Shown: in pieces, positions 1 through 64,000 of the stretch
Layout: the number at the start of each line of letters is the position of its first letter
Position numbering within the stretch: the first letter of the stretch is position 1
From: an uncultured virus (IMG/VR IMGVR_UViG_3300034418_005550)
Taxonomy: Duplodnaviria > Heunggongvirae > Uroviricota > Caudoviricetes
DNA length: 64,000 nucleotides
Strand: one strand, 5' to 3'
IMG/VR virus record: IMGVR_UViG_3300034418_005550
The notes under the pieces: generated by a model
What the model was told of the DNA's origin: nothing
Databases searched by the model: none
The model's input: the letters and a program-made list of their open reading frames with translations, nothing else
Program-made: the position numbers and the translations under genes

Positions 1-161
1 CTAGCATTTTCAGTATGTATTAATTCTAATTGTCCAAAAGTAGTCCATTTATTATCTGCTATAAGGTTGTTAATATCATTTGGATCAAACACACCTGTAT
101 TATTACCAAAACTTTGTGTTGGTTCTGCACCTTTATATCCATATTTCAAATCATCTGCCAT
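1..161 (-). CDS. Tail-associated paralog family protein, N-terminal part (partial)
   Basis: Starts MADDLKYGYKGAEPTQSFGNN, nearly identical to N-terminus of 33039-33689. Confidence 0.85.
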   Translation of the reverse strand, partial: MADDLKYGYKGAEPTQSFGNNTGVFDPNDINNLIADNKWTTFGQLELIHTENA

Positions 162-163
162 TG

Positions 164-676
164 TTATACCACCTTATATAAAGTAAATGTTCCACTTGCT
201 ATGTTTCCTGTTTGAAAACTTAAATTTACACCATCACAACTGCTAGTGCTTGTAAAAACTCCACCACCTTGATTTCCCTGTAAATTTCCTGCATTAGTTC
301 TTGTACTTTCTTCAACTGTAACAAAACTATATTCACTTGCATTATTGAAATTATATAAATACATTAATCCATTAGTGCTTTCATTAGCACCTGTTCCTGT
401 ATAAGAAAATATAAACCAATAAGATTGATTTGTGGAACTACCATTAGAAAATGTTGTATTTCCTTTCATTTGTTTATAAGCATAATCATAATTACTTGTG
501 CTATTTGGTGTTCCACTTTCAGTAACTCTAACTTGCACTAATTGTGTATCATTACTTGGAACTACATTATTCATAGCAACCATATAAACATCATCACTAT
601 CTATGCCTGTTAAGGTAACACTAGCAACTGCACTTGTTACTGTTTCTGTTGCTACTTGAATTAATTGTCCTGCCAT
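164..676 (-). CDS. Putative tail fibre/receptor-binding cassette protein
   Basis: 170 aa, beta-rich S/T/G/N, C-terminal GTFTLYKVV; homolog of 33692-34201; downstream of tail genes. Confidence 0.6.
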   Translation of the reverse strand: MAGQLIQVATETVTSAVASVTLTGIDSDDVYMVAMNNVVPSNDTQLVQVRVTESGTPNSTSNYDYAYKQMKGNTTFSNGSSTNQSYWFIFSYTGTGANESTNGLMYLYNFNNASEYSFVTVEESTRTNAGNLQGNQGGGVFTSTSSCDGVNLSFQTGNIASGTFTLYKVV

Positions 677-1197
677 TAGCTATCTACTCTCAATCCATAA
701 GTTCTTATAACACCACTAGCTATTGAATTAGCAGTTGCAAGTACATTGAAACCTGTCATTGAAGCAGTTTGTTTTAATACTGCAATACTTTTGTGTCCAT
801 AATATCCACCTGTTTGTGCTGAAGCCTGTGATAACAAAAAACTATAAGATGATGATGAATATGGATTGAAAATGTATGTTGTAACACTACTGCTCTCTGG
901 TGTTAAATCAAGATATGAAATAAGCTCTGTTCTTGTTGTATTAGTTTCTCTATTTTCACTAAAACTTGCACCACTATCTAACTGTAAAGTAGCACTATCA
1001 TAATTACTTGCTGACACAACACTTCCACTTGCATTTATAAATCTATATCTAAGTTGTGCAACTGATGATGAATTTAAACTTGCATTATTAATTGTTACTT
1101 GATATATATCAAAATCTGCTGAAAATACATCTGTTATATCAACACTTGCAACATCAGAAGTTATTTCAGTTTCATTAATTAATCTTAGGTTACTCAT
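676..1197 (-). CDS. Putative tail fibre/receptor-binding cassette protein
   Basis: 173 aa paralog; homolog of 34201-34725. Confidence 0.6.
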   Translation of the reverse strand: MSNLRLINETEITSDVASVDITDVFSADFDIYQVTINNASLNSSSVAQLRYRFINASGSVVSASNYDSATLQLDSGASFSENRETNTTRTELISYLDLTPESSSVTTYIFNPYSSSSYSFLLSQASAQTGGYYGHKSIAVLKQTASMTGFNVLATANSIASGVIRTYGLRVDS

Positions 1198-1808
1198 ATC
1201 TGTTTTACTCCATAAAGTTTTATAAAACCTTGATTTAAAAAATTGTAAGTTCCATTATAAAATTTTAAAGCATTAATTGTTTCAGCAGTTTTATATACTC
1301 CACCACCAAATCTAAAAGCATTTGCAAAATAAGCGTGTAAATTAAAAAAAGTATATTTGCTAGAATTTCCTGCATTATACATATACATATAACCAGAATA
1401 TGGAGTATTTTGAACATTTTGCATTATTCTATCTAAACTGTCATAATTTAATCTTGTTACTTCAGAAAAACTGCCTGTAGTTCCACAACTTTGGTAAGCA
1501 GTATCATAAACACTTCCACTTTCATAAGTAGAGCCATTGTCATTTGATACCCTTACTCTTACTGTATCTCCAGCAGTAGTCCACTCAATATTAGACCATT
1601 GAAATAAATGAACATCATATTTACTTTCTTGTAAGTTTGTAAATTCTATAGTAGTTGTACTTCCATTAGGAATTTGTGTATCAATAAGTTCTAAGCTACC
1701 ACCAAGTTTTCCTTGTGATTGAAGTTCAGCTACATCAGTAATAGAAAAGACACCACTATTAGATACAGTTTGATTAGGTTGATTTTGTCCTAGATAACCA
1801 TAAGGCAT
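1194..1808 (-). CDS. Putative tail fibre/receptor-binding cassette protein
   Basis: 204 aa; first ~43 aa identical to 34722-35330. Confidence 0.6.
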   Translation of the reverse strand: MPYGYLGQNQPNQTVSNSGVFSITDVAELQSQGKLGGSLELIDTQIPNGSTTTIEFTNLQESKYDVHLFQWSNIEWTTAGDTVRVRVSNDNGSTYESGSVYDTAYQSCGTTGSFSEVTRLNYDSLDRIMQNVQNTPYSGYMYMYNAGNSSKYTFFNLHAYFANAFRFGGGVYKTAETINALKFYNGTYNFLNQGFIKLYGVKQI

Positions 1809-1818
1809 TTGAACTCCT

Positions 1819-2148
1819 TTAGGTTATTTCTAAAATACTTGCAAACGCCTGTAAATCGCCAGACGCATTACCGCCTGTCAAATCAATCTTATCGCCATTT
1901 TCTAAAAATAATTTAGAAGTTCCTGCTAACTCAATTGTGCTATCTGCTGGAACTGAAATAGTATAAGCAATTTTTGCACTACCAGAAGTTCCGTCAATAA
2001 CATCAGCAGTAATTGTATCATCGGTAGCACCATCAACATTTGTTATTCTAAGTGTTACAACTATTCCAGATCCTCCACTTGAATTTGTATATAATGTTTG
2101 AGCAGATGATGTGACATCTAAATATGCATTTTTGTAAGCCTCAGCCAT
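1819..2148 (-). CDS. Virion tail-associated protein
   Basis: 109 aa, nearly identical to 35341-35670. Confidence 0.6.
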   Translation of the reverse strand: MAEAYKNAYLDVTSSAQTLYTNSSGGSGIVVTLRITNVDGATDDTITADVIDGTSGSAKIAYTISVPADSTIELAGTSKLFLENGDKIDLTGGNASGDLQAFASILEIT

Positions 2149-2158
2149 TTTTTCCTCT

Positions 2159-2608
2159 CTATCCTAAAGCCAATATTAGTCCAACAGTTGCCCCTGCGGG
2201 TGCTAAATTTGCAATATCTTGAGCTGTTGTTTTCTTAATATTATTAGAATCTGATATGTCCCCTATAATAACTTCATCGCCACCCGCTACAGTTACAGAA
2301 GTTTGAGAATTGACATCAACTGCTAAAGATACCGCACCAGAAGTTCCTCCACCAGATAAGCCTGCACCTGCTGTAATTCCTGTAATATCGCCCTCGCCAA
2401 TAAAATTTGCCCAAGAAGATCCATTGTAAAATTGTAAATCGTTTGAATCTTTTAGATAACAAAACATGCCTTCTTCAGCAGAAGTGACAGCTGCGTCTCT
2501 GGCGGTAGAGTCGTCAAAAACCATGACTACTTGCTCTTGTATGTAATTATTGAAGTCTGAGGCATTAACCAGATCGCCTGTGCTCCAAACTTTAAAACCT
2601 GCTCCCAT
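2159..2608 (-). CDS. Minor tail/fibre adaptor protein
   Basis: GDITGITAGAGLSGGG fibre-like motif; follows distal tail gene; homolog 35681-36133. Confidence 0.6.
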   Translation of the reverse strand: MGAGFKVWSTGDLVNASDFNNYIQEQVVMVFDDSTARDAAVTSAEEGMFCYLKDSNDLQFYNGSSWANFIGEGDITGITAGAGLSGGGTSGAVSLAVDVNSQTSVTVAGGDEVIIGDISDSNNIKKTTAQDIANLAPAGATVGLILALG

Positions 2609-2630
2609 ATTATTAATTGCTCCTTTTTGT

Positions 2631-3899
2631 CTAAGTATAAACCAATCTTGTGCCTTCGCCCAACTTTGCTTGTCCTAATACCCAACCTGCTGAACCTGCA
2701 GGGCTAAGTGTTAAATTCCAATTCCAAGTTTGTGTGCTTGCATTTACATTATGGCTTATTGATTCAATCCATAATTCATCAGTATAGTCAGAAGAATCTG
2801 GATTGACTACTTTGACCAATATTCTGTCACCGAAGTTTAAATCAAGAGCTTTAGGCCATATATTGACATCTTCTCGTGGATTAATTTTTAAGCTATCAAT
2901 TCTAACAATAGGCAAAGCAGTTTCGCTAATTTTTTGTTCAATAATACTTAAGACATCAGAATCATTTACATTGATAGTCGATTGAGTTGAGGCTATTGGT
3001 CTGTATCTAGTTATAGAATTTGCGTCAGAAACAAATTGAGATGAGCCACCAGATCTAGTCCATTCGTAAATATTAATAACCTCATTTAAGTCAAAAGATG
3101 AAACAACATCTTGATAAGGCAAATATGTTCCGTCATTACTAAAAGACGCTTGAACATTTACAGCTTTAGTGTTTGATAATCTATAATCACGATTTCTAAA
3201 TATTGCCGTTCCGTCTGGATTCATAAAAAATTGGGCATTCTCAGCTTTTTCTACTTCTCTTAATAATGTAAGAACATCAGAAGTTTTTGTTGATTGAGTT
3301 TGAACATTTACAGTTCCAGTATTTATATTACGAAGAGATGAGGGGAATTGTATTTGGTCTAATAATCTTGTAATTCTTGCACTAGATAATTCTTCTTCAT
3401 CTTCATATCCCATTACAGTTGATATACCTATTTCAGAAAAACCACCCCTGCCTAATCTCCACCCAGATGAATTTAAAGTGATTGAGTTAAATATTTTAAA
3501 AGCATCGACACAATTAAAACGAACAACTGAATCTGCACCAATTGCAGGATAAGATACAGGGATAGTATCAAGAAAACCATAAAACAAATCATATGTAGTT
3601 GAATCATAAGTTGCTTTTATTCTTACTACCTTATGAGGTTGAATTTTAGTAATACCATTTACATTGTCATAATAAGGTGAAGAAGTATTGTTAGGATTAA
3701 ATCGATTGTCTGCATTTGATAATAATATTTGTGCAGTTCCTCCAACGAATTGTCCTAATTCATTTGCTCTTCCCCTTTTTGTAGTAAATTGTCTTACATA
3801 AGTTGATACATCTGTAAAAGTTATTGAGCTGTCGAATGGATCAGAATCAAAACCAATTTCAACAGTTAAATCAACATTGGAATCAAAAGCAACACTCAT
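2631..3899 (-). CDS. Minor tail protein (distal tail/baseplate hub-like)
   Basis: 422 aa directly after tape measure; homolog 36144-37412. Confidence 0.7.
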   Translation of the reverse strand: MSVAFDSNVDLTVEIGFDSDPFDSSITFTDVSTYVRQFTTKRGRANELGQFVGGTAQILLSNADNRFNPNNTSSPYYDNVNGITKIQPHKVVRIKATYDSTTYDLFYGFLDTIPVSYPAIGADSVVRFNCVDAFKIFNSITLNSSGWRLGRGGFSEIGISTVMGYEDEEELSSARITRLLDQIQFPSSLRNINTGTVNVQTQSTKTSDVLTLLREVEKAENAQFFMNPDGTAIFRNRDYRLSNTKAVNVQASFSNDGTYLPYQDVVSSFDLNEVINIYEWTRSGGSSQFVSDANSITRYRPIASTQSTINVNDSDVLSIIEQKISETALPIVRIDSLKINPREDVNIWPKALDLNFGDRILVKVVNPDSSDYTDELWIESISHNVNASTQTWNWNLTLSPAGSAGWVLGQAKLGEGTRLVYT

Positions 3900-6385
3900 T
3901 AAAAAGCCACATTAATTCCACGCCTTGCACCTTCTTGAAGTGCTTTAGCTACTGCCTCTTCAATATCAGTTCCACTTGCTAAGGCTGCACCTACATTAAC
4001 TGTAACCAAATTTGTATTATTATATCTTGCTAATCCACCGCCAATGTCTGTAAAAGTACCTCTTGTTGGAACTTCTGCACCACCACTTGGTGGAAATTTT
4101 AATCCGCCACCAGATCCGCCACCAGATCCGCCACCACTTGAAGGAATACTTGGGGCTGATACGCCTACACGACTTTGCTTAGCAAACATTTCATCATACA
4201 TTTTGTTTATCTTTCCAATTTCGATTCCAGTTATTTGAGCCATTTTTTTAATAGCGTCTTCATAGCCTTTTGTTCCCTCACCGAAACTGGCTAGAGCTTT
4301 TGTTAATTGTTCTTGTGCTATTGCTTGTTCAAGTGTATTTCTAAAACTTTGTTCTGATACTTTGTTCAATTCTTTTTGAGCCTCAGTGACTCTATCTATA
4401 GCCTCAGTTCTTAAGTCTTCAGCTCTTGTTAAATCTTTTTCAGCTTGTTCTACAGCTCTTAATGCGTCTTTTTCTTCTCTGGATAACGCTGTAGATTCTT
4501 CTATCAATTTTGCTAACTCTTGTTGAGCTAGTTGTAGCTCTAGTTTTTGGATCGTGGAGAGTTCTTCTTGTTCTTGTAAAGCTCTTATTGTTTCTTTTTG
4601 TCGCTCTATTGCTAACTGTTCTTCTAATGTAACTTTTGCCCCTATACCTTGAACACTTGCTAGATGTTGTTTTGCTTTATCTAAATTCTCTGTAGCTTTT
4701 TCTACTTGTTCTTCAGCTTTAATTTGTTTTTCTAGTGCTTTATTTCTTTTATTTTCTGCGTTATTGACTCTGTCTTGAATAGATTGCATTTTATCAAGTG
4801 CATTCATTACTGACTGCAATCCGCCTAGTAATCCGTCTTCATATGCTTGTGCAGTTTCAAGTGCTTCTTTTGCGTTTTCATCTAAGGCGATTGCGTTTTG
4901 GTCAAGTAAAGAAGTTAATTGTGAAACTGTGTAATTTGTTCCATCTAAAATTTCGTCAAGTGATAAAGTTGAATCCACCAGATCTTCTGTTTTTTTACCT
5001 ACAAAACCTGTATAATATTCTTGCAATTTATAAGCATTAGTAAGTCGTTCTGCTTTTTCTGCAGCCTCTTCATATTTATCATTACTTTTTCCAATAGCCT
5101 TAAATAATTTACTTAAGCCTGTAACCACTAATGAAATACCTGGAAATAAAGCAAAAGACAATATTTTTGCAACTGTTTTTAATTTTACGCCCATTATTTC
5201 AATTGGTGCATTTGCACTATTTAATCTATTTCTAAAATTTTGTATTCTTTCAACAGATGTAGTTAAATTTGAAACCAAATTTTTAAGAAAAGGCATTAAT
5301 TCTTCGCCTAATGTTATTGCTAAATTTTGTAAATTATTTCTAAGTAGTTGTGTCTGTGCTTTAAAACTTTCAAGTTGTTTTTCTGCAATAGCTTGTGTAG
5401 TTCCGCCTGCTCTTCTTAATTCATGTTCATAATTACGGATCTGGTCTGTCGAACCACTTAAAATCTTTACTGCGTCTGCTACACCACGATTAAGTCCTAA
5501 TTGATCCAAAGTCGCAGCTTTCATTTCATCTGACATTGGCCCCAAAACTCTATCAAGTTCTTCAACTATATCAGCAACATTCTTCATCTTGCCTTCTGAA
5601 TCGAACATTTGAAGTCCTAGCGCAGCAAATGCCTCACTATTTTTTGCGGTAGCTCTTGGAATATCTCGAAGAACTTGGTTAAGTTTTTCACCACCCTCAG
5701 CACCTTTAACACCCCTATCAGCGAATGCTGCAAGAACGGCTACACCCTCTTCTACATCTTTATTAACAACCTTTAAAGCTGCACCTGCTTTAGTAGTTAA
5801 AGCCTCAGCAAATTGTTGAACACTTGCGTTTGCTAAAGTGTTAGCTTTTACAAGAACATCTGTAACTCTTGTTAATCCCATGAGGTTTTCTCTTGCGTCT
5901 TTTGAAGTTAAACCTAAAGCTGATTGAGCGTCAGTTGCTAAGTCGGTAGCTGTAGCCATGTCGAACATACCTGCTTGGGCAAAGGCAGCAACTTGGGGCA
6001 AAGCTGCAATAGATTGTTCTGCGTCTAAACCTGCAGACGCTAAGAAGAAGAACGCCTCAGCTGATTGGTCAGCAGAAATTGTAGTTTCAGTTGCTACTTG
6101 TCTTGCCGCCATAGCCATTTGCTCTTGCTGAAGAGTAGTAGTTTTCATGATTGCAAGAGATTGCGTCATCTTGTCTTCAAATTCAGTAAATGCTTGAACA
6201 GATTCTATAACGCCTTTTGCTAAAGCAAGAACTGCACCTGCTGCGACAGCTGCACCAACTTTTGCAAAATTTGCTAGTTTAGTTCCTGCAAGTTTTCCGC
6301 TTTTACCTAATGTCTCAAGCTGACCTCTAGCTACATTTGCCCCTTTTGTAGCTATCCTAATTATTAAGTCTGCACCTGCTCCCAT
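3899..6385 (-). CDS. Tail tape measure protein (TP901-family core)
   Basis: 828 aa, Ala-rich, FEDKM...SAEAFFFLASAGLDA motifs, coiled coil. Confidence 0.93.
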   Translation of the reverse strand: MGAGADLIIRIATKGANVARGQLETLGKSGKLAGTKLANFAKVGAAVAAGAVLALAKGVIESVQAFTEFEDKMTQSLAIMKTTTLQQEQMAMAARQVATETTISADQSAEAFFFLASAGLDAEQSIAALPQVAAFAQAGMFDMATATDLATDAQSALGLTSKDARENLMGLTRVTDVLVKANTLANASVQQFAEALTTKAGAALKVVNKDVEEGVAVLAAFADRGVKGAEGGEKLNQVLRDIPRATAKNSEAFAALGLQMFDSEGKMKNVADIVEELDRVLGPMSDEMKAATLDQLGLNRGVADAVKILSGSTDQIRNYEHELRRAGGTTQAIAEKQLESFKAQTQLLRNNLQNLAITLGEELMPFLKNLVSNLTTSVERIQNFRNRLNSANAPIEIMGVKLKTVAKILSFALFPGISLVVTGLSKLFKAIGKSNDKYEEAAEKAERLTNAYKLQEYYTGFVGKKTEDLVDSTLSLDEILDGTNYTVSQLTSLLDQNAIALDENAKEALETAQAYEDGLLGGLQSVMNALDKMQSIQDRVNNAENKRNKALEKQIKAEEQVEKATENLDKAKQHLASVQGIGAKVTLEEQLAIERQKETIRALQEQEELSTIQKLELQLAQQELAKLIEESTALSREEKDALRAVEQAEKDLTRAEDLRTEAIDRVTEAQKELNKVSEQSFRNTLEQAIAQEQLTKALASFGEGTKGYEDAIKKMAQITGIEIGKINKMYDEMFAKQSRVGVSAPSIPSSGGGSGGGSGGGLKFPPSGGAEVPTRGTFTDIGGGLARYNNTNLVTVNVGAALASGTDIEEAVAKALQEGARRGINVAF

Positions 6386-6577
6386 TTATCTTGTCCTTTT
6401 TTTGCTTTCAGCGTCTGCTATTGCTATTGCTTTATTTCGTTCTTCTTGTTCCCAAAGGTAAAAAGTTGCCCATTGGTTGAACTCTTTTAATGACATAGTA
6501 GCTTGTAATTCACCTACTGTCATGCATAAGTCCCTAGCTAGTCTAAAGCGGAAGGCAAGATCTGGATTATTCTTGAA
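6386..6577 (-). CDS. Tail assembly chaperone C-terminal frame (gpGT-like, probable frameshift product)
   Basis: Missing from ORF track; FKNNPDLAFRFRLARDLCMTVGELQATMS...W matches 39758-39946. Confidence 0.8.
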   Translation of the reverse strand, partial: FKNNPDLAFRFRLARDLCMTVGELQATMSLKEFNQWATFYLWEQEERNKAIAIADAESKKRTR

Positions 6578-6908
6578 ACTCGTCAGACATTAAAGTCTGG
6601 TCATCATCTCCAATCCCATTTAAGTTTGATATTTCAATAAATAGCCTGTCGATGATTTGAGCGTCCAGATCGTATAATTTTTCGATTGCCTCATCATCTA
6701 GCTTTGGATCTATAACGCTCACTTGCAATAGAGCTTTTTGATAATCAAAAGCGTCTTTTGATTCATCTTGAGTTATACGAGCCAAATCGATTTGCATTTT
6801 TTTTGTTAAACCACGAATGACAACTTTTGCGTTCCATTCTTTTATAACAACTTCTTTTGTTTCAACATTAGGAAGTTTTCCTAAGTTGTCTATATTTAAA
6901 ATGTCCAT
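6567..6908 (-). CDS. Tail assembly chaperone (gpG-like)
   Basis: Between tail tube gene and TMP; homolog 39936-40277. Confidence 0.8.
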   Translation of the reverse strand: MDILNIDNLGKLPNVETKEVVIKEWNAKVVIRGLTKKMQIDLARITQDESKDAFDYQKALLQVSVIDPKLDDEAIEKLYDLDAQIIDRLFIEISNLNGIGDDDQTLMSDEFQE

Positions 6909-6927
6909 ATGCGTCCTTTATGAATTA

Positions 6928-7338
6928 TTAGTGTGTGCCTCTTGTGACAGCACCGCTTACTTGAAAATCTGCGGAATATGCAACTACATCGCCTACAGGT
7001 GAACTTTGAGCGTAGCTTGTCAAAATACATTCGCCTGTATATTTGATATTGCCGCCTGTTGTTCCCTCTGGTGAGTATTCAAAAGATAGAGTTGCGGATT
7101 GTCCAACGACAGCTCCCAAAATTCCATCTATTGTGCTGTCCCAAAGTCCTGCTATTGCTATTGTTGCGTCCTTAAGTCCAACAATATAAGTTTTATTGCC
7201 GTCCCCAAGTACAGTTGTTTCAGCAACATCTGCAGTTTCTGGGAAATCCACAGAATTAATGTATGACGATATGTCAGTAAGTGTTCCACCAGAATCGTCT
7301 AGTTTAAAAACACTGTCCTTACCATGTGTAAATGCCAT
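6928..7338 (-). CDS. Major tail (tube) protein
   Basis: 136 aa, ETTVLGD..KTYIVGLKDAT motif, position before chaperone. Confidence 0.8.
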   Translation of the reverse strand: MAFTHGKDSVFKLDDSGGTLTDISSYINSVDFPETADVAETTVLGDGNKTYIVGLKDATIAIAGLWDSTIDGILGAVVGQSATLSFEYSPEGTTGGNIKYTGECILTSYAQSSPVGDVVAYSADFQVSGAVTRGTH

Positions 7339-7358
7339 ATATTGCTCCTATTCTTCTA

Positions 7359-8069
7359 TTACTTGTTTCTTCCAAAGCCTACAATAGCAGAAAAACTTGG
7401 TGTTGTTCCGCCAATAGTAGCCTCAACTTTTAGATATCTGTTTACAGTAGTTCCCTCAGCTACATATTTTATTTCACTTGTAGTCGAAGTGGCTTGTGTA
7501 AATGTTACCAAATCTACATAAGTGACATCATCAGCTGAATGAGTTATTTTAATATCAGCTGTAGGGGAAGTTCCAGACGCAGCAGATACTATTAAAAAAC
7601 CTGCTCCACCGTCAGCGGTTGAAGAGCTGTTATCTCTAGCAGTTCCACTTGTTGTTGAAGTATAAGTTGCACTCTCTAAGATATCGCCATCATATAAACC
7701 ATTATCACTTTGAATATCAATAGAAGTAGCAACTACATCGCCAACTGGAGAGCTAACACCATAATTTGTAATGTTTCCATTTTGAAATCTAACTTTATCG
7801 GTAGCGTCAGTTCCCTCAACGCCAATTAATAAAAGACAATCAGCACCGCCTAAAAGTGGTTGTATAGTTGCGTCAGCTGTTGCGTCAAAAAATCCTGTAA
7901 GTGAAACAGTTCCGTCTTTGTTACCAACTATGTATGTTTTATTTGAGTTTCCAAATGTAGTTGTTTCTGCAATGTCAGCGGATCTGGTCGAATCAGCTGA
8001 ATTAAAATAACTTGAAAAATCTGTTTCGTTTAAATATATTTTTGTATCTTTACCATGCACAAAGGCCAT
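7359..8069 (-). CDS. Tail tube paralog with C-terminal extension
   Basis: N-terminal ~125 aa paralogous to 6928-7338 (MAFxHGKD...SSPVGDVV) plus ~110 aa beta-rich domain. Confidence 0.7.
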   Translation of the reverse strand: MAFVHGKDTKIYLNETDFSSYFNSADSTRSADIAETTTFGNSNKTYIVGNKDGTVSLTGFFDATADATIQPLLGGADCLLLIGVEGTDATDKVRFQNGNITNYGVSSPVGDVVATSIDIQSDNGLYDGDILESATYTSTTSGTARDNSSSTADGGAGFLIVSAASGTSPTADIKITHSADDVTYVDLVTFTQATSTTSEIKYVAEGTTVNRYLKVEATIGGTTPSFSAIVGFGRNK

Positions 8070-8143
8070 TATCTTTTACCACCATTCCTGCGTCTGCCTC
8101 TTCTTCTATTATTACTACCACCAGTTGATCCATACTTAGGCAT
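8069..8143 (-). CDS. 24-aa Arg/Gly-rich micropeptide MPKYGSTGGSNNRRRGRRRNGGKR
   Basis: TAATG-coupled at both ends; positional homolog at 41445-41516. Confidence 0.7.
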   Translation of the reverse strand: MPKYGSTGGSNNRRRGRRRNGGKR

Positions 8144-8358
8144 TATTCTTCCTCAAATTCTGTATCAGTGTCTTCTACTTTTACATTAACACTCTCTTGC
8201 AATTTTTTCTCTTTATAGGCTTTTGTAATTTCTACAATTATCTTTTGTTTCACTAACCATTCCAATGACTCTTTAGGAATGTCACTTTTATTAATAGTGT
8301 CACCTGCAATAAATTCTTTTTTCTTAATTTTTATTCCTGTTAAAACTTCATAAGCCAT
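8143..8358 (-). CDS. Small conserved morphogenesis-region protein
   Basis: DIPKES..WL motif shared with 41516-41683. Confidence 0.75.
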   Translation of the reverse strand: MAYEVLTGIKIKKKEFIAGDTINKSDIPKESLEWLVKQKIIVEITKAYKEKKLQESVNVKVEDTDTEFEEE

Positions 8359-8765
8359 TACGCTAAAACCTCCACTATGAATTCTACACCAAGATAATCA
8401 ATATTGTTTATATTATACACGCCATAATTACTTGCTGATAATACTCTAACAGATTGAGCTTGTCCATTCAATGTTAAGTCAGATTCTATTTGAGCTTTTA
8501 CAGAACTTGCCCCGCTTGAAATCAAATATCCGTCTAAAGTGTTTTGGCTATCTTGTGCGTCCACTCTACCTACATAAAGATAAACTGGAATTTCATATCT
8601 ATCTACACCCCTTTGCATAGTTGCGTCATAGCTTACACGATCCATTACGCCTACAACAGCTGTAGGTGGTTCAACCGAATCTGGAACATATTGATATACA
8701 CTAAGGCTTGTAATATTTGAAAGATTATTTCCAATTTCATTTCTTATGTTTGTTAAGTTCGCCAT
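8358..8765 (-). CDS. Putative tail terminator/completion protein
   Basis: Synteny; homolog 41683-42090. Confidence 0.6.
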   Translation of the reverse strand: MANLTNIRNEIGNNLSNITSLSVYQYVPDSVEPPTAVVGVMDRVSYDATMQRGVDRYEIPVYLYVGRVDAQDSQNTLDGYLISSGASSVKAQIESDLTLNGQAQSVRVLSASNYGVYNINNIDYLGVEFIVEVLA

Positions 8766-8774
8766 TCCAGATCC

Positions 8775-9293
8775 TTATTGTTTGACTGTCATTCTACCAA
8801 CTTTCCATTTGGTTTCAATCGCAATTGCAGCTCCTGCAAGAAGTGCTTTTTTTTCTGCCTCACTATCTCTAATAGCAATTTTAAAAAATGGTATAAGTGG
8901 TGTTCCTTTACGCCCTATGGCTTGTTGAACTGCATAAGGGCTTATGCCGTGGTCATCTGACCAATCTCTTAGAGCTTTAATAGGTGGATAGTGTGGCTTA
9001 CTTCTTGACCATGGTTCTTTTAGTTTAACTTTTTGGTCATAATATCCATGAACATAAAGTGCGTAAGGGCTTCGACTATACAAATCAATTCCCTCAACAA
9101 AACCTGCTGTCTTTACCATATCGAATGTAATAGAGCCACGAAGATTGCCTCGCCAACTAGGTGCAGCTTTTTTTGCAGCGACAGTAATAGTTTGCCCATA
9201 AGCTGAAAAGAAATTACGAAGAGCTACACCTGCTAAGGCGTTGAGCTCCATTCTTTTTCTGAATTGATTTCCGCCAGATATTGTGTTGGCCAT
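8775..9293 (-). CDS. Neck protein (HK97 gp10-like)
   Basis: AP...G.LR.SI, YALYVHG and PFF..A motifs. Confidence 0.7.
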   Translation of the reverse strand: MANTISGGNQFRKRMELNALAGVALRNFFSAYGQTITVAAKKAAPSWRGNLRGSITFDMVKTAGFVEGIDLYSRSPYALYVHGYYDQKVKLKEPWSRSKPHYPPIKALRDWSDDHGISPYAVQQAIGRKGTPLIPFFKIAIRDSEAEKKALLAGAAIAIETKWKVGRMTVKQ

Positions 9294-9919
9294 TATAATC
9301 TATGAACTACTAAATCTTCAATTAATTGTTTAGCGTCTGGATCAAATTTAGTAAATATTTCTATTTGCCCAGTTTGTTCATTTCCTAATACATTAAATGG
9401 TGCGTCTTTGCGTTTAAAAAATCTTAATGATTGAATTAATGCAGCTTGAGTTACAGCTTGAGGAATAGCTGACCAACCCCATTTAGCAGTTATTTTTACA
9501 TTCTTTTGTATTAATGGATCAAATCTTTCAGACGATCTGGTTGGAAGTATTCTTAATTCAGTATAAGGTTTGTAATAAGTATTGCCGTCAGCAATATAAT
9601 TTATTTCAGGATTTACAGGAATCAAAATGAAATCTGTATCTAATGTTAAAGTCGTGTCGTAAGTTCCATTATCAGTTGTATCTAATTCGACAACTAAACC
9701 TGTTGTAGTCGAGAGATCTGGAATCTCCAAGTAGAACTCATTTACAGGGCGAAAATATTTAATTTGTGCTGTAGTATCTTGAAAGAATCTTCTTCCAGTA
9801 TATTGGTCAATTAATCTGCAAGCTGCGTTGATAGCATTGTCAATATTATTATCTTGAGCTGTTCCACTTAAACCGATGTAGCCTTTTAAATCATCTTTAT
9901 CAATATATTGACCAGCCAT
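9293..9919 (-). CDS. Head-tail connector/adaptor
   Basis: I.AA.RLIDQYTGRRF and WGWSAIP..V..A motifs; homolog 43228-43860. Confidence 0.8.
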   Translation of the reverse strand: MAGQYIDKDDLKGYIGLSGTAQDNNIDNAINAACRLIDQYTGRRFFQDTTAQIKYFRPVNEFYLEIPDLSTTTGLVVELDTTDNGTYDTTLTLDTDFILIPVNPEINYIADGNTYYKPYTELRILPTRSSERFDPLIQKNVKITAKWGWSAIPQAVTQAALIQSLRFFKRKDAPFNVLGNEQTGQIEIFTKFDPDAKQLIEDLVVHRL

Positions 9920-9926
9920 TTAAAAC

Positions 9927-10121
9927 CTACTTGGCTTTGTTTTCTTTAGGTGCTTTTGCCTTTTTTCCTAAACCCCATTCTTTAGCTTGTATATCAGATA
10001 TTTCTTCACCTGCTCTAGCTACTAAAGAAACAGATTGACCTGCGAACTCTTTTGGATGTCCGTCAGATTCTACATATTTGTCATCTTTTTTATATAAATC
10101 TTTTTTTAATTTGTAAGCCAT
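9927..10121 (-). CDS. Small Lys-rich protein after MCP
   Basis: Probable start MAYKLKK after AAGGA; homolog 43868-44065 (RAG.EISD.QAK.W, ENKAK). Confidence 0.7.
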   Translation of the reverse strand: MAYKLKKDLYKKDDKYVESDGHPKEFAGQSVSLVARAGEEISDIQAKEWGLGKKAKAPKENKAK

Positions 10122-10139
10122 TTTTCCTTTTTCCTTTGA

Positions 10140-10184
10140 GTTCTGTTTCTCACTCGATCCATAAGACGAGTGAGAAAACAAAAC
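10140..10184 (-). promoter_or_regulatory. Conserved stem-loop downstream of MCP
   Basis: TTCTCACTCG/CGAGTGAGAA stem; equivalent at 44077-44127. Confidence 0.6.
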
Positions 10185-10198
10185 CATAATTACTAACT

Positions 10199-11446
10199 TT
10201 AGAAGTTTGTAATTGAACAGAAAGCAGTTGCTCGATAGATTGCGAAACCTAAGCGCATATTTGCTTTCATCATTACTTTATCTTTTGTAAAGAAGTCATC
10301 ATGTGAATCAGACATTGAAACATCCATGCCTTCTCTACTTACAATGTGTGCAGCTAAACCGCCACCGAATACACCGACAAGAGCTGTTCCTGCGGATATT
10401 GCGGTTGTTGGTACAACTGGAACACCCCACATACTAGCTGTAGGTGCACCATTGAACATTCCGTTTCCAATGAATAATGGTTGTAAAGCACCTGAAGTTG
10501 TAACAGCGTTTACTTCTGTAACAACATCATACCAATCAGATGGGTGCATAAGTATTGCGTCTGGCTCTAAGAATGCATCTTTTCTGATTTCAGTAATTGC
10601 TTGATAGATCTGGCCAATTCTCTTAAGATTTCCTGCGAATGAGGAATAATCAAAAGTATTGATTCCAGATTTGTTTAATACACCACGAATATTTGGTGCA
10701 GTTCCATTACCATTCAAGAGTTCGCTGTCAAGTCTTAGCTGTAACATTGTTCTTAATCTTGAATCTAAATAACCATTTACAGTTGCAACATCTGCTAAAA
10801 GCTCTTCAGTTACAGGAATAGAAACACCGAATTTTCTTATTTCTTCTGTGTTCTCTGTAAATGCTAGAGCTGATTCACCGAATGCGTTGCCTTCGGCTAC
10901 TTCTGCAGCGTTGTTTGTAAAGGTTGTTTCTTCCAAATACTTGTATTGATATTGGTCAGTTGTAATAACTGAGAACAAATCAACAACAGTATTAGGATTT
11001 CTCAATGCAGTTGGGACAATTAAATCATCTCTAACTACTGCAGGTGGATAACCAGTTTCTGTTAAAAGAGTTTTTCTTTCAAGAATTGGATTCCACTTAA
11101 TCTCAGAAGTTACATTAAGCATTCCGTCATTTTTATATGCTTGGTATGCTTTTGATTCCATTACCATATCTGCTAATGATTTTCTTGTGATTTTCTTTTC
11201 TTCTTCATGAATTGGAAGAGATTTTACTTCAGCACCTTTTTCAAGTTCAACTTCATTTTCAGCTTTTTGCTTTTCGAAAACTTGTTGCTCTCTTATTTCT
11301 GCTGAAAGGCTTTCAAGTTCTTCATTTCTTTTTGCCCATTCTTCTTTTTGTTCTGCTGACATATCAGAAAAATTGACATCTGCAAAGTTCTTTGCCTCTT
11401 CTCTTAATTCTTGAAGTTTAGATTGTTTTGCTTTTAAATCACTCAT
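10199..11446 (-). CDS. Major capsid protein, HK97 fold
   Basis: N-terminal coiled-coil delta domain; VAEG, ELLAD, LLNGNG, HPSDW motifs. Confidence 0.95.
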   Translation of the reverse strand: MSDLKAKQSKLQELREEAKNFADVNFSDMSAEQKEEWAKRNEELESLSAEIREQQVFEKQKAENEVELEKGAEVKSLPIHEEEKKITRKSLADMVMESKAYQAYKNDGMLNVTSEIKWNPILERKTLLTETGYPPAVVRDDLIVPTALRNPNTVVDLFSVITTDQYQYKYLEETTFTNNAAEVAEGNAFGESALAFTENTEEIRKFGVSIPVTEELLADVATVNGYLDSRLRTMLQLRLDSELLNGNGTAPNIRGVLNKSGINTFDYSSFAGNLKRIGQIYQAITEIRKDAFLEPDAILMHPSDWYDVVTEVNAVTTSGALQPLFIGNGMFNGAPTASMWGVPVVPTTAISAGTALVGVFGGGLAAHIVSREGMDVSMSDSHDDFFTKDKVMMKANMRLGFAIYRATAFCSITNF

Positions 11447-11458
11447 AACCTTTGCTCC

Positions 11459-12274
11459 TTAAATTAAATCTGAACTCTCATCTAACAATCTGCTAGTTTC
11501 CCTAAACAAATCATTGATTTCAAGTTCATTATCTATTACTTCGTTCCTATCACTCGCCACCCTTAACATAGTGTCTAAGTCTTGGTGCATATCTTCTAAT
11601 GCGTCTTTTAGTTTTTCGATTGCGTCCGCTGACGAATCTGATAGGTTTTTATCTTTGCTTAAGCGTAAAGAAGTCAGCTCTTTACATCTTCCCAGAAGTG
11701 AAGTCATCTTGATAAGCAAGTTATCCACTTCTTCTACAAAACTCATTCCGCTTTTTTTTGAATCTTCTTTGACTTCTTCGTCCAGATCCTTTTGCGTTTG
11801 TTCTTTAATTCCTACTGTGTGTGTATTTTGATTAGCACCTACAAGAACTGGGCTTACTTCCCACACTTTGACATCTTTTAAAAATCTTACTTCTTGTTCC
11901 TCGCCATTACTTTTTGTAAACATTCCTTTTTCAGAATCATGAACTTCAAAACCGAATGACCATTGTTGTAAATCATCCATAGCTTTTACAGTTTCGTAAG
12001 CCTCACGCCCTGCCTCTGTATTCATATTGAACTTGCCTTCAAAGGTAGCTTTGTCATTATCTTGAACAATTTTTCCTTTACCTATAATGTGTTTCCAATC
12101 GTGTCCCCACACCATTACTACACCTTTGTCGCCATACCCACTTCTTATGGATCTAGGTAACACGACATCGTTGTCTGAATCTACTTCATTAAATACAGAA
12201 AAAACTGCTTTGACTTGTCCTGTTTCTTCGTTGAATGATAATAAGTCTTTACCTTTGTATTCTTTTTTGTCCAA
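11459..12274 (-). CDS. Prohead protease (HK97/S78 family)
   Basis: WGHD, WSFGF, WEVSPVLVGAN motifs. Confidence 0.93.
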   Translation of the reverse strand: MDKKEYKGKDLLSFNEETGQVKAVFSVFNEVDSDNDVVLPRSIRSGYGDKGVVMVWGHDWKHIIGKGKIVQDNDKATFEGKFNMNTEAGREAYETVKAMDDLQQWSFGFEVHDSEKGMFTKSNGEEQEVRFLKDVKVWEVSPVLVGANQNTHTVGIKEQTQKDLDEEVKEDSKKSGMSFVEEVDNLLIKMTSLLGRCKELTSLRLSKDKNLSDSSADAIEKLKDALEDMHQDLDTMLRVASDRNEVIDNELEINDLFRETSRLLDESSDLI

Positions 12275-12279
12275 TTTCT

Positions 12280-13908
12280 TTAAATCCTTTTTTCGTTATA
12301 GTTTAAAAAACATCTACAATTTACAGTTAGATCTGGTGTTGCTCCCAAAGAGCTATCACCTGGATATGCTAACTTCATACCATCATAGTCAAATAATTTC
12401 TGCTCGTCTATCTCTGTTCCGTCTAAGATAACATGAGCGTCACGAACTTTGCCGTCCCTTTGACTAATCCATTCTTTAGTGTAGAGCAAACCGCTAGACT
12501 TTGCACCAACTAAACGCCCATAATTTGCAATCTTATTTGTTTCAGTTCTCGCTATTGTTAAAGCTCTTGTAAGATTTTTTTGACTAAGAACTTTACGCAC
12601 TTTATCAGCGACAAAGTTTTGCAATCTACTGCCTGTATAGTTTAGCTCAAAAGCCTCATCAACTGCACTTAAAAAACTATTTTTAAATCTTGTCTTAGAA
12701 GTTTTGGCCATATTTGGTATCATCTCTTCAATAAGTCCTGCTAAATATTCTGCTGCCTCTTTATTTTGTCTGAGGTTTGTTAATGGAAATTTACTTGGAT
12801 CGATGAGCCTTATAAAAAAACCTTGTGTCAATAATTCTTCTTCACTTCTTTTTTGTTCTATTCTTACTGTTGTTATTTCTTTAGTTAGATCTGGGAGCAT
12901 TAAATCAATTTGATAATATGCAAAGTCATTAGCTATTGCAATGTAATAATCATAAAGAGAAGATTTCCAAGTGTCCATGTTTGTATCAATAGCTTGATTA
13001 ACGATAGCCTCAAGTCCTAACTCATTGGGCATGTATCTATTTAGTAATTGAAATATTTTCATATCTTGTGTTTGCAATAAATCAAAATATAATTCTTTAA
13101 CAGCTTGTTCCCAATTACCTACAAATCTGTCGTGTTCTTTCCAGAGTATATCTTTTACACTTTCACTTCTAAATTTATTTGTTCTGTAATCCCATTCTTC
13201 TTGTCTTAATATATTTTTTCTGCGGACTAACTCAGCTGCACTGTCTGCTTTTTCATCTCTCTTATTCATAGCCCTAACAAGTTTTTGGCTCCAAGTTTTT
13301 CCTGCCTCACCGCCCCACAAAGCCCAAGCGATTCTGCCGTTGCTTGGATAGCCTTTTTCTCCAGGTCGCCAACCCTCAGCCTTTTTATCTACTTCATGTC
13401 TAGGAAAATATTTTGCAATATGTCTAGTTTTTTCTGAACCTGCAACAGTATTATTTAAAATATATCTAGCCGAATTTAAACCTACATCAGTTCCGCCACG
13501 CCCAAATTCTTTTCGCCAATCTAAACCCCGCTTGGCTTCTTCTTTAGCACCTTTTGGAATTGTAAAATCTAAATCATCATATAAACTTTTAAAACTTTTT
13601 TTGCTTGATAATGGATGAGCTCTTGGAAGTAAATCCAAATCAAATCGTCCAGATCTAAACCTCAAATTTCTAAGAGCATACAAGAAGGCATTAACACGAG
13701 CATAAGCCCATTGGTCTTCACTATTTACACTTGGTCTTACTGAACTTGGATTAGTTCTGTATGCACCTACACCCCTACGAAAAACTGCACCGAGCATTCC
13801 AAGAGTTGCTCTTTTTCTTGGATCATCGCCCCACTTCTCGTTGTGCTCATCTACTTTTTTTTGTAATGCAGCTTTTACTCTATCTGTAAGTTGCTTACTC
13901 TCTATCAT
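12280..13908 (-). CDS. MuF-like minor head protein with N-terminal accessory domains
   Basis: IARTE, KEW....D..VR..H, PGD...NCRC motifs. Confidence 0.88.
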   Translation of the reverse strand: MIESKQLTDRVKAALQKKVDEHNEKWGDDPRKRATLGMLGAVFRRGVGAYRTNPSSVRPSVNSEDQWAYARVNAFLYALRNLRFRSGRFDLDLLPRAHPLSSKKSFKSLYDDLDFTIPKGAKEEAKRGLDWRKEFGRGGTDVGLNSARYILNNTVAGSEKTRHIAKYFPRHEVDKKAEGWRPGEKGYPSNGRIAWALWGGEAGKTWSQKLVRAMNKRDEKADSAAELVRRKNILRQEEWDYRTNKFRSESVKDILWKEHDRFVGNWEQAVKELYFDLLQTQDMKIFQLLNRYMPNELGLEAIVNQAIDTNMDTWKSSLYDYYIAIANDFAYYQIDLMLPDLTKEITTVRIEQKRSEEELLTQGFFIRLIDPSKFPLTNLRQNKEAAEYLAGLIEEMIPNMAKTSKTRFKNSFLSAVDEAFELNYTGSRLQNFVADKVRKVLSQKNLTRALTIARTETNKIANYGRLVGAKSSGLLYTKEWISQRDGKVRDAHVILDGTEIDEQKLFDYDGMKLAYPGDSSLGATPDLTVNCRCFLNYNEKRI

Positions 13909-15568
13909 CTTTTATGCGTTCTTCATATTCTTCGTGAGTTGAACAAGGCATATAAATGAGGTTGCCGTCTTTATCGTGAGTATGAGTTCCGCTACAACCT
14001 AATTCTTCAGCTCGTTCTCTTGCCTCTTCTTGCGTAGTGAATTCGTCTTGACCTACCATAGCCTTTGGCTCATCAGCAAATCTCTCTATTTGTCTAAGTC
14101 TTGCCTCAGCTAATTCTCTACTAGGATAACAACCCATATTCTTTCCAGACTCTTCAGCTATTACGCAAAACTCTCCATCAATTTCTCTTACTACTTTTAA
14201 ATTAACTACAATATTATTTAAGATTTTTTCATCATCTTCTATTTCTATCTCTTCAACTTCTTCAACTTCTTTTGGTTCTTCTTTAGGCATTGGCTCTTCA
14301 ATAGATAAATTTGCAGGTGTAACTAATTTGTTAGCGTCTAAATAATATACATCTTGTTTATCGTTTGTAGGTAAGCCTACTTGTTCTCTGGCCTCAGCTA
14401 CAGTAATCCAACCACCCTGCACACCTATATTAAGCCTATTGAAAAGCTCGTCCATATCTTGTTGTAAAGCTCTTACATTTGAATAATCATAGTAAGCAGT
14501 TATCTCTTCTGTTTCTTCATAATCTTTTAATAAAAGTTGTTGTGTTAATTCTTCCCCTACTTGTTTCCATAAAGGAATTAATTTATTTTCTGTAAAAAAT
14601 TCTCTAAGAGTTTCAGCATTGGAATATGTTGCTCGTTCAAGTCCAGATCCTAAACCTGCAAGAATTGCAGGAACACCCAAGACAGCTGATATTCTCTCTT
14701 CTGGTACACGCCTTAAAGTTCCTATGTCTAATTCAGTAGGGCTAAAAGCCATTTTTTCAACTTTCATAGCACCTGTAACTACAAGCGGTTTCCCTTTATT
14801 TTTTCCTGCAGTTTTTTGTTGATAAGTTCTTGCTATTTGTTCTGCCTCTTCTGGTGTAGGTGAGTATTCAGTTCTAGGTGTTATTAATACACTAGGAACA
14901 CCGCTATTTGCAAGAAGAGCTGTAGCCAATTGCCCTGCAGATTCATCGCCATAAATTTCTCTTAATACTGACCTTAAAGGTGCAAAACCTTTTTTATGAT
15001 TATTTGGATCTAAGCCTAAACGAATGTGAACAATATCTTCTGGCCTAATTATAAATTTTTGATTATTGGTTTCATATTCATAGAATGTTATTAAATCTTC
15101 TTTAGTTCCCTGCGGTTTTACTTCTTCAGGCATTAAAGGATATAAAGCAACAACCTGTCCTGCGTTATTCTTTTGTTTAAGCAAGTAAGCGTCCCCAGAT
15201 ACATGCATAGCATTTATAATATATTGCTGTATAATGTCGCCACTCATGTATGGATTTGGTCGGCGCATAAGTTTAGTTAGTGGATGATTAAGAACATCTT
15301 GCTCATATCCCTCACTATCATATTTCTTAACACTAAGTTGAGCCTCACTAAAAGATGTTCCTAGAACTTGTAAACAAGCAACTACTGCGGAATTACTTGC
15401 ACCATTTCCCATTGTGCTTATATCCCAAGCACCAGATCTGTTGTTATAACCTTGAATAAAATTTAAGTTGTTATAAAGTGAATCTTCATCTCTAAAAGTG
15501 TTCAATCTTTTTTCTTCTGTATTATCTCTGTTAAAAATTATATCTGTAAATCTTTTTCTTTCAGCCAT
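13895..15568 (-). CDS. Portal protein (HK97 family) with C-terminal accessory modules
   Basis: RPNPYMS, GDAY, I..VLGVP, TYSNAE, T..EAR motifs. Confidence 0.95.
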   Translation of the reverse strand: MAERKRFTDIIFNRDNTEEKRLNTFRDEDSLYNNLNFIQGYNNRSGAWDISTMGNGASNSAVVACLQVLGTSFSEAQLSVKKYDSEGYEQDVLNHPLTKLMRRPNPYMSGDIIQQYIINAMHVSGDAYLLKQKNNAGQVVALYPLMPEEVKPQGTKEDLITFYEYETNNQKFIIRPEDIVHIRLGLDPNNHKKGFAPLRSVLREIYGDESAGQLATALLANSGVPSVLITPRTEYSPTPEEAEQIARTYQQKTAGKNKGKPLVVTGAMKVEKMAFSPTELDIGTLRRVPEERISAVLGVPAILAGLGSGLERATYSNAETLREFFTENKLIPLWKQVGEELTQQLLLKDYEETEEITAYYDYSNVRALQQDMDELFNRLNIGVQGGWITVAEAREQVGLPTNDKQDVYYLDANKLVTPANLSIEEPMPKEEPKEVEEVEEIEIEDDEKILNNIVVNLKVVREIDGEFCVIAEESGKNMGCYPSRELAEARLRQIERFADEPKAMVGQDEFTTQEEARERAEELGCSGTHTHDKDGNLIYMPCSTHEEYEERIKDDRE

Positions 15569-15587
15569 TCCTTTTCCATTCTTCCTA

Positions 15588-15639
15588 GCTTGACAGCTGA
15601 ATTAGACGCACCCAATAAATTGGAATCCAGCTCCCAAGC
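15588..15639 (-). promoter_or_regulatory. Candidate structured RNA element between terL and portal
   Basis: Long stem enclosing a mini-hairpin followed by TGCGT; same architecture at 49207-49262. Confidence 0.5.
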
Positions 15640-15642
15640 AAC

Positions 15643-16893
15643 TCAATAAGCTGTAAACTTCTTTTGGTTTTGAATTAACAAAACCGCATAAGCTAATGCA
15701 TCAACTTGGTCATCATGCTCACCCACAGGGAATGTCAATAACTCTCGCTGTAAATCAGCATACCATAAACTTTGCTCATTGAACCACACTTTACCAGATT
15801 CCATACGAGCAGCAAGAGGCAAAGCCCTTGACACCTTATCTCTGTCAGCCCTTAGTTCTTTAACAGGTAAGCCCTCACGCCTAGCTATTTGCACCATTGA
15901 TAGTTGAAAACCTGTTTTCTCTATATAAAAAGCCTCAGGCATTTCTCTATCATTTATGTCTTTCATTATAGGGATAATGTCGGGGGCTTCAACTCTTCGC
16001 CTCAATAAATCTAAAATAATAAAATTGTTATTAGGTGTTACTGCAACAGTTGCTATAACAGTAAAGTCAGCAGTTGTCTTAGTGCTCGCAGCTAAATCAA
16101 CAGTGCAGTATTTCCTACACTCACTTAATTGCACTTCTTCATTATCTAATATGTAATATTGATTAATAGTTTCGTTTCCAGTTTCGTCATATTCTTTGCG
16201 TTCTTCGGTTTCGTAGAATCTAGCCCATTGACTTTTAAATATTGATCCAAACTCTGTAAATTCTGCTAAATATTCTTGACTAAAAACTAATGAACCTAAT
16301 TCTTCTTTAGCCCCCTCAATTTCTTCTTTTGGTATGTAAGGATTATCAAAAGTTGTAAATCTGAAAACTGACCAATTATCTAAACTATCAGCTCTCATTG
16401 TTAGCTCATGAAACCAAGTGCCCATTCCATTTGGTGTAGAAATAAATATGGCCTGCCCTTGTCTATCAGTAAGAGTCGGTCTTATAACTTCCCAAACATC
16501 TTTTTTCATGAAAGCTACTTCATCAAGTATTACTAAGTCAAGCCCTGCACCTCTCAATCGATCTGGATTATCGCCAGACTTACATTGAATAAATCCACCA
16601 CCATTAAACTCTATACGCTTTTCAACTTCTCTAATATGAGTATTAGGGATTTGGTTAGCAAAATGTTTAAACTCTCTGTAAGAATCTTGCGTCATATTGT
16701 AAGTAGGTGCTATAAACCATACCCTACCGCCATTAATAGCAGTTTTAATTGCGTATAATATTGATAGCCTAGTCTTACCAAATCTTCTTCCTGCGACAAT
16801 GACTTTAAATCTATTTGGATCTTTTATAACTTTTATTTGATTTTTATGTAATTTTGGAAGTTCTATTAAATCGGTTTCGTAAGTTTCGGCCAT
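15643..16893 (-). CDS. terL: Terminase large subunit
   Basis: AGRRFGKT Walker A, VILDE Walker B, ISTP, HDDQVDA nuclease motif. Confidence 0.96.
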   Translation of the reverse strand: MAETYETDLIELPKLHKNQIKVIKDPNRFKVIVAGRRFGKTRLSILYAIKTAINGGRVWFIAPTYNMTQDSYREFKHFANQIPNTHIREVEKRIEFNGGGFIQCKSGDNPDRLRGAGLDLVILDEVAFMKKDVWEVIRPTLTDRQGQAIFISTPNGMGTWFHELTMRADSLDNWSVFRFTTFDNPYIPKEEIEGAKEELGSLVFSQEYLAEFTEFGSIFKSQWARFYETEERKEYDETGNETINQYYILDNEEVQLSECRKYCTVDLAASTKTTADFTVIATVAVTPNNNFIILDLLRRRVEAPDIIPIMKDINDREMPEAFYIEKTGFQLSMVQIARREGLPVKELRADRDKVSRALPLAARMESGKVWFNEQSLWYADLQRELLTFPVGEHDDQVDALAYAVLLIQNQKKFTAY

Positions 16894-17396
16894 TATTCAT
16901 CTACATCTTCCTCAATATCATCTGACCATTTGACTTTTATTTTTCTTAATCCACCTGCTTGTATTCCTAAAGTTGATTCTGGTTCTCCATGTAAAGTTCT
17001 TTCACCTCTTATACCTGAATCTAATAAAGCCAATGCCTCTTTTGCGTCTAATTGTTCTGGTCTTATATTTCTAATTTTTTCAAAACCTTTTGTTTGCTTT
17101 ACTACTTCAAATGTTAAGTGGCGTTCTCTCATTTGTTTTAGTTTTTCTTTATTCTCGATCTGGTAAATTCTGTCTTGTTCTATATCAAATTCTTCACAGC
17201 GTTTTACCCAATTATATTTAGATGACCACCTTTTTAATTGAGCTAAAATTGTATTTTCTTTGCGTCCAGTTTCTTCGGCATACATCTTGGCTACTTTGGG
17301 CAGACTTCTTGTATATCCTAAATCACGATAAAGTCCAAAAGCATTGAAAGCTTTTTGCGTTTCGTTCTTTAACCTATCCCAACTATTCTCATTCAT
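16893..17396 (-). CDS. terS: Terminase small subunit (putative)
   Basis: Directly upstream of terL; ET.KAF.AF..Y, RWS.KYNW..R motifs. Confidence 0.7.
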   Translation of the reverse strand: MNENSWDRLKNETQKAFNAFGLYRDLGYTRSLPKVAKMYAEETGRKENTILAQLKRWSSKYNWVKRCEEFDIEQDRIYQIENKEKLKQMRERHLTFEVVKQTKGFEKIRNIRPEQLDAKEALALLDSGIRGERTLHGEPESTLGIQAGGLRKIKVKWSDDIEEDVDE

Positions 17397-17398
17397 AA

Positions 17399-17959
17399 TT
17401 AATCCCAACTAGGTGAGAAATCATTGTTCTCTTTAAATTTTTTAATATGTTCAACATTCTTCCCTGCTCCGCCACTCTCTGCTAGTTCTTTAATAAGTTC
17501 AATAGAGCCTGCCTCATATAATCTTCTTATCTCTTCATCTTCCATTCCTAACAACTTATTTAACTTGTCATTGTCTAGCTTATGGTCATCTTTTAATTTT
17601 TGCATTATTACAGCCATTGGTCTTACGCCATGCTGACCCCTAGCTCTGTTATGTCTAATAGTAGCCATTATTTGTTCATCTTCCCCAATTTCTTTTAAAA
17701 CTACTACAGGAACAAGTCCGCCTGTTAATTCTTTAATTTCTTTATGACCCGAAACTGTCCACCTGTGGAATCCATCAACAATTTCTTTTGATTCTCTTAT
17801 CACTATTGGTTGTGTCCAACCACTATTTAAAATTGATTCTTTTAACAGCTTTAACTCTGGCGGAGCAACTTTGTTTGGATTGTATGTATTTGAGAACAGC
17901 TCTTCTCTATCAATCCATTGAACATCGCTAATTGGTTGATTCTTGTAATTCTTTGTCAT
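17399..17959 (-). CDS. ParB/Srx-domain protein, IbrB/YbdM-like
   Basis: NTYNPNKVAPPELKLL, GWTQPIV, IVDGFHR, ATIRHNRARGQH; start set at MTKNY. Confidence 0.88.
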   Translation of the reverse strand: MTKNYKNQPISDVQWIDREELFSNTYNPNKVAPPELKLLKESILNSGWTQPIVIRESKEIVDGFHRWTVSGHKEIKELTGGLVPVVVLKEIGEDEQIMATIRHNRARGQHGVRPMAVIMQKLKDDHKLDNDKLNKLLGMEDEEIRRLYEAGSIELIKELAESGGAGKNVEHIKKFKENNDFSPSWD

Positions 17960-19133
17960 ACCTTGCCTTCCTTTTATTCCATTCTTCCAGATCCCTATGT
18001 TTTGTAATTGCTTTAGGCATTCTTCTGCCCTTAGTATTTCCACGAATAGCTACTTTTAAAATCATATCCCAGTTTAAACCTGTATCTGGATGTATAGCTT
18101 TATGCAATATTGGATCACTTGTTTTGCTATAATGCGCATTCATCCACCTTTGAATGTTTGTTATAATTTCTAATTGCATTTGTGGTTTATGCTTTTGAAC
18201 TTGCGTTAAAATAAATTCTTCCCATTCCATTTCTGCAGGTTTTTCGATTGTCTTATTAAATCCATAAAGTTCTGTAGTTGAGTATCTAGCTGCAGTTCTT
18301 GCACCATCAACTCTATCCACCATTTTTTCCCAAACATCTGGATAACATAAAGGAAAACGCCACAACTTTTGCATAGGCTCTTCGCCAAAAGGTGGTGCTA
18401 TTCTTTGAGCTGAGGGGGATATTCCCGCCATTTGTTCTAGTTCGTAGCATTCGTTAGTGTCCCAACCATACTTTATTGGAGCCGTCCAAATATCTGCAGT
18501 TGTCCAATCATAAATAGGCAATACCTTTCCACCACTTGCGCCCTTATCTTGAAAAGGAATTATGTAATTGAATTCTCGCATTTCTGCCGCCCTGCTTGAA
18601 ACTTGTAAAAATCTTGATAAAGATTCGTCAGCTCTTATTCCCATTACTCGCCCCACAGTTCCATATTTTTTTGTCGGTCTTGATAAAGCGTCAAGATCTG
18701 GAATCATTAACCTGCTATTTGGATCGTCAGAATTATAGCCCTCAATCTTAGATATTCCCTCAACTGGTTTTGGTCTTACCCACAAATCTTTTTCTTCTTC
18801 TGCCCATGGAAACCAATAAGGTTGTTTAGTTGAGCAAGCGTTCCTATGTTTAATTGGAACAGTGAACCAATCCATATCAATTTCTTCTAAGTTATAAACA
18901 CGCCTTACATAATGTTCAGTTTCATAAGGGATAGCTTCTTCGTCCCAAAAATAAACATTTAAAGGTAATTTATTTAAGTGTTTTGCAACTTCTAATGTAA
19001 TGTTTAATACAGCTGTAGAGTCTTTTCCACCGCTAAAGCCTACCGAGATTGTATCAAATAATTTGAATGCTTGTTCAACTCTCTCTAAAGCTCTTGTATA
19101 AACATCAACTGTAGTATATAATTTTTTGCCCAT
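17928..19133 (-). CDS. PP-loop/PAPS-reductase family protein, IbrA/YbdN (DUF3440)-like
   Basis: VGFSGGKDS PP-loop, DEEA, GIRADESLSR, PIYDWTTADIW. Confidence 0.9.
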   Translation of the reverse strand: MGKKLYTTVDVYTRALERVEQAFKLFDTISVGFSGGKDSTAVLNITLEVAKHLNKLPLNVYFWDEEAIPYETEHYVRRVYNLEEIDMDWFTVPIKHRNACSTKQPYWFPWAEEEKDLWVRPKPVEGISKIEGYNSDDPNSRLMIPDLDALSRPTKKYGTVGRVMGIRADESLSRFLQVSSRAAEMREFNYIIPFQDKGASGGKVLPIYDWTTADIWTAPIKYGWDTNECYELEQMAGISPSAQRIAPPFGEEPMQKLWRFPLCYPDVWEKMVDRVDGARTAARYSTTELYGFNKTIEKPAEMEWEEFILTQVQKHKPQMQLEIITNIQRWMNAHYSKTSDPILHKAIHPDTGLNWDMILKVAIRGNTKGRRMPKAITKHRDLEEWNKRKARYDKELQESTN

Positions 19134-20529
19134 TATCACTACTTAGATATGTAATCAAACCTGGAAGAAAACAAGTAATACATGTTCCTATCCACATCAA
19201 ACTAGAACTTACATCAGTAAATCTTCCGAGCATATAAACAGGCAAGCCGATAGCAAGCCCTGCAAGTATTCCCCAAAACATTCCTTTTTCACTTGGCTTA
19301 ACATTTTTATTTTCAAGTCCAATGATTGTTAATAATGTTGGTATAAGTGTTCCTGCTCTTAAAGTTCCATAAAATAAAAACAAATAAACTATTTCCATAT
19401 TAGGAATATTTGCAACTAATAAGCCAAAAACTACCAAAACTATCATGCCTTTTTTTGCATTACTTACTACTTCGCCCTCATTAGTTGTCAAGTCTTCACC
19501 TACTAGAGAAGATATTGAACACAAACAAGAATCTAATGTAGAGATTAGCCCAGATAAAAGAGCAATTAAAAATGGTATAGCTGTCCATTGAGGTAAAGTA
19601 GCTAATACTATTTCAACATTTACAAGTTGGTTAGAGTCTGGAACAAATCCAGATCCTGCCGCTACAAAACCAAAAACTGACATAAGAATTGGAACAACAC
19701 CAAATATAGCTGCACCTTTTAAGAATGCTGTTTTTACTTGGTTTTGTTCTGTAGCATATGCTCGTTGCCAAAAAGATTGGTCACCGAATGAGCCAGATAA
19801 TAAACCGATTGTTACTGAAATTCCAAAACTAAAAAAAATACTACCGCCTACACCACTAAACATATTTGTAGCCTCACCTGCAAATCCATTTAGTCCAGAT
19901 CTAAAAGTATCAAAGCCAACAACACTTAGAATCCATGGAACAAGAACAAAAGCAACACCGCCTATTATGGCCATTTGCAAATAATCTGTTCTTACTGACG
20001 CACCTAAACCTGCATTATAAGAATAAGCAACGGCAATTAAAGCCATTGCAAAAGTAATAGCTGTGAAATTAATTCCAGTTAAAGATTGCACTACAGCTCC
20101 ACCTGCTAATAACTGCACGGCAAAAGAACATATTGAAAGAGCTGATAATGATACTATATAAATTTTTTGAACTCTTTTTGAATGCATTTTTTCCATTGTG
20201 CTTGACAATGTAAATGCTTTTTTGTATTTATTTCTAACCTTTTGTCCTAAATAAGCAAATAAAACTAATGTCAATATATTGGGAACAGTAAAATAAAATA
20301 CACCTATCCAACCATTGTTATAAGCCTGCTGACTTGCAACAAAAAGTGCAGGTGCCCAAATCCAAGTCGCAGCGATTGAAAAACCTGCCTCAGTTGAGTT
20401 AAGTTTTCTGTTAGCTACTAAATAAGATTCTTTTGTATTAGCTTTAATTTTATAAGTTGTAGCAATTCCTATTGCTAAGGCTGCATATAAAGCTATAAAA
20501 ATCCAACCTTGTAATTGACTAAATATCAT
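19105..20529 (-). CDS. Sodium:solute symporter (SSS) family transporter
   Basis: Many TM helices; YLVANR, SIAATWIWA, GL.ASV.TD..Q, DQSFWQRAYA, STLDS motifs. Confidence 0.9.
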   Translation of the reverse strand: MIFSQLQGWIFIALYAALAIGIATTYKIKANTKESYLVANRKLNSTEAGFSIAATWIWAPALFVASQQAYNNGWIGVFYFTVPNILTLVLFAYLGQKVRNKYKKAFTLSSTMEKMHSKRVQKIYIVSLSALSICSFAVQLLAGGAVVQSLTGINFTAITFAMALIAVAYSYNAGLGASVRTDYLQMAIIGGVAFVLVPWILSVVGFDTFRSGLNGFAGEATNMFSGVGGSIFFSFGISVTIGLLSGSFGDQSFWQRAYATEQNQVKTAFLKGAAIFGVVPILMSVFGFVAAGSGFVPDSNQLVNVEIVLATLPQWTAIPFLIALLSGLISTLDSCLCSISSLVGEDLTTNEGEVVSNAKKGMIVLVVFGLLVANIPNMEIVYLFLFYGTLRAGTLIPTLLTIIGLENKNVKPSEKGMFWGILAGLAIGLPVYMLGRFTDVSSSLMWIGTCITCFLPGLITYLSSDNGQKIIYYS

Positions 20530-21184
20530 TTTGTTCTTTCCAATCTACGCATAGATCCACTAAAGCATTGACACTGTTTCCAGTTGAATAAATATCTTTA
20601 GCTTTATTAATTGCGTCCATAATTTTTTCCCTTTGTTCTTTTGTGACAGCGTAGTTCAACTTATAATAAGTTTCACCTGTTTCACTTTGCCCCAAGAATT
20701 CAGGTTGCTCCGTATTTAAAGTGCTGATGTAATCTGCAAAAACTGATTTAGAATCTAATTTCAATGTTTCGTTTTTAACAATTCTTTCCAGATCGTCTAA
20801 GTCATCAAGATTAAAACCTGTTCCAACTAAACTTTTTTCAGTTTTAGTGAGTTCAGTTAATTGCTCAACCAATGCAGGATAATCATAATCAGCTAAATCA
20901 TTTGCTCGATTATCTATCAAAACAATTCTCTTGGCTGTGTCTTCATCTACATCAACATAAGTTACAGCAATTTTATCCCACTTTAAATGTAGTGCAGCTT
21001 GATAGGTATGATTACCTGCAAGAATTTGCATAGTTCTTTTGTTTACAACTATAGGGCGATATTGCCCATTCTCTTCAAGTGATGTTACAATCGCCCCTAC
21101 ATCGCCCTGCCTTGTATTGTCGGGATATTCAGTAAGCTCTTTAACATCAACGAGCATATTTTTTAAATTGGGTGCTATATTCAT
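20519..21184 (-). CDS. ParB N-terminal domain protein
   Basis: YPDNTRQGDVGAI, ILAGNHT, IVLIDNR; N-domain homologous to 55035-56210. Confidence 0.85.
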   Translation of the reverse strand: MNIAPNLKNMLVDVKELTEYPDNTRQGDVGAIVTSLEENGQYRPIVVNKRTMQILAGNHTYQAALHLKWDKIAVTYVDVDEDTAKRIVLIDNRANDLADYDYPALVEQLTELTKTEKSLVGTGFNLDDLDDLERIVKNETLKLDSKSVFADYISTLNTEQPEFLGQSETGETYYKLNYAVTKEQREKIMDAINKAKDIYSTGNSVNALVDLCVDWKEQNDI

Positions 21185-21201
21185 ATGCTCAAATTATACA
21201 T

Positions 21202-21239
21202 AAAAAAACCGCAAATCAAATCAATTTGCGGTTTTTTTT
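21202..21239. terminator. Bidirectional intrinsic terminator
   Basis: A-run ACCGCAAAT...ATTTGCGGT T-run. Confidence 0.8.
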
Positions 21240-21245
21240 AATTAA

Positions 21246-21707
21246 TTAAGCTATTTTATGGTCAAAAAACAATCCACTTAAACCAATTAGCTCTTTTTCT
21301 GCAAAGTCTGTCCAATGTCCTGTTTCTGTTTTATCAGCACCATTTTGAGAACCATTTTCATAATCTCTCTTTTGAACGAAAAGTGCATAACCATTGTTAT
21401 GTCTTAATGATAATGTGTAATGATACTCAGTATCAGAATGACTTTTGAATTCTTCACCTTTTGCCCAAAAATCACTATGGATTTTTCCAAAAGCGTTAAG
21501 TTCAAATCCAAAAACCTTTTCATCCGCATTAGTAAAAGTAACAAAGTCTTTTAAAAACCCTTTAGAATTGTTAAAGCCCCTTGCATATAATACAAATTCC
21601 ATTAATGCTTGACCTAATCCACCTTTGACATATCCATCATGGTGCTTATAAATTGAAACACTTCCTTCACTTAATGTTTCAATATTTATTGTTGCTCTTG
21701 TACTCAT
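21246..21707 (-). CDS. Hypothetical phage protein (early, own promoter)
   Basis: MSTRA..I...IY.H.DGY N-terminus; upstream TATAAT and AAGGGG RBS. Confidence 0.75.
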   Translation of the reverse strand: MSTRATINIETLSEGSVSIYKHHDGYVKGGLGQALMEFVLYARGFNNSKGFLKDFVTFTNADEKVFGFELNAFGKIHSDFWAKGEEFKSHSDTEYHYTLSLRHNNGYALFVQKRDYENGSQNGADKTETGHWTDFAEKELIGLSGLFFDHKIA

Positions 21708-21843
21708 TTTTAGATTCCCCTTTCAATATTTTCTCGAATCATAAACTCATTATATAATATATAAATTATATATACAAGCAAAAAAACCTTTTTTTTATTG
21801 ATTTTTTATTAGGCTAGATAGTGAGTTGTCTGATTACAAAGCT

Positions 21844-21866
21844 CTTAAATCGGCTCAAAATGGCCT
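21844..21866 (+). repeat. 23-bp inverted repeat, copy 1
   Basis: CTTAAATCGGCTCAAAATGGCCT; exact reverse complement at 29463-29485. Confidence 0.85.
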
Positions 21867-21868
21867 GT

Positions 21869-22357
21869 TTATTCGTCTAAATCTTCATTCCATGTGGTTA
21901 TAAGAGCTGTAACTATATTTACTATCTCATCAAGTTCTGCAATCACTAAACCATTTGAAGTGCCGTCTGGCATTGCAACAAACATAAATGGTCGGCTGTC
22001 CCCTATTCTTTTATTGCTATCTGATTGTTCTTTTGCTTGATTGTATTTTGTCCAGATCGTCTTAACTTGCGCACCTGCTTTAACTTCTACACGAATATTT
22101 CCGCCCCAGTTTTCTTCATGTCCCATTCTGGATCTAAACTTAGCGTCTGGAATCATTAATTTTTTTCTTGCAAGGTTTTGTTTTCTTCTGCCTTTGTTTT
22201 TATTTTTTAAACCACGCTTTTGGTTTTCTGTCCAGTTGTCTTTTTTCTTTACAGTTTTTTGTCCCATACCTTGCAAACCGCGTTCATCGTGCTTGCGTCT
22301 TTTCCAATCTGAATAAGTTTCATCTTCTCTTATATCAAATTCTTTTTTTGTAGCCAT
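21869..22357 (-). CDS. Conserved phage protein, possible PD-(D/E)XK resolvase-like nuclease
   Basis: RVEVKAG motif; close homolog 51043-51516. Confidence 0.5.
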   Translation of the reverse strand: MATKKEFDIREDETYSDWKRRKHDERGLQGMGQKTVKKKDNWTENQKRGLKNKNKGRRKQNLARKKLMIPDAKFRSRMGHEENWGGNIRVEVKAGAQVKTIWTKYNQAKEQSDSNKRIGDSRPFMFVAMPDGTSNGLVIAELDEIVNIVTALITTWNEDLDE

Positions 22358-22512
22358 TTCCATACCATTCTGTTTAGTAGATGATTTTTAATCCAAGCCC
22401 CGCATACCATACATTCTAATGTAATCCAATTCATATGACCTACAACAAAAGTGTTATAACAATCCCAACAAATTATGTAGGTGTTTTCAAAATATATTTC
22501 TTGTTCTTCCAT
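22330..22512 (-). CDS. Small Zn-ribbon protein
   Basis: CWDC...CMVC. Confidence 0.5.
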   Translation of the reverse strand: MEEQEIYFENTYIICWDCYNTFVVGHMNWITLECMVCGAWIKNHLLNRMVWKWLQKKNLI

Positions 22513-22584
22513 AAATTCAGTTTAATGCAAGTAAGTGGCGGTTGGGCTGCAATCCGCCACTTATTGCGCTACTGCGTCAAGTAG

Positions 22585-23034
22585 CTACCCTGTTGGTTTT
22601 TGCTCTATTGGTTTAGGCTTGTCTGAATCTACTTGAGCTTGTAAAACTTTTTCTAACCAATATGGATTGTCGCCTGTCCATAGGTGTAAGCCTAGCCCTA
22701 GATTTCTTGCACATCTTTTAAAAGCGTCTGACTCTGCTTTTTTGAGTAAGTCGCCATTGTTATCTTTTGTATTGATTGTATTTGCACTTCCAGATCCTTG
22801 AACTGCATATGTTTGGTCATCAACAACTACTTGTAATTCCCCAATACAACCACTTACTTGTCCATTAGGTTCATAAATTATTTCCTTAATTGACCAATCA
22901 TAATTCCCGCAGACTTCCAAAAGTCTTTGAGCAATAGTTCCAAAGGGCACATAATCTTCTTCCCCATGTGCTTTTTTGATTTGCTTGATAAAGTCTTTTG
23001 GAAAAACTTTAGCAAGTGCTAATTTTTGTTTCAC
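22585..23034 (-). CDS. Rad52/Sak-like single-strand annealing protein
   Basis: LKKAESDAFKRCARNLGLGLHLW. Confidence 0.8.
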   Translation of the reverse strand: MKQKLALAKVFPKDFIKQIKKAHGEEDYVPFGTIAQRLLEVCGNYDWSIKEIIYEPNGQVSGCIGELQVVVDDQTYAVQGSGSANTINTKDNNGDLLKKAESDAFKRCARNLGLGLHLWTGDNPYWLEKVLQAQVDSDKPKPIEQKPTG

Positions 23035-23152
23035 TTTTTCCCCTTTTTCTTTTTCTTTAATTCATTAAAAGATTCTTTGACATCTTCTATTGAATTTATA
23101 TCAACTATATTTTTTTCTACAGTATTGCCGTCAATGTCCATAAATGTAATTT

Positions 23153-23356
23153 TCATATTCCAACCTTTCCTATAATTGCAACTTCACCTGCAGTGTGTTC
23201 TATCATTTTTGAATTTAAGACAATCATTTTCTTTTGTAAGCTATCCATTTTATGTAAAGCCTCCAATGCCTCAACCATTCTTTTATTTACTTCTTCCAAT
23301 TTCTCAACAGATTTTTCCAGATCGTTGATTTTTTGTAAGAGTTCTTCTTTATTCAT
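23153..23356 (-). CDS. Hypothetical coiled-coil protein
   Basis: Coupled ORF in early operon. Confidence 0.55.
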   Translation of the reverse strand: MNKEELLQKINDLEKSVEKLEEVNKRMVEALEALHKMDSLQKKMIVLNSKMIEHTAGEVAIIGKVGI

Positions 23357-23537
23357 TGTTCTCTCTTCCATTCAACCATTCGGCAATAGTATCTTTTGCC
23401 CACAATGGATTACCACTAACAACAGCGTCTTCTTCTGGAAGTTTCCCGTCACTTCTATATTGTCTGACAGTTTGTTCTTTTAATCCAGTTGCCATTGCTA
23501 TTTCTTGAATACCAAATATGTTTTCCCAATTAATCAT
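23349..23537 (-). CDS. Small HTH DNA-binding protein (AlpA/excisionase-like)
   Basis: GIQEIA..TG...TVRQY...GKLP...G.PLW; homolog 57600-57791. Confidence 0.75.
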   Translation of the reverse strand: MINWENIFGIQEIAMATGLKEQTVRQYRSDGKLPEEDAVVSGNPLWAKDTIAEWLNGRENNE

Positions 23538-23733
23538 TTTTAATCTCGAACATATTATCAGTTGTTATTTCTTCACCTTTATTCAATCGATCCATAAAAT
23601 CAACATTTGGTTTTTGTTCATATTCAAAACCAAACATTTTTGCTAGTTTTACTGCTACTTCACCGAGAAGAGCACCAATAGCAATTATTGAAATAAAAGC
23701 AAAAGCAATATAAATAACGCTTACATCATTCAT
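23530..23733 (-). CDS. Hypothetical membrane protein
   Basis: N-terminal hydrophobic helix. Confidence 0.55.
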   Translation of the reverse strand: MNDVSVIYIAFAFISIIAIGALLGEVAVKLAKMFGFEYEQKPNVDFMDRLNKGEEITTDNMFEIKND

Positions 23734-23923
23734 AGTTGTTCCCTTTCCAAATTACTTATACTTGTGCTTCAATATGTGAAACGCATAAATCACAATGAGG
23801 ATAACTTGCACTGCCTAATTCAATAGGCGGTTCATTATCTTGCATTAATTCTTTACACATGTCACATCTGTAAATAAATAATTCTTTCATAATATATACA
23901 TTATATAAGATACATGCGATATA

Positions 23924-24679
23924 TTAAGCATATATTTTTTGTTCTTCTTGACAGTAATAACAAACATGTAATTGATATTTAGCATGTTCATAACCGCTAT
24001 CACGGAATTTATGGCCATCTGTTTTACAGTCCCAGATCTTTTCAGTTTTTGCTTTTTCTTCTACTCTTCTTAATATTTGACCAAAGTTGCTTGCAATAGC
24101 AGTAGGTGTTATATCAATATCTTTCCAGTTAGTCTTATACCAATCTGATACAGCTCTAACTTCTTCTGTAGTTGCGTTCACTTCTCTTAATTGTTTAGTA
24201 GCTTTTTGTAATCTTCCTAGCTCATTCTTTGGAGCTCTGTTCCAATCTATCCCACAACAATTTGCAATCTCTTCAAATAATAAATCTCTTCTTCTTTTGG
24301 TTTTCTTAATATGGTTTTCTTTGAGCGACTCTGCAGGGGCTACCCTAGTGTCGTCTGTGTCGCTACCCCTAGCGACTGACATGTCCCTACCCTCAAAACG
24401 ATTAAGAAAATATTGATTTACTTTATTACTGCCGTCAGCTTTTTTCTCTCTAAATACTTTTATTGCTTTTATAGTTTCCAGATCCTTAATTGCTCTATCA
24501 ACAGACTTAACAGAACAGCCTGCTCTTTTTGCAATAGTGGATCGTGAGGGATAACACTTCCCCTCACTATCAGCAAAACCACAAAGAACTGAATATATTA
24601 CTTTGCTTTTATCAGATATTTCAGATTCTAAAACCCACCGAGCGACTATGTTAAATTTAACATCAGTTTCAAAATGCAT
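23924..24679 (-). CDS. Replication initiator with N-terminal HTH
   Basis: ISDKSKVIY..L, CYPSRSTIAK..GCS..SVDRAIK.L, NQY; internal repeats; homolog 56207-56959. Confidence 0.8.
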   Translation of the reverse strand: MHFETDVKFNIVARWVLESEISDKSKVIYSVLCGFADSEGKCYPSRSTIAKRAGCSVKSVDRAIKDLETIKAIKVFREKKADGSNKVNQYFLNRFEGRDMSVARGSDTDDTRVAPAESLKENHIKKTKRRRDLLFEEIANCCGIDWNRAPKNELGRLQKATKQLREVNATTEEVRAVSDWYKTNWKDIDITPTAIASNFGQILRRVEEKAKTEKIWDCKTDGHKFRDSGYEHAKYQLHVCYYCQEEQKIYA

Positions 24680-24847
24680 ACAACCCCTTTCATCATCTTT
24701 TAAAACATTCAGAACAAATTGAAAGCCCTAAAAACTCGCCTTTGGTTTTTTGATAGTGCCGTTCTGAACCACCATAAATCATACTTGCACAGCTGTAACA
24801 AGAATGAAACTCAACACAAATACAAGTTGTAAATTCTTCACCTTTAT

Positions 24848-25126
24848 TCATAAATTCAATTTTAGTTCTTCACCAGGTTTAGCAATTAATTGATAATACG
24901 CACCATCACCTTTTTGATTATCAACAACATCAATAATATAACCACGCTTACGCAATTTATGAACTGAACTTGATAACCTGCTTATGTAAAGTTCATATAC
25001 AATTTCTTTTGTTGATAGTGGTTTTTCTTTTTTGAATCTCTCTAAAGCCCAAATTAATTTATCTTCATGAGTCTTTAAAGAGCTAGGCAAAATGCATTCC
25101 CTAAAGCTGTAAGGTATAAACGCCAT
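24848..25126 (-). CDS. Winged-helix DNA-binding protein
   Basis: ISRLSSSVHKLRKRGYII. Confidence 0.6.
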   Translation of the reverse strand: MAFIPYSFRECILPSSLKTHEDKLIWALERFKKEKPLSTKEIVYELYISRLSSSVHKLRKRGYIIDVVDNQKGDGAYYQLIAKPGEELKLNL

Positions 25127-25175
25127 TATTCCTCCTCAGCTTGTCCTTGTAAAAAATAAAAATAATCTTCTTCCA

Positions 25176-25487
25176 TTATTCTTCCCCCAATTCACTTTTC
25201 CAACACTTGTTACATAACATAAAGTCATCAGACTCTAACGGAAAAAAACCAATTTTACTACAAAAAGCACACATAAACCAACGAGGTTCAGCGGTGTCAT
25301 TTCTTGTAAGTAAATTAGTAAAGTATTTTTGTAGTGATTCTTTATCTACTTTTACTTCAATTTTATTTCCATTAAGATCTGGTAATTGAATTATCAATTT
25401 GTTCTCCAATCTTTTTTTATAATTATAACAAAACAATAAAACTGAATGGGCTATAATGAAAACATCTTTATTCATTACATCGTGCAA
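25176..25487 (-). CDS. Hypothetical Zn-finger protein (start uncertain)
   Basis: CAFC...CNKC at C-terminus. Confidence 0.45.
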   Translation of the reverse strand: MHDVMNKDVFIIAHSVLLFCYNYKKRLENKLIIQLPDLNGNKIEVKVDKESLQKYFTNLLTRNDTAEPRWFMCAFCSKIGFFPLESDDFMLCNKCWKSELGEE

Positions 25488-25517
25488 ACGAGTGGTCAGA
25501 ATCTAATTAGTTGTTCT

Positions 25518-26162
25518 CTAATCTTCTGACCATTGTTCGGCCATAGCTTGAGCAACACCTTTAAAAAATACACTTCGCAATTTACTGCGTTCTTCACTAG
25601 GCGGCAAGTTCCATTTACTTGAACGGATATGTTTTGGAAGTTTCATTATTTCTTCTGTTCGGTCATTTGTTTTTTCTAATTTTGGTAAATTTTTTAACCA
25701 TAAAAAAGTTCTTTTTGATTCTAAGTCGCCAAACTCATAAGGTTGAATTATTTGGTCTGCCTCTTTTATATAAGTTGTAATTAATGAGTTAGGATTTTCA
25801 ACGCAAATTTTTGGAATAGGTGCGTCCATTAAGAGCTTTACAAAAGCTAAAGCCTCAAACATTTTTTTTCTACGATCTGGGTAATTTGGGTGTTCTCTTC
25901 TCAAATCTCTTTGTAAGTGCATATCTCTTGGATCATAAAGTGCCCAACTTCCGCTAATAGCAAGATAAGTGCAAGGTGGATGAGCTATCATCAAATCCCA
26001 ACCATCATATAAAATGTCTTTTACATCACCTACATAATGTGTAGCAAGTCCGCCAAAATCACTTTCAGTTTCAAGTAAATCACAACTTACAGCGTCATGA
26101 CCAAGTTTTAAAAATTCATCTCTAACGATTCCTGAATATTCACATGCAACTAAAACTCTCAT
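25518..26162 (-). CDS. Phage C5-cytosine DNA methyltransferase-like protein
   Basis: VLVACEYSG motif I variant, DLMIAHPPC motif IV, VENP motif VI, G.A.AMAEQW end. Confidence 0.75.
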   Translation of the reverse strand: MRVLVACEYSGIVRDEFLKLGHDAVSCDLLETESDFGGLATHYVGDVKDILYDGWDLMIAHPPCTYLAISGSWALYDPRDMHLQRDLRREHPNYPDRRKKMFEALAFVKLLMDAPIPKICVENPNSLITTYIKEADQIIQPYEFGDLESKRTFLWLKNLPKLEKTNDRTEEIMKLPKHIRSSKWNLPPSEERSKLRSVFFKGVAQAMAEQWSED

Positions 26163-26707
26163 TCTTCAGCTTTCCATAACTCATTCCAATTATTATTGTT
26201 CCAACATTCCTTACTAGGTGTCCATGGTTTCCAATAATTATTTCTTGAATGAATATCTTGAACTAAAATTTTACTAATTAAAAAATTGTAGTAAGGAACA
26301 AATTGCACTTTATTTAGTCTATAGAGATTTGGATAATTTGAAATCAATATTCTTCTTAAACTTAATGGAATGTTTTCAACTGGAATATTATTGTAAGTTA
26401 AAACATAAGAATTAAATTTAGGCAAGTCATATTCTGTTGCTACCCAATTCCAAGTGCTAGGTATAACTTGAAATAAACCACTATCATTATTTCCTTTGTT
26501 AAGTGCAAAAGTTTTTCCCCTAGATTCGCACCACGAAACTTTTACAGCTCTCTCTATATTATGAGTTTCAAAATGCTCAACATAATCTTTTGAATATTGA
26601 ATAACATTTGTTGGTAAATAATTATTACATTCTTTTACTTTTAAAATGTCATCTTCTTTTAATGGATCTTGAAGACTAGCAAAGAATAAAATACATTCAA
26701 CAATCAT
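26159..26707 (-). CDS. Lytic transglycosylase (SLT-like)
   Basis: WCES catalytic Glu, DSGLFQV..STW. Confidence 0.8.
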   Translation of the reverse strand: MIVECILFFASLQDPLKEDDILKVKECNNYLPTNVIQYSKDYVEHFETHNIERAVKVSWCESRGKTFALNKGNNDSGLFQVIPSTWNWVATEYDLPKFNSYVLTYNNIPVENIPLSLRRILISNYPNLYRLNKVQFVPYYNFLISKILVQDIHSRNNYWKPWTPSKECWNNNNWNELWKAEE

Positions 26708-26839
26708 ATAAGAAAAGGCTGACTAGGTTTGTTACACGACAGGGGAATCATATATGAAGAACTAATCAGCCTTAAACTTGTTTTAATCATAATGATTATT
26801 TTACATTATAAAAGTGATAAAACCATGTAGAATTGAATA

Positions 26840-27493
26840 ATGGTAAATGCCATAGATTTTAAAAATAGTTTTGTTGCCTTTTCTGGAGGCAAAGATAGTG
26901 TGGCTGTATCAAAATATGTAAGAGAAGAATTAGGTTTATCATTACCTCATGTCGCAGTAATAAATCATGAACTAGATTATGAAGAACATATTGATTATAT
27001 AAGAGATTATTGCGATGATAATAAAATAGAATTGCACTTCCAGATCCTTAAAAATCGTGGCCTAGATTATGTAATACATAATCCAAAATATATATTCCCT
27101 TTTGATTCAAAAGTAAAAGGTGATTGGTTTAGAAAATTTCAACAATATGGAATTAAAAAATTTGCAAAAGACAATAATTATTCAACAATAATTTATGGCC
27201 GAAGAATAGCAGACGGCAATAATATTAAATCAGAATATTATAAAACAGCTGATAATCTTTTTCATTATTTTCCTTTAAGGATCTGGAGCAACGAGCATAC
27301 AAATTATTACATATCAAAGGAAGAGCTGTCGCCTATATATGAAACAGAATTAGGTAAAAGGCGTGGAACACACACTATCAATATTGCTAATGAATATAAT
27401 GGAACAGATGAAATTGGGCTTGAATTAGTAAAATCAATTAGTCCAGATAAAGCAAAAATTGTTGAAGAGCTTTTAAAAATTAAATATAAATAA
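26840..27493 (+). CDS. PP-loop/PAPS-reductase family protein
   Basis: VAFSGGKDS, IYGRRIAD, PLRIWS. Confidence 0.8.
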   Translation: MVNAIDFKNSFVAFSGGKDSVAVSKYVREELGLSLPHVAVINHELDYEEHIDYIRDYCDDNKIELHFQILKNRGLDYVIHNPKYIFPFDSKVKGDWFRKFQQYGIKKFAKDNNYSTIIYGRRIADGNNIKSEYYKTADNLFHYFPLRIWSNEHTNYYISKEELSPIYETELGKRRGTHTINIANEYNGTDEIGLELVKSISPDKAKIVEELLKIKYK

Positions 27494-27544
27494 TTACACT
27501 TTTTTATATATATTCTATATAATGGATTGTATGAAAGGGGAATT

Positions 27545-27742
27545 ATGAAAGTAATTACAGCAGTAGAAATTGATTGCATTAATCCAAATTGTAATGATGA
27601 TTGTTGCTATGAAGACAAACAACATTTTAATTTAGTTTATGTAATTAATAATGAAGTAGAAGAATATAACTGTGACAATTGTGGAGCAGTTTTACCTATT
27701 GACAAAGAGTTAATAGAACAATTAAAAAGGGGGCATGAATAA
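27545..27742 (+). CDS. Small Cys-rich hypothetical protein
   Basis: GGGGG RBS, upstream TATAAT; CINPNC...CDNC. Confidence 0.6.
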   Translation: MKVITAVEIDCINPNCNDDCCYEDKQHFNLVYVINNEVEEYNCDNCGAVLPIDKELIEQLKRGHE

Positions 27743-28002
27743 TGTTAGCTATAAACTCAACTTTTAATGAAGTTGAAATGGATGTAAAAGCAGGAATAAA
27801 AGTTAATGCTGTAGCAGCATTAAATTATGTTCTTGAATTGGAAGGTGAAATATGTTCGTTAGACAGAACATTTACTTCTAATTTAAGGCATTGTGTTTAT
27901 ATATTAAAAGAGAGAACTGCTAAAGAAATTTACAAAGAAGAATGTAAATGTGGTGGCTCGAATAGAAAACATAGTAAATATGTTTATGATTGGGCTAGTT
28001 AG
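27742..28002 (+). CDS. Hypothetical protein
   Basis: TAATG-coupled ORF followed by terminator. Confidence 0.6.
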   Translation: MLAINSTFNEVEMDVKAGIKVNAVAALNYVLELEGEICSLDRTFTSNLRHCVYILKERTAKEIYKEECKCGGSNRKHSKYVYDWAS

Positions 28003-28014
28003 TTAAATAAAATT

Positions 28015-28050
28015 CAGCCTATCAATTAATTTTGGTAGGCTGTTTTTTTT
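28015..28050 (+). terminator. Intrinsic terminator
   Basis: CAGCCTATCAA...TTGGTAGGCTG + T8. Confidence 0.75.
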
Positions 28051-28183
28051 CATCCAAATTGATTTCTATTGGTTCAGTAAGGTGAAAAATTCCTTTTGGA
28101 AGTTCTCTTATCTCTACTGAATCATTATCTGTATGAATGACACTAACTTTGTAGCCTGTGTTATCAATAGCAATAACTTTCAT
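28022..28183 (-). CDS. Small hypothetical protein
   Basis: 53 aa MKVIAIDNTG...KGIFHL; positional homolog 63758-63895. Confidence 0.55.
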   Translation of the reverse strand: MKVIAIDNTGYKVSVIHTDNDSVEIRELPKGIFHLTEPIEINLDEKKQPTKIN

Positions 28184-28222
28184 ACTAAAAATTATACATA
28201 ATATATATAATTATGTCTATAT

Positions 28223-29410
28223 TTATAACAATTCTAAGTTTGCCCAACCTTTTTCATTTATTGTAAAAGTGAGAACTGCAGGGTGGCTCCAAAGTCCAGA
28301 TCTCTCTGTAAAGTCAAGTGATTTGTCTAAGCTAGGTGCTTGAAACCAAGCTCTATTGCCTTGATACTTACTTCTGAAATGATGATAATGACCTGTAATA
28401 AGAATCTCACATTCACCTGCAGGAAGATGTCCATACATTTGACCTTTCCACCAATTTTCTATTTTTGCCTCAGCGTTAGATCCACCGCCACTTGACATAT
28501 GGCCGTGTGTCCAACCTACTGTTCTATTTTTAATTGTCATAACTTGATGAAAGCCTTTTGGTATTTCAACTTTTACATTTTTATAACGATCTGGATTGGC
28601 GTTCATAATTTCTTCACATATTTGCAAGTGCATTGTGTCTGAATTATCTAATCTATTAGTAAGAACTTGTCCTTTACCACTTCTTGTCATCTCTCCATGA
28701 TTACCTGGTGCTCCCGCCAAAACAATTTTGTCTGCTAAAGGCAAAAAAGTATCTACTGTTTTCATAATCATTGACCTAGCTAATGCGTATTGCTCAATCA
28801 ATGTGAGAGAAACATTAAAAGGTTGGCTGTCGAAAAAATTTTGCGAACAGTTTTCTGTCAAGTCGCCTAATCCAACTATATAAATTTCATCAATTTGATT
28901 TCCCAACTTCCTTAAATCTTTTATTCTATTTACTGCGTCTTGTAGTGCTATATCATATCTATTAATTGTATTTGTAACACCGAAATCAACTTTGCCTAAT
29001 TGCCAATCAGCCATAAAAAACATAAAAGCTGTATCACCGCCATAAGTTTTTTCTTTTATTGGTAATTTTTTTTCTACTCTTTTTAAAAGTTCAGTGACAT
29101 ATTTATCCCTTAATGGATTTTTTCTGCGGACTATTCCTTTGAATGCATAAAATGTTTCAATTCTGCCGCCTTTGAGTTGAACATTCCAACTGGAAGTTTT
29201 AACTGCCCCCTCAATCGTGTAAAGTTTTGGATCATATCCCCAACTTTTTAATATCTCATCAAATTTATTTGCATAATTTGGGTCAGTTCCAACATGTGTA
29301 ATTTCCCCAGATCCTAATTCTTCATCAATTTCTATTTCTGGTTTCCAACCATGTTTATAAAAATTGTTGCCCCATTCTTGTTTAGGTGCGTGTTTATTTT
29401 TTTTGGTCAT
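28223..29410 (-). CDS. Calcineurin-like metallophosphoesterase (Mre11/SbcD-like)
   Basis: ADWQ, GLGD, PGNH, THGH, TGHYHH motifs. Confidence 0.85.
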   Translation of the reverse strand: MTKKNKHAPKQEWGNNFYKHGWKPEIEIDEELGSGEITHVGTDPNYANKFDEILKSWGYDPKLYTIEGAVKTSSWNVQLKGGRIETFYAFKGIVRRKNPLRDKYVTELLKRVEKKLPIKEKTYGGDTAFMFFMADWQLGKVDFGVTNTINRYDIALQDAVNRIKDLRKLGNQIDEIYIVGLGDLTENCSQNFFDSQPFNVSLTLIEQYALARSMIMKTVDTFLPLADKIVLAGAPGNHGEMTRSGKGQVLTNRLDNSDTMHLQICEEIMNANPDRYKNVKVEIPKGFHQVMTIKNRTVGWTHGHMSSGGGSNAEAKIENWWKGQMYGHLPAGECEILITGHYHHFRSKYQGNRAWFQAPSLDKSLDFTERSGLWSHPAVLTFTINEKGWANLELL

Positions 29411-29462
29411 TTATTGGCCAATCTTTCATTAGTCATAATATTAGTGCATATTTGATAAAAAA

Positions 29463-29485
29463 AGGCCATTTTGAGCCGATTTAAG
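29463..29485 (-). repeat. 23-bp inverted repeat, copy 2
   Basis: Reverse complement of 21844-21866. Confidence 0.85.
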
Positions 29486-29672
29486 CGATTTTATTTTGTC
29501 CGCCTAACTACTAGGCGTGGCTGTAAAATATCGTTAAAAACGCTCTATGACGCTCTCAGCTAGTTTTAATTAGTAATTTAGTCATAGAAGTAAGCTATTA
29601 TGAAATCAGTATAAGTTAATTATGAAAGGTGACTTTCAATCTTTAACTTTGTGCTACTTCATCACAGATAAT

Positions 29673-29706
29673 GAAAAAGGCAGACAATGGACACTCTGCC
29701 TTTTTC
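29673..29706. terminator. Intrinsic terminator ending phage B late operon
   Basis: GAAAAAGGCAGA...TCTGCCTTTTTC perfect 12-bp inverted repeat. Confidence 0.8.
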
Positions 29707-29727
29707 TACATTAAAATTGTTATTAAA

Positions 29728-30081
29728 TTAACCAAATATACCAATAAATGTTCTATCTGCAAGTTCTGAAGAATTAGTCCTAACTCTTAAATATCCATCA
29801 GATAAAAAATCAAAATCATTCAAAAAAACTAAACCGTCAGCAGTATGTTGTATGTCTTGAGTTATTCCTGTAATATTTGTAAAGTTATACCAAAATGAAT
29901 TGTCAATACTGAACTGTAATTGAAACTTATTACTTGTTAAAACACTAGGCATAATTAAAGCTCTTAATTTACTACCTTGCATATCAAAGCTATTACTATT
30001 TTGGTCGTCTGTTGCAATTGTAATTGTCATATTCTCTGTATAGTTTTTAAGCCGACTATATGGCTCTGTTGGTTGTACCAT
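29728..30081 (-). CDS. Hypothetical protein, possibly virion beta-sandwich
   Basis: 117 aa ORF with AAGGA RBS. Confidence 0.6.
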   Translation of the reverse strand: MVQPTEPYSRLKNYTENMTITIATDDQNSNSFDMQGSKLRALIMPSVLTSNKFQLQFSIDNSFWYNFTNITGITQDIQHTADGLVFLNDFDFLSDGYLRVRTNSSELADRTFIGIFG

Positions 30082-30109
30082 TTTTATTATCCTTTATTTT
30101 TATATTATT

Positions 30110-30295
30110 TTACATTAAAACATTGACCAAAGTCGCAATAGAAATTCCTGCAATTATCCAACCATAGATTTCAGCTCTTGTTGGTCTTGTATTTATATCT
30201 TTTTGTAATTCATCTAATTTGTTAAAAATCTTTTCTATATCTAGCATAATTCTTTCTGTCATTTCCTTTTGTGTATATCCGTTATTTTCACTCAT
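30110..30295 (-). CDS. Small membrane-anchored lysis-region protein
   Basis: Coiled coil plus C-terminal TM helix. Confidence 0.6.
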   Translation of the reverse strand: MSENNGYTQKEMTERIMLDIEKIFNKLDELQKDINTRPTRAEIYGWIIAGISIATLVNVLM

Positions 30296-30525
30296 TATTT
30301 TCACAATTTTCACTACCATGTTCACAATTACAAATTTGAACAAATGAACCGTCAGGATTTTTAGTTACTAAACACATTATGGTAAATCATCCTCTTGAAT
30401 AGGCGTAATCCAATCCCATTCTTTATCCCAATCTTTTTGAATAGATGAACTTGTTATTCTTTTAATAAAATTACTAATTTCTTTTAAAAAAAATCCTAGT
30501 AAAAATCCAATTATATAATCCATAT

Positions 30526-30720
30526 TTAACCACTTATTTTAAATAATAACTCACTAAATAAACTTTCTTGCATATCTAAATCTTTTTCTAATATGCGTAG
30601 TTGCGTCATCATTGAACTATGAGCTATTTGCAATTCCTCTATTGTATTAAATAACCAACCAATAACGCCTATTAAAGCAGTTATTAATATTGGCATAAGC
30701 ATTTTAAAATCTATTTTCAT
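30526..30720 (-). CDS. Small membrane protein, lysis region
   Basis: N-terminal TM plus coiled coil. Confidence 0.55.
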   Translation of the reverse strand: MKIDFKMLMPILITALIGVIGWLFNTIEELQIAHSSMMTQLRILEKDLDMQESLFSELLFKISG

Positions 30721-30938
30721 GAATTATCAAAAGTTTGTTTTGGCTTATATTGTTCTAATGCATGTTGTATTACTGTAATAAAACTAGATAAAAAAGCTAC
30801 GCCTAACAATTGAACCATATCTGCGTCTATAATTCCTGAACTATTTGCTAAATATAATGATATTGCAGATTGTAGTCCTGTTCTAAAAGCTTTTGAAAAC
30901 ATAAATTTCCAATATGCTTTCCAATTACTTTTTTTCAT
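30717..30938 (-). CDS. Putative holin
   Basis: 73 aa, two TM segments, KAFRT..Q.A motif reminiscent of r1t-type holins. Confidence 0.6.
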   Translation of the reverse strand: MKKSNWKAYWKFMFSKAFRTGLQSAISLYLANSSGIIDADMVQLLGVAFLSSFITVIQHALEQYKPKQTFDNS

Positions 30939-31071
30939 TTATTCCTCCTCAGGTTTAAATATTTGTGTCTGCTTTTTATTATACAAAGGACATTTTTTGT
31001 TCGCACATAATAGATAGCCATTTTTAATAATATATTTAATTTTGCATTTATGACAGAGCATTAAAACTCCT

Positions 31072-31671
31072 TTAGATTATATTTTTGCCTTTAACTAAAG
31101 CTAATAAAATGCCTAATTGTCCTGATATATGAGATAATTTTTCATCTTGATTATCAATTAATTTTTGCATTTCTGAAATATTTATAACATGGTCTTTTGC
31201 TTTATTATCTGGTCCTAAATTGATTTTAGATATATTAATAGTTACCTTACTACCTTGTAATAAAACTGCTGATACTTTTCTATACATTTGTTCATATGCT
31301 TTTCTAGATTTACCTACCATGCCGTCTTTACTTAAATCTAAATCTTGTTGTGTATTTCCAACTAATATACAACCTGAAGTATGTTCATCTGTATTACCAG
31401 AGTGTATTAATATATATTCAAATTCAGGTACATCTTGTAGCCATAACATACCATAATGAGCATTTTTATATCTTTCAGAATATCTTTGATGAAAACCACC
31501 TACTTTTCTAAATTTAATTTCATAAGAGCCCTCTGGAATGCAAGTTTCATGCATAACTTTAACTGCTTGGTATTGGTCTTCTAATGTATAACACTCAAAT
31601 TTTCCGTCAATAAATAACAAGCCATTTGTTGCGTCATTGCCAAATTGTGTCCTAATAAGGTCTATTTGCAT
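31072..31671 (-). CDS. Putative endolysin (DUF5675, L,D-transpeptidase-like)
   Basis: CYTLED, CIPEGSY, ILIHSGNT..HTSGCILVG. Confidence 0.75.
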   Translation of the reverse strand: MQIDLIRTQFGNDATNGLLFIDGKFECYTLEDQYQAVKVMHETCIPEGSYEIKFRKVGGFHQRYSERYKNAHYGMLWLQDVPEFEYILIHSGNTDEHTSGCILVGNTQQDLDLSKDGMVGKSRKAYEQMYRKVSAVLLQGSKVTINISKINLGPDNKAKDHVINISEMQKLIDNQDEKLSHISGQLGILLALVKGKNII

Positions 31672-31973
31672 TATTCAGGTTTTGGATTATCAGCTTTAAC
31701 TTGTGCTATGTGGTCTGCCCAAGTGGTTGTTCCATTAACAGAATCCCAATATTGCATATCAAGTTGGTCTGCTATTGAACCATAAGCCTCTTGCCTAGCT
31801 TGAATATAACCAAACTGTTGGTCGTTCCACATAGAATTAGCTTTATCAATAATTGCTTGGTCATAATCAGCTTGTGAAAATTCCAATCTCTCATTATTAA
31901 CTTGCTTGTACATTGGTTTAGCGTCCTCAACTTCTTGAGTTGCTATAACTGTTAGTTCTTCTAATGTTGCCAT
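31671..31973 (-). CDS. Conserved tail-associated small protein
   Basis: Y..AR..AY.SIADQLDMQYWD..NGTTTW..HI..VK...PK. Confidence 0.65.
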   Translation of the reverse strand: MATLEELTVIATQEVEDAKPMYKQVNNERLEFSQADYDQAIIDKANSMWNDQQFGYIQARQEAYGSIADQLDMQYWDSVNGTTTWADHIAQVKADNPKPE

Positions 31974-32005
31974 ATCTCTCCTATCTTACTATATATTTCT
32001 TATAC

Positions 32006-32521
32006 TTACTTCTTTAAACCATATAATGTGAAAGTTCCTTCAGTTATATTTCCACTAGAATAAAATAAATGTACTCCATCTGTGGCTTGTGCAACTGTCA
32101 AAACTTCTCCACCCTGCCTACCCTGTAATGCAGGTGAGTGTTCTAAAAAACTTGTTTCAGTTGTGATAAATGAGTATTCACTAGCATTGTTAAAATTAAA
32201 TAAATAGTGAACTCCATTGAATTGTTCCCCTGTTCCTGTTCCTGTATTTCCAATATTAAACTGATTTAAATTTGTATAAGAACTATTGTTAAAAGTTGTA
32301 TTTGCTCTTAATACTTTTGCTGCACCATCATAATTTGCTGAAGTATCAGGTGTTCCTGAAACTGTTAATCTTATTCTTAAACCTACTGCATCAGTATCAG
32401 CAACAACATTATTATATTTCAACATATACACATCATAAGTGCTATCAATACCTGTTAAAGTAACACTTGCTACTGATGATGTAACTATTTCTTCATCTAT
32501 TTTTATTAAGCTACCTGCCAT
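32006..32521 (-). CDS. Tail cassette paralog
   Basis: Paralog of 164-676 and 33692-34201 (VASVTLTGIDS, YLFNFNNASEYSF). Confidence 0.6.
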   Translation of the reverse strand: MAGSLIKIDEEIVTSSVASVTLTGIDSTYDVYMLKYNNVVADTDAVGLRIRLTVSGTPDTSANYDGAAKVLRANTTFNNSSYTNLNQFNIGNTGTGTGEQFNGVHYLFNFNNASEYSFITTETSFLEHSPALQGRQGGEVLTVAQATDGVHLFYSSGNITEGTFTLYGLKK

Positions 32522-33039
32522 TATTTAACTCCATATACTTTAACTGTTAAATCAAAACTGTCAGCACTAGCAAAAAAATGAATACCTGTTATTTGTTCTG
32601 CTGATTTATGAACTCCAATGCTTTTATAACCAAGTAATCTATTGGATGTTCCTGTTCCTGCTGATTGCCAATTTGCAAAAGTATAACTTGAACTGTCATT
32701 AGGATTATAAATATTCATACTTACACCACCTTCTGTATCTGCTGCTTCATATCTAATTGTGTATAAAAAATCAGTAGCATTTGTAGTTTTAAATTGTTCA
32801 AATACATCATAACTTCTCATACTGAGAGTTGCATAATCATATTCAGTTGCAGATATAACACTACCTACATTATCAATAAATCTAGTTTGCACCACTCTAC
32901 CACCACTTGCTTGAAGTCCATTTAACTTTGAAATTAATACTTGATACACATCATAATCAGCACTAAAACAATCTGTTACTGATAAAGAAGTAACAGAAGT
33001 TCCTGTTTCAGATTTTATAAATTCTAAATTAGTAGCCAT
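32521..33039 (-). CDS. Tail cassette paralog
   Basis: Paralog of 676-1197 type (FSADYDVY, YNP..SSSYTF). Confidence 0.6.
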   Translation of the reverse strand: MATNLEFIKSETGTSVTSLSVTDCFSADYDVYQVLISKLNGLQASGGRVVQTRFIDNVGSVISATEYDYATLSMRSYDVFEQFKTTNATDFLYTIRYEAADTEGGVSMNIYNPNDSSSYTFANWQSAGTGTSNRLLGYKSIGVHKSAEQITGIHFFASADSFDLTVKVYGVK

Positions 33040-33689
33040 TATGAATACCTTATTCCATATAGACTTGCTTGTAAATTTGCTATATTATTTCCTGTTGGTA
33101 TAAATAATTTTATTTGATTAATTGTACTTGCCTGTGGTAAAACACCACTACCAAATTCCATAGTAAAATCACTAGATGAATAATAAATTCCTGTTGTGTG
33201 TATAGTTGTAAAACTATATTTACTGCTATCCCCTAAATTATAACAATATATGTAACCACTATCAGAATTTCCTGTTGTTGTTCCAACATTAATTCCTAAT
33301 CTTATATGATTATCAGCAGTTGTTCTTACTTCTGCTACTGCACCACTTGCTTTATTACTTTGATTTGCATATTGATAAACAGAAGCAGTTTCTTCAACAC
33401 CATTTTCAAAAAATCTAAGTCCCAATCTATCAGCACTTGTTACAGGTTGAAAATTATTATATGTTAAAAAATGCACATTATAAGTGCTTTCTTGTATGTC
33501 ACTAAAAATCATACTTGGAGTAGATGAAGTAATACTTTGAGTTTCAATTAATTCTAATTGTCCAAAAGAAGTCCATTTATTATCTGCTATAAGGTTGTTA
33601 ATATCATTAGGGTCAAACACACCTGTATTATTACCAAAACTTTGTGTTGGTTCTGCACCTTTATATCCATATTTCAAATCATCTGCCAT
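33039..33689 (-). CDS. Tail cassette paralog
   Basis: Paralog of 1194-1808 type (LELIETQ, YNLGDSSKYSF). Confidence 0.6.
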   Translation of the reverse strand: MADDLKYGYKGAEPTQSFGNNTGVFDPNDINNLIADNKWTSFGQLELIETQSITSSTPSMIFSDIQESTYNVHFLTYNNFQPVTSADRLGLRFFENGVEETASVYQYANQSNKASGAVAEVRTTADNHIRLGINVGTTTGNSDSGYIYCYNLGDSSKYSFTTIHTTGIYYSSSDFTMEFGSGVLPQASTINQIKLFIPTGNNIANLQASLYGIRYS

Positions 33690-33691
33690 TG

Positions 33692-34201
33692 TTATACCAC
33701 CTTATATAAAGTAAATGTTCCACTATTTATGTTGCCACTAGAATAGAAAAACTGTATTCCATCACAAGCCTGTGCAACTGTATGCACCATACCACCTTGA
33801 TATGCTTTTAAATTTGGTGCATTGTTTAAGCCTGTACTTTCAAAAGTCATAAATGAATATTCACTTGCATTGTTAAAGTTAAACAAATAAATAATCCAAT
33901 TCATTTGTTCACTTGTGCCTGTACCACCATTGCCTAAAGTTGGTTGTGCTGAATTTTGTATTCCTGTTTTCTCAAAAGTAGCACTTGCATCTAAACCAAA
34001 TCTTGCAAAATCATAATTAGAAGTAGTATCAGGTGTGCCACTTGTGGTAAATCTAATATTATAGTTACAAACATCTACACTTGATGTTGAATTATTTACT
34101 GCCACCATATAAACATCATCACTATCTATGCCTGTAAGGGTTACACTTGGTGTTGCTACTGTAACTGTTGCAGTATTTACTTGAATTAATTGTCCTGCCA
34201 T
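33692..34201 (-). CDS. Tail cassette paralog
   Basis: Ortholog of 164-676. Confidence 0.6.
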   Translation of the reverse strand: MAGQLIQVNTATVTVATPSVTLTGIDSDDVYMVAVNNSTSSVDVCNYNIRFTTSGTPDTTSNYDFARFGLDASATFEKTGIQNSAQPTLGNGGTGTSEQMNWIIYLFNFNNASEYSFMTFESTGLNNAPNLKAYQGGMVHTVAQACDGIQFFYSSGNINSGTFTLYKVV

Positions 34202-34725
34202 TAGCTATCTACTCTCAATCCATAAGTTTTTATTTCCCAATCAGGTGTTCCATTGTTATTAAGCCAAAAATTTAAACCTGTCATACTGTTAGTTGATTTT
34301 TCTACACCAATATATTTTCTTGCTCTGTAGTAATTAGCAGAACTAAAATGTTGTGATGATTGCCCAAGCATAAATGTATAACTACTAGATGAAAAAGGAT
34401 TAAATAAATACATAACAAAATTACCACCATCATCAGTTTGTAAATCTGCTTGTGTTAGATTAGGAAAATATGATGTATTAGTAAATCTAACTTCATTAAA
34501 AGTTGTATAAGAGTTCATATCTAAACCTGCCCAATCATAAGTAGAAGTAGAAACAACACTACCACTAGCATTTATAAGTCTTGCATTAATGTTGTCATTT
34601 TGTGTTCCTTCATCAACTAAAACTGTAAATTTATAAATATCAAAATCTGCTGAAAATATATTTGTTATATTTACTTGTGATGAATTAGTAGCAGAAGTTT
34701 CATTAATTAATCTTAGGTTACTCAT
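34201..34725 (-). CDS. Tail cassette paralog
   Basis: Ortholog of 676-1197. Confidence 0.6.
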   Translation of the reverse strand: MSNLRLINETSATNSSQVNITNIFSADFDIYKFTVLVDEGTQNDNINARLINASGSVVSTSTYDWAGLDMNSYTTFNEVRFTNTSYFPNLTQADLQTDDGGNFVMYLFNPFSSSSYTFMLGQSSQHFSSANYYRARKYIGVEKSTNSMTGLNFWLNNNGTPDWEIKTYGLRVDS

Positions 34726-35330
34726 ATCTGTTTTACTCCATAGAGTTTTACTGTTCCACTATCTAAGGAATATACATCATAAACTCTTATTGCATTTACT
34801 GTATTTGCAGTTGGATAGACACCACCACCAAATTGCATAGCAGTATTGTCAGCAATACTTTGAAATGTGTTAAAAGAATATTTTGATGAATTGTTTAAAT
34901 TATATAAATATACATAACCACTTGTTTTTACAGTTGAATAGGAATATCCTATTCTAATTCCACTTTCACTTGTACTTCTTAACTCACTAAAAGTACCATT
35001 TGCAAAACCCTGTTGATAAGCATTTTGATAGCCACTTGATACATAAGAACTTCCACCATCAGTTGAATATCTAATACTAAATAAAGAAACACCTGCAACA
35101 GTATGAGAAAGTCCATCAAAAGTTAAATAATGTACATCATAATTTTCACCTTTTATAGAAGTAAAATCTATATAAGATACACCACTTGAATAAGTTTGTT
35201 CCTCAATAAGTTCTAAACTACCACCAAGTTTTCCTTGTGATTGAAGTTCAGCTACATCAGTAATAGAAAAGACACCACTATTAGATACAGTTTGATTAGG
35301 TTGATTTTGTCCTAGATAACCATAAGGCAT
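34722..35330 (-). CDS. Tail cassette paralog
   Basis: Ortholog of 1194-1808. Confidence 0.6.
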   Translation of the reverse strand: MPYGYLGQNQPNQTVSNSGVFSITDVAELQSQGKLGGSLELIEEQTYSSGVSYIDFTSIKGENYDVHYLTFDGLSHTVAGVSLFSIRYSTDGGSSYVSSGYQNAYQQGFANGTFSELRSTSESGIRIGYSYSTVKTSGYVYLYNLNNSSKYSFNTFQSIADNTAMQFGGGVYPTANTVNAIRVYDVYSLDSGTVKLYGVKQI

Positions 35331-35340
35331 AATTACTCCT

Positions 35341-35670
35341 TTAGGTTATTTCTAAAATACTTGCAAACGCCTCTAAATCGCCTGACGCATTACCACCAGT
35401 CAAATCAATTTTATCGCCATTTTCTAAAAATAATTTAGAAGTTCCTGCTAACTCAATTGTGCTATCTGCTGGAACTGAAATTGTGTATGCAATTCTTGCA
35501 TTACCAGAAGTTCCGTCAATAACATCAGCAGTAATTGTATCGTCTGTAGCTCCGTCCACATTTGTAATTCTTAAGGTTACAACAATACCTGTTCCACCAC
35601 TTGAATTGGTGTATAAGGTTTGTGCAGATGAAGTTACATCTAAGTATGCGTTTTTATATGCTTCAGCCAT
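35341..35670 (-). CDS. Virion tail-associated protein
   Basis: Ortholog of 1819-2148. Confidence 0.6.
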   Translation of the reverse strand: MAEAYKNAYLDVTSSAQTLYTNSSGGTGIVVTLRITNVDGATDDTITADVIDGTSGNARIAYTISVPADSTIELAGTSKLFLENGDKIDLTGGNASGDLEAFASILEIT

Positions 35671-35680
35671 TTATTTTCCT

Positions 35681-36133
35681 TTATCCTAACGCCAATATTA
35701 GTCCAACTGTTGCTCCAGCAGGTGCTAAATTAGCAATATCTTGTGCAGTAGTTTTTTTAATGTTGTTACTATCATCAACATCAGCTACTAAAACCTCGTC
35801 GCCACCTGCAACTGTAGTGCTAGATTGTCCATTTACATCAACATTTAAAGTTACTGCTCCAGAACTTCCACCACCAGACATTCCATTACCTGCATTAACT
35901 GCAGTAATATCGCCCTCGCCAATAAAACTGCCCCAAGTAGAGCCGTTGTAATAGGTTAATGTGTCAGTATCTTTTAAAAATGCAAACATGCCTTCTGTAG
36001 GCGAAGTTACTGCACTATCTCTTGCAGAACTGTCGTCAAATACCATAACAACTTGTTCTTGTATGTAAGTATTAAAATCAGAGGCATTTACTAAATCTCC
36101 TGTAGTCCAAGTCTTAAAACCTGCTCCTGCCAT
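35681..36133 (-). CDS. Minor tail/fibre adaptor protein
   Basis: Ortholog of 2159-2608. Confidence 0.6.
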   Translation of the reverse strand: MAGAGFKTWTTGDLVNASDFNTYIQEQVVMVFDDSSARDSAVTSPTEGMFAFLKDTDTLTYYNGSTWGSFIGEGDITAVNAGNGMSGGGSSGAVTLNVDVNGQSSTTVAGGDEVLVADVDDSNNIKKTTAQDIANLAPAGATVGLILALG

Positions 36134-36143
36134 TTATATTCTC

Positions 36144-37412
36144 CTATTCATATGCAAATCTAGTTCCTATACCTAGTTTAGCTTGTCCAAGTACCCAACC
36201 GCTAGAACTTGCAGGACTTAATGTTAAGTTCCAGTTCCAAGATTGAGTACTAGCATTAACTGTATGTTGAATACTTTCTATCCATAATTCATCAGTATAG
36301 CTAGAAGTATCTGGATTAACTATTTTAACAGATATTCTATCTCCAAATTCTAATCCTAATGCTTTTTCCCAAATATTTACATCTTCTCTTGGATTAATTT
36401 TTAAACTATCTATTCTAACAATAGGTAATGCAGTTTCAGCGATTTTTTGTTCTATTAATGATAAAACATCTAAATCAGAAACATTTATAGTACTTTCAAC
36501 ACTTGCTATTGGTCTATATCTTTGCACCGAATTAGCGTCTGATACAAATTGTGTATTACCACCACTTCTAGTCCATTGATAAACATTTCTTACTTCATGA
36601 GTATCAAACGAAGTTATAACATCTGTATAAGGTAAATTAGTTCCGTCATTAGAAAAAGTAGCTTGAACTGTTGTAGCATTTGTATTAGCCAATCTATAAT
36701 TTCTATTTCTAAATACTGCTTTTCCGTCTTTACCAATAAAGAATTGAGCATTTTCTGCTTTTTCGCAATCTCTTATTGCAGTCAATATATCATTATCTGA
36801 ATTTGTTTGTGATTGTACTTCATTAGTTCCAATTTGTATATCTCTTAATGAACTTGGAAACTGTAATTGGTCTAATAATCTACTAACTCTAATACTTGAT
36901 AATTCTTGTTCATCTTCATAACCTAATACTGTTGATATTCCTATTTCTGAAAATCCACCTCTACCTAATCTCCAACCTGCTGAACTTAAAGTTTGTGAGT
37001 TAAATATCTTAAAGGCATCAACACAATTGAAAACTACTGTGCTATCTGCACCTAACGCAGGATAGCTTACAGGTATCATATCTAAAAAACCATAAAATAT
37101 TGGATAAGTAGTTGAATCATATTCAGCAGTTATTTTTATAACTTTATAAGGTTGTATTTTTGTTATAGAATTTCCAGTATCATAATAAGGACTAGAAGTA
37201 TTATTTGGATTAAATCTGTTATCTGCATTAGATAATAAAATACTTGCAGTTCCACCAACAAACTGTCCTAATTCATTCTGCCTACCTCGTTTAGTTGTAA
37301 ATTGTCTTACATAAGCAGATATATCAGTAAATGTAATAGAACTATCAAATGGATTACTATCAAATCCTACTTCAACTGTTATATTTACATTATTATCAAA
37401 TGCAACTGACAT
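36144..37412 (-). CDS. Minor tail protein (distal tail/hub-like)
   Basis: Ortholog of 2631-3899. Confidence 0.7.
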   Translation of the reverse strand: MSVAFDNNVNITVEVGFDSNPFDSSITFTDISAYVRQFTTKRGRQNELGQFVGGTASILLSNADNRFNPNNTSSPYYDTGNSITKIQPYKVIKITAEYDSTTYPIFYGFLDMIPVSYPALGADSTVVFNCVDAFKIFNSQTLSSAGWRLGRGGFSEIGISTVLGYEDEQELSSIRVSRLLDQLQFPSSLRDIQIGTNEVQSQTNSDNDILTAIRDCEKAENAQFFIGKDGKAVFRNRNYRLANTNATTVQATFSNDGTNLPYTDVITSFDTHEVRNVYQWTRSGGNTQFVSDANSVQRYRPIASVESTINVSDLDVLSLIEQKIAETALPIVRIDSLKINPREDVNIWEKALGLEFGDRISVKIVNPDTSSYTDELWIESIQHTVNASTQSWNWNLTLSPASSSGWVLGQAKLGIGTRFAYE

Positions 37413-39757
37413 TAGAACGCCACATTAATTCCACGCCTTGCTCCCTCTTGTAAGGCTCTTGCTACTGCTTCTTCTATATCTTGAGGAGTTCCTAATAGTG
37501 CTTGAGGATTTACTGTAATAATATTTGTATTACCATATCTTGCTAAACCGCCTCCAACATCTGTAAAACCACCTTTTGGTACTTCTGCACCACCACTTGC
37601 AGGAAACTTAACTCCTCCTGTCTGAGGGCTTGTAGGAACACTAGGAGTACTTGTAAATGGACTTATTTTTTTACCTGACATATTAAATATAGATTGAAAA
37701 CTAGCTTTTAGTTTATCTAAATCTCCACCAACATTAGCAACCATTTGTCTTATGCCTTCTTCTAATGCACCAATTGCCTGAGCGTCAGCGATAGCGTCAT
37801 CTAATTCTTTTTTAGCAATAGCCATAGCTAATAAATTTTCAGTTGAATTAGCAGTAGCTTTTGCTAAATCTTCTTGTGCTTGACGATATTCTTCTTGAGC
37901 CTTTTTAATTTTTTCTTGTTGTTTTTCTAAATCATCTAAAGCTCTTTGATACTCTCTTTGTGCTTGCTCTTCGGCTTGAGTTGCAGAAGTACTATCTTTA
38001 ATTAATTCAGTTAATCGTTGTTGAGCAACTTGTAATTCAAGATTTTGTACTTTACTTCTATCTTCTACTTCTAATAATTTTTGTATAGCTTCTTTTTGAC
38101 GCTCAATAGCTAATTGTTCTTCAGCAGTAACTTCTTTAGATTTTTCTTTTTCTTTATTTAATTGTTCAAGTGCATAATCTCGTCTAGAAATAATGCCTTT
38201 TTCAGCGTTCATTTCCTTATTAAGATTTTTTAATGCTTTCTTTTCTTCGTTTTCTAAATCAGTAATATTTTCTTTAATCTTGTTCATCTTTTGATAAGCA
38301 CTATAAACTTTATTTAATGCTCCTAAAGACTCTTCTTCTCTAGTTTTAGCTAATTCTTCTTCTGCGTCTATTTCATCTTGAGTAGTATCAACAACTTCCT
38401 CTTTACTTTTTCGTAAATCGGTTAAACCTGCAATATAGCTTTCTACTGCGTCCCTTTCATCGTCATGAGATTTTTCTAAATCTTTAGTAACTTGAACTAA
38501 TCTTTTTACTCTTACAATGCCGTCTGCATATTCACGACTAACTGTTCTTAATTCATAAGAATATTGTTTTATTGGCTCTCTTTCAGCTACTGCTTTCCTA
38601 TAATCAATAATGCTTTGGATTAATCTATCAAACAAACCAACAGTTTGTCTTGCAGTTCCCTCGAAATCTTTTCCTATATCAGTTAATAAAATATTCCATT
38701 TATTTGATAAAATATCTAATTCGGCTTGTAAAGTATCTAATTGTTTATTTGCAACTTCTTCAGTTGTTCCACCTGCGTCCCTTAGAGCTTCTTCATATTC
38801 TCTTATTTGGTCAGTAGTTCCAGATAAAATCTTAACCGCGTCAGCAACACCTCTATTTAAACCTAATTGGTCTAAAGTACTAGCCTTTAATTCATCAGAC
38901 ATTGGTCCTAATACTGCGTCTAATTCTTCAATAATATCTGCAACATTTTTCATATTGCCCTCTGCGTCAAACATTTGAAGTCCTAGTTTTGCAAATTCTT
39001 CTGAATTCTTAGCAGTAGCTCTTGGTATATCTCTTAAAACTTGGTTTAACTTATCGCCTGCCTCTGCACCTTTTACACCTCTATCAGCAAAAACTGCTAA
39101 AACTGCAACACCTTCTTCAATATCTTTATTAACAACTTTTAAGGCTGCACCTGCTTTTGTAGTTAATGCCTCTGAAAATTGTTGAACACTTGCATTTGCT
39201 AATGTGTTAGCTTTTACCAAAACATCTGTAACTCGTGTTAAGTTTTGCATATTTTGTTGAGCGTCTTGAACTGTAAGTCCTAAAGCTGATTGTGCGTCAG
39301 TTGCTAAGTCAGTAGCAGTTGCCATATCAAACATACCTGCTTGTGCAAATTTTGCTACTTGAGGTAGTGCATTAATAGATTGTTCTGCGTCTAAACCTGC
39401 TGATGCTAAGAAGAAAAATGCCTCTGCTGATTGATTAGCTGATATTGTAGTTGTACTTGCTACTTCTTGAGCAGCCCTTACCATAGCCTCTTGTTCTTGA
39501 ACTGTTGTGTTCATAATTGCAAGAGATTGTGTCATCTTGCTATCAAATTCAGTAAAGGCTTGGACTGCTTCAGTTACACCTTTTGCTAATGCAATAAAAC
39601 CTACTGCAGTAACACCTGCAGTTATTTTTCCTAATTTACCTAAATGCTTACCAGTAGTGCCAGAAGTTGCACCAAGTTTTTTCATTTGTGCAGAGGCTAA
39701 ATCTGCACCTTTTGTAGCAATCCTAATTATTAGGTCTGCACCTGCACCTAAAGCCAT
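37412..39757 (-). CDS. Tail tape measure protein
   Basis: 781 aa, TP901-type core shared with 3899-6385. Confidence 0.93.
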   Translation of the reverse strand: MALGAGADLIIRIATKGADLASAQMKKLGATSGTTGKHLGKLGKITAGVTAVGFIALAKGVTEAVQAFTEFDSKMTQSLAIMNTTVQEQEAMVRAAQEVASTTTISANQSAEAFFFLASAGLDAEQSINALPQVAKFAQAGMFDMATATDLATDAQSALGLTVQDAQQNMQNLTRVTDVLVKANTLANASVQQFSEALTTKAGAALKVVNKDIEEGVAVLAVFADRGVKGAEAGDKLNQVLRDIPRATAKNSEEFAKLGLQMFDAEGNMKNVADIIEELDAVLGPMSDELKASTLDQLGLNRGVADAVKILSGTTDQIREYEEALRDAGGTTEEVANKQLDTLQAELDILSNKWNILLTDIGKDFEGTARQTVGLFDRLIQSIIDYRKAVAEREPIKQYSYELRTVSREYADGIVRVKRLVQVTKDLEKSHDDERDAVESYIAGLTDLRKSKEEVVDTTQDEIDAEEELAKTREEESLGALNKVYSAYQKMNKIKENITDLENEEKKALKNLNKEMNAEKGIISRRDYALEQLNKEKEKSKEVTAEEQLAIERQKEAIQKLLEVEDRSKVQNLELQVAQQRLTELIKDSTSATQAEEQAQREYQRALDDLEKQQEKIKKAQEEYRQAQEDLAKATANSTENLLAMAIAKKELDDAIADAQAIGALEEGIRQMVANVGGDLDKLKASFQSIFNMSGKKISPFTSTPSVPTSPQTGGVKFPASGGAEVPKGGFTDVGGGLARYGNTNIITVNPQALLGTPQDIEEAVARALQEGARRGINVAF

Positions 39758-39946
39758 TTATCTTCTCCTCTTACTTTCGGCTTGTTGTAAAGCTATTGCT
39801 TTATTTTTCTCTTTTTGCTCCCATAGGTAAAAAGTAGCCCATTGAGTATATTCGTATGAACTCATTGTAGCTTGTAAATTAGCCACAGTCATTCCTAAAT
39901 CTCTAGCTAAGCGAAAAGTAAATGCTAATTCAGGATTAGTCTTGAA
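39758..39946 (-). CDS. Tail assembly chaperone C-terminal frame (probable frameshift product)
   Basis: FKTNPELAFTFRLARDLGMTV..., homologous to 6386-6577. Confidence 0.8.
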   Translation of the reverse strand, partial: FKTNPELAFTFRLARDLGMTVANLQATMSSYEYTQWATFYLWEQKEKNKAIALQQAESKRRR

Positions 39947-40277
39947 AGTCCTCGGCAATTTCTGCCTGAACCTCCTCAGTTGCTCCGTTCATTTCAGATA
40001 TTTCAATAAATATTCTATCAATTACTGTTGCGTTCTTTTCATACAGTAATTCAATCATTTCATCATCTAATTGAGGTTCAATTACACTAGCTTTAAGTAA
40101 TTCTTTTTGATAATCAAAAGCGTCTTTACTTTCATCACTTGCAATTCGTGCTAACTCTACTTGTACTTTTTTACTAATACCTTTTACTCTGATTTTTGCG
40201 TCCCATTCAGGTATTTCAATTTCCTTTTCTGGAACATCAGCAATAGTATTTAATATTGTTTTATTTAGATAGTCCAT
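39936..40277 (-). CDS. Tail assembly chaperone
   Basis: Ortholog of 6567-6908. Confidence 0.8.
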   Translation of the reverse strand: MDYLNKTILNTIADVPEKEIEIPEWDAKIRVKGISKKVQVELARIASDESKDAFDYQKELLKASVIEPQLDDEMIELLYEKNATVIDRIFIEISEMNGATEEVQAEIAEDFQD

Positions 40278-40300
40278 TATGCGTCCTTTATAAAAGTATC

Positions 40301-40711
40301 TTAGTTAGTTCCTCGAGTTACTGCACCAGTTACTTGAAGTTCTGCAGTATAAGATACTACATCTGCTACAGGACTATTTTTTGTATATCCAGTACAAATT
40401 GCTTCGCCTGAATATAGAACAGTTCCGCCTGCAGTTCCCTCTGGTGAATACTCAAAAGAAAGTGTTGCACTTTGACCAATAACTGCACCAAAAATTCCAT
40501 CTACTGTGCTATCCCATAGACCAGTAACTGAAATAGTTGCGTCTTTCAATCCAACAATATATGTCTTATTTGTTGCACCTAGAACCGAAGTTTCGGCTAT
40601 ATCTGCAGTTTGTGGAAAGTCCACATTATTAACATAAGAGCTTATATCAGTTAGAGTTCCGCTATCGTTGTCTAACTTAAATACGCTGTCTTTTCCATGT
40701 ACGAATGCCAT
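40301..40711 (-). CDS. Major tail (tube) protein
   Basis: Ortholog of 6928-7338. Confidence 0.8.
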   Translation of the reverse strand: MAFVHGKDSVFKLDNDSGTLTDISSYVNNVDFPQTADIAETSVLGATNKTYIVGLKDATISVTGLWDSTVDGIFGAVIGQSATLSFEYSPEGTAGGTVLYSGEAICTGYTKNSPVADVVSYTAELQVTGAVTRGTN

Positions 40712-40728
40712 TTCTTTTTATTCTCCTC

Positions 40729-41445
40729 TTAATTAATTCTTCCAAAACCTACAATAGCAGAAAAGCTAGGAGTAGTCCCACTAACAGTAAAAGAAACTTT
40801 TAAGTATCTATTAACTGTTGTACCTTTTGCTACTGATTTATATTCAGAAGTACTTGTTGTTGCTTGTGTAAATGTTACTAAATTTGTATAAGTTATATCA
40901 TCAGCAGAATGTTTTATAACTACATCTAAAGTTGGTGTAGTACCGCTTGCAGAAGTAACTAATAAAAAAGCACCACCACCATTAGTAGTAGAACTTCCAT
41001 TATCTCTTGCAGTTCCGTCAGCAGTTGCAGTTATAGTATCATTTTCTAAAATTAAACCATTTAACATACCGCCGTCAGCTTGTATTTCTAATGAAGTAGC
41101 TACAACATCTCCTACAGGACTTGATACGCCATAATTAGTTATATTTGCATTTGCAAAAAATACTTTATCGGTTGCACTTACTCCACTTGCACCATTAACA
41201 AATACAAAATCATTTCCGCCTAATAGTGGTTGCAATACTGCGTCTGAAGTAGCGTCAAAAAATCCTGCTAATGAAGATGTTCCGTCTTTTTGTCCGCCTA
41301 TATAAGTCTTTGCATCTCCAGTAACACCAAAAGTTGTTGTTTCAGCAACATCTGCAGTCATTGAAGTATCTGCACTATTAAAATATTGAGAATAGTCATT
41401 TTGATTAATATAAATCTTTGTATCTTTACCATGAACGAAAGCCAT
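40729..41445 (-). CDS. Tail tube paralog with C-terminal extension
   Basis: Ortholog of 7359-8069. Confidence 0.7.
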   Translation of the reverse strand: MAFVHGKDTKIYINQNDYSQYFNSADTSMTADVAETTTFGVTGDAKTYIGGQKDGTSSLAGFFDATSDAVLQPLLGGNDFVFVNGASGVSATDKVFFANANITNYGVSSPVGDVVATSLEIQADGGMLNGLILENDTITATADGTARDNGSSTTNGGGAFLLVTSASGTTPTLDVVIKHSADDITYTNLVTFTQATTSTSEYKSVAKGTTVNRYLKVSFTVSGTTPSFSAIVGFGRIN

Positions 41446-41516
41446 TATCTACGACCTCCACCTCTACGAGTTGTACTTCTTCTTCTAGTTCCAGAACTAC
41501 TTCCGTACTTTCCCAT
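41445..41516 (-). CDS. 23-aa Arg/Gly-rich micropeptide MGKYGSSSGTRRRSTTRRGGGRR
   Basis: TAATG-coupled at both ends; homolog 8069-8143. Confidence 0.7.
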   Translation of the reverse strand: MGKYGSSSGTRRRSTTRRGGGRR

Positions 41517-41683
41517 TATTCTTCTTCTTCCTTTATTTGTTTTTTAGCTAATGCAGTTGCTTTCATAATTAAGCCTTGCTCTAATAACCATTTTACACTT
41601 TTTTTAGGTATGTCGTTCACAATACTACCTGCCATATGTGTTTTTCCATTGTATTCTAATTCTTCGTTTAAAATATAATCCAT
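41516..41683 (-). CDS. Small conserved morphogenesis-region protein (55 aa)
   Basis: Not in ORF track; MDYILNEE...DIPKKSVKWLL, homolog of 8143-8358. Confidence 0.75.
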   Translation of the reverse strand: MDYILNEELEYNGKTHMAGSIVNDIPKKSVKWLLEQGLIMKATALAKKQIKEEEE

Positions 41684-42090
41684 TATGCAATTACCTCTAC
41701 GCTAAATTGTACTCCAATATAGTCTATGTTATTAACATTATACACGCCATAATCAGTTGCGTCAGTAACTCTAACAGATTGAGCCTCACTATTCAAAGTA
41801 GTATCGCTTTCAATTTGAGCTTTTATAGAATTAGCACCAGAACTTTGTAAGTAACTATCTAAACTTTCTTGGCTTAATTGAGCGTCAACTCTTGATATAT
41901 AAACTAATACCGGAATTGTATAAACATCTGAACCTCTAGCCATTGTTGAATCATATTCAATTCTTTCTACAACACCAACAACTGCAGTAGGAGGTTCTAC
42001 CATGTCAGGAACATATTTATAAATATTTAAACCAGTAATAGAAGATAAATTATTTCCTATTTCGTTTCTTATATTTGTTAAACTTGCCAT
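41683..42090 (-). CDS. Putative tail terminator/completion protein
   Basis: Ortholog of 8358-8765. Confidence 0.6.
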   Translation of the reverse strand: MASLTNIRNEIGNNLSSITGLNIYKYVPDMVEPPTAVVGVVERIEYDSTMARGSDVYTIPVLVYISRVDAQLSQESLDSYLQSSGANSIKAQIESDTTLNSEAQSVRVTDATDYGVYNVNNIDYIGVQFSVEVIA

Positions 42091-42608
42091 TATCTTGCTC
42101 TCATTCTACCACTTCGCCATAAGACAGTAATTGCTTTTCCTGCCTCACGCAATAAAGCGTTTCTTTGTCTAGTAGTATCTCTAATAGCCATTTTTATAAA
42201 TGGAATAATAGGAGTTCCTTTTTTACCAATAGCTTGTTGTACTACATAAGGATTAATATCGTGCCTTTTAGCCCAACCCTCTAATGCTTTTATTGGTGGA
42301 TAATGAGGCTTACTTCTACTAAATGGTGGAGATAATCTATAATTTTTATCTTTAAAGCCATGAACATAAGTACTATGTGGTGCTCGTGAATAAATATCAA
42401 CGCCATTAGGTAATCTACCTACATCAGCTAATCTTTTGAAACCTATACCTTTTTTTAAATCTCCTAAATCTTCTGGTGCTAATTGTTTAGCTCTATCTGC
42501 AACTAAAGCACCCGTAAGGTCCATATATCTTCTTAATGGAAAGTAAGTTAAGTTATGCATATCTATTCTTTTTCTTAACTTATTTGCACCAATTACTCTT
42601 ATTTGCAT
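42090..42608 (-). CDS. Neck protein (HK97 gp10-like)
   Basis: Ortholog of 8775-9293. Confidence 0.7.
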   Translation of the reverse strand: MQIRVIGANKLRKRIDMHNLTYFPLRRYMDLTGALVADRAKQLAPEDLGDLKKGIGFKRLADVGRLPNGVDIYSRAPHSTYVHGFKDKNYRLSPPFSRSKPHYPPIKALEGWAKRHDINPYVVQQAIGKKGTPIIPFIKMAIRDTTRQRNALLREAGKAITVLWRSGRMRAR

Positions 42609-42677
42609 TTGTCCTACTTCTTTGAGATAATATGATTTTTAGAGTTTTCTTCTAAAAAACTCTTTATTTATGCTCTA

Positions 42678-42730
42678 ACTACCATGAGATTGCCCTCTCT
42701 CGTTAGTAAAAATCATTCTGGTACTAAGTG
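42678..42730 (-). repeat. Phage B dispersed ~55-bp repeat, copy 1
   Basis: Reverse complement CACTTAGTACCAGAATGATTTTTACTAACGAGAGAGGGCAATCTCATGGTAG aligns with other copies. Confidence 0.65.
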
Positions 42731-42790
42731 TAACACATAGAATTACCATAGATATTGAGTAAATTTTTTAAGATTTTTTTTAAAAAGAAG

Positions 42791-42847
42791 TTGGTTTATC
42801 GAGAACACAAGCATAATATATAAGTATGTTAGATAATAAAAAAGGAG
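42791..42847 (+). promoter_or_regulatory. Phage B early-type promoter and leader
   Basis: TTGGTT..CGAGAACA..CATAAT, then ATGTTAGATAATAA-AAAGGAG leader shared with 54136-54194 and 58616-58668. Confidence 0.6.
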
Positions 42848-42852
42848 TTAAA

Positions 42853-43227
42853 ATGACATATTATCAAAGAGTAAAAGCATTTAGAGATAACCAACAAGTA
42901 TTATTAGATGATTTCTTAGCAGAAGTTGTTGCTACAGGTATTATTACAAAATCAACTGATAATAATTCTACTAACAGAAATAAAGTTTATTTTCAATTTA
43001 TTGCTAATAAATTTAATAAAAAAACTGTAAATAGTTTCAAAGACCATATTGTTAAATTAGAAGAAAAATTAGCTAAAGCTGATAATGAAATGGAAAAAGA
43101 TTTATATAAAGAAATAATTTTAGAAACTCAATACAATGTGCGTTTTTGGAATATTGCAAAACCATTATTTGAAGCTGATAGAAAATTAGAGCAAGTTAAA
43201 TATTTTGCAAGTAAAAATAATAGATAA
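42853..43227 (+). CDS. Moron-like hypothetical protein inserted antisense in morphogenesis operon
   Basis: Own promoter and AGGAG RBS; absent at equivalent site of phage A. Confidence 0.75.
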   Translation: MTYYQRVKAFRDNQQVLLDDFLAEVVATGIITKSTDNNSTNRNKVYFQFIANKFNKKTVNSFKDHIVKLEEKLAKADNEMEKDLYKEIILETQYNVRFWNIAKPLFEADRKLEQVKYFASKNNR

Positions 43228-43860
43228 TTATAAAACTTGTCCTGTAAGAGATAATCTACGATAACCTTTTAGCATTTCTTTTGCGTCAGGGTCAAACTTA
43301 TTAAATAGTTCTACTGTACCTGTACTTTCGTTTCCAAATACATTAAATGGTGTATCTTTTCTTTTCCATATTCTTGTAGCTTGTATTACGCAAGCCTCAA
43401 CAACTGCGTCTGGTACTGCAGTCCAGCCCCAAAGTCCTGTTATCTTAATATTTTTATTTATTAATGGCTCAAATCTTTCTGATGAACGAGTTTCCAATAT
43501 TCTCATTTCAGTAAAAGGATGATAATTAGTTCCTTTTTCTAGTATTGGATTAAGTGGTCTTAGATAAAAATCTGTATCTAATGTAAGTGTTGTATCATAA
43601 GTTCCATCATCTGTTGTATCTAGTTCTACTGTTAGCGAAGTAGTAGTACTAAGGTCAGGAATGTCAATGAATACAGTACTAATAGGATTAAAGTATTTAA
43701 CTGTTGCTGATTCATCTTGATAAAACCTCCTTTGGCAATATCTATCGATTAATCTAGAACTTGCGTCAATTGCTCTATCAATATTGTCATCTTGAGCAGT
43801 TCCAGATAAACCTAGCCTAGCTTTAAATTCAGTCTTATCTACATACTGCTCGTGAGCCAT
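43228..43860 (-). CDS. Head-tail connector/adaptor
   Basis: Ortholog of 9293-9919. Confidence 0.8.
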   Translation of the reverse strand: MAHEQYVDKTEFKARLGLSGTAQDDNIDRAIDASSRLIDRYCQRRFYQDESATVKYFNPISTVFIDIPDLSTTTSLTVELDTTDDGTYDTTLTLDTDFYLRPLNPILEKGTNYHPFTEMRILETRSSERFEPLINKNIKITGLWGWTAVPDAVVEACVIQATRIWKRKDTPFNVFGNESTGTVELFNKFDPDAKEMLKGYRRLSLTGQVL

Positions 43861-43867
43861 TTAAAAC

Positions 43868-44065
43868 CTACTTAGCTTTATTTTCTACTGGTTCTTTAGC
43901 TTTTGTTGATTTAGTTGGTTTCCATTTTTTAGCTTGTAGGTCAGATATTTCTTTTCCTGCTCTTACAAGTAATTTACCTTTAGCCCAACCTTTTGGCAAT
44001 CCGCCATTAACACCTTCAGCGATTTCGCCCTCTTCGTTTTGCCATAAATCTTTTTTAACTATCAT
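43868..44065 (-). CDS. Small Lys-rich protein after MCP
   Basis: AGGAG RBS before MIVKKD; ortholog of 9927-10121. Confidence 0.7.
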   Translation of the reverse strand: MIVKKDLWQNEEGEIAEGVNGGLPKGWAKGKLLVRAGKEISDLQAKKWKPTKSTKAKEPVENKAK

Positions 44066-44076
44066 TTTTTCTCCTT

Positions 44077-44127
44077 TAGCTTGTCCCTCACTCCTCTTTA
44101 TATAAGAAGAGTGAGAAACTAAAGCCA
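44077..44127 (-). promoter_or_regulatory. Conserved stem-loop downstream of MCP
   Basis: TTTCTCACTCTTCT/AGAGGAGTGAGGGA stem with G-U pairs. Confidence 0.6.
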
Positions 44128-44141
44128 TAATTACCTTTTAA

Positions 44142-45392
44142 TTAAAAGTTAGTAATTGAACAGAAAGCAGTTGGACGATAGATTGCGAAACCTAATCGTA
44201 AGCTAGCTTTCATCATTACTTTATCTTTTGTAAAGAAATCTGAGTGGCTATCTGACATAGCAACATCAATTCCTTGTCTAGTAATAATATGTGCTGAAAC
44301 ACCACCGCCGAAGTTTCCGACTAATGCTGTTCCTGCTGAAATTGCAGTTGTTGGTACAACTGGAACTCCCCAAAGACTTGCTTGAGGTGCACCATTGAAC
44401 ATACCTGCTCCCATAAATAATGGGTTCAAAGCACCAGAAGTTGTAACTGCGTTTACTTCTGTAACAATGTCATACCAATCACTTGGGTGCATTAATATTG
44501 CGTCAGGCTCTACGAAAGCATCTTTTCTGATTTCAGTAATTGCTTGATAAACTTGACCAATTCTCTTCAAATTTCCTGCGAATGCAGAATAATCGAAAGT
44601 ATTGATACCTGATTTGTTTAATACACCTTCAATATTTGGTGCAGAACCGTCACCGTTCAATAATTCAGAATCTAGTCTAAGGTTAAGCATTGTTCTTAAT
44701 CTTGAGTCTAGATATCCTTGTACTGCTGTAACATCTGCTAATAATTCTTCTGTAACTGGAATAGAAACACCGAATTTTCTTATTTCTTCAGTTCTTTCAG
44801 TCATAGCTAGAGCTGATTCTCCAAAAGCGCTTGCCTCTGCTACTTCAGCTGCGTTATTTGTGAAAGTTGTTTCTTCCAAATACTTGTATTGATATTGGTC
44901 TGTTTGTAATACAGAGAACAAATCAATAACACTATTAGGATTTCTTAAAGCAGTAGGAACGATAAGGTCAGAACGTACAACTCGTGGTGGATAGGCAGAG
45001 CCCTCATCAACGAGTGTCTTTGATTCTAAAATTGGGTTCCATTTTACTTCTGAAGTAACATTTTTCATTCCATCATTAATGAAAGATTGAACTGCTTTAC
45101 TCTCATGAAATTTTTGTGCAACAGTTTTATTATCTTCTGCTACTTCTTCATGAATAGGTAAAGCTTTTACTTCTTTTCCAGCTTCAACTTCAACCTCAAG
45201 TCTTTCAACTTGTGATTTATATTCTTGTTGTTCTTTAACTGTTTTTGCTAATGTTTCCATTTCTTCGTTTCTTTGTACCCAAGCTTCTTTTTGCTCGTGT
45301 GTCATTTCTTCGAAGTTATGAGTTTTAGCCTCTGTTAAAGCAGCCTCTCGAAGTTCTTGGAGCCTTTTTTTATTGACTTCTAATTCAGCCAT
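44142..45392 (-). CDS. Major capsid protein, HK97 fold
   Basis: Ortholog of 10199-11446. Confidence 0.95.
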   Translation of the reverse strand: MAELEVNKKRLQELREAALTEAKTHNFEEMTHEQKEAWVQRNEEMETLAKTVKEQQEYKSQVERLEVEVEAGKEVKALPIHEEVAEDNKTVAQKFHESKAVQSFINDGMKNVTSEVKWNPILESKTLVDEGSAYPPRVVRSDLIVPTALRNPNSVIDLFSVLQTDQYQYKYLEETTFTNNAAEVAEASAFGESALAMTERTEEIRKFGVSIPVTEELLADVTAVQGYLDSRLRTMLNLRLDSELLNGDGSAPNIEGVLNKSGINTFDYSAFAGNLKRIGQVYQAITEIRKDAFVEPDAILMHPSDWYDIVTEVNAVTTSGALNPLFMGAGMFNGAPQASLWGVPVVPTTAISAGTALVGNFGGGVSAHIITRQGIDVAMSDSHSDFFTKDKVMMKASLRLGFAIYRPTAFCSITNF

Positions 45393-45401
45393 TTTTATCT
45401 C

Positions 45402-46376
45402 CTATATTTCCGAAGTTTCTGCCAAGATACGCATTGTATCTGCAAAAACCTCATTTGCTTTTACTCTATTGTCCTTAACTTCTTCTGACAAACCTGCGTT
45501 CAATAAGTCATCAATGTCTTGAAAGATTGCGTTCAATTTTTCTTGCAATTCCATTAATGCGTCAGCAGAACTAGGACTTAGTTTTTTGTCTTTCTCTAAG
45601 CGTAAGGCAGTAAGCTCCTTAGCTCTAGTTAATACTGTAAAAACATCATTTAGAGATGTTTCTACTTCTTCAACGAAAGTTTGACCACTTTCATTTGAAA
45701 CCTCTTTACTTTTAGCCATTTCATATTCATTATGTGTAGAACATGGCATATAAATTAAATTTCCGTCTTCATCTTCGTGTGTATGAGTTCCAGAACATTC
45801 TAATTCTTCTGCTCTATCTCTTGCCTCATCTAAAGTAGTAAATTCATCTGTACCTACTTCAGCTTTTAAATCTTTTTCATCAGCTTTTTCTTTAGCTTTT
45901 TCTTTATTTGCTTTAATAGCCATTGTGTAAGTTTCTTGATTAGCACCTACTAATACTGGACTTACTTCCCATACTTTTACATCTTTTAAATATCTTACTT
46001 CTTGACTTTCGCCACTATCTTTTGTAAATGTTCCTACTTCTGAATCTAATACTTCAAAACCAAAAGACCATTGTTGTAAATCTCCCATAGCTTTAACTGT
46101 TTCATAAGCTTCTTTTCCTGCGTCTGTATTCATATTAAATTCGCCTACAAACTTAGCGTTATTATCATCTTGTACGATTTTTCCTTTACCAATTGGCTTA
46201 GCCCAATCATGAGCCCAAACCATTGTTACGCCTTTTTCTCCATAGCCACTTCTAATTGACTTTGGTACGACTACATCATTATCGCTATCTATTGTATTAA
46301 ATACGCTAAAAACTGCTTCAACTTTTCCCTCTACATCGCTTGGGATAATTGACTCAATTGTTTTAAACTCTTTCAT
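45402..46376 (-). CDS. Prohead protease with inserted Cys/His module
   Basis: WAHD, WSFGF, WEVSPVLVGAN motifs. Confidence 0.93.
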   Translation of the reverse strand: MKEFKTIESIIPSDVEGKVEAVFSVFNTIDSDNDVVVPKSIRSGYGEKGVTMVWAHDWAKPIGKGKIVQDDNNAKFVGEFNMNTDAGKEAYETVKAMGDLQQWSFGFEVLDSEVGTFTKDSGESQEVRYLKDVKVWEVSPVLVGANQETYTMAIKANKEKAKEKADEKDLKAEVGTDEFTTLDEARDRAEELECSGTHTHEDEDGNLIYMPCSTHNEYEMAKSKEVSNESGQTFVEEVETSLNDVFTVLTRAKELTALRLEKDKKLSPSSADALMELQEKLNAIFQDIDDLLNAGLSEEVKDNRVKANEVFADTMRILAETSEI

Positions 46377-47713
46377 CTGCGTCTTCTATTCCTTTTTCTA
46401 TGGTATATTGTATCACATCTGCAATTGACAACAAGGTTTGCAGGAGCACCAAAAGAGCTATCGCCAGGATATTTCATCTTGTATCCTCCTACTGTGAACA
46501 ATTGCTCATAATTTACTCTAGCATTATCAACTGCTCTATGTGGGTCTCGAACTAAATTATCTCTACGAGTAATCCATTGTTTTTCTACTGGAACACCACT
46601 TCTTTTTACTGCTTGTTCTTTTCCAAATTGTGCTAAGACTTGTGCCTCTGTTCTTGCAATAGTATTACTTCTTCCTAATCTTTGTAATCCAAATCTATTG
46701 CTTACTTCAGATTGAACATAATCTGCTAAATCTTGTCCTATTAAACCTAATTCACTTCCTTTATCAAATCCTACTCTTAATGCAACATTTAATCTTTTCT
46801 TAGTTGTCTTAGCTAATTCAGGCATAATTGTATCTAATCTATTAGTAACAAATTCTATTGCCTCTTTATTTCTTGTCATAGGCTCAATAGGAAAAACTGT
46901 ATTTGAGTTTCTTAATCTAAAAAATCCACCTGTAATAACTTCCATACGAGGTTTTCTTTGTCTTCCTGCAATAATATCTTCATCTCTATTTTTAATTTGT
47001 TCTGGTAATAAAGTTTCTATTTGTGCATAAGCAAAGTCAGTCATTAATGATAAATACATTTCATATAAATCTGCTTTCCAATCTGCAGTTATCTTATCAA
47101 TAATTAAACTTGCACCTGCTCCAATACCAATAATTGTTGGTGGATTATTCTTAAAATAAGTATTTATTTCTCTTTCTAAATTTTTAAATAATTGAAAATA
47201 TTCTAAAGTTAATTGATAGTCCCATTTAGATAATAAAGCGTCATATTGTTTCCATAAAATAGTTTTAGTTTCTTCACTTTCAAATTCTCCTGCAAATATT
47301 TCATCATTTAAGTCTAAAATTGCATTTCTTCTTTTTATTAACTCTAGAGCAGATGATACTTTTTCATCTCTTGCATTCATTGCCCTTACTAACTTTTGGC
47401 TCCAACTTCTTCCTGCGTTTCCTCCCCATAAAGCCCAAGCTATTCTTCCATTACTTGGATAGCCATCTTCTCCTGGTGACCAACCTTGACCTGCTTTATC
47501 ACTTTCGTGTCTTGGAAAATATTTAGCAATATGTCTTACTTTTTCTGCACCTGCAGTTGTATTATTTAAAATATATCTTGCTGAATTCCTACCAACAGAA
47601 GTACCACCTCTGCCATATTCTTTTACCCAATCTAGACCTCTCCTAGCTTCTTCTTTAGCACCTTTAGGAATTGTAAAATCTAAATCGTCGTAAGGTCCTT
47701 TAAAATTCTCCAC
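46373..47713 (-). CDS. MuF-like minor head protein
   Basis: IARTE, KQW...D..VR..H, PGD...NCRC. Confidence 0.88.
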   Translation of the reverse strand: MENFKGPYDDLDFTIPKGAKEEARRGLDWVKEYGRGGTSVGRNSARYILNNTTAGAEKVRHIAKYFPRHESDKAGQGWSPGEDGYPSNGRIAWALWGGNAGRSWSQKLVRAMNARDEKVSSALELIKRRNAILDLNDEIFAGEFESEETKTILWKQYDALLSKWDYQLTLEYFQLFKNLEREINTYFKNNPPTIIGIGAGASLIIDKITADWKADLYEMYLSLMTDFAYAQIETLLPEQIKNRDEDIIAGRQRKPRMEVITGGFFRLRNSNTVFPIEPMTRNKEAIEFVTNRLDTIMPELAKTTKKRLNVALRVGFDKGSELGLIGQDLADYVQSEVSNRFGLQRLGRSNTIARTEAQVLAQFGKEQAVKRSGVPVEKQWITRRDNLVRDPHRAVDNARVNYEQLFTVGGYKMKYPGDSSFGAPANLVVNCRCDTIYHRKRNRRRR

Positions 47714-49196
47714 TATAAGCGTTCTCTCCGAATCTATGTATTTGTTCTAATCTAGCTTTTGCTAATTCTTCAGTAGGATAACAACCTAGAAGTCTATTTG
47801 TATCTTCTGAATAAACACAATACTCGCCATTTTCTTCTCTAATTACTTTTATTTCTAAATCATTTTCAAAACTAGATAATTCAATAACTTCTTGATTTGG
47901 TATTTCTTGTACTGCAGTAAATGTTCCTAATTCATCTTTTGGAACTGCTACTTTATTATTAGGCATTAAATAAACATCATCATTTTCATCTGTATCTAAT
48001 CCTATTGCTCTTCTTGCCTCGCCAATAGTCATTATTCCTGCATTAACACCAACTGCTAATCTTCTATACATATCATCTTCATCTTGCTGTAACGCTCTTA
48101 CATCTGAAAAGTCATAATAAGCCTCTTGATATTGTTCTGTATGAAAATCTACATTTAATAATTGATGAGTTAATTCTTGTCCTATCATTCTCCATAATGG
48201 TATTAATTTATTTTCAGTAAAATACTCTCTTAATTGTTTTGCATTAGAATAAGTTGCTCTATCTAATCCTGCACCTAATCCTGCTAATATTGCAGGTACT
48301 CCTAATACTGCTGATATTCTTTCTTCTGATATATGTCTTAATTTTCCTATATCTAATTCACTTGGACTAAATGACATTTTTTCTACAGACATAGCACCAC
48401 TAAGTACTAAAGGCATTCCTTTGTTTTGACCTGCTACTTTTTGTTGATAAGTTTTTACAATTTGTTCAGCTTCTTCACTAGTTGGTCCATATCCGTCCTT
48501 TGGACTAATAATTACACTTGGAACACCGCTATTAGCTAATAATGCAGTTGCTAATTGACCTGCTGATTCATCGCCATATATTTCTCTTAATACTGACTTT
48601 AAAGGACTAAAACCTCTTTTATGATTAGTTGGGTCTAATCCTAATCGTAAATGTATAATATCTTCTTTCATTATGATTGTTAAGCCGTTCTTTTCAGTTT
48701 CATATTCATAATGAGTTATCAAATCTTCTTTAGTACCTTTTGGAGTTACTAAGTTAGGCATTAAAGGATAAAGTGCTACTACTTGTCCTGATTCATTCTT
48801 TTGTTTTAATAAATAGGCATCTCCAAATACATGCATAGCATTTATTATGTATTGTTGTATTACATCTCCTGACATATAAGGATTAGGTCTTTTCATCAAT
48901 ATTTCAAATGGATGATTATAAATAACTTCCATTTCATTATCTTGGTTATAAGTTTTAACTAATAAAGAGGCTTCAGAAAATGAAACTCCTAAAGTTTGTA
49001 AACATGCAACAACTGCTGAATTAGATTGTCCATTACCAATATTATTAACATCAAATTCTCCTGCACGCGTATTAAAGCCCCATATAAAACTGTTTTGTCC
49101 GTATATTCCTACATCATCTCTAAAAAAATTATAATATTTTTCTTCTTGATTATTTCTTCCAAATATTATTTCGCTTAATTTTCTTCTCTCTGCCAT
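47700..49196 (-). CDS. Portal protein (HK97 family)
   Basis: Ortholog of 13895-15568. Confidence 0.95.
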   Translation of the reverse strand: MAERRKLSEIIFGRNNQEEKYYNFFRDDVGIYGQNSFIWGFNTRAGEFDVNNIGNGQSNSAVVACLQTLGVSFSEASLLVKTYNQDNEMEVIYNHPFEILMKRPNPYMSGDVIQQYIINAMHVFGDAYLLKQKNESGQVVALYPLMPNLVTPKGTKEDLITHYEYETEKNGLTIIMKEDIIHLRLGLDPTNHKRGFSPLKSVLREIYGDESAGQLATALLANSGVPSVIISPKDGYGPTSEEAEQIVKTYQQKVAGQNKGMPLVLSGAMSVEKMSFSPSELDIGKLRHISEERISAVLGVPAILAGLGAGLDRATYSNAKQLREYFTENKLIPLWRMIGQELTHQLLNVDFHTEQYQEAYYDFSDVRALQQDEDDMYRRLAVGVNAGIMTIGEARRAIGLDTDENDDVYLMPNNKVAVPKDELGTFTAVQEIPNQEVIELSSFENDLEIKVIREENGEYCVYSEDTNRLLGCYPTEELAKARLEQIHRFGENAYSGEF

Positions 49197-49206
49197 TTTT
49201 ACTCCT

Positions 49207-49262
49207 TAGTGGTTTTGATAGTAAGTGAACGCAACCCTAAGGTCTTACTATCGCCACCACTA
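49207..49262 (-). promoter_or_regulatory. Candidate structured RNA element between terL and portal
   Basis: TAGTGGT..GATAGTAAG / CTTACTATC..ACCACTA stem enclosing CC-TTA-GG and TGCGT. Confidence 0.55.
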
Positions 49263-50504
49263 CTAATATGCTTTATATCCAGTAGTGCCAATTGTTTCAG
49301 TTATTGCATAAGCTAATGCGTCCACTTGGTCATCATGCTCTCCAACAGGAAACTGTAACAACTCTCTTTCCAAATCAGAATACCATAAAGCATTACGATT
49401 AAAAAACACTTGTGCGCTTTCCATTTTAGCACCTAAAGGCAACGCTCTGCTGAATTTATCCTTATCTGGAGTTAATGGCTTAACTGGTAAGCCCTCTCTT
49501 TGAGCCATTTGTATTAATGCTAGTTGATATCCTGCTTTTTCTATACCTACATATGCAGGTTTAAATTCATTATAGACTTTCCATAATAAAGGTAATATAT
49601 CAGGTGCTTCTAATCTTGCTTTTTTAACATCGAGTACCAATAAGTCATTATCTTTTGTTTTACCAACTGTAACAATAGCAGTAAAGTCTGCACTTTCTTT
49701 GGTACTTGTAGCCAAATCCACAGTCGTAATAATTTGAATTTCATCTTTCGCAATTTTTTTCTCATTGATAAGAAAATAATCTCTATTGATTTCATAACCT
49801 ATCTTATCATATTCTTTTTCAGTAATACTTTCATAATAATGAAACCAATCAGGTTTTATTAATCCTTGCCCACTTTCAACAAATTGAGCCTCATATTCTT
49901 GGCTAAATAAAAAACTTCCTATTTCTTCTTTAGCACTTAGTAACTCTTCTTTTGGTATAAATGGATTAGTATTTGTATGATATTGCCAAAAATTCCAATC
50001 TTTATTAGTTTCTGCTCTTTCTACTAATCTTGAAAACCAGTTAAAGCCTCTTGGTGTTGATATAAATAAAGCATGTCCTTGTTTTTCTGTTAATGTTGGT
50101 CTTATTACTTCTGCCCATATTTCTTCTTTAATATAAGCGCACTCATCTAAAACTACAAAATCTAAACCTGCACCTCTTAACCTTTGAGGATTATCTCCTG
50201 ACTTTATTTGGAGGCTACCTTTAGCAAATGTTATTAATTTTTGAGCCTCAAGTATTTCACAAGGCAAGTCTGCAACTATTTGTCTAAATTCTCTCCAACC
50301 CTCCATAGCCATAGGATAAGTTGGAGCTATCCACCAAACACGACCGCCTTGAAGTGCATATTTAATAGCCATTGCTATTCCAAGTCTTGTTTTGCCCCAA
50401 CGCCTACCTGCAACTACAATTTTAAATCTTGTATTATCGTTTAATATCTCCTGCTGTTTTTCATGCAAGTCAGGAAGTTCAATAGTTAATTCTGGTCTGA
50501 CCAT
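49263..50504 (-). CDS. terL: Terminase large subunit
   Basis: AGRRWGKT, VVLDE, ISTP, HDDQVDA. Confidence 0.96.
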   Translation of the reverse strand: MVRPELTIELPDLHEKQQEILNDNTRFKIVVAGRRWGKTRLGIAMAIKYALQGGRVWWIAPTYPMAMEGWREFRQIVADLPCEILEAQKLITFAKGSLQIKSGDNPQRLRGAGLDFVVLDECAYIKEEIWAEVIRPTLTEKQGHALFISTPRGFNWFSRLVERAETNKDWNFWQYHTNTNPFIPKEELLSAKEEIGSFLFSQEYEAQFVESGQGLIKPDWFHYYESITEKEYDKIGYEINRDYFLINEKKIAKDEIQIITTVDLATSTKESADFTAIVTVGKTKDNDLLVLDVKKARLEAPDILPLLWKVYNEFKPAYVGIEKAGYQLALIQMAQREGLPVKPLTPDKDKFSRALPLGAKMESAQVFFNRNALWYSDLERELLQFPVGEHDDQVDALAYAITETIGTTGYKAY

Positions 50505-50896
50505 TTTAATTTAATTGTTAATGGTTCGTTTTCTTCTTCTCCTGTAAGCTTTAATCTATCAACTCGTCCAAATTCTTCAGGAAAACGCCTTTCTAAAAAC
50601 CAAGCGTCTGCTTGCCATTTGCCCTCAGTACTAGCTTTATCAATTCTGCCTAATCTCCTCATTACATTTTCAGCATTAGCTTTATTTACTTCTTTAACAA
50701 ATTTAATTAATAATTCATTTTTTTGAGATTTTCTTTTTGGATTAGCGATTAAATCTTCGCCCTCTTTTCTCCAACGCCTAAATGTTTCATAACTTATACC
50801 TAAATGCCCACAAGTCATTGAATAAGAAAGCCCAAGTTTAATTCTTGTGGAGAATTCTTCTATTAATGTATCAGTTAATTTAGTTGGTCTAGCCAT
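50486..50896 (-). CDS. terS: Terminase small subunit (putative, HTH type)
   Basis: MARPTKLT, GIS..TF.RW, WQA.AWFLERR.P.EFG; upstream of terL. Confidence 0.75.
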   Translation of the reverse strand: MARPTKLTDTLIEEFSTRIKLGLSYSMTCGHLGISYETFRRWRKEGEDLIANPKRKSQKNELLIKFVKEVNKANAENVMRRLGRIDKASTEGKWQADAWFLERRFPEEFGRVDRLKLTGEEENEPLTIKLKWSDQN

Positions 50897-50992
50897 AATG
50901 CGTTCTCCTAAATTGTATCATATTTCTTTTTTTTATACACACAAAACACATTTTACTACATAATCATTGAATTTTCAGTCCTTATAGTTGTT

Positions 50993-51043
50993 CCAGAATG
51001 CTTTTTACTACCGAGAGAACAAAAGGTCAGGTATGTTTTTCTC
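50993..51043 (+). repeat. Phage B dispersed repeat, copy 2
   Basis: CCAGAATGCTTTTTACTACCGAGAGAACAAAAGGTCAGGTATG; 23 bp identical to 54985-55007. Confidence 0.8.
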
Positions 51044-51516
51044 TATGTTTCGTTGTTCCAAGTTTCTAACAACGCGATTATTACATCTTCTAACTTATCT
51101 AGTTCAATAATTGCTAAACCATTTGAAGTTCCATCAGGCATAGCTACAAACATAAATGGTCTGCTATCTCCTATTCTTGTATTTGAATCACTTTGTTCTT
51201 TTGCTTTTAAATATTTAGTCCAAATAGTTTGAATTTGTTTTCCTGCTTTAACTTCTACTCTTACTTCGCCTTGCCAACTTTCCTCATTGCCCATTTGTCC
51301 TCTAAATTTTGTATCAGGAATGCGTAGCTTTTTACGAGCTAAATTTTGCTTTCTGCGACCTTTTTGTTTATTTCTAAGTCCTCTTTTTTGATTTTCAGAC
51401 CAATTATCTCTTTTTTTAACTGTTTTTTGTCCCATGCCTTGAGTTCCACTCTCGGCTCTTTTTCTAGCTTTAAACTCTGAAAAAGTTTCGTCTTCTCTCC
51501 AACCCTCAATTGACAT
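51043..51516 (-). CDS. Conserved phage protein, possible resolvase-like nuclease
   Basis: Ortholog of 21869-22357. Confidence 0.5.
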   Translation of the reverse strand: MSIEGWREDETFSEFKARKRAESGTQGMGQKTVKKRDNWSENQKRGLRNKQKGRRKQNLARKKLRIPDTKFRGQMGNEESWQGEVRVEVKAGKQIQTIWTKYLKAKEQSDSNTRIGDSRPFMFVAMPDGTSNGLAIIELDKLEDVIIALLETWNNET

Positions 51517-51829
51517 AACAATGAACACATTTATCTTGTTGTGCTTCAATTGGCTCAATTATTGTAGAACAATTCTGACAAACTAATAAATCTAAACTTG
51601 CTTTTAATTTACCAACTTGTGCTATTGCTAAATTACTTTCTTCTTGTAGAGCTTTTGTAAATGGAATAATATCTTCTGCTTTTAATAATATTGGTGCAGG
51701 ATGAGGTAAAGCCCAAATATAAATGCTTACTTGTCCGTCATTATATCCTTTGCCTATTGCAATTTCGTTACCAAATACATCTTCAAATATAACTTGGTTA
51801 TCATCTTCTTCGTTCCAATGCCCACTCAT
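51506..51829 (-). CDS. Hypothetical protein with C-terminal Zn ribbon
   Basis: CQNC...CVHC. Confidence 0.55.
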   Translation of the reverse strand: MSGHWNEEDDNQVIFEDVFGNEIAIGKGYNDGQVSIYIWALPHPAPILLKAEDIIPFTKALQEESNLAIAQVGKLKASLDLLVCQNCSTIIEPIEAQQDKCVHCYVN

Positions 51830-52103
51830 AATAATATGCCTTATGTTTTCTTTCTTTCATTGTACACTCTTCTTCAAGACAAGTTAGAGTTTCTATTGGC
51901 AGTCCTGTCTTTCGTGCATTATAAACAACATCTCTTATATTTGTACTATGATATGAGCAAATAAATTTACCGCTAGTTAATTCATTTAATAGTTTAGTTC
52001 TACTAATTGTTGGTATATTATTCTTGCTCTTTTTTTGCTTTTGCTTTTTTGAATTTACCTTTGTTGAGTTTATCATGTAAAACCATTTCTCCTGTTGCGT
52101 CAT
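51801..52103 (-). CDS. Hypothetical protein
   Basis: Overlapping ORF in early operon. Confidence 0.45.
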   Translation of the reverse strand: MTQQEKWFYMINSTKVNSKKQKQKKSKNNIPTISRTKLLNELTSGKFICSYHSTNIRDVVYNARKTGLPIETLTCLEEECTMKERKHKAYYYEWALERRR

Positions 52104-52521
52104 AATATTGTGATAGAAATCTTGCTAATTGATATTCGCTTTTAAATCTCATAAAGCCTTGCCAATTATCTTTTAGTTCTTTGCTCTTTAAATTTCTAAA
52201 AACAATTCTATGCTCATCTGTTACTTCTTTATCCATACAACATTGACAAAGTCCAAACTCATCTGCCATTGTTCTATCTTTTTTAATTATGTTAAAAAAA
52301 CATTCCATACAAAGTGCATTATTATTATTTAAACAAAAAATTGACATTTGTATCTCTTGTTCATCAAATATTTGAATATTTTTATTACAAAAATCACATA
52401 ACCAATCAATTGGACTAATTGGAATTGTAGAAGTTTCATTATCTGTAACTATTGAAATATGACTTCCTGTATTAGTTCTATGCTGAATTGGATTTTCATA
52501 AATAACAAATTGCTCTTTCAT
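52018..52521 (-). CDS. Hypothetical Cys-rich protein
   Basis: CDFC, CMEC, CQCC. Confidence 0.6.
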   Translation of the reverse strand: MKEQFVIYENPIQHRTNTGSHISIVTDNETSTIPISPIDWLCDFCNKNIQIFDEQEIQMSIFCLNNNNALCMECFFNIIKKDRTMADEFGLCQCCMDKEVTDEHRIVFRNLKSKELKDNWQGFMRFKSEYQLARFLSQYYDATGEMVLHDKLNKGKFKKAKAKKEQE

Positions 52522-52997
52522 AATTCTTCCTTTAATTCATTTATAAATTCATCCATATCATCTCTATTAACTAACTTATCGTTCCATTTAACACCGTCAG
52601 GCGTTTCATTTTTAAATCTTATAACTTCACTATGACTTGAGTTAAAAACTTTACAAATAAAGTTATAATAATTTGAACTTCTTTTTGCTAACTTATATAA
52701 ACATTCTTCATTACCAATCCAAAGTGCAACATTCCAAGTTTCATAATTTTTCCAACCATTGTGGTCATTTATTCTATACATAGCAACTCTGCCTGTATGA
52801 TTATGACTTGTTTTATCACAAACATCACTTTCAATATTCCAACCTCTTTTTCTCAAATCAGTTATTCTTTGAGAGTAAGTTGGAATAAATTCCTTTTGGA
52901 ACTCTACTCCACAAATCCAACCACCATTAACAATTAACTTTGAAAGAACTCTTTCAACTTGTGGTCTTGGTTTTGTATCTAATATTTCTCCACTCAT
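52518..52997 (-). CDS. Winged-helix domain fused to NGWKNYETW-type domain
   Basis: YSQRITDLRKRGWNI; NGWKNYETWNVALWI...TPDGVKW. Confidence 0.65.
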   Translation of the reverse strand: MSGEILDTKPRPQVERVLSKLIVNGGWICGVEFQKEFIPTYSQRITDLRKRGWNIESDVCDKTSHNHTGRVAMYRINDHNGWKNYETWNVALWIGNEECLYKLAKRSSNYYNFICKVFNSSHSEVIRFKNETPDGVKWNDKLVNRDDMDEFINELKEEL

Positions 52998-53021
52998 TAT
53001 TATCTCCTTTTTTCTTTTAGT

Positions 53022-54131
53022 TTAATATCTAGCACTTGCTACTTTCTTAGTTAAATGATTGTTAAATCTTGCAACCATTCTCGTAGTTCCAGTAGCACAT
53101 TGCTTGACACTTTTAGCACCTTTAAGCATAACTTCATTAGTTACACCACAATCTTTTAGACATTGTTCGGTATGATTAAATATTCCTAACCAATGGACAT
53201 CTCTTAGTTTATATTCTTCTATTAATTTAATTTGCATTTCATGTCCTAAAAATCTTCCAACAAGCATTAATAATTGACTTGTGAAATATTCATCGTGGTC
53301 GTTATTACAACCTGCACCTTGATGAGCAAGTTCGTGCAATAAAGTTAAATCAGTTGCCCACTTTTTCAATATAATTCTTCCGCCCCAAGTGTAATAAGAT
53401 GAGCCTTCATAACTATTAACTAATTCTATATTTATATTTTTATCGAAATATTTCTTATAAAAGAAGTCGCTAAATATTTTAGTCTTAACATTTTTACGAA
53501 CTATCTTTTCTAGTTCTTCAGTAGATAGTTTATTTTCGTTCTTAACATTTTTATATGCATATTTATTCTTTAGTAACTTTTCGTTCCAAGTTTCATTATT
53601 TTCTAATATTGGTTTAGATATTTCTAAATTCAATTCATATGTATTTGCATAATATTGATTACCTGCTTTATCGAAATATCTTCTTCTTCTTGGTGTCATA
53701 CATCCCATGTACATGTGCCACTCATATCCTTGCTCATTAGGATAAAGTTTGGAATATTTTTCTGCTAACTTCCAAAAGGTTTCAAATATTTCTAAGTCCT
53801 TTTCAAATTTAGGGGCAGGTGGTGGATTTTTATAATCATTAAAATGGTAATCATATTGATTAAATTTATATTCTAATTTTTCATCAATTATATATTCCAT
53901 TTTAGGAAAGCCCCAACTATCCCTACTTATTCCGTCACTTGGTTCTATAAACTCCCCATTATCGAAAACTACTTTTTCAATAACTCCATTTGCGCCAATT
54001 ATAAAAGTTCTTTTTCTTAAAACTTTTTTCTCAAGATTATTAGAATTAAATTTTCTAACATCAGGCATAATGTCAAAAGTTTTTGGCATAGCCCATTCGG
54101 AACGATAAACTGCTTTTTTCTGATTTACCAT
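53022..54131 (-). CDS. Early protein with C-terminal HExxH (SprT-like) metalloprotease motif
   Basis: TLLHELAH...DHDEYF; own promoter. Confidence 0.65.
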   Translation of the reverse strand: MVNQKKAVYRSEWAMPKTFDIMPDVRKFNSNNLEKKVLRKRTFIIGANGVIEKVVFDNGEFIEPSDGISRDSWGFPKMEYIIDEKLEYKFNQYDYHFNDYKNPPPAPKFEKDLEIFETFWKLAEKYSKLYPNEQGYEWHMYMGCMTPRRRRYFDKAGNQYYANTYELNLEISKPILENNETWNEKLLKNKYAYKNVKNENKLSTEELEKIVRKNVKTKIFSDFFYKKYFDKNINIELVNSYEGSSYYTWGGRIILKKWATDLTLLHELAHQGAGCNNDHDEYFTSQLLMLVGRFLGHEMQIKLIEEYKLRDVHWLGIFNHTEQCLKDCGVTNEVMLKGAKSVKQCATGTTRMVARFNNHLTKKVASARY

Positions 54132-54135
54132 ATTA

Positions 54136-54194
54136 ACTCCTTTTTATTATCTAACATATAAGATAATTATATACCTGTTATCGAGATATACCAA
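54136..54194 (-). promoter_or_regulatory. Sigma70-type early promoter plus conserved leader
   Basis: TTGGTA-17nt-TATAAT followed by ATGTTAGATAATAAAAAGGAG. Confidence 0.7.
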
Positions 54195-54439
54195 CTTTAA
54201 ATTTTAAAAGTTTCTTTTAAATTAAAATTTTTTATTATCCTTTCTCTGATTTTTTCTCTATTAGCTTTCCACCAGTTATGAGTTTTAACTTGTTCTTCTA
54301 AATTTTTTAAATTAGCCATATCTTTTTTTACCTCCATTTGCTACTCTGTCATCAGTTGGTCTTTTCAAACCACGATACATTCCACCTTTTTTAGATTTCA
54401 TTTTTCTTCTTTGTGCTCTATTTACCATATCCTTTTCCT

Positions 54440-54862
54440 TTATATATCTATTTTTGAATTACCTCTCTGCAATAATCCTTTATCTTTCATTTCTACAACA
54501 TCTTTTATTTTCATACCATGAATAGTTTTTGGATTAGGATTTCTTTTATCATTTAATCTGCTTTCTAAAGTATGTCTAATTTTTGTTCTTGGTGTTTCTA
54601 TATTATTTAATTTTCTTTTAGCCATATCGTTTTTAATTTTTTTTGAAATATCTTCTTTTTTAGTTCTTCTTCTTTTAGCATTTTTAGCTTTTTGTTTAGC
54701 CCTAGATTTATCATTAGTCCAATAAACTACTGTTGCAGATGATATATTATAATTGTCTGCTATTTCTTGAACTGTAAAACCTAATGACCTAAATTCACGC
54801 ATATCATTAACATCACTTTGATTTACTTTATATCTATTATCTGTCATATTATCTAACTTCAT
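54440..54862 (-). CDS. HTH DNA-binding protein
   Basis: GFTVQEIADNYNISSATVVYW. Confidence 0.65.
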   Translation of the reverse strand: MKLDNMTDNRYKVNQSDVNDMREFRSLGFTVQEIADNYNISSATVVYWTNDKSRAKQKAKNAKRRRTKKEDISKKIKNDMAKRKLNNIETPRTKIRHTLESRLNDKRNPNPKTIHGMKIKDVVEMKDKGLLQRGNSKIDI

Positions 54863-54957
54863 AATTTGGATTATATAATAAAACTATATCTATTCCAGAA
54901 CACTTTATAACTTTGTTCTCAAATCTTAACGCTCTGCAACTAAGTTATATCTCGGCA

Positions 54958-55017
54958 CAGTTATACCAGAGAGATTTCTCCTAACGAGAGAACAAAAGGT
55001 CAGGTATCTTTTTTCTC
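54958..55017 (+). repeat. Phage B dispersed repeat, copy 3
   Basis: CAGTTATACCAGAGAGATTTCTCCTAACGAGAGAACAAAAGGTCAGGTATC. Confidence 0.8.
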
Positions 55018-55034
55018 CATAATCATTGAGGTTT

Positions 55035-56210
55035 TTATTCTTCTTCGTCTTTTCCTAAGATTTCATTAACTTTTTGAGCTACATTATTAAGACTTAAAAG
55101 TACTGCAAATGTCTTATGACTTAGAATTGAGCCTCTAGGAAAGCCAATTTTTTCTAAATCAGTTAATGTTCCGTCTGGTAAAGTAAATTGTCCCCAATCA
55201 GAAACTTTATTAATGTAATTGTTATCTAAACTAATTACATCATCTCCTAATAGTTCTAAATATTGCAATTGTAGTTTCCAACTACCACCTAATAAATGAA
55301 CTTTTCTTCCTTTAAATGCCTCCCAAGGCACTTCTGTTCCACCATAAGAAGTTGGTACTGAAAATCCTAAAACATAATCTTCAGGTATTTTATCAATGCA
55401 ATTATATTTTGGAATTATTATCATATTTTCTGTATGAGGTGCAATATCATCTGCAAACTCCATAATTTGTTCAAATGTATAATATTCGCAATCATTTGCT
55501 CTACATTGGTCTGAACTCATAACATCTCTAGTAGTTGCATATTTAGGTTTAAAATGTTTTACTGCAGTTAAATGTTTTTCGTGATTATAGTCTTTCCAAT
55601 CATTATCAATAAATTGTATTTCATGGTGCCATAAAAATCTTTCTGCAACTTCTGGCTTATTTACATATCGAATACTTTCAGTTGAAATTGAGCCACATAA
55701 CCAACCAAATTCTTTTGCAATAAATGAACTTGGGTCTAAAGGTGTATAAGAATAAATTAAATCTATCGGTAAATTTCTAGCTACTCTTTTTCCTTTTGGT
55801 TTTTTATTTATTCCTAAATCTAAAGGCTCTGCAATTTCTTTTAATAATGCGTCTAAATCATCATCATCAAATCCAGTTCCATTCAACCCACTATCTTGTG
55901 CAACTTCTTTTAATAATTCTGCTAAATCATTATCGTTATAACTTGCTAAGTCAGAAATTCTATTATCAGCTAAAACTATTTTTTTAGCAGTTTTATCATC
56001 TACATCTACATATTCAACATTAACTTCGTCATAACCTAACATCTCCATAGCCATAACTGTATGATTACCTGCTAAAATTTCATTATTATTTTTATTTACT
56101 ACTACAGAACGAAACTGTCCTAGTTCTTTTATGCTATTTGCAATAGCTCCTACATCTCCTTGACGAGCATTTTTAGGATAATATTTTAGTTCACTTATTT
56201 TAATTTTCAT
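55035..56210 (-). CDS. ParB domain fused to putative TGT/DpdA-like base-exchange domain
   Basis: N-terminal ParB (ILAGNHT, IVLADNR); C-terminal FIDND...KVHLLGGS...VISLDNN resembling TGT-family barrel end. Confidence 0.6.
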   Translation of the reverse strand: MKIKISELKYYPKNARQGDVGAIANSIKELGQFRSVVVNKNNNEILAGNHTVMAMEMLGYDEVNVEYVDVDDKTAKKIVLADNRISDLASYNDNDLAELLKEVAQDSGLNGTGFDDDDLDALLKEIAEPLDLGINKKPKGKRVARNLPIDLIYSYTPLDPSSFIAKEFGWLCGSISTESIRYVNKPEVAERFLWHHEIQFIDNDWKDYNHEKHLTAVKHFKPKYATTRDVMSSDQCRANDCEYYTFEQIMEFADDIAPHTENMIIIPKYNCIDKIPEDYVLGFSVPTSYGGTEVPWEAFKGRKVHLLGGSWKLQLQYLELLGDDVISLDNNYINKVSDWGQFTLPDGTLTDLEKIGFPRGSILSHKTFAVLLSLNNVAQKVNEILGKDEEE

Positions 56211-56959
56211 TTTTTACTCTTTTCTATTCTACAATATTGACAAATAAATATCAGCTCTAAATCAATCCAATTATGACCTACTTCATCACAACTTTTTCTC
56301 TTTTTTGGTTGTTTAGCTATTTTACCTAAAATATTACTAAAGTTATTAGCAATACCATTAGGTGTAATATCAATATTTTTCCAATTTGTTTTATACCAAA
56401 TAGATACTTTTTTAATTTCTTCAACAGTTGCGTTTATTTCTTTTAATTCTTTTGTAGCTTTTTGAACTCTGCCTAATTCTCCTCTTGTTGCTTTAGTCCA
56501 ATCTATGCCACATTGATTACATATTTCTTCAAATATTAAATCTCTTTTTCTTACCTTTGTTATATTGGTTTTTGTTCTATTGGTTATTGTTAGGTCATTA
56601 TCGAGGACAACAGGGGTGTCTTTATCAGTACTACTAGGGGTGTCTTTATCTATGAATACAGGGCTAATTGTTCTTAATGTATATAAATTACTTTGATTAG
56701 CTCCATTATCTTTTGGTGGTCTATTTTGTACTGAAACTGCTTTAATATCTATTAACTCTTTTAAAACTCTATCAATTGAACTTTTAGAACAATTCATATT
56801 TTTTGCTAATGTTGCTCTACTTGGAAAGCATTTATTTGTATCTCTATCTGCATACTTCCATAAATTACCATAAAGAACTTTTGCTTTATCTGAAATATTT
56901 GATAATAAAATCCATTCAGGAATAATGATAAATTTATTATCAATATCTAATTTATCCAT
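56207..56959 (-). CDS. Replication initiator with N-terminal HTH
   Basis: Ortholog of 23924-24679; start set at MDKLDID after AGGAG. Confidence 0.8.
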   Translation of the reverse strand: MDKLDIDNKFIIIPEWILLSNISDKAKVLYGNLWKYADRDTNKCFPSRATLAKNMNCSKSSIDRVLKELIDIKAVSVQNRPPKDNGANQSNLYTLRTISPVFIDKDTPSSTDKDTPVVLDNDLTITNRTKTNITKVRKRDLIFEEICNQCGIDWTKATRGELGRVQKATKELKEINATVEEIKKVSIWYKTNWKNIDITPNGIANNFSNILGKIAKQPKKRKSCDEVGHNWIDLELIFICQYCRIEKSKK

Positions 56960-57006
56960 TTTTATAACTCCTATATCGTCAATAATTACAAGCTTTTCAG
57001 TCTTAA

Positions 57007-57063
57007 CACTTATACCAGAGAAATATCTCCTCTTGTCTGAGGGCAACCTCAGGTATGTTTTTT
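57007..57063 (+). repeat. Phage B dispersed repeat, copy 4 (degenerate)
   Basis: CACTTATACCAGAGA...GAGGGCAACCTCAGGTATGTTTTT. Confidence 0.6.
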
Positions 57064-57075
57064 CACTAAATAAAT

Positions 57076-57112
57076 AAAAATGGGCTAAAACCTAAGTCCT
57101 AGCCCATTTTTT
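57076..57112. terminator. Bidirectional intrinsic terminator
   Basis: AAAAATGGGCTA...TAGCCCATTTTT. Confidence 0.75.
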
Positions 57113-57136
57113 AGTACGATACAGGGATTATATGTA

Positions 57137-57607
57137 CTATTCTTCTTCAGTGTCTGAACTTACTTGTTCATCTGATTTTAATATATCGTGTAAGATAAAA
57201 TCTTCGTTTGCATACAAATGTAATGCAACTCCTAATTTCATACAAACTCTTTTAAAGCCGTCTGCTTCAGCTACTTTTAATCTTTCTGCGTCTGAATTCC
57301 AATTAAATGGATGTTCGCAAACTCCAGTACTTTCTTTTGTAACTTTTACTCCATTTATTTCAACTGTAAGCCTATAAGTGCAACCAACTAATACTTGTTT
57401 AGTTTCTTGCGTTTTAGGATTAGTTAAAGTTTCTTTCAAATGATAAGGAATGCTTTCATCAAAGTTACCAAATAATGCAATCATTTTTTGCCTTACCATA
57501 GAGTGTTCTACATAATTACCATATTTGCCTTTTGGTGGAGATTTAACTGCACCTTTGCCAAAAGGTTTTGATAATTCTGCATATATTGCTCTTGTTTCTT
57601 TATCCAT
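57137..57607 (-). CDS. Rad52/Sak-like single-strand annealing protein
   Basis: LKVAEADGFKRVCMKLGVALHLY. Confidence 0.78.
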   Translation of the reverse strand: MDKETRAIYAELSKPFGKGAVKSPPKGKYGNYVEHSMVRQKMIALFGNFDESIPYHLKETLTNPKTQETKQVLVGCTYRLTVEINGVKVTKESTGVCEHPFNWNSDAERLKVAEADGFKRVCMKLGVALHLYANEDFILHDILKSDEQVSSDTEEE

Positions 57608-57791
57608 TTTTATTACCTTTCATACTTACTACATCACTTGCTATCCATAAAGGACTTTTACCAACTAAGGTAAAAGGTTTAGGTAGCTTGTTATTATATT
57701 TCCACATCCAAACTGTATTTATTTGGACTTGATAATAATCTGCAATTTCTTTTACAGACCAATAAATGCTCCAAAAGTCTTTTTCTGTCAT
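57600..57791 (-). CDS. Small HTH DNA-binding protein
   Basis: SVKEIA.Y.QV..NTV..W...KLPKP...G.SPLW. Confidence 0.72.
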   Translation of the reverse strand: MTEKDFWSIYWSVKEIADYYQVQINTVWMWKYNNKLPKPFTLVGKSPLWIASDVVSMKGNKNG

Positions 57792-57793
57792 AA

Positions 57794-57985
57794 TTAGTCC
57801 TTTATTTCTAGTTCTTTAATTTTAGCCATAGAATTTTTATAATTTAAGTCAGCTATATGATATTTCATATCTTGTTTTGCCTGCCTAATTATTATTTCAT
57901 TTAGTCTTAGCAATTGTAAATTATTAAGGAAAAGTACAATTAATATACCTCCTAATAATAAAGTGCTAATATCTACTCCGAACAT
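57794..57985 (-). CDS. Hypothetical membrane protein
   Basis: N-terminal TM; GGAGG RBS. Confidence 0.55.
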   Translation of the reverse strand: MFGVDISTLLLGGILIVLFLNNLQLLRLNEIIIRQAKQDMKYHIADLNYKNSMAKIKELEIKD

Positions 57986-57986
57986 A

Positions 57987-58190
57987 TTATCCTCCTACTT
58001 TTCTTTTACTTACATATTTCATAAAGTTACAGCCGTCAAAAGTTGCTCTGCCCCATGCAGTACTTTCTGCATATTGAAAGCCTTTATCAGTTACTATATC
58101 GGTATAAAATAAATCTCCTACTTTTTCTGCTTTTTGGTAATAAAAAATATATCTCCAAGTGTGTTTAGTTTTTACAATTTTTGGGTACAT
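57987..58190 (-). CDS. Hypothetical protein
   Basis: ORF in early operon. Confidence 0.5.
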   Translation of the reverse strand: MYPKIVKTKHTWRYIFYYQKAEKVGDLFYTDIVTDKGFQYAESTAWGRATFDGCNFMKYVSKRKVGG

Positions 58191-58353
58191 AATTACTTCC
58201 AAACTATTGGAACATCTTTTTGATATTCTTCAGTCCATAATTCTATTTCAGTTTTCTTTTCTTTATAAAATATTTCAAAAATAGCTAATGGTAAAAGAAT
58301 TAATGATATTAGAAACATAATATTTAAAAACCAATATAAAAATTCTATATTCA

Positions 58354-58611
58354 TTATTTATTACCTCTAACTCTCTTAATTGCTTTTGCATTATGATTAA
58401 GTCCAATATTTGCATTATCTCCAATTTCAGTTAAATTAATATAACTTGTAATAATTGGATTAGTTAATTGAATAACTCTATCTGAACTAACAACATGAGT
58501 AAGTTGAATACTTTTACTACCTACACAGTCATCAATATCTAAATCATAACCAACATATTCTTTGCCAAATATTAGGTTATCATTTTCTTCTATTGCCTTA
58601 TATATTTTCAT
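58354..58611 (-). CDS. Hypothetical early protein
   Basis: Preceded by conserved promoter/leader TTAGATAATAAGGAG. Confidence 0.6.
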   Translation of the reverse strand: MKIYKAIEENDNLIFGKEYVGYDLDIDDCVGSKSIQLTHVVSSDRVIQLTNPIITSYINLTEIGDNANIGLNHNAKAIKRVRGNK

Positions 58612-58845
58612 ATATCTCCTTATTATCTAATATAAGATAATTATATAACCATTTTAGAATATAACAAACTACTATTTTAAAAAAAATAAAGCCCATAATT
58701 ATTACTAATTACAGGCTCTATTTAGTCCATGAAAGAAAACGAATAAATAATTTACTCAGAACAACAACCACATTGTCTTAAATATGTAAAGCATTCCTTT
58801 CTTTTATTATTGTTTAACTAATTATATATTAATAAGAAGATAAAT

Positions 58846-59385
58846 TTATTTAACTAATGATAAAAATTCGTTTCTAGTTTCGCTTTCTTCTCTAAATACT
58901 CCACGCATAACTGAAGTAATCATTTGTCCGTCAGTCTTAATTCCTCTTGCAACCATACATAGATGGGTTCCTATTCCATAAACTGCTACATCATATGTAT
59001 TTACTAAATCTCTAACTTCATTTGCAATATCAGAAACTAGTTTTTCTTGTAGTTGTAATTTATGTGCGTGTTTATGTGCTATTCTAGCAAATTTAGATAA
59101 TCCTAAAACTTTATCTCTAGTTATATAACCAATTGCTATTTCTGAACTAAACGGCATTAAATGATGTTCACATAAAGACCAAACTTTTATTCCTTTAACT
59201 ATAACCATTTGGTCTGCTTTTACTGCTTCAAAAGTTGTTCCAATTTTTCCTGCGTCATAATCTATAAACTCTTTCCAAAACTTTGCAACTCTTTTTGGTG
59301 TTTCTAATAATCCATCTCTATTTGGGTCTTCTCCAATTTCAATTAATAATTCTTTTATTAATTTTTCTATTTTTTCTTGTTGCAT
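58846..59385 (-). CDS. folE: GTP cyclohydrolase I
   Basis: GL.ETPKRVAK, SLCEHHLMPF, GLSKFARI, LQLQE, HLCMVARG. Confidence 0.96.
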   Translation of the reverse strand: MQQEKIEKLIKELLIEIGEDPNRDGLLETPKRVAKFWKEFIDYDAGKIGTTFEAVKADQMVIVKGIKVWSLCEHHLMPFSSEIAIGYITRDKVLGLSKFARIAHKHAHKLQLQEKLVSDIANEVRDLVNTYDVAVYGIGTHLCMVARGIKTDGQMITSVMRGVFREESETRNEFLSLVK

Positions 59386-60119
59386 TATTTACCTCTTTCA
59401 TCTGACCATAACAAGACATGCAATCTTGGAGATAAGTTATATCCTCTTTTTAGTATTTCATCTGATAGTTGCACCATATTTATAAAATGGTATTTATTAT
59501 TTTTGCCTTCAGGCATTATATAAACATTTTTTAAATCGTTTTCTTTTACTATTTCATCTACTTCAAATAAGTCATCTATTTCTTGTACTACAAATTTAAA
59601 AGCATAGTTTTGCGAATATTGCATATATTGTTCTAATACTTTTGGTTTAATAGTTTTTTCTTTTGGCATACCTGCATTTGATAATTTAGGACTAATATTA
59701 AAGTAATCTATAACATCAAAAAACTCATCATTTTTAGCTAATATTGTTCCATTTGTTTCAATTTCAATAACAAATCCTTTTTGTCTTAGATTTTTCATTA
59801 CATGAAATAATTTACTTTGTTGGCTCATTGGTTCGCCACCAGTAAAAACAATATGACTTCCAAAAGGTAAATTAAGGCTCATTATTTGTCCTACTACTTG
59901 CTCAACTGTAAAGCCAATAGTTTCTTTTTTAGGGTCATACTTAACTCCATTTTTACCTTTCCAGTCCCAAGTGTATGGAGTATCGCACCAATCACAAGTT
60001 AAATTGCAACCACTAACACGAATAAATGCACTAATCTTTCCAATAGTTTGCCCCTCGCCTTGAAATGTAGGTCCAAAAATTTCATTTATTCTAATTAAAG
60101 GTAAAGTTTTAGTATTCAT
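59385..60119 (-). CDS. queE: 7-carboxy-7-deazaguanine synthase (radical SAM)
   Basis: TFQGEG, GCNLTCDWCDT, FTGGEP, IETNGT, ISPK, SPRLH. Confidence 0.95.
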   Translation of the reverse strand: MNTKTLPLIRINEIFGPTFQGEGQTIGKISAFIRVSGCNLTCDWCDTPYTWDWKGKNGVKYDPKKETIGFTVEQVVGQIMSLNLPFGSHIVFTGGEPMSQQSKLFHVMKNLRQKGFVIEIETNGTILAKNDEFFDVIDYFNISPKLSNAGMPKEKTIKPKVLEQYMQYSQNYAFKFVVQEIDDLFEVDEIVKENDLKNVYIMPEGKNNKYHFINMVQLSDEILKRGYNLSPRLHVLLWSDERGK

Positions 60120-60486
60120 AATAACTTGCAATAGTTTTATCAGTTTCTTTTACACTTACTTTATTTAAAATATCTTTTTCTCCATATATTTCAATAAACA
60201 TTGCTTCAAATTCTTTATAAAAATGTTTAGCCATTTTTTCAGCAGTAGGATTAAAGTTTAAAACATCGTTTAAATGCCTATGGTCTAATTTATTATCTAT
60301 ATATTCTTTAATAAAATTTAATTCTCCATAGTCAATTATGAAACCAACTTCATCTAATCTCATAGATATTAACTCAACAATTACTACATAATTATGTCCA
60401 TGCAACCTAGCACATTGGTGTTCTTTTGGTAAATTAAGTAATTGATGACTTGCAGAAAAAGTAAATTCTTTAGCTATTGAGTACAT
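60109..60486 (-). CDS. queD: 6-carboxy-5,6,7,8-tetrahydropterin synthase
   Basis: FSASH, CARLHGHNY, LDH..LN, PTAE, ET. Confidence 0.95.
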   Translation of the reverse strand: MYSIAKEFTFSASHQLLNLPKEHQCARLHGHNYVVIVELISMRLDEVGFIIDYGELNFIKEYIDNKLDHRHLNDVLNFNPTAEKMAKHFYKEFEAMFIEIYGEKDILNKVSVKETDKTIASYYEY

Positions 60487-60514
60487 TTCTTACAACCTTT
60501 CAATGTTTATGGTC

Positions 60515-60560
60515 AAAAAAGACCTGTGAGCTTTTGTTCTCTCGGTAGGAAAAAGCATTC
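60515..60560 (-). repeat. Phage B dispersed repeat, copy 5, between queC and queD
   Basis: Reverse complement GAATGCTTTTTCCTACCGAGAGAACAAAAG matches 50996-51025 with one mismatch. Confidence 0.8.
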
Positions 60561-60574
60561 ATTGGGTAGTAGCC

Positions 60575-61357
60575 CTACTTATTCTCTTGAAATTCTTGTT
60601 GTAATTTAAGAGCGTTTTCTAAGACTTCGTCCCAACCTCCTACATACTCAACTGGGTCTTGTGTTCCTAATTGCCAAAAAGCTAATATTCGTTCAACATC
60701 AGAGCCAGTTTTTCCACTAGCTCTTCCTTTTTCATCAGGTGCATAACTTGTATTAGTATTTTTTAGAACTGTATTAAAGTCTAAATTTAACTTAACGCAG
60801 TTTGCGTCAGTATCTTGCAATATAGTAAATTTATCTCCATTTAAGTAAGGAAGTTTTAAACTTACTAAATCACTATCCCAATTGCCTACTTTAAAAGCAT
60901 TCATTGCCTCTACATAAAATTCAGGTCTGCAATCAGGATAAATTGCGTGGTCGCCACTATGAACTCCAAGTCCAATATCTACTTGGCAATTTTCTTTTGT
61001 TGCTATTGATAATGCATAACCTGCAATCATAGAAAAGAAAATCATATTTCTATTTGGAACTACTGTAAGTTTCATATTTTCTTGCTCATAAAAGCCCTCT
61101 GGCACATCAGTATCGCTACTAACTAATGCAGAGTTATATAAATTACCTATTTGAGATACATCTAATACTGTATGTTCTACTTCATAGCCATTTTCTTTTA
61201 AATAAGCTAAATTATCAGATAATCTTTCTAATTCAAGTTTATGTTTTTGTCCATAATCAAAACTTAATGCAGAAACTTTATAATCATTTGCTAAAAAATT
61301 AATTAAAAGTCCTGTACTATCCATGCCTCCACTAAGGCTTAATACTGCTCTTTTCAT
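60575..61357 (-). CDS. queC: 7-cyano-7-deazaguanine (preQ0) synthase
   Basis: SGGMDST, FDYGQKH..E, VPNRN, YPDCRPEF. Confidence 0.93.
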   Translation of the reverse strand: MKRAVLSLSGGMDSTGLLINFLANDYKVSALSFDYGQKHKLELERLSDNLAYLKENGYEVEHTVLDVSQIGNLYNSALVSSDTDVPEGFYEQENMKLTVVPNRNMIFFSMIAGYALSIATKENCQVDIGLGVHSGDHAIYPDCRPEFYVEAMNAFKVGNWDSDLVSLKLPYLNGDKFTILQDTDANCVKLNLDFNTVLKNTNTSYAPDEKGRASGKTGSDVERILAFWQLGTQDPVEYVGGWDEVLENALKLQQEFQENK

Positions 61358-61752
61358 TATTTCTCCAAATATCCTACTGAAGTAGTTTCAATTCCACCTC
61401 TTTTAGATTGTTTATTAGTTACTTTTATCCATTTAGGCTCTAAAGTATCAAATAATTTTTGTGCAATATCACTTGCTAATGCCTCGCAAAAATGTCCTAC
61501 TTCTCTAAATGTCCATAAATATAGCTTTAATGATTTACTTTCAATACATAATTCATCAGGCTGATATTCAATAGTTAATTCTCCAAAGTCAGGTTGTCCT
61601 GTCATTGGACATAAACTTGTCAATTCATCAGTCCAAAATTTTACTGTTTGAGTATTTTTTGGTGCAGGAAAAGTTTCAAGTTGGTCTAATGGATTTCTTG
61701 TCTTTTTTCCTAATATAGTTAGGTCTTTAGTATATTCTGGCTCATGTGCCAT
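61357..61752 (-). CDS. queF: NADPH-dependent preQ0 reductase (type I)
   Basis: TSLCPMTGQPDF, QueF motif ESKSLKLY, RGGI. Confidence 0.92.
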   Translation of the reverse strand: MAHEPEYTKDLTILGKKTRNPLDQLETFPAPKNTQTVKFWTDELTSLCPMTGQPDFGELTIEYQPDELCIESKSLKLYLWTFREVGHFCEALASDIAQKLFDTLEPKWIKVTNKQSKRGGIETTSVGYLEK

Positions 61753-61757
61753 TTTGT

Positions 61758-61792
61758 CCTCCTAGTTTTGTTTAAGGTTTTCTAGTACTTGA
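61758..61792 (-). promoter_or_regulatory. Candidate preQ1 class I riboswitch overlapping queF RBS
   Basis: UCAAG UACUAGAAAAC CUU AAACAAAACUAG GAGG-ACAAA-AUG: short P1, U..CUAG..C loop, A-rich tail, CUAG/CUAG pseudoknot into SD. Confidence 0.6.
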
Positions 61793-61823
61793 GATAAGGT
61801 TAGCAGGTATAAAAAATTTGTCT

Positions 61824-61851
61824 ATTATATAATCTGTTCTCGCTATAACAA
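61824..61851 (-). promoter_or_regulatory. Promoter of que operon
   Basis: TTGTTA-16nt (contains CGAGAACA)-TATAAT. Confidence 0.6.
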
Positions 61852-61866
61852 CTAAAATAAAAAAAA

Positions 61867-61895
61867 CTTAGAACAAAAAGTAGAAAAAGTATAAT
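61867..61895 (+). promoter_or_regulatory. Putative promoter of the large ncRNA
   Basis: Perfect TATAAT at 61890-61895 in A-rich context; -35 weak. Confidence 0.45.
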
Positions 61896-61899
61896 ATAG

Positions 61900-62855
61900 G
61901 TTTATTATATTTTTTATAAGGTTATGGTTAGCCTTAAAAAATAGCAACCGAGTAGAGCGAGAGCTAACCCAAGTAAAATTGGTAGGTAAGAAATTAGAAA
62001 TTCAACCTTGATGAAGACTTAAACAGAGAGCTTTTGTGAGCATAAACTAGTACCTGAAAATGAAACTTGGGGAGGTAATTAGCCCACTTGTTAAGAAGTA
62101 AAGCAAGAAGTAAGAAGTAAGGTAGGCGTATTGACTACAGGATTGAGAATTTCCATTAAAAAATAATTTAAAGTAGGATTGGTATAAACTTAACTAGCCA
62201 AAAATCTAGAGTATGCTCTCACAAAAGCTCTTTGTAACTGAGTTCTTATGGATATGAGTAGTTGTTTGGCAAGTAGTTCAGGAATGTACCTGCCTTTAGT
62301 TGAAATACTTTAGGGCTACGCTATAAAGCATATATTGATTCGAAGCAATATGAACTACTTAAAACTTATAAACCATTTAGTAACCAATCCTGAAATACGG
62401 CATGTCGAAAAATGTTAGATAAGTAATTTAAGTAAGCAAACAGATACGCTCATATCCGTAAGGACTTAGTTAATTTGAGAGATTAAAGATATAGGTTGTG
62501 AAGGTAACTTCTCATTTGGGAAGCTTCATCTCAGGTGGTCGTAGCGTAATGCACGAGCCATATACTGAAAGGTATATAAGCCTGAAGGAATAACTTGCAG
62601 TACAATATCCTTTTAGGTTAGTTGTGGAGTGTGGTGGGTTGTTAATTTAATCAAAGTGGTTTTGACAAATTACTTTGAACTTTAACTGTAAGCAAGATTG
62701 TCATTATTTAGCCTGTATCTTTAATCTCTTAATTTAGATTTATAACTCCCAATAGGGTAGAATAGATGATATATTCACTGATAACTCCGTGATTATTATC
62801 TAACATACGAGAAGACTTTAAGGACTGGCAACAGTCTTTAAGGTCTTCTTTTTTT
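61900..62855 (+). ncRNA. Large (~900-950 nt) highly structured non-coding RNA, GOLLD/ROOL-like scale, family unassigned
   Basis: No ORF of 60 aa or more in 1.1 kb; helices 62024-62044/62212-62234, 62235-62259/62448-62472, 62476-62498/62709-62731, 62271-62280/62351-62360; substitutions are G-U on + strand; GNRA loops; terminator. Confidence 0.85.
62809..62855 (+). terminator. Intrinsic terminator of ncRNA
   Basis: 19-bp stem, GCAA tetraloop, U-run. Confidence 0.85.
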
Positions 62856-63345
62856 ACATTGGTGTAGGTTTTACAATATATCTTTCTTGAGTTTTAGGTA
62901 ATGGTGCTAATTTTTTAGTGATTATATTCCAATAAGTAAAAGGTAAGCCAGTTTTTGATATTCCATGCCACCTGTAGCCTAATTTTTCATAAAATTTAAT
63001 ACTTGGTTTATTTGCAAAAAACCTTAATAACATTACATAATTTTCTTTCATATCTTCTTCTAACATTTTCATCATTTCTGCACCAATATTTTTACCTCTA
63101 TATTGTTCTAATACGAAAAAATGTCTTAAAGTACAATGTCTTGGTTCTCTTTTTGTATAAGAAATAAACATAAAACCTTTATCTTCTAAGCTAAAAACTT
63201 TAGAACTTTCTTTATCCCATTGTTTTTCAACTCGCCAATCATACAAAGCATTTTTTAAATGACTTTTAGAACTTAAACTACCACCTTTTGTATGTTCTAT
63301 TTCTTTTAATAATTTTTCCATTTCTTTTTCAGTTTTTATTATCAT
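62854..63345 (-). CDS. GNAT-family acetyltransferase
   Basis: FFVLEQYRGKNIG motif A, N..SIKFYEKLGY motif B; start uncertain. Confidence 0.85.
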   Translation of the reverse strand: MIIKTEKEMEKLLKEIEHTKGGSLSSKSHLKNALYDWRVEKQWDKESSKVFSLEDKGFMFISYTKREPRHCTLRHFFVLEQYRGKNIGAEMMKMLEEDMKENYVMLLRFFANKPSIKFYEKLGYRWHGISKTGLPFTYWNIITKKLAPLPKTQERYIVKPTPM

Positions 63346-63745
63346 AGTCCCAACACTTTCTACTTGCGTTCCAATGGTGTAAGCCGTCATTAATCATTAA
63401 CCATTTAGCTACTTTTGTAGCTACTATTTTATTAAATGGAGTAGTTGTTATTTTTAATTTAGGTTTTAACCAAGCCCAAGTTTTATCATTAAATTGAAAT
63501 AATCCTCTATCAGTTGTACCATTTTTATTGTAATTTATAGCGTTTTCTCTGCCAGAACTTTCACAATAAATAATTAGTAAAGGTATTAAAGCTTTATCTA
63601 AACCAAATTCATCAACTATTAATTCAATATGTTCTTCTACTGCACTAACTTTATATTGTATTTCTCTGCATTCAATATATTCATTTAAAGTATCAGGAGT
63701 TAAAAAAGGGTAAGGTATAGCACAAGCGATTATTAACTCTAACAT
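63329..63745 (-). CDS. Lytic transglycosylase (SLT-like)
   Basis: YCESSG, N.NGTTDRGLFQFN..TW; homolog of 26159-26707. Confidence 0.82.
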   Translation of the reverse strand: MLELIIACAIPYPFLTPDTLNEYIECREIQYKVSAVEEHIELIVDEFGLDKALIPLLIIYCESSGRENAINYNKNGTTDRGLFQFNDKTWAWLKPKLKITTTPFNKIVATKVAKWLMINDGLHHWNASRKCWDYDNKN

Positions 63746-63757
63746 TTTTGTATTTTT

Positions 63758-63895
63758 TTAGCTTTTTGTAAGTTGCTCAATTAAATGTACGCCTTTTCTC
63801 ATAGGCTCCATTGTAATATCTTCTCCACTTTTAAAAATAAATTGAGGAGTATCTCCTGTATATTCAATTGCGTGCAACTTTTTTAATTCTGCCAT
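63758..63895 (-). CDS. Small hypothetical protein
   Basis: 45 aa, positional homolog of 28022-28183. Confidence 0.5.
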   Translation of the reverse strand: MAELKKLHAIEYTGDTPQFIFKSGEDITMEPMRKGVHLIEQLTKS

Positions 63896-63926
63896 ACATA
63901 TAAGTATAGTATATTTTTAGCTATAT

Positions 63927-64000
63927 TTACAATAATTCTAAATTTGCCCAACCTTTTTCATTTATTGTAAATGTTAATACTGCAGGGTGGCTCCATAGTC
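63927..64000 (-). CDS. Metallophosphoesterase, C-terminal end (partial)
   Basis: LWSHPAVLTFTINEKGWANLELL, same as end of 28223-29410. Confidence 0.85.
   Translation of the reverse strand, partial: LWSHPAVLTFTINEKGWANLELL

What the first reader, a model, noticed from the sequence alone, without database searches (positions are those of the whole stretch)
61900..62855. Giant ornate phage ncRNA (~950 nt) divergently transcribed from the preQ1 operon
Seen: the only ORF-free kilobase in an otherwise packed genome, with TATAAT at 61890 and a 19-bp GCAA-loop terminator at 62809-62855. Three consecutive domain-closing helices: 62024-62044/62212-62234 (one 2-nt bulge, one G-U), 62235-62259/62448-62472 (25 bp, 4 G-U), 62476-62498/62709-62731 (23 bp, 4 G-U). 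Nested stems include 62271-62280/62351-62360 (perfect 10 bp), GAAG-GUAA-CUUC, UAUACU-GAAA-GGUAUA and UCAAAGUGGUUU/AAAUUACUUUGA. Candidate cross-domain pseudoknots: 62175-62183 (or 62138-62145) with 62383-62392, and 62412-62422 with 62796-62806. The departures from perfect inverted repeats being G-U on the plus strand indicates selection on RNA, not DNA. Known: GOLLD and ROOL are phage-associated giant RNAs of similar size and unknown function. Inference: this is a member of such a class or a new one. I recognise no group I/II intron, RNase P or tmRNA core. Phage A has no counterpart, so it is an accessory module.
Basis: partly seen in the sequence, partly recalled or inferred. Interest (0 to 1): 0.93.

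Follow-up and report, generated by a model that had tools for sequence, protein, structure and literature searches.

The report
Modular structured RNA array in phages
The gene-free kilobase is a real member of an uncatalogued family of long phage non-coding RNAs, built as a string of modules that are each closed by a long double-stranded stem and carry fast-changing inserts, with function still unknown.

Summary
Window 61753-62853 is the only ORF-free kilobase of this phage. Its + strand carries three contiguous long-range helices of 18+, 25 and 24 bp and a 19-bp terminator. Together these hold 12 G-U pairs and no A.C mismatch, so the helices are strand-specific.

No Rfam 15 family matches, so it is not GOLLD, ROOL, OLE, HEARO, an intron, RNase P or tmRNA.

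Homologues exist. Exact scans with stem arms found 18 other IMG/VR contigs from protein-level related siphoviruses. There the array follows an exonuclease gene, in the same orientation as the genes. Compensatory changes support helices H1 and H3. H2 never varies. D2 and D3 have conserved cores and hypervariable inserts that are reshuffled among near-identical phages, and the number of modules varies.

It therefore looks like beads on a string, not one giant fold.

The 3' 100 nt is a separate, lineage-specific module. It is perfectly antisense to a 15-nt leader plus Shine-Dalgarno sequence shared by at least four operon starts of the same phage.

Transcription strand and function were not shown. 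My best guess is an RNA processed or recognised at its dsRNA stems, with the inserts as specificity elements.

The parts
61868..61895 (+). Promoter-like site: weak -35 TTAGAA (61868-61873), 16-nt spacer, perfect -10 TATAAT (61890-61895)
   Evidence: Read from the sequence. The consensus scan did not list it because the -35 scores only 3 of 6. A -10-like element sits at the matching place in L007 and L009. The L040 variant reads TATTAT. This is weak evidence.
61897..62022 (+). Leader module: hairpin 61908-61943 and conserved AAAATAGCAA(C) at 61938-61948
   Evidence: Homologous to the leaders of L009/L047 (alignment z 9.5) and of 10 array-bearing loci (nhmmer E 1e-11 to 1e-12). One stem pair changes A-U to G-C between groups, read by eye in the alignment.
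62023..62235 (+). Module D1, closed by helix H1 (62023-62050 / 62206-62235). The interior is purine-rich, with TAAGAAGTAA repeated at 62092 and 62111.
   Evidence: Across 10 distinct homologous copies, 97.8% of cells are paired, 6 of 23 pairs change on both sides, and 0 of 500 shuffles reach the covariation score.
62235..62472 (+). Module D2, closed by helix H2 (62235-62259 / 62448-62472). It also holds an inner helix 62262-62268/62437-62443, a conserved central hairpin 62331-62337/62346-62352 and two variable inserts.
   Evidence: Alignment of 16 distinct copies: the 35-nt 5' block, the 3' block and the central hairpin never vary. H2 keeps 3 invariant G-U pairs. Only 1 pair covaries.
62475..62732 (+). 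Module D3, closed by helix H3 (62475-62498 / 62709-62732). It also holds hairpin P2 (62498-62503/62524-62529 with inner 62508-62511/62520-62523), a conserved three-way-junction core at about 62531-62585 and a variable 3' half.
   Evidence: H3 in 9 copies: 98.2% of cells paired, 5 of 19 pairs change on both sides, 0 of 500 shuffles reach the score. P2 covaries and the core is invariant in the 5-copy subfamily.
62737..62808 (+). 3' module, specific to this lineage and not part of the array family. Hairpin 62763-62802 carries the anti-Shine-Dalgarno UAACUCC in its loop (62779-62788). The anti-leader segment is 62793-62807.
   Evidence: Shared only with L007. The 28-nt block GATAACTCCGTGATTATTATCTAACATA is identical between the two, while the module overall is about 87% identical. 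It is a perfect complement of the leader motif. Predicted duplexes are -36.0 and -28.7 kcal/mol, against a median of -14.4 for 42 gene starts.
62809..62855 (+). Intrinsic terminator of the + strand: 19-bp stem, GCAA loop, seven T. It overlaps the GNAT stop codon.
   Evidence: Kept in L007 with two compensatory changes (A-U to G-C and G-C to A-U), read by eye in the alignment. On the - strand no T run follows the hairpin.
54144..54158 (-). Leader motif TATGTTAGATAATAA between a TTGGTA-17-TATAAT promoter and the Shine-Dalgarno sequence of the 369-aa gene. Putative target of the 3' module.
42825..42839 (+). Second exact copy of the leader motif, ahead of the + strand 124-aa ORF (42853-43227). Putative target.
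58620..58634 (-). Copy of the leader motif with one mismatch, after promoter TTGTTA-16-TATAAT and ahead of the 85-aa ORF (58354-58611)

Best explanation
The region is a non-coding RNA gene read from the + strand. It belongs to a family of modular phage RNA arrays that is absent from Rfam 15.

A family member has a conserved leader followed by one to at least four modules of about 150-300 nt. Each module folds on its own and is closed by an 18-28-bp helix rich in G-U pairs. Inside the modules are small conserved cores (the D2 central hairpin, the D3 three-way junction) and inserts that are swapped among near-identical phages.

I infer that the modules act independently, like beads on a string. 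I also infer that the long, nearly uninterrupted helices are the handles by which the RNA is processed or bound, most likely by RNase III-type cleavage that would release RNAs of roughly 200-280 nt with paired ends. The variable inserts would then be specificity elements under fast turnover.

In this phage the array is inverted relative to its neighbours. It runs into a separate, lineage-specific antisense module that can pair with the shared 5' leader and Shine-Dalgarno sequence of at least four operons of the same phage. It ends at a strong intrinsic terminator.

Shown: the helices, their strand bias, the homologues, the covariation, the modular variation and the antisense complementarity.
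Inferred: transcription from the + strand, processing, independent action of modules, and any regulatory effect.
For: - Strand-specific helices. The window has a 25-bp, a 24-bp and an 18-bp long-range helix plus the 19-bp terminator stem, with 12 G-U and no A.C. The - strand maximum is 14 bp.
- The same bias holds across the family. In 20 sequences there are 46 stems of 17 bp or more on the array strand and 6 on the other strand. Among the distinct stems, 78 of 518 pairs are G-U.
- Homologues: BLAST at 58-90% identity in all 20 non-self loci.
- Covariation: H1 has 6 of 23 pairs changed on both sides; H3 has 5 of 19. In both, 0 of 500 shuffles reach the score, and slid controls pair only 36-64% of cells. 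The inner D3 helix covaries.
- One-sided changes in the window's H1 and in the family's H1-H3 are only G-C or A-U to G-U.
- Modularity: arrays differ in module count and inserts although the flanking exonuclease gene is 96-98% identical. L047 has one module. L009 has one module plus an 88-aa ORF bracketed by its own 22-bp helix.
- + strand terminator with a U tract, conserved with compensatory changes.
- GC and AT skew flip to the sense-like pattern on the + strand across the region.
- Contigs from 3 of the 4 RNA libraries laid cover parts of the array.
- Antisense module.
Against: - No strand-specific read data. The RNA-library contigs also cover all flanking genes, mostly at higher depth, and DNA carry-over cannot be excluded.
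- The promoter is weak apart from the -10.
- The module interiors are not more stable than shuffles.
- H2 never varies, so it gives no covariation. Its invariance could equally reflect a DNA-level or protein-recognition constraint, or recent spread.
- No RNase III evidence of any kind. One adapter-ended contig stops at 62710, the top of the H3 3' arm, not mid-helix.
- L009/L047 stems contain C.A mismatches that would be G-U on the other strand (read by eye).
- The antisense match was found post hoc. The - strand copy could be a decayed copy of a dispersed promoter-leader cassette.
Confidence: 0.5

Rival explanations
1. One large ornate RNA that folds and acts as a single unit, possibly as a multimer, in the manner of GOLLD or ROOL. 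The three domains would be parts of one architecture held together by tertiary contacts.
For: - Size of about 960 nt, phage origin and unknown function.
- The three helices meet at one junction with 0-3 nt linkers.
- Conserved cores such as the D3 three-way junction with a GAAA-type loop could make tertiary contacts.
- There is an 11-nt D2/3'-module complementarity.
Against: - Module number and order vary (1 to at least 4). D2 is duplicated in L189 and L191, and D1 or D3 is absent in some arrays. This holds among phages 96-98% identical in the flanking gene.
- The proposed cross-domain partners do not co-occur. Of 5 arrays with the D1 AGGAUUGG element, only the window has the D2 partner.
- ATGTTAGATAA occurs in 9 other loci (7 distinct arrays), none of which has the 3' partner.
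- No CM hit to GOLLD or ROOL even at E up to 10.
Confidence: 0.15
2. A cis-acting structured spacer inside an early operon. It would be a processing, insulation or stability region, comparable to the RNase III sites between genes of T7-type phages, with no trans function. The window copy would then be an inverted, possibly orphaned, copy.
For: - In 12 of the 19 other loci (10 distinct arrays) the array is co-oriented with its neighbours. It lies between an upstream exonuclease gene and a conserved promoter-like TTGCAT-17-TAATAT plus small ORFs.
- No terminator was found by my simple check after the last module in 16 of the 17 other loci checked; L180 gave one candidate.
- Long stems are classical RNase III substrates (established knowledge, not tested here).
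Against: - 700-1100 nt is very large for a spacer in 34-39-kb genomes that otherwise have almost no gaps.
- Conserved interior cores and a conserved leader with its own -10-like element are not needed for a spacer.
- The window copy keeps all helices and G-U pairs although it is inverted and has its own terminator.
Confidence: 0.17
3. A DNA-level element. Options are cassettes bracketed by inverted repeats that move or recombine (like MITEs, REPINs or invertible segments), or strand-specific hairpins in single-stranded DNA made during recombination or replication next to the exonuclease and annealase genes.
For: - Invariant outer stem sequences with swapped interiors, and combinatorial shuffling of V1 and V2.
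- Presence or absence between close relatives.
- The two L009 stems are homologous to each other, and one of them brackets an ORF.
- Location between an exonuclease gene and a Rad52-like gene.
- G-T pairs are also tolerated in ssDNA hairpins (established knowledge).
Against: - The three stems of one array have different sequences, unlike the ends of one transposon family.
- The elements are found only in arrays behind the leader, never dispersed.
- The strand bias (12 to 0 in the window; 46 to 6 in the family) is not expected for duplex-DNA recognition sites.
- No inverted form was seen in any contig, and no strand-changing joint in the RNA-library contigs.
- The terminator with a U tract and the sense-like skew point to a transcript.
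Confidence: 0.13
4. The functional transcript is the - strand: read-through from GNAT into the preQ1 operon, with the region serving as a long structured 5' UTR.
For: - All neighbouring genes are on the - strand.
- No - strand terminator follows GNAT.
- The leader-like motif at 62793-62807 is in sense orientation on the - strand.
Against: - Helices break up on the - strand: maximum 14 bp and 61 kcal/mol weaker.
- The QueF operon has its own predicted promoter at 61851-61824, and RNA-library contigs from 3 runs end at 61776/7.
- In the other phages the array strand is the sense strand.
Confidence: 0.05

Closest known systems
GOLLD and ROOL RNAs (Rfam RF01998, RF03087): large phage- or prophage-associated RNAs of unknown function
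   Same: Hundreds of nucleotides long, non-coding, carried by phages as accessory elements, function unknown. GOLLD was first seen in lake metagenomes (recalled; abstract seen).
   Different: - No covariance-model match even at E up to 10.
- The architecture here is a variable string of stem-closed modules with hypervariable inserts, not one conserved multi-pseudoknotted fold.
- No tRNA genes nearby.
- Multimer formation was not tested.
RNase III processing stems of phage and rRNA polycistronic transcripts (T7 early and late R sites; stems flanking 16S and 23S rRNA)
   Same: Long double-stranded stems inside long phage transcripts. In rRNA operons the two arms flank the released RNA, as they do here. 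This comparison is from established knowledge, not tested here.
   Different: - T7 sites are local hairpins with internal loops between genes, not 200-nt-spanning helices around non-coding cargo.
- Cleavage has not been shown here.
- The host and its RNase III are unknown.
Phage antisense repressor RNAs with several targets: P1/P7 c4 RNA and P4 CI RNA (recalled)
   Same: This comparison applies to the 3' module only. It is a small phage RNA complementary to a repeated sequence next to ribosome binding sites in the phage's own operons, and may be cut from a longer precursor.
   Different: - No sequence or Rfam relation.
- The targets here are the 5' leaders of four dispersed operon starts.
- No experimental evidence. 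An immunity role is not implied.
Correia elements, MITEs and REPINs (inverted-repeat elements that are transcribed and can be cut by RNase III; recalled)
   Same: Units of 100-300 nt bounded by inverted repeats of about 20-26 bp, with presence or absence between close relatives and conserved ends around variable interiors.
   Different: - Not dispersed; always in one array behind one leader.
- Each module type has its own stem sequence.
- The strong G-U strand bias and compensatory changes point to RNA pairing.
- No transposase or target-site duplications were seen.

Membership tests
GOLLD (RF01998) / ROOL (RF03087) / OLE / HEARO / raiA | Match to the family covariance model (sequence plus consensus structure) | tested here: not met
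   There were 0 matches at gathering score in the 64-kb window. None of these families appeared among the 9 chance-level hits at E up to 10 in 61700-62950. There were 0 hits at E up to 0.5 in 17 homologous loci.
Group I / group II introns, RNase P RNA, tmRNA, tRNA-like | Match to the Rfam models; tRNA or tmRNA detected by ARAGORN | tested here: not met
   no hit; 0 genes in the window.
Structured non-coding RNA (generic) | Helices kept by compensatory substitutions among homologues | tested here: met
   - H1: 6 of 23 pairs changed on both sides, 97.8% of cells paired.
- H3: 5 of 19 pairs, 98.2% paired.
- In both, 0 of 500 shuffles reach the covariation score.
- The inner D3 helix P2 covaries.
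- H2 is invariant and so uninformative.
- The sequences are related to each other, so the shuffle counts are not probabilities.
Structured non-coding RNA (generic) | Transcribed from the predicted strand, with defined ends | tested here: inconclusive
   RNA-library contigs cover 61927-62447 and 62111-62710 and two 151-nt pieces, but carry no strand information and also cover the flanks. Terminator and -10 are predicted only.
RNase III-processed precursor | Uninterrupted dsRNA of about two helical turns or more; cleavage products with 2-nt 3' overhangs | not testable with these tools
   The helix lengths of 18-28 bp fit. Cleavage could not be tested. The only mapped fragment end in the array (62710, one run) is not mid-helix.
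MITE / REPIN-like mobile DNA | Many dispersed copies with the same terminal inverted repeats; target-site duplications | tested here: not met
   The H2 arm occurs once per strand-sense in the 64-kb window, with its partner arm as the only near match. In the other contigs, copies are found only inside arrays. H1, H2 and H3 arms are not similar to each other.
Trans-acting antisense sRNA (3' module) | Extended complementarity to target mRNAs at the ribosome binding site; seed conserved among relatives; own terminator | tested here: met
   - 15 of 15 nt plus a 7-nt anti-Shine-Dalgarno segment match the leaders at 54144 and 42825, and the copy in G001 at 31236. The copy at 58620 has 1 mismatch.
- The 28-nt block is identical in L007.
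- Terminator.
- A regulatory effect was not tested.

The most novel reading that the evidence does not exclude
The array is a hypervariable RNA cassette locus that takes part in an arms race. Invariant stem-and-core scaffolds would display exchangeable inserts that act as decoys, sponges or antisense or guide-like elements against host defence RNAs or proteins, or against rival phages. New inserts would be acquired by recombination at the conserved scaffold sequences. That would be an RNA-level counterpart of cassette systems such as shufflons or CRISPR arrays, carried in the early accessory region of a phage group.
Probability: 0.2. Interest if true: 0.9.

Novelty: new variant of a known kind. 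Interest (0 to 1): 0.72.

Why it matters
Very few large structured RNAs are known from phages, and none has an assigned function. This family adds one with a different building plan. It has independently closed modules, invariant dsRNA stems that keep their G-U pairs, small conserved cores, and inserts that turn over between phages that are otherwise almost identical.

Such turnover in an early accessory region is what one expects of host-interaction or counter-defence loci, but here without any protein. The family is small and well delimited: one leader and a handful of module types. The modules are short enough for in vitro transcription, RNase III assays, chemical probing and cryo-EM.

The attached antisense module also gives a concrete, testable case of a phage RNA aimed at a leader shared by several of the phage's own operons.

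Tried and rejected
**Searches that found no homologue of the body**
- GenBank phages, blastn: no match.
- Five QueF-linked relatives: only the 5' or 3' modules matched.
- 50 of the 80 capsid-related IMG/VR loci found were searched: only 15-26-nt chance matches.
- Exact H1-arm, 3'-module and leader patterns in viral contigs.
- Leader pattern in metagenome contigs: 22 stretches, of which only L039 (the same record), L040, L037/L042 and L047 are related.
- Leader pattern in species genomes: 10 stretches, none related.
- Capsid protein in species genomes: no prophage relative, so the host stays unknown.
- The homologues appeared only when the H2 and H3 arms were used as exact patterns.

**RNA libraries**
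- Contigs of four metatranscriptome runs were laid on 57000-64000.
- They give no strand and no usable depth ranking. Parts without cover prove nothing.
- No variant positions inside the array appear in the rows shown; 150 further rows were not shown.

**Ideas tested and dropped**
- Hidden coding capacity under recoded stops.
- Paralogy among D1, D2 and D3.
- Antisense matches of the array body to the phage's own genes: 51 runs of 14 nt or more, against 25-53 in shuffles.
- D2's AAUGUUAGAUAAG as a purpose-built decoy of the leader. The same insert occurs in arrays of phages that lack the leader motif and the 3' module.
- A T7-like podovirus identity for the exonuclease-linked group. No RNA polymerase hit was found, though the controls did not ring either, and tblastx shows they are relatives of the window's siphoviruses.
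- Comparable ORF-free arrays in 8 long capsid-related records: none. G034 has an unexplained gene-poor 4 kb without Rfam hits.

**Closed or not possible**

**Literature**
- Two searches and passages of PMC10690425 did not show this family.
- A search of that paper's supplements found nothing, but three of its files could not be searched. Pieces of the family may be among its 8,495 unnamed candidates.
Full report
**What the window is.** The 64-kb window holds two syntenic siphovirus genomes laid end to end. ORF maps and PHROG hits to tape measure, major tail, capsid, portal and terminase proteins show this. The second genome equals a 38,869-bp IMG/VR record, G001 (window position = record position + 34,008). 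An identical copy of the region lies in a second contig. Around the finding all genes are on the - strand: FolE, QueE, QueD, QueC and QueF (58846-61752) on one side, and a GNAT acetyltransferase and a lysozyme-like gene on the other.

**The observation.**
- 61753-62853 has no ORF longer than 31 aa and none under recoded stops. It is the only gap of 250 nt or more in the record.
- The + strand folds to -275.4 kcal/mol (z -5.5), against -214.0 (z -4.7) for the - strand.
- Contiguous WC+GU helices are 25 bp (62235-62259/62448-62472, 4 G-U), 24 bp (62475-62498/62709-62732, 4 G-U), 18 bp (62023-62040/62218-62235, extended to 26 bp over a bulge) and the 19-bp terminator stem.
- In 200 shuffles the longest stem averaged 13.3 bp, with a maximum of 20. 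The - strand reaches only 14 bp.
- The four long helices hold 12 G-U pairs and no A.C mismatch.
- GC and AT skew switch to the sense-like sign on the + strand across the region.
- The terminator (19 pairs, GCAA loop, T7) is the best in 57000-64000 and has no T run on the - strand side.
- The -10 TATAAT at 61890 is perfect, but the -35 is weak.
One correction: the module interiors alone are no more stable than dinucleotide shuffles (z +1.4, -1.1, -1.3).

**Known families.** No Rfam 15 model reaches gathering score in the window. At E up to 10 in 61700-62950 only nine chance-level hits appear, none to GOLLD, ROOL, OLE, HEARO, introns, RNase P or tmRNA. ARAGORN finds nothing. Seventeen homologous loci also give no hit at E up to 0.5.

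**Close relatives lack the body.**
- A phage with 98% identical QueF (L007) has only 286 nt between GNAT and QueF. It keeps the left flank up to about 61860 and the last ~150 nt (62705-62862), including the terminator with two compensatory changes. It lacks about 800 nt.
- A complete relative with 89% identical QueF has a 57-nt gap and no trace of the RNA.
- 50 of the 80 capsid-related loci were searched, and 8 long records were scanned for gaps. None has it.
- A near-identical strain (L040, cut off at 62098) differs at 61893, 61959 and 62024. The last change turns the C-G at the foot of H1 into U-G.

**Homologues.** The exact H2 5' arm (21 nt) occurs in 20 stretches of IMG/VR. The H3 arm occurs in 4. 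That gives 18 contigs besides the window's record and its identical copy. All 20 non-self loci align to parts of 61858-62803 at 58-90% identity.
- Their flanks show no nucleotide similarity to the window.
- tblastx shows that the one complete record (G057, 34,065 bp) is a protein-level relative of the window's phages.
- There the array follows a phrog_284 'exonuclease' gene directly, in 8 of the 9 upstream ORFs examined; one follows a terminase gene instead.
- It runs in the same direction as the genes and ends at a conserved TTGCAT-17-TAATAT plus Shine-Dalgarno sequence, ahead of small ORFs with no family.
- In the window's phage the homologous exonuclease gene lies about 1-2.2 kb downstream of the array's 3' end, just beyond the window end. 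Lysozyme and GNAT lie between the two, and the array is inverted.

**Architecture of the family.**
- Each array starts with the leader (nhmmer E about 1e-11 in 10 loci).
- The leader is followed by modules of recurring types: D1, D2, D3, D4 and at least one other. Each type has its own closing helix.
- Composition varies. Examples are D1-D2-D4, D1-D2-D3, D1-D2-D2-D3 and D2-D3-D4 with further unassigned stretches.
- L047 has the same leader with a single module. L009 has a single module plus an 88-aa ORF bracketed by a homologous 22-bp helix.
- Yet the neighbouring exonuclease gene is 96-98% identical within the main group and 82-94% between groups.
- Across the 20 sequences, 46 stems of 17 bp or more lie on the array strand and 6 on the other. 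78 of 518 pairs in the distinct stems are G-U.

**Comparative support for structure.**
- H1 (10 copies): 97.8% of cells paired; 6 of 23 pairs change on both sides; one-sided changes are only G-U to A-U or G-C; 0 of 500 shuffles reach the covariation score; slid controls pair 37-64%.
- H3 (9 copies): the outer 13 bp never vary, the inner pairs covary (5 of 19 pairs), 98.2% of cells paired, 0 of 500 shuffles reach the score.
- The sequences are related to each other, so these counts are not probabilities.
- H2 (16 copies): 23 bp are invariant except one G-U/G-C position. It is uninformative, but strikingly conserved.
- D2 has invariant 35-nt ends, an invariant inner helix and an invariant central hairpin with loop UUCGAAG or UUAUAAG. 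Between them lie two inserts of 0 to about 100 nt. These fall into at least six and five unrelated types (by eye) and occur in mixed combinations.
- In the 5-copy D3 subfamily, a hairpin next to H3 covaries and a ~55-nt three-way-junction core is invariant.
Their partner motifs do not co-occur among arrays.

**The 3' module.**
- 62737-62855 is not part of the array family. Only the window lineage and L007 have it.
- Its best-conserved block, 28 of 28 nt identical to L007 (the module overall is about 87% identical), is the exact complement of TATGTTAGATAATAA plus a GGAGTTA Shine-Dalgarno context.
- That motif sits between the -10 and the Shine-Dalgarno sequence of operon starts at 42825 (+), 54144 (-), 58620 (-, one mismatch) and record position 31236 (+).
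- The anti-Shine-Dalgarno bases lie in a hairpin loop.
- Predicted duplexes with the two best leaders are -36.0 and -28.7 kcal/mol, against a median of -14.4 for 42 gene starts. These leaders were found through the match, so this ranking is not independent.
- Relatives without the module (G003, G030, G037) lack the motif.
- The - strand copy has no promoter in front and no conserved ORF behind.
- I read this as a candidate trans-antisense regulator. The rival reading is a decayed copy of a dispersed promoter-leader cassette.

**Expression.** Six RNA-library runs hold 28-70% of the region's sampled words. Contigs of four runs were laid. In three of them contigs cover parts of the array: 61927-62447, 62111-62710 and two 151-nt pieces. 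They also cover all flanking genes, and they have no strand and no usable depth ranking. Three runs have adapter-ended contigs at 61776/7, probably a 5' end of the QueF operon RNA. One run has such an end at 62710.

**Reading.**
- The finding is a genuine member of a structured, strand-specific, non-coding element family that Rfam does not hold.
- The variable module count, the independent closure of each module and the insert turnover argue for modules that act singly, not for one giant fold.
- The long, G-U-bearing, almost uninterrupted helices are the most constrained parts. The most economical role for them is as dsRNA handles for processing or binding. RNase III is the obvious candidate but is untested.
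- Function remains unknown.
- Rivals are: one global fold (0.15), a cis-acting spacer (0.17), a DNA-level cassette or ssDNA structure (0.13), and a - strand transcript (0.05).

**Novelty.**
- Not in Rfam 15.
- Two literature searches and one paper's passages showed nothing alike.
- The unnamed candidates of PMC10690425 could include pieces. A search of that paper's supplements found nothing, but three files could not be searched.

Noticed in passing
window 1-33600 versus 33600-64000: The window is two syntenic siphovirus genomes end to end. The second equals a 38,869-bp IMG/VR record. The first has no array; at the matching place it carries a + strand module of protein genes (26840-28002).
   Followed up: partly
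window 42825-42839 (+), 54144-54158 (-), 58620-58634 (-); G001 record 31236 (+): A dispersed promoter-leader cassette: a -35 element, 16-17 nt, a -10 element, about 7 nt, TATGTTAGATAATAA, then the Shine-Dalgarno sequence. It heads at least four operons whose first genes have no Pfam family. With up to 3 mismatches there are 28 matches, against 11.3 expected.
   Followed up: partly
window 61776-61777: In three RNA-library runs, contigs end here with sequencing adapter. This is probably a 5' end of the - strand QueF operon RNA, about 40 nt downstream of the predicted promoter at 61851-61824.
   Followed up: no
window 58846-61752: A complete FolE-QueE-QueD-QueC-QueF set, as in phages that make 7-deazaguanine bases. 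No transglycosylase (DpdA-like) gene was identified among the proteins scanned.
   Followed up: no
L009 1008-1330 (- strand of the locus): An 88-aa ORF with no family is bracketed by a 22-bp helix whose arms are homologous to the stem of the neighbouring non-coding module. A stem-closed module can therefore hold a coding cassette.
   Followed up: partly
window 62331-62352 and all 16 D2 copies: The invariant central hairpin of D2 has a loop AUUCGAAG or AUUAUAAG. Its UUCGA/UUAUA core resembles a T-loop (resemblance recalled, not tested).
   Followed up: no
L165 (G034) 683-4907: A capsid-related phage record has about 4 kb with five ORF-free gaps of 312-1038 nt, no Rfam hit and no long stems. It is unexplained; another genetic code was not tested.
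   Followed up: partly
L189 and L191: Two D2 modules stand in tandem in one array. The 3' arm of the first can also pair with the 5' arm of the second, giving alternative folds.
   Followed up: no
window 62092-62120: D1 holds a purine-rich run with TAAGAAGTAA twice, 19 nt apart. The D1 interior is less structured than shuffles (z +1.4) and could be a single-stranded binding platform.
   Followed up: no
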